Position numbers and translations under genes: made by a program
Shown here: piece after piece, positions 1 through 64,000 of the stretch
Numbering within the stretch: position 1 is the stretch's first letter
Layout: each line of letters starts with the position of its first letter
Notes under the pieces: model-generated
Database searches by the model: none
What the model saw: the letters and a program-made list of their open reading frames with translations, nothing else
Told to the model about the DNA's origin: nothing
Origin: Heptranchias perlo
Taxonomy: Eukaryota
DNA: 64,000 bases
Direction of reading: 5' to 3'
NCBI RefSeq assembly: GCF_035084215.1
Contig: NC_090340.1
Location: 3,968,001-4,032,000, forward strand

Positions 1-571
1 AGCGAGAACCGGGGTCAGGACTGGAACATTATCTGGGGAATGAATCGAGTGAGTGAGCTCTGGTACAGGACAACTGGACGCGTTTTAGACCTAAACAACG
101 AGTCCCAGACTGGAACAGAGACAATAATTTCCTTCATGCTTTTGTATTAATTTATCACTCAGTCAGCGAAACCATATTATAGAATACTGTCTCCCTTTTA
201 TCAACGCAGAAACCGATTTAGAACGTAGGCCTAAATCACAGTGAAACACCAGCAGAAATAGACACCGCGAGATTGAAGAGATCCCACGGGACTGTTTCGG
301 TTTAACTCGGACTTAAATTCATTTCAGTGCCAAGACATGGGGCCTTCCCGTCACCGAGTGCTGGATAAAGACAAGAACGAAATAAATATCGCCATGTTTT
401 GTTTCAAGCAAATCAAGCGTTCGTTATTAATTCTAATATGGCGGTAAAATTTCCCTCTTAAAGGGACTCTGCAGATGCTCCATGCTCTCCCTTCTCGCCG
501 TCTGTTCTTTCCTTTGTCCAATGTAATATACGAGTAGTGATTTCAACTCAATTCCTTTATCTCCTTTCCAG

Positions 572-853
572 TGCCGCCAACTCCTGTGAAGATTACCCGT
601 CTGCACTCTCCGTCTCTCACACTCCTCTGTACAACGGCCGTTTTTTTCCCCGAGGAGTTAAACCTCACTTGGTATCAAAATGGCTCCAAGATTACATCTG
701 GGATAAACTTGGTGGAAACACGGAGCGAAGATGGATTGTATCAAGTTTCCAGCTCCCTCATCTCTGAGCAGAGTGGGACGGTTTATATCTGCGAGGTGTC
801 CCATGCCTCTCTCCCGGTTCCAGCCAACGCCAGCTACACGGTTCGTGATCCGG
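572..853 (+). CDS. Gene A, Ig C1-set domain exon (leader and V exons presumably upstream of the window)
   Basis: Acceptor ctcctttccAG at 570-571 and donor G|GTAAG at 854; 282 nt, phase 1-1. Translation VPPTPVKITRLHSPSLTLLCTTAVFFPEELNLTWYQNG...DGLYQVSSSL...YICEVSHASLPVPANASYTVRDP has the C1-set hallmarks C-x4-FFP-x6-W and YxCxVxHxSL. Confidence 0.92.
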
Positions 854-1349
854 GTAAGAGACCCACCATCTCACCACTGCAGTAAGCTGTATCTGTATTA
901 CATATAGGAGTGATTCAGGGACTTACAGTGTCAAAAAAGCTTTTGAGGCGGCCCCTCACAGTGCTCATTGTGCAAGAAGGATTCCTCCGCAATTGAACGG
1001 CGGATCCATGTTTGGTTGGGGAATTAATTGCCTTCTCGTTGACAGTGGGTAGACTTTAATAGTTGTGGGACAATGCAGCCAGTCAGGATACGTGGAGGAG
1101 TAACAGAAGTTGGTACTTGCTGGTCAAAATGTTGAAATGAGCCATACTTTCGAAACACAATACCTGACGTAATGCAATGAGCGGGGAAACCCATCTCCAC
1201 TGCCCAGCTCTTCAACTACATGGGCAGGTCCTCCATTGTCTGCTACTAGAGGGGTCCATTAGCGATCGCTGTAAGAATTGCTTTTCTTGATTCATATCAA
1301 TCATCTGGTTGAAGGCGGCCACTAGTTCACTGATGGTACAAATATCTGC

Positions 1350-2115
1350 TGATGTCAGAACCCTTAAGGAGAAAACATTAACAATCGGATCTAGATGCGA
1401 TAGGGGAATGGGCCTGTATCTGGCAGATGACATTTAAAGTAGATAAATGTAGTCTAATGCATGTGGGTGGGTTTAATACCAAACATGTGTGTACAGTGCT
1501 AGGCTCTGAATTAAAGTCTGTTGAGGGGCAAAGAGACATGGGTGTTAGTGTCTGAATCTCTAAATTCCACGACCAAGGCCGAGGGGTGATGACCAAAGCT
1601 AGTAGAATATAAAGATGTATAGCCGGGACAAACCGATAGAAACAAAGAGCACCATAATGTCCTTTCCCTTGAGCAGAACCCATCTGCAATATTGTGTCCA
1701 GTTCTGATTCCCTCATATGGTGAGAGTTATAAGGGCATTGGGGAAAAAGTTCAGCGCAGAGCCACGAGATTGATATTATTTTAAAAACCCTTAGTTATCA
1801 CGATAGGTTCAAGGATTTGGGTATTTGTACTGTCGAAAAGCGTAGACTTCGGGATATTAATTGAACGATGAAGGGACTGGACTGTGTACACGTGGATAGA
1901 TCACTTGAATTAAATTGTTCGCGAGAACGAGGGCTCGTGGGTACATGTCATTTAAGCACAGAATAAGGTTAGATATCTGGAGGATAGTCATCGTCCAGAA
2001 AATCACTGACCTTTGGATTAAGTCGAAGTCTCGTGTGGTGAGTGCGGATTTTCTGCAAAGGTACAAAAGGAGCTGGACGAGTTCCTGAAGGAGGCTGATA
2101 TCGTTGTGTACAAAA
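1350..2115 (+). mobile_element. Old degenerate CR1-like LINE 3' fragment (shared with 31860-32645)
   Basis: Decayed LQSDLD..EWA..WQM.F.VDKC and VQRRAT-like RT C-terminal motifs with stops and frameshifts. Confidence 0.65.
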
Positions 2116-2309
2116 GAAAGTCCCTGTGTGCTTTACACTGCGCTGTACTTTGGCCGTTTGATGCTGAGATACGATGGAGTCGCCTTAGTATCTCGATGAG
2201 AGGCGATAGCTGTGATATGTCGGTGCTGCCTGATATCTGACGTTGATTAAATATTTCGCAATATCTCGCCTACAAAATGCTAAAATTCCAATTTCTCTGT
2301 CCCTCTTAG

Positions 2310-2423
2310 CTAACGGCAACAGTACTTTCCTCTACTCCCTGGTGTCGGGGTGTGCAGCAGGCGGGTTAATAATTCTCGTGCTGGTAATTCTTGTCAAGCG
2401 ATGCAATTTCGTCAGAACTGAAG
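2310..2423 (+). CDS. Gene A, transmembrane exon (uncharged, inhibitory type)
   Basis: Acceptor ctctgtccctcttAG and donor G|GTAAG; 114 nt, phase 1-1. Encodes ANGNSTFLYSLVSGCAAGGLIILVLVILVKRCNFVRTE: a hydrophobic stretch followed by a KR stop-transfer. Confidence 0.88.
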
Positions 2424-3019
2424 GTAAGAACTGACACGATCCTGATTCAGAATTAGGTTTGTTAGTTAAATTTCAGCACGGCGGCAGCGAGGGGGAGGGC
2501 ACGGTGTCTCGGGCCCAGACTGGAATCTATATTTTTGGAGCGGTGTCCGTTACACTAAGTGAGTTTATGTTCCTGGGGCCGAATGTTGTGACGAGGGTCA
2601 GACCTCAAACCCAAGAGATCCCTCAGAATAATTTCAGCAGGTCTGAACATTAAAGCGACCCGTAGTTTCGGTTCGAACTTAGTGCTTTGCAACAACTGAA
2701 GGTGGTGATGTGAATCGTTTACAGTAAATGTAGGGTTGTGTCGGGAGGGGCGACAAATCTGGGGTAAAGGGCGGTGGAACTGGTGGTGGGAATGTGACAC
2801 GTGGTGTTCGGTTGCAAAAGGCTTCGGATCTCGCCCAGCAACAGTACCGTATGTGACGGGTCAAGTTCTAATCAGGAGAATTGAGTGACCGTTCAGATCA
2901 TTTTCTATTGATCGGTGATTCTGATCACTTTGCGGGAATGTTGGGTATATTTTGGCGGACACATCGCGCATCTGGTTCATGGTGAAATTGACATTGGTCT
3001 CAATTTATTTCTCTGCTAG

Positions 3020-3063
3020 ACACGGAGATTAGTGAGGAGAGAACCGGCCACTTCGAGGAGCAG
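3020..3063 (+). CDS. Gene A, short cytoplasmic exon 1
   Basis: Acceptor tttctctgctAG and donor CAG|GTCAGT; 44 nt, phase 1-0; DTEISEERTGHFEEQ. Conserved at 33871-33914, and the phase fits both neighbouring exons. Confidence 0.8.
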
Positions 3064-3595
3064 GTCAGTGTCATGCTTGTGTAACGAGAAATAGACTGCT
3101 ATTGCCATCTAATGCATATTTATACCACATTTAAACCGGTATCACTAGGCCATCAGGACGGCTCTCAATAACTGCGGAGCACAACGTCAACACTTGCGGG
3201 TTTATTGTTCCCCGGAGACCTTCGTTCAGCTGAAAGTGTGGTCTCTGACCTGTCAGTGCCGCGATTGTATCTGTATTATTGCAGCACTCCAATTGTGGCA
3301 GGCGCCGTTGTAGATATTCGTGTCTTGTCAGTGCGGTCGATTGGCTATTCACCTATGGGGAGCGTCATAGTTTTGTTCGATCCTGTTCTCACTTGACATC
3401 TCCACCCATGAACTTTCCAGCAGGGTCTGTGGGTGTTGACTGGGACGGAATGCTGGCCGAGATTGTCCCTATCCTGACACAAAGGCACCGAAACCAATTG
3501 TCCATCTTGAGATGAGCAAGCTCAGAACTCGGAAGTGCGTTAACTACTCAACAGCACACGGGCCAGGCCTTGACACACATTTGTCAATGTATATT

Positions 3596-5348
3596 CTCAA
3601 TGATGGCGGAGTCCAGCACGTGAGTGCAAAAGACAAGGCTGAAGCCTTTGCAACCATCTTCAGCCAGAAGTGCCGAGTGGATAATCCATCTCAGCCTCCT
3701 CCCGATATCCCCACCATCACGGAAGCCAGTCTTCGGCCAATTCGATTCACTCCACGTGATATCAAGAAACGGCTGAGTGCACTGGATACAGCAAAGGCTA
3801 TGGGCCCCGACAACACCCCAGCTGTAGTGCTGAAGACTTGTGCTCCAGAACTAGCTGCGCCTCCAGCCAAGCTGTTCCAGTACAGCTACAACACTGGTAT
3901 CAACCCGACAATGTGGAAAATTGCCCAGGTATGTCCTGTCCACAAAAAGCAGGACAAATCAAATCCGGCCAATTACCGCCCCATCAGTGTACTCTCAATC
4001 ATCAGCAAAGTGATGGAAGGTGTCGTCGACAGTGCGATCAAGCGGCACTTACTCACCAATAACCTGCTCACCGATGCTCAGTTTGGGTTCCGCCAGGACC
4101 ACTCGGCTCCAGACCTCATTACAGCCTTGGTCCAAACATGGACAAAAGAGCTGAATTCCAGAGGTGAGATGAGAGTGACTGCCCTTGACATCAAGGCAGC
4201 ATTTGACCGAGTGTGGCACCAAGGAGCCCTAGTAAAATTGAAGTCAATGGGAATCAGGGGGAAAACTCTCCAGTGGCTGGAGTCATACCTAGCACAAAGG
4301 AAGATGGTAGTGGTTGTTGGAGGCCAAGCATCTCAGCCCCAGGGCATTGCTGCAGGTTTTCCTCAGGGCAGTGTCTGAGGCCCAACCATCTTCATCTGCT
4401 TCATCAATGACCTTCCCTCCATCATAAGGTCAGAAATGGGGATGTTCGCTGATGACTGCACAGTGTTCAATTCCATTCGCAACCCCTCAGATAATGAAGC
4501 AGTCCGAGCCCGCATGCAGCAAGACCTGGACAACATCCAGGCTTGGGCTGATAAGTGGCAAGTAACATTCGCGCCAGATAAGTGCCAGGCAATGACCATC
4601 TCCAACAAGAGAGAGTCTAACCACCTCCCCTTGACATTCAACGGCATTACCATCGCCGAATCCCCCACCATCAACATCCTGGGGGTCACCATTGAAAACA
4701 AACTTAACTGGACCAGCCATATAAATACCGTGGCTACGAGAGCAGGTCAGAGGCTGGGTATTCTGCGGCGAGTGACTCACCTCCTGACTCCCCAAAGCCT
4801 TTCCACCATCTACAAGGCACAAGTCAGGAGTGTGATGGAATACTCTCCACTTGCCTGGATGAGTGCAGCTCCAACAACACTCAAGAAGCTCGACACCATC
4901 CAAGATAAAGCAGCCCGCTTGATTGGCACCCCATCCACCACCCTAAATATTCACTCCCTTCACCACCGGCGCACTGTGGCTGCAGTGTGCACCATCCACA
5001 GGATGCACTGCAGCAACTCGCCATGGCTTCTTCGACAGCACCTCCCAAACCCGCGACCTCTACCACCTAGAAGGACAAGGGCAGCAGGCGCATGGGAACA
5101 ACACCACCTGCACGTTCCCCTCCAAGTCACACACCATCCCGACTTGGAAATATATCGCCGTTCCTTCATTGTCGCTGGGTCAAAATCCTGGAACTCCCTT
5201 CCTAACAGCACTGTGGGAGAACCGTCACCACACGGACTGCAGCGGTTCAAGAAGGCGGCTCACCACCACCTTCTCAAGGGCAATTAGGGATGGGCAATAA
5301 ATGCCGGCCTTGCCAGCGACGCCCACATCCCGTGAACGAATAAAAAAA
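3596..5348 (+). mobile_element. 5'-truncated poly-A-tailed non-LTR retrotransposon ('LINE-B', APE-RT type, clade unresolved), young insertion in a gene A intron
   Basis: RT ORFs 3512-4378 and 4436-5287 (NYRPIS, QFGFR, LDIKAAFDRV, PQGSV, FADD). 3' end ...CCCACATCCCGTGAACGAATAAAAAAA. Absent at the paralogous site near 34470; flanked by TATATT. Confidence 0.93.
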
Positions 5349-5814
5349 TATATATATATTGCAGAGAATTTCTCCGGCTGGGAATTATTTTCCTTCCTTG
5401 TCCTTATCCGGCCTTTTATTACACCGCCAGCGCCATTTCAGCAATCACCTGCACTGATCAGACTTACCCAATCCTTAACCGATGCCATTGGGTTTTAGTG
5501 GCCCTGTACGGTGCTGTTTGTGATTTGATGTGAAGCTAATCTTTCTCCAAAAACTTTCTTCAGGCTGTGGGAGGAAGAGAGGACGGGAGTCCGTCTTACG
5601 CTGCTATCAACTTCAGCGGTCACAGGAACATTGGAAAACCCAGAGGTGAGGAAGATGGAACCGTCTATGCCCAGGTACAGTCGAGAAACGGAGCAGCCCA
5701 TTCCAACCAGGAATGGTCCGGTACTGGCGTCTGACCTCAGTAATGCACATTGAAGTCATAGAACGCTTCGTGTGAGTAACAGATCCTATTGATCTTTCAT
5801 TGTTGCTTCCACAG

Positions 5815-5964
5815 ACCAAGCAAGGGACGGATTGTACACTGACTTACGCGTCTCTGGATCGGACCGGCTCCCAGAAAATGGCAAGAAGGAAACAGAAAGA
5901 AAACGTAGCGGAGTATGCGGCGATCTGGATCAACAAACCAAGGGAAGAATACGGGATTGTATAA
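5815..5964 (+). CDS. Gene A, terminal cytoplasmic exon with ITIM and ITIM/ITSM-like motifs
   Basis: Acceptor tgttgcttccacAG, phase 0. Encodes TKQGTDCTLTYASLDRTGSQKMARRKQKENVAEYAAIWINKPREEYGIV* with TAA at 5962-5964. LTYASL (5839-5856) is a canonical ITIM; AEYAAI (5908-5925) resembles SIRPalpha TEYASI. Confidence 0.88.
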   Translation, partial: TKQGTDCTLTYASLDRTGSQKMARRKQKENVAEYAAIWINKPREEYGIV

Positions 5965-6716
5965 ACACCAGCAAATGTCCAGTGATGTTAAAGTCACACA
6001 GGGGCTGACAACCTTGGCGTCTGTAGTCCACACCTACCTGTATTTAGTGGGGTGTTTGTAAACCGGATTGTCATTTATTGGAATAGGAGAAGGAGTAGCA
6101 GCTTTTACTGGCAGAGTGACACTGCGATTTGGAGGTTGCGCTTATTCTTGAAATCTGCACTTCCAGTGACTGGAGGATTCAATGCTTAACTCTTTTATAG
6201 GTTTCAAATAGGACCAAAGGAAATGGAAGCGTCTTGTTTCGTAGGGTGGAAATCGATGAGGCCAGTTATTGTGGGTCAGTTCTGTTAATTTAGAAGGATT
6301 GAGCAGTGGAGTTTATTTTGGGCCTGTGTCGCGAATATACCGGATTTCGGGGAGGGTTCTGAATGTATTCCATCTAAATATTAAATCATTATCAGGCTCC
6401 TAACGGGCCAACTGAATGGTGTTTGGTGACTGGACATCAATTACCGCGGCCCTTTCTGTGCAGAAACAACTATTCCTTCACTTTGCTTTAGCGAAATTCA
6501 CACTTTCAATGTTGAGAAATCTTTTCACTCCCGATTTCGCTCTTTCTGGATGCATTTGACACTTTTAATCAAATCTGTCCCAGTGCCGAACATTTCCGTC
6601 TCTGGTTATTTTAATCACTCAGTTTGCCTCTTGTGACAGGAATGAACCAGGTGTTTTCGAATGTGCAGTGGGACAGGCCTGGGACCGACTCCGGCTCCCT
6701 GCCTCACTGTGAAATT

Positions 6717-8299
6717 CATAGAATTACATAGATCACATAGAATTTACAGCATAGAAACAGGCCGTTAGACCCCATTAATCTGTCCTGGTGTTTATGCTTC
6801 ACACGAGCCTCTTGCCATCCTATTTCATCTCACCCTATCAGCAAATTGTTCTATTCCTTTATCCCTCATGTACTTAACTTGCTTCCCTTAAATGGATCCA
6901 TGCTGTTCGCCTCAACTGCTCTGCGTGGTAGCAAGTTCCACATTCTAATCACACTGGGTAAAGAAGTTTCTCCTGAATTCTTTCTTGGATTTATTAGTGA
7001 CTATATAATATTTATGGCCCTTAGTATTGGACTGCCCCGCAAGTGGAAAAATCTTCTCTACGCCTACTCTATCAAACCACTTCATGATTTTGAAGATTTC
7101 TGTTAACAGCACTGTGGGAGAACCTTCACCACACGGACCGCAGCGGTTCAAGAAGGCGGATTACCACCACCGGATCAAGGGCAATGAGGGATGGGCAATA
7201 AATGCCAGCCTTGCCTGCGACACCCACATCCCATGAACGAACAAAAAAAAGCTCTCACCTCATACTTCTCATTTCTAGAGAAAAGGGCCCCAGCCTAGTC
7301 ATTCTTTCCTGGTAGTTATAACCTCTCAGTTCTGGTATCATCCTTGTAAATCTTTTTTGCACCTTTTCGAATGCCTCTATATCCTTTTTGTCGTGTAGTG
7401 GTCAGAACACAGTATGGTCTAACCAACATTCTTTTAATGTTTAACATAACTTCCATGCTTTTAAATTCTATCCGTCTAGAAATGAACCCCAGTGCATAGT
7501 TTGCATTGTTATGGCCTTGTTAACTAACGTTGCTATTTTTTGTGATTTGTGAATGTGTAACCCGAGATCTCTTTTCTCCTGCATCCCATTTGGACTATTA
7601 TTTCCCAAGGAGTATGCGGCCTCCTTGTTCCAACTATTAAATCACCTCACACTTAGCATTACTAAAATTATTTCACTATTTACACGCTCATTCTGCAAGT
7701 TCATTAACGTCTTCTTGGATTTTGTTGCATTCTTCTTTAGTATTAACGATGCCACACAATTTTGTGTCAACCGCCAATTTTAAAATTGTATTTCCGTTTC
7801 TCGAGTTCAAATCGTTTATAAAAACACTGAACAGCAGTGGTCCCAGCACCGATCTCTTTGGAGCACCACTCCCCATCTTCCGTCAGTCTGACTAACTCCC
7901 TTTAACCCCTACTCTGTGTTTTCTGTTAAGTAGCCAGCTCGCTATTAATTTTGTTTCTTGTCCCGACTCCACATGCTCTCTCTTTCGTCATTATTTTTCC
8001 ATGTAGTACCTTATCGAAGGCATTTTAAAAATCCATTTACACTACATCTACGACATTATCCTTGTCTACTCTTTCTGTTACTTCTTCAAAGAATTCAGTA
8101 AGGTTGGTCATGCACGACCTTTCCTTTTGAAATCCATATTGACTATTCTTTATTATATCTTCAGTTTCAAGATATTTTTCAATTGCTTCTTTGAGTAAAG
8201 ATTCTATTATCTATCCTACCACCGATGAAAAGCCAACTGGTCTATCGTTCCCTGGACTTGTTGTATCGCATTTTTTTAATGTAGGAACAAAATTAACTG
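6717..8299 (-). mobile_element. Degenerate CR1 LINE with a nested LINE-B 3' fragment at 7105-7250 (+)
   Basis: CATAGAAT-like tail repeats at 6717-6750 and SVLGPLLF..FINDL / VDTKL motifs; the same nested arrangement occurs at 36895-38640. Confidence 0.82.
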
Positions 8300-8688
8300 A
8301 ATAATGAAGCATTCCGAGCCCGCATGCAGCAAGACCTGGACAAGATCCAGGCTTGGGCTTGCAAGTGGCAAGTAACATTCACGCCAGACAAGTGCCAGGC
8401 AATGACCATCTCCAATAAGAGAGAGTCTAACCACCTCCCCTTGACGTTCAACGGCATTACCATTGCTGAATCCCCCACCATCAACATCCTGGGGGTCAGC
8501 ATTGACCAGAAATTTAACTGGACCAGCCATACAATACTGTGGCTACAAGAGCAGGTCAGAGGCTGGGTATTCTGCTGCGAGTGATCACATCTTGACTCCC
8601 CAAAGCCTTTCCACCTTCTACAAGGCACAAGTCAGGAGTGTGTTGGAATACTCTCCCCTTGCCTGGATGAGTGCAGCTTCAACAACAT
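8300..8688 (+). mobile_element. LINE-B internal fragment
   Basis: MQQDLDKIQAWACKWQVTFTPDKCQAM...; near-match to 4490-4880. Confidence 0.85.
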
Positions 8689-10228
8689 GGATTGCATCAT
8701 GGGGAACTCAGGGAAGTAAGGATGAAAATTGTAGAGGCTCTGGCCACAATCTTCCAATCCTCCTTAGATATTGCGGCAGTGCCAACGGACTGGAGGATTT
8801 CAAATATTAAACCACGATTCGAAAAAGGAGAGACGGATAAATCCGGCAATTTCAGGCCAGCGAGTCTAACTTCGGTGCGGGTGAAACTTTTAGAGACAGT
8901 AATCCAGCACAAAATTAATTGATAATTGGAAAACTATGGGATAATAAATGAAAGTCAGCACGGATTTATTAAAGGAAAACCGGGTTTCACTAATTTGATT
9001 GAGTGCTTTGATGAAGTAATGGAGTAGGTTGATGAGAGTAATGCGGTTGATGTTGATTTTATATGCTTTCAAAAGGCATTTGATATAGTACCATACAACA
9101 GATTTTTTAGCAAAATTAAAGTCCATAGGATTAAAGGGACAGTGGCAACATGGATACAAAACTGGCTAAAGGACAGGAAGCAAATTGTTGTGGTGAACGG
9201 TTGTTTTTCTGACTGAAGAGAAGTACACATTTGTGTTCCCTCGGGGTCGGTATTAGATTCACTGCCCTTTTTAATATATATTCGTAACATGGACTTGGGA
9301 ATACAGGGTATAATTTCAGAGTTTGCAGATGATATGAAACTGGGGATTGTAATAAACAATGTGAAGGATACTAACAGACTACTGGAAGACATAGACAGAC
9401 TGGTGAAATAGGCACACACGTGACAGATGAAATTGAATGCTGAGAAGTGTGCAGTGATACATTTTTTTGCAGGAAGAATGCGGAGGGACAATATGAACTA
9501 AATAGTACAATTTTAAAGGGCGTGCAGGAACAGAGAGACCTGTGGGTGGACATATACAAATCTTTGAAGGTGGTACGAAAAATTGAGAATGCTGTTAAAA
9601 AGGCATATGGGTACCTGGGCTTTATTAGTAGTGGCATGGAGTATAAAAGCAAGGAAGTTGTGATAAACTTTTGTCAAGCACTCGTTAGGCCTCAGCTGGT
9701 GTATTGTTTTCAATACTGTGCACCGCAATTTGGGAAGGATCTCAAGTCCTAAGAGGGAATGGAGAACAGATTTAAGAGAACGGCACCAGGGATGAGGGTC
9801 TTTCGTTATGGAGAGAGACTGGACAAGCTAGGGATGTTCTCCTTCGAGCAGAGACGGTTAAGAGGATATTTGACAGATGTGTTCAAAAACATGAACCGTT
9901 TTGATAGAGAAAATAATGAAAAACTATTTTCATTGGTGGCTGTGTCGGTAACAAGAGTATACATATTTAAGGTGATTGGCAAAAGAGCTAGAGGCAATAT
10001 GAGGAAATGTTTTTTACGCAGCGAGTTGTTATGATCTGGAATGCACTGCCGGAAAGGATGGTGAAAGCAGATTCAATAGCAACTCCTAAAAGGGAATTGG
10101 ATAAATACTTGAAGGGAAAAAAGTTACAAGGCAACGGGGAAAGAGCAGCGGAGTGGTACTAATTAGATAGCTCTTTAAAAGAGCAGGCACTGGCACGATG
10201 CGCCGAATAGCCTCTTTCTGTGCTGGAC
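8689..10228 (+). mobile_element. Degenerate CR1 LINE (RT to 3' end)
   Basis: VPTDWR..N, NFRPASLTS, FQKAFD, FADDMKL, LVRPQL.YC motifs with in-frame stops; CR1 3' hairpin region near 10190-10225. Confidence 0.87.
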
Positions 10229-10229
10229 C

Positions 10230-11561
10230 TACTATCAGTCTACTCTCAATCATCAGCAAAGTGATGAAGGTGTCGTCGACAGTGCTATCAAGCGGCACTG
10301 ACTCACCAATAACCTGCTCACCGATGCTCAGTTTGGGTTCCGCCAGGACCACTCGGCTCCAGACCTCATTACAGCCTTGGTCCAAACATGGACAAAAGAG
10401 CTGAATTCCAGAGGTGAGATGAGAGTGATTGCCCTTGATATGAAGGCAGCATTTGACCCAGTGTGGCACCAAGGAGCCCGAGTAAAATTGAAATCAATGG
10501 GAATCAGGGGGAAAACTCTCCAGTGGCTGAAGTCATACCTGGCACAAAGGAAGATGGTAGTGGTTGTTGAAGGCCAATCATCTGAGACCCAGGACATTGT
10601 TGCAGGAGTTCCGCAGGGCAGTGTCCTTCCCTCTATCATAAGGTCAGAAATGGTAACGTTCGCTGATGGTTGCACAGTTTTCAGTTCCATTCGCAACCCC
10701 TCAAATAATGAAGCAGTCCGAGCCCACATGCAGCAAGACCTGGGCTACATCCAGGCTTGGGCTCATAAGTGGCAAGTAACATTCGCACCAGACAAGTACC
10801 AGGCGATCACCATCTCCAACAAGAGATAGTCCAACCACCTCCCCTTGACATTCAACGGCATTACCATCGCCGAATCCCCCACAATCCACATCTTGGGGGT
10901 CACCATTAACCAGAAACTTAACTGGACCAGCCATATAAATACTGTGGCTATAAGAACAGGTCAGAAGCTGGGTATTCTGCGGCGAATGACTCACCTACTG
11001 ACTCCCCAAATCCTTTGCACCATCTACAAGGCACAAGTCAGGACTCTAATGGAATACTCTCCACTTGCCTGGAAGAGTGCAGCTCCAACAATACTCAAGA
11101 AGCTCGACACCATCCAGAACAAAGCAGCCCGCTTGATTGGCACCCCATCCACGACTAAACATTCACTCCCTTCACCACCGGCGCAAAGTGGCTGCAGTGT
11201 GTACCATCCACAGGATTCATTGCAGCAACTCGCCAAGGCTTCTTCGACAAAACCTCCCAAACCCAGGAGCTTTACCACCCAGAACGACAGGAACAGCAGG
11301 TACGTGGGAACAACACCAACTGCACGTTCCCCTCCAAGTCACACACCATCCCGACTTGGAAATATATCGCCGATCCTTCATCATCGCTGTGGCAAAATCT
11401 TGGAACTCCCTACCTAACAGCACTGTTGGAGAACCTTCACCACACGGACTGCAGCGGTTCAAGAAGGCGGCTCAACGCCACCTTCTCAAAGGCAATTTGT
11501 GATGGGCAATACATGCTGGCCTCGCCAGCGACGCCAACATCCCACGAACGAATAAAAAAAA
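10230..11561 (+). mobile_element. LINE-B copy, 5'-truncated, poly-A end
   Basis: ORFs 10377-10829, 10845-11417 and 11137-11502 match 3596-5348; ends GAACGAATAAAAAAAA. Confidence 0.9.
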
Positions 11562-11839
11562 TACTACCACACTATGTTTGCGTCTCAACCATCAGTTCCT
11601 TTATCTGTCCAGCATATTGTCGTGGAACAGTCGGAAGACAACTTTCAGAAGTTATATTTAAAGAGATATTCAGCTCCATTAAGGTGAACCTTTGGTTAGC
11701 TGGTTTAGGCTGCGCGGATGTTGTTAGTTTGAGCTGTTTTTTGATACTGTTTCGCTGTTAAATCTTATGGAGGAACGAGTTTGCCAAAGGTTACCACCGT
11801 TTCACTGATTTTTCTAGTTCCCAATTACTGAACATGTGA

Positions 11840-12405
11840 ATGCTGCTGGGCGGACCATTGAGCCTCACAAATGAGGAAAAGGAGGAGCAGCAAGGAACGC
11901 AACAAGGACCTGAACAGGCTGGTAGAAGAGGGCGAAGGAGGCAAGATCTTACAGCATGCGGGTCTTCAGGAACCGATCCTCATACCTGGACCTCACAGAG
12001 GAACAGATTGTATGGCGGCTGTGTTTCAACAGGGAGAAAGTCACTTAAATGTGCCACCTGTTGCAGTGAGAATTGGAACAGAGCACCAGGGTCGGCAACG
12101 TATTCCCTGTGGCAGTGAAAGTCACTCTCGCTCCAAACTTCGAGGCTTCTGGCTCCTTCTAAACTGCTTCTGGAATCATCAACAACATCAATCAGTTTGT
12201 TGTGCAGATCGCCATCCTACAGGGCACTGTTGCACTGATATCTACGAGGCGTCAGCAGTTGGTCACCTTCCCCATGGAAATTGACAAGCAGGAAGAAAGA
12301 ATACCCGCATTGCTGGATTTCCGCAGGAGCAGGACATCATAGACTGCACGTACACAGCCCTGCTTACTCCCCATCATGAAGCAGCTCTGTTTATGAACAG
12401 GAAGT
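11840..12405 (+). mobile_element. PIF/Harbinger transposase relic (HARBI1/DDE_Tnp_4-like)
   Basis: Hand translation through stops: YLDLTEEQIVWRLCF...FPVAVKVTLAPNFEASGSF*...VTFPM...RIAGFPQEQDIIDCTY...FMNRK, matching the Harbinger pattern (ASGSFQ; GFP.V.GAIDCTH; NRKG). Confidence 0.75.
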
Positions 12406-12574
12406 TCAGTAAGACCCGCGATGGGTCTCAGACATGCTCAGTCGCATGGACAATGCCACTCTCTGGAGAGGTTAATGTGGCTCAGAAGAGTGAGAACATA
12501 CACTGCAAGACTACTGATTTGAACTTTTTTCATCGAAGCACATGCTCTGTGGAGAAACCAACATTTAACTTAAA

Positions 12575-15500
12575 CAGAAACATAGCAAAGTATAGAAAAT
12601 AGGAGCAGGAGTAGGCCATTCGGCCCTTCGAGCCTGCCCCGCCATTCAATATGATCATGCCTCTATCTCAATACAATATTCCCGCTCTCGCCCCATACCC
12701 CTTGATGCCATTGTGTCTAGAATCTATCTAGCTCCATCTTAAATATATTCAGTGACTTGGACCCTACAGCCTTCCGTGGTGGAGAATTCCACAGGTTCAC
12801 CACCCTCTGAGTGAAGCATTTTCTCCTCAACTCAATCCTAAATGGCCTACCCCGTATCCTGAGACTGTGACACCCTCGGTCTGGACATCCCAGCCAGGGG
12901 AAACATTCTCCCCGCATCGAGGCAATCTAGCTCTGTCAGAATTTTATATGTTTCAATGAGACCCCCTCTCAATCTTCTAAACGCGAGTGAATACAGGCCT
13001 GTCGGCCCAATCTCTCCTCATACGATAGTCCTACCATCCCAGTATTCAGTCTGGTGAACCTACGCTGCACTCCCTCTATGGCAAATGTATCCTTTCTTAG
13101 GTAGGAGACCAAAATTGCACACAATACTCCAGGTGTGGTCCCACCAAGGCCCTGTATAACTGCAGTAAGACGTCCTTGTTCCTGTACTCAAATCCTCTTG
13201 CAACGAAGGCCAACATACCATTTGTCTTCCTGACTGCTATCTGCACCTGAATATCTGCTTGTGTACAAGGACACCCAGGTCCCTTTGCACATTAACATTT
13301 CCCAATCTATCACCATTTAAATAATAGTCTGCCTTTCTGTTTTTCCTTCCATAGTGAATAACTTCACATTTATCCACATTATACTGCATCTTCCATGTAT
13401 TTGGTCGCAAACTCAAATTGTCTAAATTTCCTTGAAGCATCTTGTCATCCTCCTCAAAACTCAAGATACCACCTATTTTTGTCGTCAGCAAACTTGGAAG
13501 TATTACATTTGGTTCACTCGTCCAAATTATTGAAATATGTTGTGAATAAGTGGGACCCAAGTACTGATCCCTGCGGTACCGCAATAGTCACTGCCTGACA
13601 CCCCGAAAAAGACCCATTTATTCCTACTCTCTGTTTCCTGTCTGTTAACCAATTTTCAATCCGTGCCAGTATATTACCACCAATCCTATTTATTTTAATT
13701 TTGCACAATAACCTCTTATGTGGGACTTTATCAAAGGCCTTCTCAAAATCCAAATACACCACATCCACTGGTTCTCCCTTATTCTACCAGTTACATCCAC
13801 AAAAAAATCCACAAGGTTTGTCAAACACGATTTCTCTTTCCTTAACTCATGTTGGCTTTGTCTAATCCCGTTCTTATTTTACATAAGAACATAAGAAATA
13901 GGAGCAGGAGTCGGCCACTCGGCCGCTCGAGCCTGCTCCGCCATTCAATAAGTTCATGGCTGATCTGATCCTAACCTAAAATTTAAATTCATGTCCAATT
14001 TCCTGCCCGTTCCCCATAACCCCTAATTCTCTTTACTTCTAGGAAACTGTGTATTTCTGTTTTAAATTTATTTAATGATGGAGCGTCCACAGCTTCCTGG
14101 GGCAGCAAATTCCACAGACCTACTACTCTCTGAGTGAAGAAGTTTCTCCTCATCTCAGTTTTGAAATGGCAGCCCCTTATTCTAAGATTATGCCCCTAGT
14201 TCTAGTTTCACCCATCCTTGGGAACATCCTCACCGCATCCACCCGATCAAGCCGCTTCACAATATTATGTGTTTCAATAAGATCGCCTCTCATTCTTCTG
14301 AACTCCAATGAGTAGAGTTCCAATATACTCAACCTCTCCTCATATGTCTACCCCCTCATCCCCGGGATTAACCGAGTGAACCTTCTTTGTACTGCCTCGA
14401 GAGCAAGTATGTCTTTTCTTAAGTATGGAGAACAAAACTGTATGCAGTATTCCAGGTGCGGTCTCATCAATACCTTATATAACTGCAGCAATACCTCCCT
14501 GTTTTTATATTCTATCCCCCTAGCAATAAAAGCCAACTTTCCGTTGGACTTCTTGATCACCTGCTGCACCTGCATACTAACTTTTTGATTTTCTTGCACT
14601 AGAACCCCCAGATCCCTTTGTACTGCAGTACTTTCCAGTTTCTCGCCATTAAGATAATAACTTGCTCTCTGATTTTTCCTGCCAAAGTGCACAACCTCAC
14701 ATTTTCGAATATTGTATTGCATCTGGCAAATCTCCGCCCACTCACCCAACCTGTCTATATCCCCTTGTAGGTTTTTTATGTCCTCCTCACTCTCTATATT
14801 CCCTCCCATCTCAGTATCATCTGCAAACTTTGATACGTTACACTCGGTCCACTCCTCCAAATCGTTAATATAGATTGTAAAGAGTTGGGGACCCAGCACC
14901 GACCCCTGCGGAACACCACTGGCTACTGGTTGCCAGTCCGAGAATGAACCATTTATCCCAACTCTCTGCTTCTGTCAGACAACCAATCCTCCACCCATGC
15001 CAGAATATTACCCCCAATCCAGTGATTCTTTATCTTGAGCAATAATCTTTTGTGTGGCACCTTGCCGAATGCCTTCTGGAAGTCTAAATACACTACGTCC
15101 ACTGGTTCCCCTTTATCCACCCTGTACATTATGTCCTCAAAGAACTCAAGAAAATTTGTCAGACATGACTTCCCCTTCATAAAACCATGCTGACTTTGTC
15201 CTATTATATTATGTTAATCCAAATGTTCCGCGACTGTCTCCTTAATAATGGACTCCAAAATTTTACCCACCACAGATGTTAGGCTAACTGGTCTATAACT
15301 TCCAGCCTTCTGCCTACTACCCTTTTTTAAAATAAGGGTGCTACATTAGCAGTTTTCCAATCTGCCGGGACCTTTGCCGAGTCCAGAGAATTTTGGAAAA
15401 TTATTACCAAAGCATCCACAATCCCTACTGCCACTTCCCTCAAGACCCTAGGATGTAAGCCATCAGGTCTAGGGGATTTATCCGCCTTGAGTCCCATTAA

Positions 15501-15975
15501 TTTACTGAGTACCAATTCCTTAGTGATTTTAATCGTATTAAGCTCCTCCCCCCCTCCGAGAGCCCCCTGTTTGTCCAGTGTAAAGAGTGAAACAAAATAT
15601 TTGTTCAGCATTTTTGCCATCTCCATGTTTCCCATCATTAATTTCCCGGTCTCATCCTCTAAGGGACCTAAGTTTGCCTTAGCCACCCTTTTTCATTTAT
15701 ATAACTATAGAAACTCTCGCTATCTACATTTTCTAAGTGTCCTGTTATCACATCCTTTATAATAGACTGCAGCATTTTCCCTACGACTGATGTTAGACTA
15801 ACCGGTCTGTACTTCCCTGTTTTCTTCCTCCCTCCTTTTTTAAATAGTTGGGTTTCATTTGCCACCCACCAATCTGCAGGAACTGTTCCATAATCTATAG
15901 AATTTTGGAAGATGACAAAAAATGCATCCACCATTTCCATGGCTACCTCTTTTAGTACTCTGAAATGCAGATCCA
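12575..15975 (-). mobile_element. CR1 LINE interrupted by a second CR1 (13881-15730)
   Basis: Outer element: tail at about 12575-12600, RT to 13880, resuming at 15731-15975. Inner element begins with a (CATAAGAA)n tail at 13882 and holds ORFs 14348-14899, 14953-15180 and 15327-15686. Confidence 0.88.
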
Positions 15976-18019
15976 ACAGAGTACAAATTAATGAAACCTA
16001 TCAGAGAGCTTGAAATTAAAATAAAGAGGGATATAGAACTCGGAATTCCAAAATTCAGGGTTGGGTTCCCTTCAGCGAAAACTGAAATTGATACATTTGA
16101 GGCCCAGGGAGCAATGGATAACGGTAAAACGAGAGCTGCAAGACTTTATTTTTAAATGCAAGGGATGGTTTCTTGATAATATGGTAGTATTTGGGGGGAC
16201 CGTAGGTTTCACTGTGGATTTTGGTATTTTCTTTGTCTGTATCATGATGTGTAATTTTAACCAAATGAAAGTTGGACCAGCAGAGCAACTGGCTCTCGAT
16301 AGCTCTGTGATGCCAACAAGATGAGGTGTGGATCTCAGGCATTAACCCAAGATCCAACAAAGAGGGGGGGGGGGGCTGTTAGAGTCTAAGATTGAGAAGT
16401 AGTAAGGGAAACCATTTTCTTGGATTATTTCTGTTGCTTAAAAACATCATATTGAAAGACTGACAGTGTATTGTAAGTGGAAGCAACTTAATCTAAATTT
16501 CCAAAGGTAGCTAGTGAGATTATGAAGTTATATTTTTCGCCTTTCACCAAAAGGATATTATATTTCCAGCTTGAGGAAAAGTACAATTGAAAAATAAAAA
16601 GCACCGGACAAAATGAAGGTAGAAAATCTCCACCCGGTCCGGAAGTGAACAGCGGCGTCGCTGCAGAGCAGGAATGGGAGCGAAAACTGCCATTGCTCTG
16701 CTGTCGTGTTCTCACCGACCAGCAGCAGCGTCATTGATGAGTCTGAACTGCTCACCACGAGCAGTCAGCATCTGAGAATAATAAGGAAATAGGTCAGCAG
16801 GTGATAGAGAGAATAATTGGAATGCGACAGATATGAACGATCAGAGAACACACGATGGACAACACACGATGGACAACAAATGAGCGAGGTACATTAATAT
16901 GATTCGACGGAGGAGCTGGGTAATGTCCCAAAACACGGAGAGCTATGCTCAAACAGGTTGTTAAATTCTAGCAACCCCAAAGAGCTGCAGTTATTGTGAT
17001 TGATAAGGAGGGTTGTGCGCATCTTGGTGACCACAATTGCTGCTGCTAACCTATGGTTTGAACTGTTCGTGTGTTATCTCTAAACTGTAGTCCCCATAGA
17101 TCAAATGATCACTTAGTTTGCACGAAAACTGGTTTCAGCTCGGCACATATACTTTCGGGTCTTTCTCCACTAATCGCCATTGAGTCGCTCACGCACAAGC
17201 CCGAATAGACCTTGTAGCCACAGCACAAAGGCAGCGAAAGGAAAACGTTCGATCAGCTTAAAGCGGTGTTTCAATAAACAGGGCAAGAAAACGACAAAAC
17301 GGATGAGACAAATCAATTGGAAACATGTAAAATGGACAGTCGGATGTCCACTGTCTGCAGGAGTTCGTAAAACAGCGTATCGGCACAGTGTCCTTTCATC
17401 TTTGGGAACTTAGTTCAGATTCAGCCCCTCGTGTTGATGTGATGCCCTTTTCTGCTGACTGTAAACATTTTCATCGAGATGAATTTTCGCATTCATATCC
17501 AATAATCAGTGGTTGTGAGACCCTGATTCAGTTGGGAGGTGGTGAACTTCCCACAGCATGGCCCAGGCGGGGGAGGGTCTGGGGCGAAAAGTGAAGGAAA
17601 TGTTGGAAAAGGAGTGCGAGAGCTCTCAATGGATGAATCGTTGCGTGACAAATGAGACAAAATTAAACGTTAAAAGGTAATAAGAGAACAAAAAAGAACC
17701 AGAGCGGATTCAAATAAGGAACCGTATCACTGGATACAAATTATGAGTTTATTGATAAATCGGATAGAAGTCCTGCTCAGGACCGGCTGTGAAACTCCAG
17801 GTCCCTCAATAAAACTGCTCTACTTATTGGAAGAGTAACAGGAAGCATCAATCAGGACCTCCTGGGGGACGTGAACCCACGGGTCATTAATGATTGGGGG
17901 CCCGTAACTGGAGTGTGTGGAGTGCAGATGTCAGTCTAAAGGGCGGCCTGACTTCTCAGTCTCGGTGGTTTCCTTCTTCGGTGCCAGCGATTATCTGAAA
18001 TAAGAAATGAATGTCTTAG

Positions 18020-18137
18020 CTTAAAAAGGGTACTGATTTGAAACGGTCCACAATGTGGGTAGGTCCCATTAGATTGAGCATTAACCCCACCAGGAAATGG
18101 CACAGCCTGATGGTTTGGAATCGGTCAGTAGACTGTG
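18020..18137 (-). pseudogene. Orphan, inverted, degenerate copy of the activating-type TM exon
   Basis: AQSTDRFQTIRLCHFLVGLMLNLMGPTHIVDRFKSVPFL aligns with the gene C TM exon. The TM Arg is His and the donor GT is CT. Flanks 18290-18600 and 17700-17960 are reverse-complement homologues of 52980-53290 and of 57310-57440 plus 58961-59070. Confidence 0.78.
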
Positions 18138-18609
18138 CTGGAAAGCAACAGAAGGGCAGTTTAAATGAGTTTAGTGAGAAACGGCAGAGCGAGAGATAGA
18201 GAGAGAGAGCTAACTGAAGGCAGTGAGTACCTTGGGTACAAGGATTAAACATTTCAGGGTTTATTTCAGCGGAGCTGTATTTACTTAAACCGCAGTGAGA
18301 TTAGATCACAGTCATGTACCGAACGCTGAAACTCATGTCCAAATAAACAGCTTTAGTGTCCGCAGCTCCGTGATCTCTCGCGTCTTCTCAAAGAACAACC
18401 CCCCAACTCCGCCCCACCAGCCGCTCTGCAGATTGCACACTCAGTTTGGCAATCAACTGTCAACTACTCTTCGCCACATCAAACCACTGACATCACTTCC
18501 CGTCTTCCTGCTTTATATTCGGTCTGAATCGTTCCAGTTTATTAAAGGTTAACGATTTTACTGTGTCCTGAATGTGGGGACTGACTACCTCCTCAGCTGC
18601 TCACATCGT

Positions 18610-18755
18610 CTGACGGTGTAAAATGGTTGATAGCGAATTGGCCGCCCGTTTTACATTGACTTCAATGGAAATAAAAAATGGGGAGAGATGTAAAAAGGGC
18701 TGCCGATTCGATATCAGCCGTTTTAGACTGTCGCTCAAATTTAAATTTACCCCAT
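18610..18755. mobile_element. Palindromic MITE-like element (related copies near 48945-49090, 50190-50338, 51235-51355, 62350-62410 and 63510-63620)
   Basis: Arms GACGGTGTAAAATGGTTGATAGCGAATTGGCCGCCCGTTTTACA and TGTAAAAAGGGCTGCCGATTCGATATCAGCCGTTTTAGACTGTC are imperfect reverse complements; termini resemble GGGGTAGATTTT / AAATCTACCCC. Confidence 0.65.
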
Positions 18756-20129
18756 ACATTCTGTAGTTTTAAAACTAATACTTTACATTATTACTAATCC
18801 ATTTTCAACTGTGTTACACAATGGACATTAAATTCGAGCAGGTTCCTGAAGCGTTGGGCGGCCACACCGCCACTTTACCGTCCATGGGAGGGAGTTGAAA
18901 ATCTACCACTGACAGTGTGAACCAAATGGAGTCTTCAGGTGGTGAATTAATAGGGCGAGCCGATGGAGGACAGTGATGATGGCAGTAAAGGGGCCAGAGG
19001 TAGAAGGCAGAACATGGAATTCAGTCGGATTAAAGATCCGTGGGAACGCAAAGGAAGCGTTAGATGCGAGATGGAGAGGGAAGGTAGGGACGGGTTTGAT
19101 CCTGGGGAAAAGCAGGAAGAGGAAAAGGGGAGATGAGGAAGGGTGGAAAGACTTGAGGGGGCTAAGCAGGTAGGAAGAAAAGGATGAAAAATAAAGGGAG
19201 AGGGGGGAGTGAAGGCGGACAAGAACGGGAAGGAACGTGGGAGGAGGGGGAGGCGAAAGATGACAGGAGCGGGAGGGGGAAGGGGAGCAGATTGAAGAGG
19301 AGAGGTTGAAAGGGATGGACTGGATGGTGAAAGGGAGGTGGAGTGGACACAAAGGGAGGCGAGGACAATGAGTAGCCCAAACACCAGAGAGCCATCTTGG
19401 GGCCACGAGTGCCAGGGAGCACGGAACCAGACAGAAATGGGACGGCGGGACAGCGAAATAACTGCAGGGAATTAGCAGTGGCGACGTGACAGAGAGACTT
19501 GCGTGCACAGCGAGCAGATGGATCTTGGAGAGGCTGACAATGATAGTGAGTTGTGAGGGTGGGTTGGGAGAGTAGACGAAAAAGAGAAGATAATATCTGT
19601 TGTCACAGCAGTTTTTCTGTGCTCTTTGTTTTTATATAATTTATTGCAGTTTAAGGGAAACAGACTGCATCTGGGATTGGGGCTGCTTAATTGCATCGGG
19701 CAGCCGAGGGTCTTGATCTCAGAGGCTGATGGACCCGCGAATCAGTGTCAGTCAAGACAAGCACTTAAGGGAAGTGAAGAAAGGGGAGTGGATTGAGGCA
19801 TTAGCCGCGTCCGGCGATGGCACTGCCGACTGGAGTTGCAAGCGGACAGGTCGACCAGTGGGAATGGGCTACGTGCTACAGGCCCATGGCAGTGGGGAGC
19901 TGTGCATGCCCAGCATTGTGAATTGTTGGAGATATGGTCAGGTGCTTATACGAAGAGTGAACTTAAAGGAACATTGTTATATGGACTTTGTGCCCTGGCT
20001 CAAGATATGACAAAGAGAAGCAGCAGAGGGATTGTGAGCGGCTGGAAGTTGGGCCCACCAAGAAAGACTGCAAATAAGCTTCGAGTAAAAATATTAAGGT
20101 GATGATTATGAGTTGGTTACGTTTATACA

Positions 20130-22705
20130 GTTAATCACATATACAGAATATATATGTGCACACGTATACATACAGAACTGAAGACGTCACCTGGCAAATC
20201 AACCAAACAGACCAGTGGAAAATAGACACATATGTACACACACCATATATACGCACACACATAATACAAACCCAGCCATATACATAAAACAAACAAACAT
20301 AATACACACAAAACACACGCAGACACACATAACACAGGAACACATTTATACACACATAATACACACACCCACAAATGATATATAAACATACGCACACGTA
20401 CACACACATAACACGCACACAGACTCACATAAAATATACACATACATATACATATATATAATTATAAAACTGAAGAATTCACGTGGAAAATCACCCGAAC
20501 ATTAGCTCCTGTAACACAGTAGGGAAAGTAAACATACACTCACACAGCCACACACATAAACCACGTAAGCACTTATAACACACAATACATACGTATACGT
20601 ATCAAACACATACATAGAATCATAGAATCATAGAATCATAGAAGTTACAACATGGAAACAGGCCCTTCGGCCCAACATGTCCCTGTCGCCCAGTTTATAC
20701 CACTAAGCTAGTCCCAATTGCCTGCACTTGGCCCATATCCCTCGATACCCATCTTCCCCATGTAACTGTCCAAATGCTTTTTAAAAGACAAAATTGTACC
20801 CGCCTCTACTACTGCCTCTGGCAGCTCGTTCCAGACACTCACCACCCTTTGAGTGAAAAAATTGCCCCTCTGGATCCTTTTGTATCTCTCCCCTCTCACC
20901 TTAAATCTGTGCCCCCTCGTTATAGACTCCCCTACCTTTGGGAAAAGATTTTGACTATCGACCTTATCTATGCCCCTCATTATTTTATAGAGTTCTATAA
21001 GATCACCCCTTAACCTCCTACTCTCCAGGGAATAAAGTCCCAGTCTGTCTAACCTCTCCCTGTAAGTCAAACCATCAAGTCCCGGTAGCATCCTAGTAAA
21101 TCTTTTCTGCACTCTTTCTAGTTTAATAATATCCTTTCTATAATAGGGTGACCAGAACTGTACACAGTACTCCAAGTGTGGCCTCACCAATGCCCTGTAC
21201 AACTTCAACAAGACATCCCAACTCCTGCATTCAATGTTCTGACCAATGAAACCAAGCATGCTGAATGCCTTCTTCACCACCCTATCCACCTGTGACTCCA
21301 CTTTCAAGGAGCTATGAATCTGTACTCCTAGATCTCTTTGTTCTATAACTCTCCCCAACGCCCTACCATTAACGGAGTAGGTCCTGGCCCGATTCGATCT
21401 ACCAAAATGCATCACCTCACATTTATCTAAATTAAACTCCATCTGCCATTCATCGGCCCACTGGCCCAATTTATCAAGATCCCGTTGCAATCCTAGATAA
21501 CCTTCTTCACTGTCCACAATGCCACCAATCTTGGTGTCATCTGCAAACTTACTAACCATGCCTCCTAAATTCTCATCCAAATCATTAATATAAATAACAA
21601 ATAACAGCGGACCCAGCACCGATCCCTGAGGCACACCGCTGGACATAGGCATCCAGTTTGAAAAACAACCCTCGACAACCACCCTCTGTCTTCTGTCGTC
21701 AAGCCAATTTTGTATCCAATTGGCTACCTCACCTTGGATCCCATGCAGAACATCCACACACAAACACACATAACAAACACACATATGTCCCCACATAATA
21801 GGCACACATATGCATACACGCATACATACACACACATATAACACACAGACATTGCATATAAACACATAACACGCACACAGACATGAATTGTACATACAAT
21901 AGCATAACTCACATATACATGCATAACACACACATGTACACATATACAACTAAACATATTCACACATTACACACACAGATGCACATGTATACACATAAAA
22001 CTGAATAATGCATAAGGAAAATCAACCCAACAGTAGATCCTGTAGCAGAAGTACATGCACATACTTTCACAAACACACAAATCACGTACATGCAAATGTG
22101 GACACACATGGACACGCACATTAGGACACACCTAACACAAACATATATCCGGTGCACATAATAAGCACATACATAAATACACACACATAAAAGATTAAAA
22201 ACAACACACAACACACATATATAACACATACATGTACATACAGGATATACACACATGTTCATACACATATACATGCTTGCACATGTAACACACACACAGA
22301 CAACACATATATGCACATGATGCGCACACACATGTATTTTACTTAAACACATAATTCATATTTACATGCATATAAATATACACACGCATACAAACACAAA
22401 AACACATGTACATATACACACATTCACACATAACACACACAGATACGCACAAATACATAAAAAAAAACTAAAGACTTCGCTTGCCAAATCACCCGCACAG
22501 TATTCCTATAAGAGAACAGGGCAAACACAGACATATAACAGAAGCAAAATACACACAAATACATTTACATGACCATGCTCACACAGATGAACAAACATAC
22601 ACATAGAAACGCACTCATAACAAGCATGCATACAGACATGCACAGACACATACACACACATTTGTACACATACACATATAATACATAAACATATGCACAC
22701 AAATC
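20130..22705. repeat. Low-complexity CA/TA-rich tract interrupted by a CR1
   Basis: Degenerate (CA)n/(CATA)n; the source of the spurious Cys/Val-rich ORFs. Confidence 0.9.
20613..21755 (-). mobile_element. Young CR1 LINE, 5'-truncated, open RT frame
   Basis: (CATAGAAT)n tail; uninterrupted GVPQGSVLGP...FADDTK...YGPSAGNWD*; near-identical to 35474-36540. Confidence 0.95.
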
Positions 22706-22769
22706 ACACAATCACCAGCGGCATCACCCAGTCACCAGCAGCATCGCCCAGCAGTGACCAATGGCCATA

Positions 22770-25590
22770 AAGTGGAAGGAGGCCCATCAAGTCCGCGCCG
22801 GGTCTATTCAAGAACAATCCAGTTAGTCCCACTCCCCCGCCCTATTCCCAAGTACTTGCTTTCAAGCATTTATCCAGTTCCCTTTCGAAGGCTATGATTG
22901 AATTTGTTTCCACCATCCCTCTGGCAGTGTATTCCAGATCCTAACCACTCGCTATGTAAAAAGTATTTCCTCATGTCACCTTTAGTTCTTTTGCCAATCA
23001 CATTAAATCTATGTCCTCTGGTTCTTGACAATTCCGCTAATGGGAACAGTTTTTCTCTATCCACTATGTCCAGACCCTTCATGATTTTGAATACCTCTAT
23101 CAAATCTCCTCGCAATCCTCTCTGTTCCAAGGAGAACAACACCAGCTTCTCCAGTCTATCCACGTAACTAAATTCCCTCATCTCTGGATTCATTCCAGTA
23201 AATCTATTCTGCACTCTCTCATGCCTTCACATCTTTCCTGAAGTGCAGTGCCCAGAACTAGACACAATACTCCAGTTGTGGCCGAACCAGTGTTTTATGA
23301 AGGTTCATCATGACTTCCATACTTTTGTACTCCATGCCTTTATTTATAAAGCCTAGGATCCCGTATGCTTTTTTTAACTGCATTCTCAACCTGCCCTGCC
23401 ACCTTCAACGATTTTGCATGTATACCCCCAGATCGCTCTGTTCATGTACCCCTTTTAGAGTTGTGCCCTCTAGTTTGTATTGCCACTCCTCGTTCTTCCT
23501 TCCAAAATGTAACACTTCGCAGTTTTCTGCGTTAAATGTCATCTGCCACGTGTCCGCCCATGCCACCAGCCTGGCTATATCCTCTTGATGTCTATTACTA
23601 TCCTCCTCACTGTTTATTAGCCTTCCAAGTTTTGTGTCATCTGCAAATTTTGAAATTGTGCCCTCTACCCCCAAGTGCAAGTCATTAATATATATCACGA
23701 AAAGCAGTGGTCCCAGCACTGACCCGTGGGGAACAGCACTGTACACGTCCCTCTAGTCCGAAAAACAACAGTTCACCACTACTCTCTGTTTCAAGTCACT
23801 CAGCCAATTCTGTATCCATTTTGCTACTGCCCCCTTTATTCCATGGGCCGCAATCTTGATGATAAGCCTACCATGCGGCACTTTATCAAACGCCTTTTGA
23901 AAGTCCATATACACCACATCAACTGCATTGCCCTCATCTACCCACTCTGCTACCTCATGAAGAAACTCTATCAGGTTTGTTAAACACGACTTGCCTTTAA
24001 TAATTCCCTGCTGGCATTCCCTAATCAACCCACACTCGTGCAAGTGACTGTTCAATCTGTCCCGGATTCTCATTTCCAAAAGTTTCCCCATCACTGAAGT
24101 TAAACTGACTGGCCTATAGCTGCTGGGTTAATCCTAACACTCTTTTTTGAACATGGGTGTAATGATTGCAATTCTCCAGTCCTTTGGCACTACCCCCGTA
24201 TCTATGGATGTTTGGAAGATTATGGCCGTATCTCCGCAATTTCAACCCTTGCTTCCCTCAGCAACCTAGGATGCATCCCATACGGACCAGGTGACTTTGC
24301 TACTTTAAGTACAGCTAGCCATTAAAGTACCTCTTCTTTATCAATTTTTAGCCAGTCCATTATCTCAAATATATTTTCCTTTACTGAGACTCTGGCAGCA
24401 TCTTCTACCTTGGTAAAGACAGATAAAAATTACTCATTTAGTACTTCGGCCATGCCCTCTGCCTCCATGAGTAGATCTCCTTTATGGTCCCTAATCATCC
24501 CCACCCCTCCTCTTGCTACCCGTTTACTGCTTACATACCCGCAGAAGACATTTGGATTCACTTTTATGTTGGCCGCCAGCCTATTCCCACAGTCTCTCTT
24601 TGCCCCTCTTATTTCCTTTTTTCACTTTCCCTCCGAACTTTCTATATTCTGTCTGGTTCTCACTTGCCTTATGAACCTGACATCTGTCACATGCCCCTTT
24701 TTTTTCCATTTCATCTTACTATCTATTTCCTTTGTCATCCAGGGAGCTCTGGCTTTAGTTGCCCTACATTTCAGCCTCGTGGGAATGTGCCTAGTCTGTA
24801 CCCGAAGCATTTCATCTTTAAAGGCCGCCCACTGTACAATTACAGTTTTGCCTGCCGATCTGTGATTCCAATTTACCCGAGCCATATCTGTTCTCATCCC
24901 ATTGAAATTGGCTCTCCTCCAATTGAGTATTTTTACTTTAGAGTGGTCCGTGTCCTTTTCTATAGCAATTCTAAACCTTATGATACTATCGCTGCTCTCT
25001 AAATACTCCTGCACTGACACTTGCTCCACTTGGCCTGCCTCATTCCCGAGAACCAAGGCCAGCAATGCCTCCATCCTCGTTGGGCCGGAAAAGTATTGGT
25101 CGAGAATGGTATCCTGAACACATTTCAAAAATTCCTCCCCCTAGTACTATTATTATTATCCCAGTCTATATTAGGATAGTTGAAGTCCCCAGTTATCACG
25201 ATAGGTTTTGCAACTCTTTTTAATTTCACTGCAAATTTGCTGCTCCATCTCCTTCCCACTAGTTGGTGGCCTATGGAATATATTCAGTAATGTATTGGCA
25301 CGTCTTTTATTTCTTAACTCGAAACAAATAGATTCTGTCCTTGACCCCTCCAGGACATCCTCTCTCTCCAGTTTTCTCCTTAATCAAAACTGCAACGCCC
25401 TCCATCCTTTCTTTCCTTCCCTATCTTTTCTGAACACCGTGTATCCAGGAATATTTAGTACCTAATCCTGCACTTTTTTGAGCCAGTTATCTCCAAGAAA
25501 TCATATTCCCATGTGGCTATTTGCGTCTGCAGCTAGCAACCTTGTTTACCATGCTGCGTGCGTTTACACACATGCACTGCAAACCAGTCC
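22770..25590 (-). mobile_element. Long degenerate CR1 LINE (endonuclease C-terminal part to 3' end)
   Basis: ORFs 24622-25128 (PTR..ALL.LVL.N, SD), 23753-24094, 23405-23746 and 22870-23214. Confidence 0.88.
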
Positions 25591-25596
25591 TAAACT

Positions 25597-26500
25597 TTAG
25601 AAACATAGAAAATAAGAGCAAGAGTAGGCCATTCGGCTCTTGGAGCCTGCTCCACCATTCAATATGATCATGACTGATCCTCCATCGCAATACCATGTTC
25701 CCGCTCTCTCCGCATACCCCTTGATGCCTTCTGCTTCTAGAAATCTATCCATCTCCTTCTTAAATATATTAGGCGAGGTGGCCTCCACAGCCTTCTGTGG
25801 TGGAGAATTCCACAGGTTCAACATCCTCTGAGTGAAGAAAATTCTCCTCATCTCAGTCCTAAATGTCCTACCCCACTTCCTGAGTCTGTAGCCCCTCTCT
25901 GTAGTTGCCACAGCCAGGGGAAACATCCTCACTGCATCCTGTCTGTCTAGCCCTGTCAGAATTTTATACGTTCCAATGAGAACCCCTCGTTCTTCTAAAC
26001 TCTAGTAAACACAGTCCTAGTCGACACAAACTCTCCTCATACAACAGTCTTACCATCACAGAATTCAGTCTGGTGAACCATCGCTGAACTTCCTCCATGG
26101 CAATTATATCCTTTCTTATGTAAGGAGACCAAAACTGTACACAATACTCTAGGTATGGTCTCACCAAGGCCTTGTTTAACTGCAGTAAGACATCCTTGCT
26201 CCTGTACACAAATCCTCTTCCAATGAAGACCAAGATACAATTTGCCTTCCTAACTGCTTGCTGCACCTGCAGGTTTGCTTTCAGTGACTGGTGTACAAGG
26301 ACACCCAGGTCCCTTTGTACATCAACATTTCTCTATCTATCACCATTTAAATAATACTCTGCCTTTCTGTTTTTCCTTTCAAAGTGGATAATTTCACATT
26401 TACCCATGTTATAATGCATCTGCCATGTATTTCCCCACGCACTCAACTTGTCTAAATCGCCTTGAAGAATCTTTGCATCCTCCTCACAACTTACAATCCT
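25597..26500 (-). mobile_element. CR1 LINE 3' fragment
   Basis: (CATAGAAA)-type tail; LVRPYLEYCVQFWSP; related to 12575-13880. Confidence 0.87.
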
Positions 26501-26509
26501 ATCGTTCGT

Positions 26510-26861
26510 GTACTCTCTCTTTGCATACACAAATCAATCTCACCGCAACTTCACGTACATTGCTGCAAAAATGTGACCAAATTTGCGATTCGTCAAGAGC
26601 TGTATCAATTCGGAATCGTACACGTGATGCAAATCTCTTGACGACCAATGAGATCTGGGTCGTTATAATTTCAGCTCTGACGTAAATGTGAAACCAGTGC
26701 ATTGAATTGCCGCTTCAGATATCATATAGAGCGTCTCATTGATATATTATGGAGCGTCTCATTGCTGCACGCTCACCGCCAGATTATCTTCCGATCTCTC
26801 CGTCCCACGCACCTTCAGTGCTACCATAAACGAGTGATGAAGTTCATCGCCGTTGCTCAGA
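26510..26861 (+). promoter_or_regulatory. Putative promoter/5' region of gene B (homologous to about 45870-46242 of gene C)
   Basis: Non-repetitive sequence conserved between paralogs, with an identical ACCAATGAGATCTGGGTC (CCAAT box) at 26644-26661 and 46010-46027. Confidence 0.4.
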
Positions 26862-26916
26862 ATGTCTGCACTTGATGTGCTGCTGTACCTCGCAGCCCTG
26901 GCCATTATTTGCACAG
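26862..26916 (+). CDS. Gene B, signal peptide exon
   Basis: ATG 26862; 55 nt; MSALDVLLYLAALAIICT(G)|GT, phase 1; homologous to 46243-46297. Confidence 0.8.
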
Positions 26917-27112
26917 GTTTATTTACACCTGCCTTTTAAATATTTATGTATGAATAACAAGTCCATTAGTAGTATGGAGGCAGCTTCTGTTCAATGTTTA
27001 TTGTAGTTTTCTCGTTTCCTTTCGTTCTACTTCTGCCGCATTATTTCCTCCCTTTTAATCCCCACGATCACTATCCCTGACTATAACCTGTGTTTGTGTT
27101 TATTTCTGACAG

Positions 27113-27434
27113 TTAGTAATGGGACCGCACCCGCACGTCAGGTCCCTGTCCGCCTGACTCCGGTGAAAGGTACAAATGTCTCCATGTATTGCTATGTCCC
27201 TCTTTTCGATCGCAACGCATTGGTGGATGTTTACTGGCGGAGAGCCGGCCAGGACGGGATTTTGGACTCGAGTGCAGACAAAAGGAAAACAGTTATGCCA
27301 TTCAAGAAAGGATCTGCCGAGTGAGTTTCACCTGCTGAATGGAGGTTTCCAGGACTCTGGAGTCTATTATTGCAGCATGAGAGATTGGAGAGGAAAGTTT
27401 TCCAACGGGAATGGGACTGAGCTTATTGTGAATG
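27113..27434 (+). pseudogene. Gene B, VJ-type Ig V exon, frameshifted
   Basis: 322 nt against 321 nt in gene C (one codon fewer plus a 4-bp duplication). The two supplied ORFs 27094-27324 and 27176-27448 give the two halves: ...YCYVP...VYWRR... and ...FQDSGVYYC...GNGTELIV. Confidence 0.88.
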
Positions 27435-27714
27435 GTGAGTGTCGCTGATGGGTTAATGAACCTTCGTAAAATTCTATGAGTATTGATTAGAGAATATTTA
27501 ACAAAGATCAGCAATGTTTCGTTTTCTGACAGGACTTTTGATGTTTCTCTCAGTTCGGTTCGGTGCGGCTCCTTTCCCCCTATTTGCAGTGAATCCTGTG
27601 AGTTTACACAGAGCAGCACCGATTACCCTGCTCGGGGCAGTGGAATTCAGATTATCTGACTTCAGTCAATTGTTGTTCTCTTATCCCGTATCATTTATAT
27701 AAATCTATTTTATA

Positions 27715-28335
27715 TTTTATCATTGATTCTCGGCATGTGGACATCGCTGGCACGGTCGGCATTTATTGTCCATTACTCGTTGCCAAGATGGCGGTGGGTC
27801 TTCTCCTTGAACCACTGCAGTCCATGTAGTGAAGGTGCTCCCACAGTGCTGTTAGGTAGACAGTTTCAGGATTTTGACGAAGTGATGATAATGCAATGGC
27901 CATATATGTCCAAGTGAGGATGACGTGTGACTTGGAGTGGGTGAACTTGGAGGTGATAGTGTTCCCATGCACCTGCTGCCCTTATCCTTCTCGGTAGTGG
28001 AGGCCTCGGGTTTGGGAGTTGCTGTCGAAGAAGCCTTGGCGAGTTTCTGCAGTGCATCCTGTAGATGGTGCATACTGCAGCCACTGCGCGCCGGTGGTGG
28101 ACGTAATATAAAGTGATGGAATAAGTGCCGATCAAGCAGACTGTTTTTGTTCAGGATATTGTCGAGCTTCTTGAATGTTGTTGCAGCTGTGCCATCCAGG
28201 CAAGTGGAAAATATTCCATCAAACTTCTGACTTGTCGGTGGTGGTGCCTCTTTGGGAAGTTCGGTGGTGAGTCAGTCGCCGAGGAATAACCAGCGTCCGA
28301 CCTGCTCGAGGAGCGGCAGCATTTATGTGGCCATT
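27715..28335 (-). mobile_element. Older LINE-B 3' fragment in the gene B V-C1 intron
   Basis: HHRRAVAAVCTIYRMHC.NSPRLLRQ; absent from the matching gene C intron near 47060. Confidence 0.82.
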
Positions 28336-31028
28336 TATATCACATATTTACAAATCGAAAGAGTTGAATGAGATTGTTTGTGTTTATTTTTATACCGAGA
28401 TCGAATAAGAAAAAAGTGTCGTTGACTCTGAATAGGGTTCTGCCTGGAATCACATCCTTCAATCCTCCAATCACTGAGGGGCCGCTCCCGACCCACCTTT
28501 TACCGCACTCCGAAGTCCAACAGGAACTTTCCCCGAATGCCTGGCAATTCAAACGTGGGACACAACAGTGAGATTTTCAGTATCTATTAACAAATAGATA
28601 CAAGTACTAACACACTGACAGATATAAAGGACAGGGCGGGGGCGCTGGAGGGGAGCCTGTGAATACAAGGAGCTAGCAAAGAAATATCAACTGGACAGAG
28701 AGGATTGACAGGCTAAACACTGAATAACATTTTACTGCATAAAATAATAGATTTTATTTACACATTGGATTCATTGTGGTTGCTAATAGATTTTATTTTC
28801 AGTGATATATAAATTTGCTCTGATAGATTTGATTTCGATTGATAGATTTGTTTATAAGGGAAATAGATTTAGATTTTGACAGGTGGGAATGGTTTTTTCA
28901 AGCATTGGATAAGGAACATTTATATGAAACAGAACGAAACTCCGTGCCACGAAGTCTGTGAGTGGATCATCTGCTGTTCAAGCTCAGTCTGTGTCTCCTG
29001 TAAGATCTCGGCGGTGAAGGCAAAGTATCTCCCATGGATCCCAGTTCCAGAGTGGGAATCGTGGTTCAAAAAAGGGATGGGGCAAATGTTTTGGAAGACA
29101 CATTAGTGACACAAGATCATCGAAGGAAAAGAAGTTAACAAGGATCTGTAATCACCTGCAGGTCACGTGGAGATAACTTTCTCACTGGGGAGTGATGACA
29201 TTTAGTGGATCTACCAATTGTTGAGATGCAGTTTTGGATGCAGACGTAGGTACTTCTATGACCGGAATGGGATCACTAACATATATCTCGAAAAAATTCT
29301 GGATTAATTACATTTTGAACTCGGGGCTGAAATATTCCTGATCAAGCAGTTAGTGACTGATGAGTTTACAGTTCTCACCGAGCGACAGGTTAGTTGAGGG
29401 GAGGGGGGAGCTGTGGGCATCTGAGTGGAGTTGAGCTCCTGAAAATCAAATACCAGATTATGAATGGGGATTTTAATCGATGTAAGTGCAGTAGTCGAGT
29501 GTTGAATAGGATGGAGATAAAGTTAATACGAACATTGAATAATTACTCCCGCAATTCTAATATCAAACTGTGACCTCGTCAGTCTGCAGTTCTAACAAAC
29601 AGCACGAGGTTCGGGATTATTCTCAGATGAGGAATTATTGATAAACCGAACAAGATAAAGTGACATGGAAAGAGAGAAGACAAGGAGCGAGTGTGTGGGA
29701 GGGTTGGGAGGAGTGAAAAATAGAGAAGGATTGGACCTTGATCATTTTTTAAATATGATCGATTGGCCCATGGATGAGGCAGATAGATAATGGGGTTTAG
29801 GATCGAGCGGTATTCCAGATTTGCCTAATTTAAAGCCATTGACTAGGCCACAGTAGGAGCAGTGCGCGAAATTTTGATGTGAAGGAGCGGGTGCAAGATT
29901 TATTTACTTGGTGATTTCAGTCCGAGATCCCCTGAATCAAAATAAATTAAATGGAGACCCAATAGATGGGATCTGCGGCGAGTCCCACTAGTGATCAAGG
30001 GGAATAAATGTAGAAAGAGTAAGAGGAGGTTAGAACATTTATTTTACTCAAAGGGTTATTAGAGCGTGGGGTAGATCGGCAGAAGGGTTATTGAAGGAAA
30101 TCAAACACAGGGATTAGGGGGGAATTACATTAATATTAAGGCGCGGGGAAGGCAGGGGACTGGACTGAGGTAGAGAGCTCTTTCTGAGATTAAACATTGG
30201 TAATTTAACCGGAAAGTAAATAGACACGGAACACCGAGACAGTAAAATTCAGGGAGACTCTGCCGATGAATGGGTCACAGATGCGCCAGCAAGGCTCCGA
30301 GTCGAGAGCGGAGATCCGTCGACTTACTTGATCCTTAAGAAGCGGTGGAGACGGATCTCTGTAACTGCAGAATATTGGGAGGTTGGTAAATTTGATCCTA
30401 CTTTGGCCCCTCTCCCTTTTAATTCGTGATATCGGAAACGAACGAAGTCTTGAAATAATTCACGCAGAGCGAGAACCGGGGTCAGGACCGGAACATTATC
30501 TGGGAAATGAATCGAGTGAGTGAGCTCTGGTACAGGACAACTGCACGCGTTTTGTACCGAAACAACGAGTCCCAGACTGGAACAGAGACAATAATTTCTT
30601 TTATGCTTTTGTATTAATTTATCACTCTGTCAGTGAAACCATATTATAGAATACTCTCTCCCTATTAGCAACGCAGAAGTCTATTTAGAACGTTGGTCTA
30701 AATCACAGTGAAACACCAGCAGAAATAGACACCGGGAGAGTTTAGAGATCCCACGGGACGGGTTCGGTTTAACTCGGACTTAAATTAATTTCAGTGCCCA
30801 GACATGGGGCCTTCCCGTCACCGAGTGCTGGATAAAGACAAGAACGAAATAAATATCGCCATGTACTGTTTCAAGCAAATCAAGCGTTCGTTATTAATTC
30901 GAATATGGCGGTAAAATTTCCCTCTTAAAGGGACTCTGCAACTGCTCCATGCTCTCCCTTCTCGCCGTCTGTTCTTTCCTTTCTCGAATTTAATATATTT
31001 CAACTCAATTCCTTTAACTCCTTTCCAG

Positions 31029-31307
31029 TGCCGCCAACTCCTGTGAAGATTACCCGCCTGCTCTCTCCGTCTCTCATACTCTGTTCAACGGCTGTTTTTT
31101 TCCCCGAGGAGTTCAACCTCACTTGGTATGAAAATGACTCCAAAATTACATTTGGGATAAACTTGGTGGAAACACGGAGCGAAGAGGGATTGTATCAAGT
31201 GTCCAGCTTCCTCATCTCTGTGCAGAGCGGGACGGTTTATATCTGCCGGGTGTCCCATGCCTCTCTCCCGGCTCCAGCCAACGCGAGCTACACGGTTCGT
31301 GATCCGG
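31029..31307 (+). CDS. Gene B, C1-set exon
   Basis: 279 nt, phase 1-1, one codon shorter than in genes A and C; donor GTACG; both Cys and the Trp are retained. Confidence 0.85.
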
Positions 31308-33158
31308 GTACGAGACCCTCCTCAGCACTGCAATAAGCTGTATCTGTATTACATATAGGAGCCATTCAGGGACTTTCTTTCACCACCAATCCGCATCAGA
31401 TCATTTTCTATGCAGTGTGTTTTAAGGGGACTGAATGTGCTCATTGCAGTGTCAAAAAGCTTTTGAGGCGGCCCCTCACAGTGGTCACTATGCAAGATGG
31501 AGTCCTGCGCAATTGAATGGCGGATTCTTCTTTGGTTGGGGAATTAATTGCATTCTCATTGATGGAGGGTAGACATTAATAGTTGTGGGACAATGCGGCC
31601 AGTCAGGATACATGGAGGACTAAGAGAAGTTGGTAGTTGCTGGTCAAAATGTTAAAATGAACCATAATTTCGAAACACAGTATCTGACGTAATGCAATGA
31701 GCGGGGAAACCCATTTCCACTGCCCAGCTCTTCAACTGCATGGGCAGGTCCTCCATTGTCTGCTACTGGAGGGGTCCATTAGGGATCGGTGTAAGGATTG
31801 CTCTTCTTGATTAATATCAATGATCTGGATTAAGGCGTCCACAAGTTCAATGATGGTACAAATATCTGTGCTGACGCCAGAACCCTTAAGGAGAAAACAT
31901 TTGCAATCGGATCTAGATGCGACAGGTGAATGGGCCTGTATCTGGCAGATGACAATTGATGTAGATAAATGTAGTCAAATGCTTGTGGGTATGTTTAATA
32001 CCAAGCATTGTGCACAGTGCTAGGCTCTGAATTAAAGTCTGTTGAGGGTCAAAGATTAATGGGTGATGGTGTCTGAATCCCTAAAGTTCCACGACCAAGG
32101 CCGAGAAATGATGACGAAATCAATTCGAGTATAAAGATGTATAGTCGGGACAAACCAATAGAAACAAAGAGCACCATAATGTTCTTTCCCATGGTCAGCC
32201 CTCATCTGCAATATTATATCCAGTTCTGATTCCCTCATGTTGTGAGAGTTATAGGGGCATTGGAGAAAAAGTTCTGCGCAGAGCCACAAGATTGATACTA
32301 TTTTAAAAACCTTTAGTTATCACGACAGGTTCAAGGATTTGGGTATTTTTACTCTAGAAAAGCGTAGACTTCTGGATACTGAATTGAACGATGAAGGGAG
32401 TAGACAGTGTACACGTGGATAGATCACTTGAATTAAATTATGAGCGAGAACGAGGGCTCTTGGGTACATGTCATTTAAGCACAGAACACGGTTAGATATC
32501 TGGAGGATAGTCTTCATCCAGAAGGTCACTGACCTTTGGATTAAGTCGAAGTCTCGTGCAGTGAGTGCGGATTCTCTGCAAAGTTACAAACGGAGCTGGA
32601 CGAGTTCCTGAAGGAGGCTGATATCGTTGTGTACAAAAGATAGGTGTGATGTTGCATGACGTCCCTCAAGGTCAATGTTATTTACTGGAACTCGTTTCTC
32701 ATCACCTTCGGGTCGGAGAGAAATCTCCTATAATTCTGTGGGGGATTTTGACTCTCCCTGGAGACCAATCGGCACAAACAATCACGGGGAGAGAGACAGA
32801 CAGACACATCCATACAAAAAGACACCGCCACCTCCACCACCCCCCTCCCCCACCCCCCACCCACACACACACAAATATTTACATACACATGATGAACAAA
32901 ACTGCATAATCATTAATTAAATACAATTATTAATCCGAATTAAATGCTGATATTATCAGAAATGGAAAGTCCCTGTGTGCTTTACACTGCGCTGTACTTT
33001 GGCCGTTTGATGCTGAGATACGATGGAGTCGCCTTGGTATCTCGGTAAGAGACAATAGCTGTGATATGTCGGTGCTGCCTGATATCTGACGTTGATTAAA
33101 TATTTCGCAATATCTCGCCTATAAAATGCTGAAATTCCAATTTCTCTGTCCCTTTCAG

Positions 33159-33272
33159 CGAACGGGAACAGTACTTTCCTCTACTCCCTGGTGTCGGGGT
33201 GTGCAGCAGGCGGGTTAATAATTCTAGTGCTGGTAATTCTTGTCAAGCGATGCAATTTAGTCAGAATTGACG
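33159..33272 (+). CDS. Gene B, TM exon (uncharged)
   Basis: 114 nt; ANGNSTFLYSLVSGCAAGGLIILVLVILVKRCNLVRID; AG/GT intact. Confidence 0.85.
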
Positions 33273-33870
33273 GTAAGAACTGACACGATCCTCATTAAGA
33301 ATTAGGTTTGTTAGTTACATTTCAGCTCGGCGGCAGCGAGGAGGACGGGACGGCGTATACGGCCTGGACTGGGATCTAGATTTTGGGAGCGATGTCCGTT
33401 ACACTAAGTGAGTTTATGTTCCTGGGGCCGAATGTTGTGACGAGGGCCAGACCTTAAACCCAAGAGATCCCTCAGAATAATTTCAGCAGGTCTGAACATT
33501 AAAGCGACCCGTAGTTTCGGTTTGAACTTAGTGCTTCACAACAACTGAAGGCGGTGATGTGAATATTTTACAGTAAATGTAGGGTTGTGTCGGGAGGGGC
33601 GACAAATCTGGGGTCGAGGGCGGTGGAACTGGTGGTGGGAATGTGACACGTGGTGTTCGGTTGAAAAAAGGGTCCGTTTCTCGCCCAGCAATCGTACCGG
33701 ATGTGACGGCTCAAGTTCTAATAAGGAGAATTGAGTGACCGTTCAGACCATTTTCTATTGATCGGTGATTCTGGTCAATTTTGCGGGAATGTTGGGTATA
33801 TTTTGGGGGGAAAATCACGTATCTGGTTCATGTGAAATTGATCATTGTTCTAAATTTATTTCTCTACCAG

Positions 33871-33914
33871 ACACGGAGATTAGTGAGGAGAGACCCGGCC
33901 ACTTCGAGGAGCAG
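33871..33914 (+). CDS. Gene B, cytoplasmic exon 1
   Basis: 44 nt; DTEISEERPGHFEEQ; splice sites intact. Confidence 0.78.
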
Positions 33915-34927
33915 GTCAGTGTCATACTAGTGTAACAAGAAATAGACTGCTGTTGCTCAAGTAATGCAAATTTATACCACATTTATACCGGTATCACGAG
34001 GACATCAGGACGGCTCTCAGTAACTGCGGAGCACACCGTCACCACTTGCGGGTTTATTGTTCCCCAGAGACCATCCCTCCACTGAAAGTGTAGTCTCTGA
34101 CCTGTCAGTGCCGCGATTATATCTGTATTAATGTAGCCCTCCATTTCTCGCAGGCGCTGTTGTCGATATTTATGCCTTGTCAGTGAGGTCGATTGGCTGT
34201 TCATCTATGGGGAGCGTCATAGTTTTGCTCGATCCTGTTCTCAGCTGACATCTCCACCCATGACCTTTCCAGCAGGGTCTCTGGGTGTTGACCGGGACTG
34301 ACTGCTGGCCGAGATTGCCCCCCTCCTGACCCAAAGGCACCGAAACCAATTGTCCATCCTGAGATGAGCAAGCTCAGAACTCGGAAGTGCTTTAATTACT
34401 CAATAGCACACGGGCCAGTCCTTGACCCACAGGCCAGGCTGAGCTCTGATAAAATGGTCTGTAAATGTATATTGAAGAGAATTTCTCCGGCTGGGAATTA
34501 TTTTCCTCCCTTGTCCTTATCCGGCCTTTTATTACACCGCCAGCTCCATTAGAGCAATCACCTGCACTGATCAGACTTACCCAATCCTTAACCGATGCCA
34601 TTGGGTTTTAGTGGCCCTGTACGGTGCTGTTTGTGATTTGATGTCGAGTTAATCTTTCTCCAAAAACTCTCTTCTGGCTGTGGGAGGAAGAGCGGACGGG
34701 AGTCCGTCTTACGCTGCTATCAACCTCAGCGGTCACGGGAGCATTGGAAAACCCAGACGTGAGGAAAATAGAAACGTCTATGCCCAGGTACAGTCGAGAA
34801 ACGGAGCAGCCCATTCCAATCAGGACTGGTCCAGTCCTTCCGTCTGACCTCAGTAATGCACATTGAAGTACTGGAACGCTTAGTGTGAGTAACATATCCT
34901 ATTGATCTTTCAGTGTTGCTTCCACAG

Positions 34928-35077
34928 ACCAAGCAAGAGACGGATTTTGCACTGACTTCCGCGTCTCTGGATCTGACCGGCTCCCAGGAACTGGCAAGAA
35001 GGAAACAGAAAGAAAACCTAGCGGAGTATGCGGCGATCAGGATCAACAAGCCAAGGGAAGAATACGGGATTGTATAA
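34928..35077 (+). CDS. Gene B, terminal cytoplasmic exon (first ITIM lost)
   Basis: TKQETDFALTSASLDLTGSQELARRKQKENLAEYAAIRINKPREEYGIV*; TAA 35075-35077. Confidence 0.83.
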   Translation, partial: TKQETDFALTSASLDLTGSQELARRKQKENLAEYAAIRINKPREEYGIV

Positions 35078-35473
35078 ACAGCAGCAAATGTCCAGTGATG
35101 TTAAAGTCACACGGGGGATGGCCATCTTGGTGCCTGAAGAACACACCTACTTGTATTTTTCGGTGTGTTTGGAAACCGGATTGTCATTTATTGGAATGGG
35201 AGGAGTAGCAGCTTTTACTGGCAGAGAGAAACAGCGATCTGGAGGCTGCGTTTATTCTTGAAATCTGCACTTCCAGTGAATGGAGGAGTCAATGCTTAAC
35301 TCTTTTATAGGTTTCAAATGGGACCAAAGGAAATTGGAGCGTCTTGTCTCGTTGGGGGAAATCGATGAGGCCAGTTATTGTGGGTCAGTTCTGTTAATTT
35401 AGAAGGATTGAGCAATGGAGTTTATTTTGGGCATGTGTCGCGAATATACCGGAATTCGAGGAGGGTTCTGAAT

Positions 35474-36540
35474 CATAGAATCATAGAATCATAGAAGTTA
35501 CAACATGGAAACAGGCCCTTCGGCCCAACATGTCCATGTCGCCCAGTTTATACCACTAAGCTAGTCCCAATTGCCTGCACTTGACCCATATCCCTCTATA
35601 CCCATCTTACCCATGTAACTGTCCAAATGCTTTTTAAAAGACAAAATTGTACCCGCCTCTACTACTGCCTCTGGCAGCTCGTTCCAGACACTCACCACCC
35701 TTTGAGTGAAAAAATTGCCCCTCTGGACCCTTTTGTATCTCTCCCCTCTCACCTTAAATCTATGCCCCCTCGTTATAGACTCCCCTACCTTTGGGAAAAT
35801 ATTTTGACTATCGACCTTATCTATGCCCCTCATTATTTTATAGACTTCTATAAGATCACCCCTTAACCTCCTACTCTCCAGGGAAAAAAGTCCCAGTCTG
35901 TCTAACCTCTCCCTGTAAGTCAAACCATCAAGTCCCGGTAGCATCATAGTAAATCTTTTCTGCACTCTTTCTAGTTTAATAATATCCTTTCTATAATAGG
36001 GTGACCAGAACTCTACACAGTACTCCAAGTGTGGCCTCACCAATGCCCTGTACAACTTCAACAAGACATCCCAACTCCTGTATTCAATGTTCTGACCAAT
36101 GAAACCAAGCATGCCGAATGCCTTCTTCACCACCCTATCCACCTGTGACTCCACTTTCAAGGAGCTATGAATCTGTACTCCTAGATCTCTTTGTTCTATA
36201 ACTCTCCCCAACGCCCTACCATTAACGGAGTAGGTCCTGGCCCGATTCGATCTACCAAAATGCATCACCTCACATTTATCTAAATTAAACTCCATCTGCC
36301 ATTCATCGGCCCACTGGCCCAATTTATCAAGATCCCGTTGCAATCCCAGATAACCTTCTTCACTGTCCACAATGCCACCAATCTTGGTGTCATCTGCAAA
36401 CTTACTAACCATGCCTCCTAAATTCTCATCCAGATCATTAATATAAATAACAAATAACAGCGGACCCAGCACCGATCCCTGAGGCACACCGCTGGACACA
36501 GGCATCCAGTTTGAAAAACAACCCTCTACAACCACCCTCT
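35474..36540 (-). mobile_element. Young CR1 LINE inserted 3' of gene B
   Basis: 324-aa open RT frame and (CATAGAAT)n tail; the empty site GGTTCTGAATGTATTCCATC is at about 6355-6375. Confidence 0.95.
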
Positions 36541-36894
36541 GTATTACATCTAAATATTAAATCATTATCAGGCTCCTAACGGGCCAACTGAATGGTGTTT
36601 GGTGACTGGACATAAATTACCGCGGCCCTTTCTGTGCAGAAACAACTATTCCTTCAGTTTCCTTTAATGAAATTCACACTTTCAACGTTGAGAATTCCTT
36701 TCTGTCCCGATTTTGCTCTTTCTGGATGTATTTGACACTTTAAATCAAATCTGTCCGTGTGCCGAACATTTCCATCTCTGGGTATTTTAATTACTCAGTT
36801 TGCCTCTTGTCACAGGAATGAACCAGAAGTTTTCGAATGTGCAGTGGGACAGGTCTGGGACCTACTCCGGCTCCCTGCCTCACTGTGAAATTCA

Positions 36895-38640
36895 GAATTA
36901 CAAAGATTAAATAGAATTTACAGCATCGAAACAGGCCATTCGACCCCATTAATCTGTACTGGTGTTTATGCTTCACACGAGCCTCTTGCCATCCTACTTC
37001 ATCTAACGCTATGAGCAGATCGTTCTATTCCTTTCTCCCTTGTGTACTTATCTTGCTTCCCTGAAATGCATCTACGCTATTCGCCTCAACTGCTCCACGT
37101 GGTATCAAGTTCACATTCTAATCACTCTGGGTAAAGAAGTTTCTCCTGAATTCTTTCTTGGATTTATTAGTGACTATCTTATATTTATGGCCCTTAGTAT
37201 TGGACTGCCCCGCAAGTGGAAACATTTTCTCTAAGCCTACACTTTCTTACCACTTCACAATTTTAAATTCTTCTATTAACAGCAAAGTGGGAGAACCTTC
37301 ACCCACGGACTGCAGCGGTTTAAGAAGGCGGATTACCATCACCGGATCAAGGGCAATTAGGGATTGGCAATAAATGCTGGCCTTGCCTGCGACACCCACA
37401 TCCCATGAATGAACAAAAAAAAAAGGTCACACCTCATCCTTCTCATTTCTAGAGAAAAGAGCCCCAGCCATTCATTCTTTCCTGATACTTAGAACCTCTC
37501 AGTCCTAGTATCATCCTTGTCAATCTTTTTTGCAACTTTTCCAATGCCTCTATATCCTTTTTGTAGTATAGTGGCCAAAACACAGTATGGTCTAACCAAC
37601 GTTCTATAAAAGTTTAACATAACTTCCCTGCTATTCAATTCTATCCTTCTAGAAATGAACCCCAGTGCATAGTTTGCATTGTTATGGCCTTGTAAACTAA
37701 CGTTGCTATTTTTAGTGATTTGTGAATGTGTTACCCCAGACCTCTTTTCTCCTGCATCACATTTGGACTCTTATTTCCCAAGGAGTATGCGGCCTCCTTA
37801 TTCTAACTACTTTAGCACCTCACACTTAGCTATCCTAAAATTCTTTCGCTATTTACACGCTCATTCTGCAAGATTTTTAGCGTCTTCCTGGATTTTGTTG
37901 CAGTCTTGTTTAGTATTAACGAAACCCCACAATTTTAAAATTGTATTTCCGATTCCTGAATTCCAATCATTCATAAAAATAGTGAACAACAGTGGTCCCA
38001 GCACCGATCCCTTTGGAACACCACTTCCCAGCTTCCGTCAGTCTGACTAACTCTCTTTATCCCCTACTCTCTGTGTTCTGTTTTGTAGCCAGCTTGCTAT
38101 CCATTTTAATTCTTGTCCCGACTCCACATGCTCTGTCCTTAGTCATGACTTTACCATGTGGTAACTCATCGAAGTCCGTTTGAAAATCCAAGTATACTAC
38201 ATCTACTACATTACCCTTGTCTACTCTTTCTGTTACTTCTTCAATGAATTCAATAAGGTTGGACAACCATGACCTTCCCTTTTGAAATCCGTATTGACTA
38301 TTCTTCATTATATTTTCGGTTTCTAGATATATTTCTATTGCATCTTTGAGTAAAGATTATCTATCCTACTACCGATGAAAAGCCAACTGGTCGGTAGTTC
38401 CCCGGATTTGCTCTTTCGCTTTTTTAAATGTAGGTATAAAATTAACTGTCATCCAGTCCTCTGGCGCTATACCGTTTTCTAACGAATATTTATAAATATA
38501 TAATAGTGCCTCTCTGATCTGTTCCCTGGCTTCTTTTAGTTCGCACGGATATCATGCATCCAGACCAAGGGTTTTAGACTCTCTAAGTTTAATTGGTTTA
38601 TCAATCATCTCCCCCTTTCCTACCTTAAATGTCTTGATAT
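36895..38640 (-). mobile_element. Degenerate CR1 with nested LINE-B 3' fragment (37278-37424)
   Basis: Paralog of 6717-8299, so it was inserted before the duplication. Confidence 0.82.
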
Positions 38641-39239
38641 CTTTTTGATCACGTACATTACATGTGTTTGAAGAGCTGTATTTGTACTTCGATTACTTAC
38701 ACATTTACATTAGATAGGATTTTCCTCACAATCCCAAACGGTGACACTGCTCCCTGACGCTGGATTACACGGGCTGCTGGGCTAGCCAGGGCTAAGGTCG
38801 GCTAACTCGATGAAGAGAGTTATCAACATGTTACCGATCTGCGTAACGTCTGGGAGGCGGATCGTTACCAGATCGAGAATGTTCTGGACCTCTGCTTCTG
38901 TGCGTGAACTGGATCGTGAATCGTGTACTTCAGCCCTGGAGTGTACGGGTAGCCTGGAATGTCTGCCTTCTGTTATCGGTACCGGTAAAGATCAGAAATC
39001 AGAGTGGAGAGGATAAGAGGAATTTAATTGCAAGACATTACTGCCGGAGTTTAGTGTAGGAACCCGCACCGCAGTGTGATTTAGTCGCACTAACTTGGTA
39101 GGGGGGAATAAGACGTGGAAGCAGTAAGCAAAGTAAAAGGGACACGGGTTTTAGGGGAGATAAAGAAAGCATGAAAGTCATAAAGTAAACCAGAAAGAGG
39201 AGAATTAGAACGTGTAAGGATACCAAACAGAGAAGCAGG

Positions 39240-40250
39240 TTTGAGATGTATGTTGCTTAATGCACGATGTATTGTGAATCAAACTGGTGAGCGAGGGACA
39301 CAAAATCCTGTGGTAGATGTTCGATGTCACAGACTTAATAAAGTCTCAGTTTAGGCTAAGGCAGGACTGGGAGCTGAACTTTCCTGGTTCCAAAATACTC
39401 CAGTAGGATAAAGTAGGAAAAAGGGAGTCAGGGTGATAGTATTAATGAAAGATTCCATTACAGTTGGAGGATAGAGCAATGGTATAGGGATGGATCAAAA
39501 GCCAAATTTGTTTGCTTATAATTAAGAAACAGGAATTTGTCTATTGGGAAAATACTATCGACCATCAGCGAGTGGAAAGGAGATAAAGTAGCGAAATGTA
39601 GACAGATAGGAGAAGTGTGCAGATGCTATAGAACCTTCATGAAAGATGACTTCAATTATCCAAAGAAGGACTGGAATAAAAGTATTGGAGAAAGGGATGG
39701 GATTCTACATTGTGGCGCAGACTGTTTTATAGTTCAATTTGCGTTCAATCCAATAAGGAAGGGTATAGTACTGGTTATAGTTCTAGCGAATTAAATGGGA
39801 TAGATAGATAATAGAAGTTTCGGTGAACATCTGGAAGACATAAAATGATATAAAAATTGAAAAGGAAAGGGAACCAATAAAAAAATGATTGGATTTAAGA
39901 CAACTTCGACGGTATAGTAATGGAATTAACAGATACATTAGCAAAACATATTCGTTGGTAAGATAGTACACAAAAGTTCAAAGACAAGATGGTTGGAGTA
40001 CAAACTAGATACTTTCCCGCATGAAGTAAGGGGTACAGCAAAAACTGGAGTGTGGCGAATGGACAGAGTAATTCTAATAAAACTGAGTCTTAGGGGTGCA
40101 CAGCAAGCCGAGAGCTAATAACACAAAATAAAATCATTCAGAGCATGAAAAATATAAAGGAGAAGCAAAATAAAGTGTACAAAGGTTAGGAGAGGTTAAT
40201 AGAGAGCCATATAACCAGGTTCACGGATGACACAAAGAGATGTGGCAAAG
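39240..40250 (+). mobile_element. Highly decayed CR1 ORF2 endonuclease region
   Basis: LRCMLLNARCIVNQTGE (APE N-terminus) and DDFNYP motifs. Confidence 0.6.
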
Positions 40251-40252
40251 AA

Positions 40253-41215
40253 TCATAGCATCATAGACTGGTTACAGCACAGAAGTAGGCCATGCGTCCC
40301 ATCGAGCCGGAGCCAGATCCGGTCGTTTTATGTGCAATCCAGTTAGTCCCATTCGCCTGCTCTTTCCCGGTAGACCTACAATATTTTTCCCTTCAAGTAT
40401 TTATCCAATTCCTTTAAAGTCATGATTAAATCTGCTTCCACCACCTTTCAAGCAGTGCATCCAGACCATAAATACTCGTTGCATAAAAAAGATTTTGCTC
40501 ATTTAACCTTTGGTTCCTTTGCTAATCACCTTAAATCTGTATCCTCTGGTTCTCGACCCTTCCGTCAATGTGAATAGTTTCCCTTTATTTACTTTATCAG
40601 AACCCTTCATGTCTTTGAACACTTCTATCATTTCTCCTATAAACCTTCTCCCCAAAGGAGAAAAATCCCAGCTTCTACAGTCTATCCACGTGATAGAAAT
40701 CCCTCATCCCTGGAACAATTCCAGTAAATCTCCTCTGCACTCTTTCCAAAGCCTTCACATCCTTCCAAAAGTGTAGTGCCCAGAATTGGACGCAATACTC
40801 TAGCTGTGGCCGAACCGGTGTTTTCTAAAGCTTCAACATAACATCCTTGCATTTGAACCCTATGCCTCTCTTTTCAAGCCCAGGATCACGTATGATGTTT
40901 TAACTGCTTTCTTAGCCTGTCATGCACTTCAAAAGATCTATGCACATATACCCCCAGGTCTCTCTGTTTCTACACCCCCTTTAGAATTGTACCATTCAGC
41001 TTATTTTGCCTCTCCTAATTCATTCTATCAAAATTTATCACTTCGTACTTCGCTGTAAAATATCATCCACCACCTGTCCGCCAATTCCACCAGCATGGGA
41101 TCATAGAATTGTTGACATTTACGGCACAGAAGGAGGTCATTCGGCCCATCGTGTCTGTGCCGGCCGGAAAAAAAGATATCCAGCCTAATCCAACTTTCCA
41201 AATCTTGGTCCACAG
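40253..41215 (-). mobile_element. CR1 3' fragments
   Basis: CATAG tail repeats at 40253 and 41101, CR1 3' hairpin and RT C-terminal similarity to 22770-23600. Confidence 0.78.
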
Positions 41216-41217
41216 GG

Positions 41218-44200
41218 TTTTTTTTTTATTCGTTCATGGGATGTGGGCGTCGCTGGTGAAGCCGGCATTTATTGCCCATCCCTAATTGCTCTTGAGAAGG
41301 TGGTGGTGAGCCGCCTTCTTGAACCGCTGCAGTCCGTATGGTGACGGTTCTCCCACAGTGCTGTTAGGAAGGGAGTTCCAGGATTTTGACCCAGCGACAA
41401 TGAAGGCACGGCGAAATATTTCCAAGTCAGGATGGTGTGTGACTTGGAGGGGAACGTTCAGGTGGAGTTTTTCCCATGTGCCTGTTGCTCTTGTCCTTCC
41501 AGGTGGTAGAAGTCGCGGGTTTGGGAGGTGCTGTCGAAGAAGCCTTGGCGAGTTGCTGCAGTGCATCCTGTGGATGGTACACACTGCAGCCACTGTGCGC
41601 CGATGGTGAAGAGAGTGAATGTTTAGGGTGGTGGATGGTGTGCCAATCAAGCGGGCTGCTTTATCTTGGATGGTGTCGAGCTTCTTGAGTGTTGTTGGAG
41701 CTGCACTCATCCAAGCAAGTGGAGAGTATTCCATCACACTCCTGACTTGTGCATTGCAGATGGTGAAAATGCTATGGGGAGTCTGGAGGTGTGACACTCG
41801 CCGCAGAGTACCCAGCCTCTGACCTGCTCTCGTAGCCACAGTATTTATATGGCTGGTCCAGTTAAGTTTCTGGTCAATGGTGACCCCCAGGATGTTGAAG
41901 GTGGGGGATTCGGCGATGGTAATGCCGTTGAATGTCAAGGGGAGGTGGTTAGACTCCCTCTTGTTGGAGATGGTCATTGCCTGGCACTTATCTGGCGCGA
42001 ATGTTACTTGCCACTTATGAGCCCAAACCTGGATGCTGTCCAGGTCTTGCTGCATGCGGGCTCGGACTGCTTCATTATTTTAGGTGTTGCGAATGGAACT
42101 GAGCACTGTGCAATCATCAGCAAACATCCCCATTTCTGACCTTATGATGGAGGGAAGGTCATTGATGAAGCAGCTGCAGATGGTTGGGCCGAGGACACTG
42201 CCCTGAGAAAGTACTGCAACAATGCCCTGGGGCTGAGATGATTGGCCTCCAACAACCACTACCATCTTCCTTTGTGCTAGGTATGACTCCAGCCACTGGA
42301 GTGTTTTCCCCCTGACTCCCATTGACTTCAATTTTACTAGGGCTCCTTGGTGCCACACTCGGTCAAATGCTGCCTTGATGTCAAGGGCAGTCACTCTCAC
42401 CTTTGGAATTCAGCTCTTTTGTCTATGTTTGGACCAAGGCTGTAATGAGGTCTTGAGCCGAGTGGTCATGGCGGAACCCAAACTGAGCATCGGTGAGCAG
42501 GTTATTGGTGAGTAAGTGCCGCTTGATAGCACTGTCGACACCTTCCATCACTTTCCTGATGATTGAGAGTAGACTGATGGGGCGGTAATTAGTCGGATTG
42601 GATTTGTCCTGCTTTTTGTGGACAGGACTTACCTGGGCAATTTTCCACATTGTCGGGTAGATGCCAGTGTTGTAGCTGTACTGGAACAGTTTGGCTGGAG
42701 GCGCAGCCAATTCTGGAGCACAAGCCTTCAGCACTACAGCTGGGATGTTGTCGGGGCCCATAGCCTTTGCTGTATCCAGTGCACTCAGCCGTTTCTTGAT
42801 ATCACGTGGAGTGAATCGAATTGGCTTAAGACTGGCTTCCGTGATGGTGTGGATATCGGGAACATAAGAACATAAGAAATAGGAGCAGGATTAGGCCAAT
42901 CGGCCCCTCGAGCCTGCTCCGCCATTCAATAAGATCATGGCTGATCTGATCCGAACCTCAAATCTAAATTCATGTCCAATTTCCTGCCCGCTCCCCGTAA
43001 CCCCTAATTCACTTTACTTCGAGGAAACTGTCTATTTCTGTTTTAAATTTATTTAGTGATGTAGCTTCCACAGCTTCCTGGGGCAGCAAATTCCACAGAC
43101 CTACTACCCTCTGAGTGAAGAAGTTTCTCCTCATCTCAGTTTTGAAAGAGCAGCCCCTTATTCTAAGATTATGCCCCCTAGTTCTAGTTTCACCCATCCG
43201 TGGGAACATCCTTACCGCATCCACCCGATCAAGCCCCTTCACAATCTTATATGTTTCAATAAGATCGCCTCTCATTCTTCTGAACTCCAATGAGTAGAGT
43301 CCCAATTTACTCAACCTCTCCTCATCTGTCCACCCCCTCATCCCCGGGATTAACCGAGTGAACCTTCTTTGTACTGCCTCGAGAGCAAGTATGTATTTTC
43401 TTAAGTATGGAGACCAAAACTGTATGCAGTATTCCAGGTGCGGTCTCACCAATACCCTATATAACTGCAGCAATATCTCCCTGTTTTTATATTCTATCCC
43501 CCTAGCAATAAAAGCCAAAATTCCGTTGGCCATCTTGATCACCTGCTGCACCTGCAAACTAACTTTTTGATTTTCTTGCACTGGGACCCCCAGATCCCTT
43601 CATACTGCAGTACTTTCCAGTTCCTCGCCATTAAGATATTAACTTGCTCTGTGATTTTTCCTGCCCTAGTGCATAACCTCACATTTTCCAATATTGTATT
43701 GCATCTGCCAAATCTCCGCCCACTCACCCAGCCTGTCTATATCCCCTTGTAGGTTTTTTATGTCCTCCTCACTCTCTACTTTCCCTCCCATCTTTGTATC
43801 ATCTGCAAACTTTGATATCTTACACTCGGTCCCCTCCTCCAAATCGTTAATATAGATTGTAAAGAGTTGGGGACCCAGCACCGACCCCTGCAGAACACCA
43901 CTGGCTACAGGTTGCCAGTCCGAGAATGTACCATTTATCCCAACTCTCTGCTTCCTGTTAGATAACCAATCCTCCACCCGGTGGGACAGGACATACCCAG
44001 GGATGGTGATGGAAGAGTCTGGGACATTGGCTGAAAGGTATGATTCTGTGAGTATGGCTATGTCATGCTGTTGCTTGACTAGTCTGTGGGACAGCTCTCC
44101 CAATTTTGGCACAAGTCCCCAGATGTTAGTGAGGAGAAATTTGCAGGATCGACTGGGCTTGGTTTCCCTTCGTCGTATCCGGTGCCTAGTGGTCCGATGC

Positions 44201-44560
44201 CGGGTTGTCTGTCCGGTTTTTTTCTTATTATGACTTTTCGTAGCTTGATTTTACAACTGAGTGGCTTGCTAGGTCATTTCAGAGGGCATTTAAGAATCAA
44301 CCACATTGCTGTGGGTCTGGAGTCACATATAGGCCAGACCGGGTAAGGACGGCAGATTTCCTTCCCTAAAGGACATTAGTGAACCAGATGGGTCTTTCCG
44401 ACAATCCGGTAGTTTCATGGCTACCATTACTGATACTAGTATTTTAATTCCAGATTTTTTATTTAATTAATTGAGTTTAATTAATTAATTGAATTTAAAT
44501 TCGCCAGCTGCCGTGGCGGGATTTGAACTCATGACTCTGGATTTTTCGTCCAGGCCTCTT
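41218..44560 (-). mobile_element. LINE-B with both ends present (tRNA-like head, 5' leader, APE start, RT, poly-A); the middle is replaced by a CR1 at 42861-43978
   Basis: Poly-T at 41218-41227; RT ORFs 41282-42761; APE N-terminus FLLTNIWGLVPKLGELSHRLVKQQHDIAILTESYL at about 43980-44140; B-box GAGTTCAAATCCC on the minus strand at 44518-44530. Confidence 0.85.
42861..43978 (-). mobile_element. CR1 LINE nested in LINE-B
   Basis: (CATAAGAA)n tail; ORF 43009-43581; same subfamily as 13881-15730 and 63055-63400. Confidence 0.9.
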
Positions 44561-44689
44561 GAGGTTGCCGGTTACTGCATTTCAACTTCATAACCACATA
44601 ATTTTCGAATGTGATGAGGGTTTCTGCCTTTCGGGCAGTGGGTTCCAGACCCCCACCACCCTTTGGATATAAAATAATCTCCTCAGCTC

Positions 44690-45370
44690 GATGTTCTCAA
44701 TCACCCACACATCTCCGTCTATGACGCCTTTGTCCCCATTAAAACCCTTACTCTTCTACATCCTGTTAGTTCCCCCTGGTACGGCCCCTATCTTCGCTAC
44801 CTCAAGCCAAAAGGGTTTGACTTCAACGTTTCTGGTGAACAATTAGTTTAGCCATTCATCGTCAGATCTGGCTGGAATACGTCAAGCACTCCTGGGCACT
44901 GCTCTCCTGTGCCAAAGCTGCTCACTACTTCTAAGTCATCCTGGAATGGAAATATAACACCCGCTTCTCTTCTCCACTACTGGCCATCTCCTTGAAATAA
45001 TCTCCCCTGCTCCTCAAACACCTTCGTTTCTAACAAGTGTCAGGAACTCAAGGATTTTTTTTGTCAGTGAGATTTAGACTGTCCATTTAGCTGCCTCTGC
45101 TGTATCCCTCCCTTCCCAGAACTCACCAATTCAACGTTGCAAAAGTTTCCCCCTACCCTAGCCCTGAACCCACGTCTTTATCCAGTTTATATCCTATCTC
45201 CCCTCATGATATCTCCAAGCTCATCTTATCTATGAGACCCACCTTCTGCTCTCTCGACCCTATTCCCATTAAACAGCTGACCATCCAACTTCCTTTCCTG
45301 AGCTTCATGCGAGATGACATTGTATATTGTTCACTTTTCTGTGGTACTGTGCGCCCTCGCTTTCAAAACT
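44690..45370 (+). mobile_element. L2-like LINE ORF2 relic
   Basis: PWY..LR.LK.KG, IWL.., and CSLDPIP.K.L motifs typical of the L2 region before RT; many stops. Confidence 0.6.
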
Positions 45371-46242
45371 GCATTCAGTCTGAATTGTTCCAATTTACCG
45401 AGGTATCTATGATTTTATGGTGTCCTGAGTGTCCTGACTATCTTCTCACCTCCTGACAAACTCTGAATCCAGTCATTAGCGCCAAGAAGTCGAACCTTCG
45501 GAAAAGTTAGCAAATGGGGACTAAATCTTGAGAACCATTGTTTATCATTACTGTTTAGACTCAATTTCATAACTTCTATGAACGTGGCTGGTGTCCAGAG
45601 AGCCCATCAATTTCAACAACCAAGTTCTGTTGAATGTCATGAGTATTTTCTCCAGTCGGTGTGTACCTGCCTCGGTACAAAGGGACCCGTGTAATCAAAA
45701 ATGCAATTTTCTGCCGATTTTTCCCCTCCAGAAAGCCGGGATTTTGGATCAATTGTACCGAACGATCCAAGCTCAGGTCAGCCAACTCAGAACAGAGTCG
45801 GGTTCGAACGATGCGAACTTCAGCTCTGTGTGGTTCAGTACTTCACCACGCAATAAATGGGGACAGAGCGAAAGAGCCAGATACAGACCGCATTCACGAC
45901 ACCTGCACATGCGTATCTGCAACAGGTTTGCCAGCGATGCGATAAGTGAAGCGCTGTTGCAATTAGAAACTTTTCACGTAATTCAAAATAGTTCCATTTT
46001 CCCGCGGTCACCAATGAGATCTGGGTCATTGTAACTTTCAGCGTGTTGTCACATCTCCGTCCGCATACCTGCCATAAAAGTGAACCGGTTCATTGAAGCT
46101 ATTGCCTCAGATAACTTGTGGAGCGCCTGACTGTAACACTCAGTCCCAGATTATCTTCACCATCTCTCGATGTCCTGCACCCTTCAGTGTTTCCCGCTGA
46201 CTTACAGCAAACAAGTGATCGACTTCATCGCTGTTGCTCAGA

Positions 46243-46297
46243 ATGTCTACACGTGATGTGTTGCGATACCTCTCAGCTCTGGCCATTATTTGCACAG
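46243..46297 (+). CDS. Gene C, leader exon
   Basis: ATG 46243; MSTRDVLRYLSALAIICT(G)|GT; 55 nt, phase 1. An Arg lies at the start of the hydrophobic core, so the signal peptide is weaker than in gene B. Confidence 0.75.
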
Positions 46298-46497
46298 GTT
46301 TATTTATGTATACCTATCTGTTAAGTGGGAAAACGTGAATAAAAAGTCAATTCGCATTGTGGAGGCAGCTTCTCTTCAATGTTTATTGCAATTTTCTCAT
46401 TTCCTTTCGTTCTACTTCTGCCGCATTATTTCCTCCCTTTTGATCCCCACGATCACTATCCCTGACTATAACCTGTGTTTGTGTTTATTTCTGACAG

Positions 46498-46818
46498 TTA
46501 TTAATGGGACCGCTCTCACAGTGCTTCAGCTCCCTGCCCGCCTGACTCCGGTGAAAGGTACAAATGTATCCATTTATTGCTCTTTCCCGCTTTTCGATCG
46601 CAACGCATTGGTGGATGTTTACTGGCGGAGAGCCGGCCAGGACGGGATTTTGGATTCGAGTGTAGACAAAAGGAAAACATTTATACCATTCAAGAAAGGA
46701 TCTGCCGAGTTTCACCTGCTGAATGTAGGTTTCCAGGACTCTGGAGTCTATTATTGCAGCATGAGAGATTGGAGAGGAAAGATTTCCAACGGGAATGGGA
46801 CTGAGCTTATTGTGTATG
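46498..46818 (+). CDS. Gene C, intact VJ-type Ig V-set exon (SIRP/NKp30-like)
   Basis: 321 nt, phase 1-1, AG...GTGAGT. VINGTALTVLQLPARLTPVKGTNVSIYCSFPLFDRNALVDVYWRRAGQDG...AEFHLLNVGFQDSGVYYCSMRDWRGKISNGNGTELIVY has the B-strand Cys, C-strand Trp, DSGVYYC and a germline-joined GxGT-x-L-x-V J-like strand. Confidence 0.92.
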
Positions 46819-47489
46819 GTGAGTGTCGCTGAGGGTTAATGAACCTTCGTAAAATTTTATGAGTATAGATTAGAGAATATTTAACAAAGATCAGCAATGC
46901 ATTTTCTCTCAGTTCGGTTCGGTGCGCCTCTTTTCCCCCTATTTAGTTGTTAGTTTACACAGAGCAGCACCGATTACCCTGCACGGGTCAGTGGAATTCA
47001 GATTGTCTGATTTCAGTCAATCGTTGCTCTCTTATCCGGTATAATTTACTTAAATCTGTTTCACATCACATATTTACAAATAGAAACTGTTGAGTAACTC
47101 TTCTGTTTACTTTTAAACAATTATCGATAAAGCAAGGGGTGTATTAGACTCTGAACCGCATCCAGTCTGGCATCACTTCTTTCAATCTCGACCCGCCTTT
47201 TACCGACATTCCGGAGTCCATGGACATTTCCCGAGGGCCTGATGATTCAAACCTGGGATCCAGCAGTGAAATTGTCAGTAACTTTTCGTACATAGATGCA
47301 AGTATTACACAGAGACAGGGGAATAGGACTGAGAGGAGCACAGCAAATCCAGGAGATAACCATAAAATAATCAACCGGACAGAGATGAGTGACAGGGTAA
47401 CGCTGAATAAAATTGTACTGCATAAAATTCGAGATTGTACGTCCACTAACTTTAAATTTTTTTTACACCTATATATTTTTTTAAACGCA

Positions 47490-47870
47490 TAGATTTATTT
47501 ACACTGATTATAGATTGTACTCTCACTGAGAGATTTAATTACACTGATTATAGATTTCACTCATACGGATAGATTTTTATACTTATTATAGGATTTCACT
47601 TACACGGATAGATTTATTTACACTGATTATAGATTTCACTTACGCGGATAGATTTATTTACACTGATTATAGATTTCATTTACACGGATAGATTATAGAT
47701 TTCACTTACACAGATAGATTTGTTTACACTAATTATAGAATTCAGTTGCACTGAGAGATTTATTTACACTGCTTATAGATTTCACTTACACGGATATATT
47801 TATTTACACTGATTACAGAATTCAGTTACACTGATAGATTTATTTATACTGATTATAGATTTTACTTACG
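47490..47870. repeat. 40-bp minisatellite (TAGATTTATTTACACTGATTATAGATTTCACTTACACGGA), about 9 units
   Basis: GATTTATTTA recurs at 47611 and 47651; the unit is a dimer of about 20-bp TAGATTT subunits. Confidence 0.88.
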
Positions 47871-50759
47871 GAATGTAATCCTGTAATCTTGTCGGACAAG
47901 GCTGGACTTCTGATGTCCACTTGAGGCACTTTATCCAAACTGTGGATCTGTTCCAAATACAATAGACCTGGTCAGTAAAAAGCTCCACCTTTAAAATTGA
48001 TAATTTTTAATTCGACACCAGAAGGTTAGAGACGAGATTGCAATTGAGAATCTGAAGAAGGGGGAATGGGGTTTTCAAACATGGGATAAGGAACATTTCC
48101 ATAAAATAGATATAAATCCATACCGCGCGGCCCATGCGTGGATCATCTCCTGTCCCAATTCAGTCTGTGTTTCGAATAGTATCTCGGCGGGAAAGCCGAA
48201 GTATTTCCCATGGATCCCAGTGTCAGTGTGGGAATCATGTTTGAAATGAGGGATGGAGCAGGGGTTTCGGAGGACAAATTCATGAAACGAGATCACCTAA
48301 GGAAAAGGAGTTAACAAACGCGAGTAACCATCTGAGATGAGAGGGTCTGCAATTAAAAGATGGAAATATCTTCCGCGCCCTTTGGTGGGGTGGGGGGGTG
48401 GTGTTTACTGGAAAATACCAGTTGCTGGGATGCTGTTTGGGATGTAGTCGGAGACACAGTTCAGGCAGGTATGAGATCACTGTCAGGCAGTTAGGAACAT
48501 TGATCGAAGAAGAAGGTTTTGAACTCGGGGTGAAATATTGCCTGAAAAACCAGAGTTAGTGACTGATGGGTTTACATTTCTAAACGAACAGAAGGTTTGT
48601 TTACGGGGGACGGGGGGGGGGGGCTTTATCTGAGGCCGGCAACCAACGGAGCTCCTGAACATAGGAGCTGGATTTTTTATGGGGATTTTAACAGTTATGA
48701 GCGGGAATATCAGCGTTGAGGTAGAATTAAGGTAAAGTGAACAGTTACCGTACGGAAAGCGAATGATTACTCCGTCAGTTCCAAAATCCAACTATGACCT
48801 GGTCGATCTGATGGAGATTGGAATGACCTAAAAAAACTAAAGTTCTCACAAGCGGTCTATGGTCTTGGGGTAATTCTCAAAAGTTAAAACTCCTCAATTA
48901 AATGAGAGAATAAAATGTCAAAGTAAAAAAGAAAGTAGACAAAGGGCAGATCTTGACTTTGTGCGATAGTGTGAAACAACTGTTGGGAGTCGGCGGCTAT
49001 GGAAATCAAAATGGGGAGAGATGTAAAACGGGCTGCCGATTCGCTATCACCTCTTTCATACTATGGCAGAAAATCAAGATCAACCTCAAGAAGCGGGTCT
49101 GTGGGAGGATTGGGATGAGCAATATCTGATACGGTTACATGCGGTGGACCCTGATCCGTCCCACAGGGGTCTGTACTGGACCAGTAGACCCAGTAGAAAT
49201 ACACTTTAATTCTGATCATTTATTATTCAAAGAGCCTCCACAGGAGGCGAGCCTATCGGGATAATGGGATTCAGAGTGGGGTTGGATTCTAATTTTCCCA
49301 TTAACAAACCGTTGACTAGCCCACAGCCGAGGAGTCAGTGTCAGTGTGAGTGTTCCTTTAGAGAAAGACCATTAATTCTAAGGAGAAAATGCAAAGCGAA
49401 TTCAGTGACATGATCCGAGGGATGAGAGAAGATGATTATCTACTGATCTGTTTAGGAGAAACAATGGGTCATAAACTTAGAATCAGATCTTGAAACAGAA
49501 AGGTGAAGGGAGAAGATTCATCTTCACTCCACGGTTGATTAGAGTATGGAATTGATCGGCGCACGAGGCTACCGAAGAGAATCAAAGACAAGGTTTCGGG
49601 GAGAATTCGACCAACAGTTGAAGAAAAATGCATGGAGAAAGGAAAGGGAAAGGATTGGGGTAGAGGGCTGGGAGCTGGACTGTGGCGGCCCGGGCACGTT
49701 GCCTCCGACTGTGCTTAACTTTCTATGAATTCACTCGAAAACAAGGAGGATAAACGAGACAGGCAATCCGAGCGAGGCGGGGCTTCGGGGGTACCCAGCT
49801 TATCCCGATCAAGATATGGGTTAAACATAGGCCATTTCACAGGGTCAGATTTCTGCCCACAATCCCGCCCCTCAAGGCTCCCAGTCGGGAGCGCAGTCTC
49901 CCTGAATTGACTTGTTCCCAAAGATGTCATTGAAACGGATCTCTGTTACAGCAGAATCTCCGCCTTATCCGTCATATTTGTGAGCTGGTTATTTTGATAT
50001 GATTTGGCCGCCACATCGATCTGCAAATTGTACCTGAACAAGAGCGAAGTGTTGAAGTCATTCATACAGATCGACTACAGGCGTCAGGACCTGATTATCT
50101 CGGAAATGAACCGAGTGTGTGAGCTCTGGTATCGGACAGCCTCACCGCTGTTAGACACTGACAACAATTCCAAGACTGGAACGGAGACAATGGGTGATAG
50201 CGAATCGGCAGCCTGTTTTACATCTCTTCCGATTTTTATTTGCATTGAAGTCAGTGGAATGAAAAATCGGGAAATTTAAACGGGAAGTGGATTCGCTATC
50301 ACCCGTTTTACACAATCACACGGTCAAAATCTACTCCAATTACTTTTCGTATTGTTCTATTAAGTTAACACGCAGTCTGTGAACCCATATTAGTGAAGGT
50401 AATGTCTCCCTGTTAGTGACTCTGAAGCCTATTTAAAACCGAATGTGCAAGTCACAGTGAATCACCTGCAGAAATAGGCACGGGTTCTGTTGAACTTGGA
50501 CATTAACTTTCAATGCCCAGACATGGGGGCCTTCCCGTTTACCGAGTCTTGGATCAAGACAAGAACGAAATAAATATCACTATTCACTGTTTTGATCAAA
50601 ACAGCCATTCGTTATGAATTCTAATATGGCGGTAAAATTTCCCTTTTAAAGGGACTCTGCAGATGCTCCATGCTCTCCCTTCTCGCCGTCTGTTCTTTCC
50701 TTTCTCTAATATAATATACGAGTAGTGATTTCAACTCAACTCCTTTAACTCCTTTCCAG

Positions 50760-51041
50760 TGCCGCCAACTCCTGTGAACATTACCCGCCTGCTCTCTCCG
50801 TCTCTCACACTCCTCTGTACAACAGCTGTTTTTTTCCCCGAGGAGTTGAACCTCACTTGGTATCAAAATGGCTCCGAAATTACATCTGGGATAAACACGG
50901 TGCAGACACGGAGCGAAGAGGGATTGTATCAAGTTTCCAGCTCCCTCATCTCTGTGCAGAGCAGGACGGTTTATATCTGCCGGGTGTCCCATGCCTCTCT
51001 CCCGGCTCCAGCCAACGCCAGCGACACGGTTCATGATCCGG
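50760..51041 (+). CDS. Gene C, C1-set exon
   Basis: 282 nt, phase 1-1, donor GTAAG; VPPTPVNITRLLSPSLTLLCTTAVFFPEELNLTWYQNG...YICRVSHASLPAPANASDTVHDP. Confidence 0.9.
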
Positions 51042-63400: not shown

Positions 63401-64000
63401 GTGTGAGGAACTTGCAGTGCAGAAGCCCATGAAAAGTCTAATAGCACGTCCAAGACTAACCAGCGGCTGGTTCGCTGCTCAGAGCAAAATCCAAGTAGTA
63501 GACCACATGGGGGTAGATTTTCTTCTTCACTGCCTTGACGGCAATGTGGTAAAAGGCCAATCATATGAACTTTATAGAACTGGCCTAATGTTTATTCCAA
63601 TGATTTCAGTCGAATGAATATCAGACTGGTTCTACAATGATTGAAATCCTGCAGATTTTGCTCTGCGCTGGTCCTCCCAGCGACACTTAACATCCGATTG
63701 GTAAAGGCCAAAACAAGCCCCATTTACTTTTCCTGTTGCTAAGGAAAAGTGAATATATGGTGGGCGCTCCCACCATAAGGATATGGACATGTTGATGAAC
63801 TCAGGTAAAGAAAACTGGCCGAATGTCTCTGCAGCGCTGTGATTGAACGATGTATGAATATCAACAATGATCAAATATATAGGGAAGTGCGATTCCAACA
63901 ATCGTTAAGAAATGATAATATCTGAGAACAAGTCTTCATAACGGAAGTTGTAATTTTGGATTGGTGTTCTGGAGAATTTGCTTCATTTTCTGCGGGTGTC

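Follow-up and report, generated by a model that had tools for sequence, protein, structure and literature searches.

Ig and TCR chains carry a J motif of the form F/W-G-x-G and a Gln residue used in V-V pairing, and an Ig light chain lacks a transmembrane (TM) segment and has a C-terminal interchain Cys. The Arg-type receptors include NKp30, NKp46, Fc-alpha-RI and LILRA, with NKp30 bearing a TM Arg in its activating form, while the basic TM residue of mammalian SIRP-beta is a Lys. PRARP has a V-C1 layout. To our knowledge, neither the NITRs of teleosts nor the MDIRs of skate have a C1-set domain.

NITR is described as having a joined VJ domain and is listed alongside CD79, SIRP, CD8, NKp30 and PRARP (PMC11599192, in part); a joined VJ domain alone is therefore not rare. 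MDIR is described as CD300/TREM/pIgR-like (PMC3031540, in part), and PRARP is located in the MHC according to a part of PMC10751288 that cites the original paper. UrIg and UrIg2 form disulfide homodimers and are linked to the MHC or to Ig/TCR, and the relevant part of PMC12227049 makes no mention of an ITIM. Mammalian SIRP-beta pairs with DAP12 (PMC12975943, in part). Paired activating and inhibitory receptors are poorly known in sharks, and the large V-C1 cluster that sharks, rays and chimaera have in common supplies named candidates for self-recognition and for NK and myeloid control in the oldest lineage with Ig, TCR and MHC. The copies described here lie in a stretch of 64,000 nucleotides of Heptranchias perlo (NC_090340.1, positions 3,968,001 to 4,032,000), hereafter the window, within which all coordinates are given.

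Gene C, a five-exon VJ-C1-transmembrane gene

Gene C is an intact, non-rearranging VJ-C1-transmembrane gene of five exons on the forward strand. Its leader exon (46243..46297; 55 nt, phase 1) begins with ATG and ends at a GT donor of weak context (GTTTAT); contigs from a close paralogue splice from position 46297. The VJ domain is encoded by a single exon (46498..46818; 321 nt, AG..GT, phase 1) matching Pfam V-set (E=2.5e-8) and including the G strand SNGNGTELIVY, exactly where a preliminary description had placed it; the SIRP-alpha G strand quoted there for comparison appears in an alignment with 2wng. The sole C1-set exon (50760..51041; 282 nt, AG..GT, phase 1; Pfam C1-set E=1.9e-12) had been correctly recognised too. 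Not described at that stage were the exons for leader, TM and tail, nor the two copies nearby. The TM exon (53776..53890) encodes Arg232 near the outer end of the membrane segment and Asp-His at its inner end, and exons of this type recur in ray, bamboo shark and catshark proteins. The last coding exon (56022..56090) has an AG acceptor and encodes a short Tyr-free tail ending in a stop; paralogue contigs cover this region, and the 3' UTR extends to about 56700.

The predicted product has 280 amino acids and is open across all five exons, with AG..GT introns and with core residues and splice dinucleotides all intact. The V domain contains Cys46, Trp61, Cys105 and a G-x-G G strand bearing an N-glycosylation sequon. 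Cys residues occur only at positions 17, 46, 105, 145, 199 and 231, and the one adjoining the TM Arg might allow dimers linked by a disulfide. A six-frame HMM scan of the window revealed one C1 per gene and no second C1 exon for gene C, and the paralogue contigs join C1 to TM. This disposes of a SIRP with an overlooked second C1 exon, which the preliminary description had named as the reading that might undo its own.

Spliced contigs of 795 and 862 nt were recovered from three runs of one sample, presumed to be RNA. They contain leader-V, V-C1 and C1-TM joints together with a form that skips from V to TM, and they cover 53775-53890 and 56020-56700. At the leader-V joint the contigs use an acceptor lying 9 nt further upstream, where gene C has AT in place of AG. 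Further, 17 of 325 V letters differ between contigs and window, and at all 11 changed V positions the contigs have the residues of the paralogue P0002; their source is therefore a paralogue or allele. What the contigs establish is how a close paralogue of gene C is spliced, not that gene C itself is expressed; none carries the V sequence specific to gene C for any great length.

Recombination signal sequences (RSS) were sought on both strands using a consensus with spacers of 11-13 and 22-24. As had been noted by inspection, no heptamer or nonamer is present at the 3' end of the V exon: the scan covered both flanks, and the best match in 46200-47300 has five mismatches. No site with four or fewer mismatches lies at either V exon in the window. 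Across the whole window there are two sites with at most three mismatches, both near 60 kb, where ten base shuffles give 1-7; at up to four mismatches there are 42 sites against 7-21 in the shuffles.

Neighbouring copies, family breadth and proposed signalling

Two further copies lie upstream of gene C on the forward strand. Gene A (572..5964) is the 3' part of an inhibitory form, with C1 at 572-853, TM at 2310-2423 and tail exons at 3020-3063, 5564-5674 and 5815-5964, all bounded by AG..GT; its leader and V exons lie upstream of the window. Its TM segment is plain and its tail bears four Tyr motifs of ITIM/ITSM type, spaced 23/13/23; the translation, compared by eye, equals the RefSeq model P0004 (Heptranchias perlo) from C1 to stop. 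Gene B (26862..35077) is a pseudogene of the inhibitory form, with leader at 26862-26916, V at 27113-27434, C1 at 31029-31307, TM at 33159-33272 and tail exons at 33871-33914, 34677-34787 and 34928-35077. Its lesions comprise a V frameshift with a stop, an acceptor reading TG and the loss of an ITIM Tyr. With one of three tandem copies broken, the window bears the marks of copy birth and death. An orphan TM exon lies at 18 kb, and the rest of the window, read by eye, is mostly LINE-like reverse-transcriptase fragments and simple repeats.

It is improbable that gene C is itself a silent or decaying duplicate within a functional cluster. The broken neighbour, the orphan TM exon and the want of gene C's own V letters among the contigs would suit such a fate, but the five open exons and the intact core residues and splice dinucleotides argue against it.

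Gene C belongs to a family of non-rearranging VJ-C1 genes with members in sharks, rays and chimaera, as the preliminary description had foreseen. A profile search returned 35 named proteins, every one from these three groups, and an exhaustive search at E<=1e-30 yielded matches that fall into 95 clusters when grouped at 50% identity, a few of them long multi-domain non-members. Among 30 proteins checked by name, those at family level all come from cartilaginous fish. The named members within each species all lie on a chromosome of one size (66,547,297 in H. perlo; 198,790,641 in catshark). RefSeq already models these genes under mixed names, including CD276, NCR3LG1 and tapasin-related; near-identical paralogues carry different names, so these are best-hit labels. 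What is new is recognition of the family, not the sequences. No published description of it was found in the open literature, and since subscription journals were mostly outside the search, one may be in print.

Family-level proteins, isoforms included, make up 123 of the 204 collected. A strict ITIM tail is present in 48 of the 123. An Arg-type TM was flagged in 15, one of them falsely (P0034), leaving 14 Arg forms, which come from sevengill shark, bamboo shark, catshark and devil ray; the remainder comprises 31 other proteins, 14 without a TM and 15 ending at the Ig domain. Arg and ITIM forms stand side by side in four separate ectodomain groups: gene C with P0001 (98/99 in the V tree), P0023 with P0015 (100/99, V tree), P0053 with P0036 (92/53, V tree) and, in a further tree, P0061 with P0047 (100/97). 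The V domain of the ITIM-tailed P0001 is 96% identical to that of gene C. This repeated pairing marks the family as paired activating and inhibitory receptors of cartilaginous fish, with one C1 and a short V, that likely act in a manner analogous to SIRP pairs. Single-pair comparisons revealed no excess of amino-acid change (V pN/pS 0.84, Fisher p=0.77; C1 dN/dS 0.66).

We propose, with good though not full confidence, that gene C is an activating member of this family whose signal likely passes by way of its TM Arg to an ITAM adaptor. The arginine would bind the adaptor, probably of the FcR-gamma/CD3-zeta type by comparison with the Arg-type receptors, and so deliver an activating signal. Neighbours of the gene A type would instead recruit SHP-1 or SHP-2 through their four tyrosine motifs and inhibit. 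The V domain probably binds ligand as a monomer, C1 acting as its stalk. If other paired receptors are a guide, the inhibitory members would recognise a self marker, and activating members almost identical to them would counter microbes that mimic it. This combination of self-marker sensing and activating decoys is the likeliest role, the analogy being drawn from the pairing logic of SIRP (PMC12975943, in part).

V-domain features and ancestry

The V domains of the family depart from those of rearranging receptors. None of 62 has F or W before G-x-G, the preceding residue being Asn in 45, and Gln occupies the V-V pairing position in just nine, gene C having Ala. A glycosylation sequon falls within the last 14 residues in 53 of the 62. 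Together, the J motif without F/W, the scarcity of the pairing Gln and the sequon near the end of V disfavour pairing of the Ig/TCR type. The spacing from Trp to the second Cys is 38-45 (median 43) in the 60 domains measured, whereas three SIRP V domains have 50-53. In a model of P0002 built from a 74-sequence alignment (pLDDT 90.9), V, C1 and a TM helix are all resolved, and the C strand (58-63) is followed by no assigned strand until residues 78-83; a shallow-alignment model (pLDDT 47.8) was set aside. The antigen-receptor-like character first suggested is partly supported: the VJ-C1 layout agrees with it, but the TM segment and tails are those of paired receptors and the V is shortened and without the pairing residues.

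Structure modelling and fold comparison, both proposed at the outset, gave a usable model and ties across families. Top rows of the fold search span Z 13.2-15.3 without separating families, and single-domain matches are tied between skate VNAR (Z 14.8, rmsd 1.9, 99 aligned), SIRP-gamma (Z 13.4), UrIg2 (Z 13.4) and NKp30 (Z 13.3, rmsd 2.4, 101 aligned). A viral fold library returned generic Ig folds only, an atlas search generic V-set clusters, and a PDB search with a V-only profile was dominated by contactin, titin and PD-L1. Light chains and TCR beta head the Foldseek list, and B7-H6 is matched at Z 14.9 (rmsd 4.3, 190 aligned), which together with the database names CD276, NCR3LG1 and tapasin-related could suggest a germline-joined Ig light chain, a TCR chain or a B7-H6/tapasin-like ligand. 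Such an identity is highly improbable. Identity to light chains and TCR is only 17-23% with fold scores tied, the TM exon is spliced to C1, the J motif has no F/W, Cys is absent between C1 and the start of TM, and B7-H6-like proteins separate from the family at 98/98. The germline-joined light chain, which the preliminary description had itself put forward as a competing reading, falls with the TM exon and the J motif. Light chain, TCR and B7-H6-like identities are all contradicted by TM and tail anatomy and by the trees.

Trees were built from 16-25 family proteins, without NKp30, PRARP, TCR or IgL; "UrIg-like" and "B7-H6-like" are our own labels from motifs, and some B7-H6-like proteins have SIRP-like database names. 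The family is one clade in the V, C1 and joined trees, with joined support of 97/96 and 98/96; in the C1-alone tree support is weak (65/94) and a long-branch Ig pair intrudes. The SIRPs, drawn from bird, lizard, coelacanth and lungfish, form their own clade (100/99) apart from the family, as do UrIg-like proteins (100/100). Nesting of gene C inside the SIRP clade was rejected (p-AU 5e-5). The family is neither Ig light chain nor TCR, and neither UrIg nor a SIRP whose second C1 went unnoticed; it is not established as SIRP or as near the pre-RAG receptor. Constraints joining it as sister to SIRP (p-AU 0.21 and 0.31), to UrIg-like proteins (0.23) or to coelacanth V-C1 genes (0.18-0.29) are all allowed. 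The coelacanth protein P0138 groups weakly beside the family as its sister (92/61 and 88/71). A search with a second coelacanth protein, P0196, returned only itself among 856 candidates.

We lean slightly towards a separate VJ-C1 lineage, while a sister relation to SIRP is a serious possibility. Under the latter, the proposed signalling would be unchanged and the family would be the true cartilaginous-fish co-orthologue of SIRP, retaining an ancestral V-C1 form to which bony vertebrates added C1 domains. In support of this, Tyr spacing in the family (23/13-14/23) resembles that of bird SIRP-alpha (24/17/26) and lungfish SIRP (23/15/26), and SIRP tails reach 47.5-49.7 bits with an HMM of the family tail, a level attained by 0-1 of 200 motif-preserving shuffles. 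However, two turtle ITIM tails with two motifs pass the same control (1/200), and the extra tail likeness is therefore not SIRP-specific. A TM Arg also occurs in P0116, a SIRP-like activating form of lungfish, and none of the 30 proteins checked by name is a V-C1-C1 SIRP-type protein from cartilaginous fish. Against such a sister relation, family and SIRP are joined in no best tree, V identity to SIRP V is 24-25% as opposed to 31 and 35% to two coelacanth V-C1 genes, the Trp-to-Cys spacing differs, and coelacanth carries a V-C1-C1 SIRP as well as V-C1 genes.

Kinship to the pre-RAG receptor, raised in the preliminary description, is neither established nor rejected by the trees. That the family is surviving kin of the VJ-C1 gene into which the RAG transposon inserted, close to UrIg, PRARP and NKp30, we judge unlikely; a sister relation to SIRP is at least as likely. 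The exact VJ-C1 layout, with phase-1 exons and no RSS, agrees with it. In the best tree the family falls on the same side as the UrIg-like proteins and two coelacanth V-C1 genes (support just 69/51, and 60/49 in another tree), and PDB sequence searches rank UrIg2 among the highest, though such scores sum over several domains. The absence of F/W and scarcity of pairing Gln, the short V and the innate-type tails speak against it, as does location. In the portion of PMC10751288 and its supplement covered here, the genes listed for the MHC chromosome do not include the catshark member LOC119970986, and the scaffold list for MHC-paralogue-9/14 lacks the IDs of three chimaera members; the antigen-receptor-complex IDs in part 1 of 2 of table S1 of PMC12227049 occupy other ranges than the family's. 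Judged indirectly from these identifiers, linkage of the catshark and chimaera members to the MHC or to an Ig/TCR complex was not found. A broader reading also seems unlikely, in which the family would be an old VJ-C1 lineage of its own within jawed vertebrates, one that coelacanth has retained and that grew in cartilaginous fish into their main paired NK/myeloid receptor system. On that reading, no other living relative of signalling type would stand closer to the two-domain VJ-C1 gene from which UrIg, Ig and TCR arose.

A 2026 survey dates the origin of SIRP to tetrapods (PMC13262535, in part). If the family is sister to SIRP, SIRP-type checkpoints would date to the jawed-vertebrate ancestor and would have begun as V-C1; if not, it would be a further non-rearranging VJ-C1 lineage to set against UrIg as a precursor model.

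Comparison with known systems

The family shares with SIRP an ectodomain of a joined VJ-type V and a C1-set domain, an inhibitory form with four similarly spaced Tyr motifs (gene A), an activating form whose TM carries a basic residue and whose tail is short (gene C, with Arg232 and a Tyr-free tail) and a tandem cluster. It differs in having one C1 rather than two and a V about eight residues shorter, and it forms a separate clade whether the trees use V, C1 or both. The Arg of gene C lies near the outer TM end, whereas mammalian SIRP-beta has Lys.

With NKp30 and shark NCR3, the family has in common a non-rearranging VJ domain, and gene C also the TM Arg. Unlike NKp30, with its single V ectodomain, it has a C1 domain and ITIM partners, although V-to-TM skip forms exist here. 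NCR3 genes are on the MHC chromosome in the list of PMC10751288 (in part), and the catshark family member is not.

UrIg and UrIg2 are likewise elasmobranch genes with a single-exon VJ followed by C1, but UrIg has three C1 domains and UrIg2 nine or more (PMC12227049, in part), compared with one in the family, and UrIg-like proteins form a separate clade. PRARP, compared by description, is similarly a non-rearranging VJ gene. Finally, also by description, the family resembles the NITRs of teleosts and the MDIRs of skate as a multigene set of activating and inhibitory Ig receptors of fishes.

Duplications and an orphaned exon in the window

The segment 923-8299 is duplicated at 31444-38448 with 88-92% identity, and the ITIM-bearing gene A and the inhibitory-type pseudogene B are therefore recent copies. 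Tandem repeat arrays occupy 47444-47870 and 54100-55440, both within introns of gene C, the intact, predicted activating gene. An inverted copy of the gene C transmembrane exon and its flanks lies at 17827-18613 on the minus strand (70-78% identity). Its reading frame is open, with His in place of the gene C Arg, and its donor is altered to CT. No accompanying V or C1 exon was found on the minus strand; the copy is an orphaned remnant of an activating gene.

Possible relatives in bony vertebrates

In turtle and lizard receptors (P0131, P0101, P0152, and P0154), short VJ-type domains are arranged in tandem and the tails contain ITIMs; these receptors score up to 64 bits against the family V profile, higher than SIRP V domains at 19-31 bits. 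The lungfish protein P0116 is SIRP-like (C1-C1-C1), with a transmembrane Arg near the outer end. Latimeria has two V-C1-TM genes on separate contigs (P0196/P0135 and P0138), distinct from its V-C1-C1 SIRP; these two genes may be bony-vertebrate relatives of the family, or may represent PRARP, a non-rearranging VJ gene.

Splice forms lacking the C1 domain

In contigs mapped to gene C, the splice joint 46813>53775 bypasses the C1 exon, which is likewise skipped in P0008, P0029, P0030, P0087, and P0129 from several species. These forms yield receptors with a single V domain, a layout like that of NKp30.
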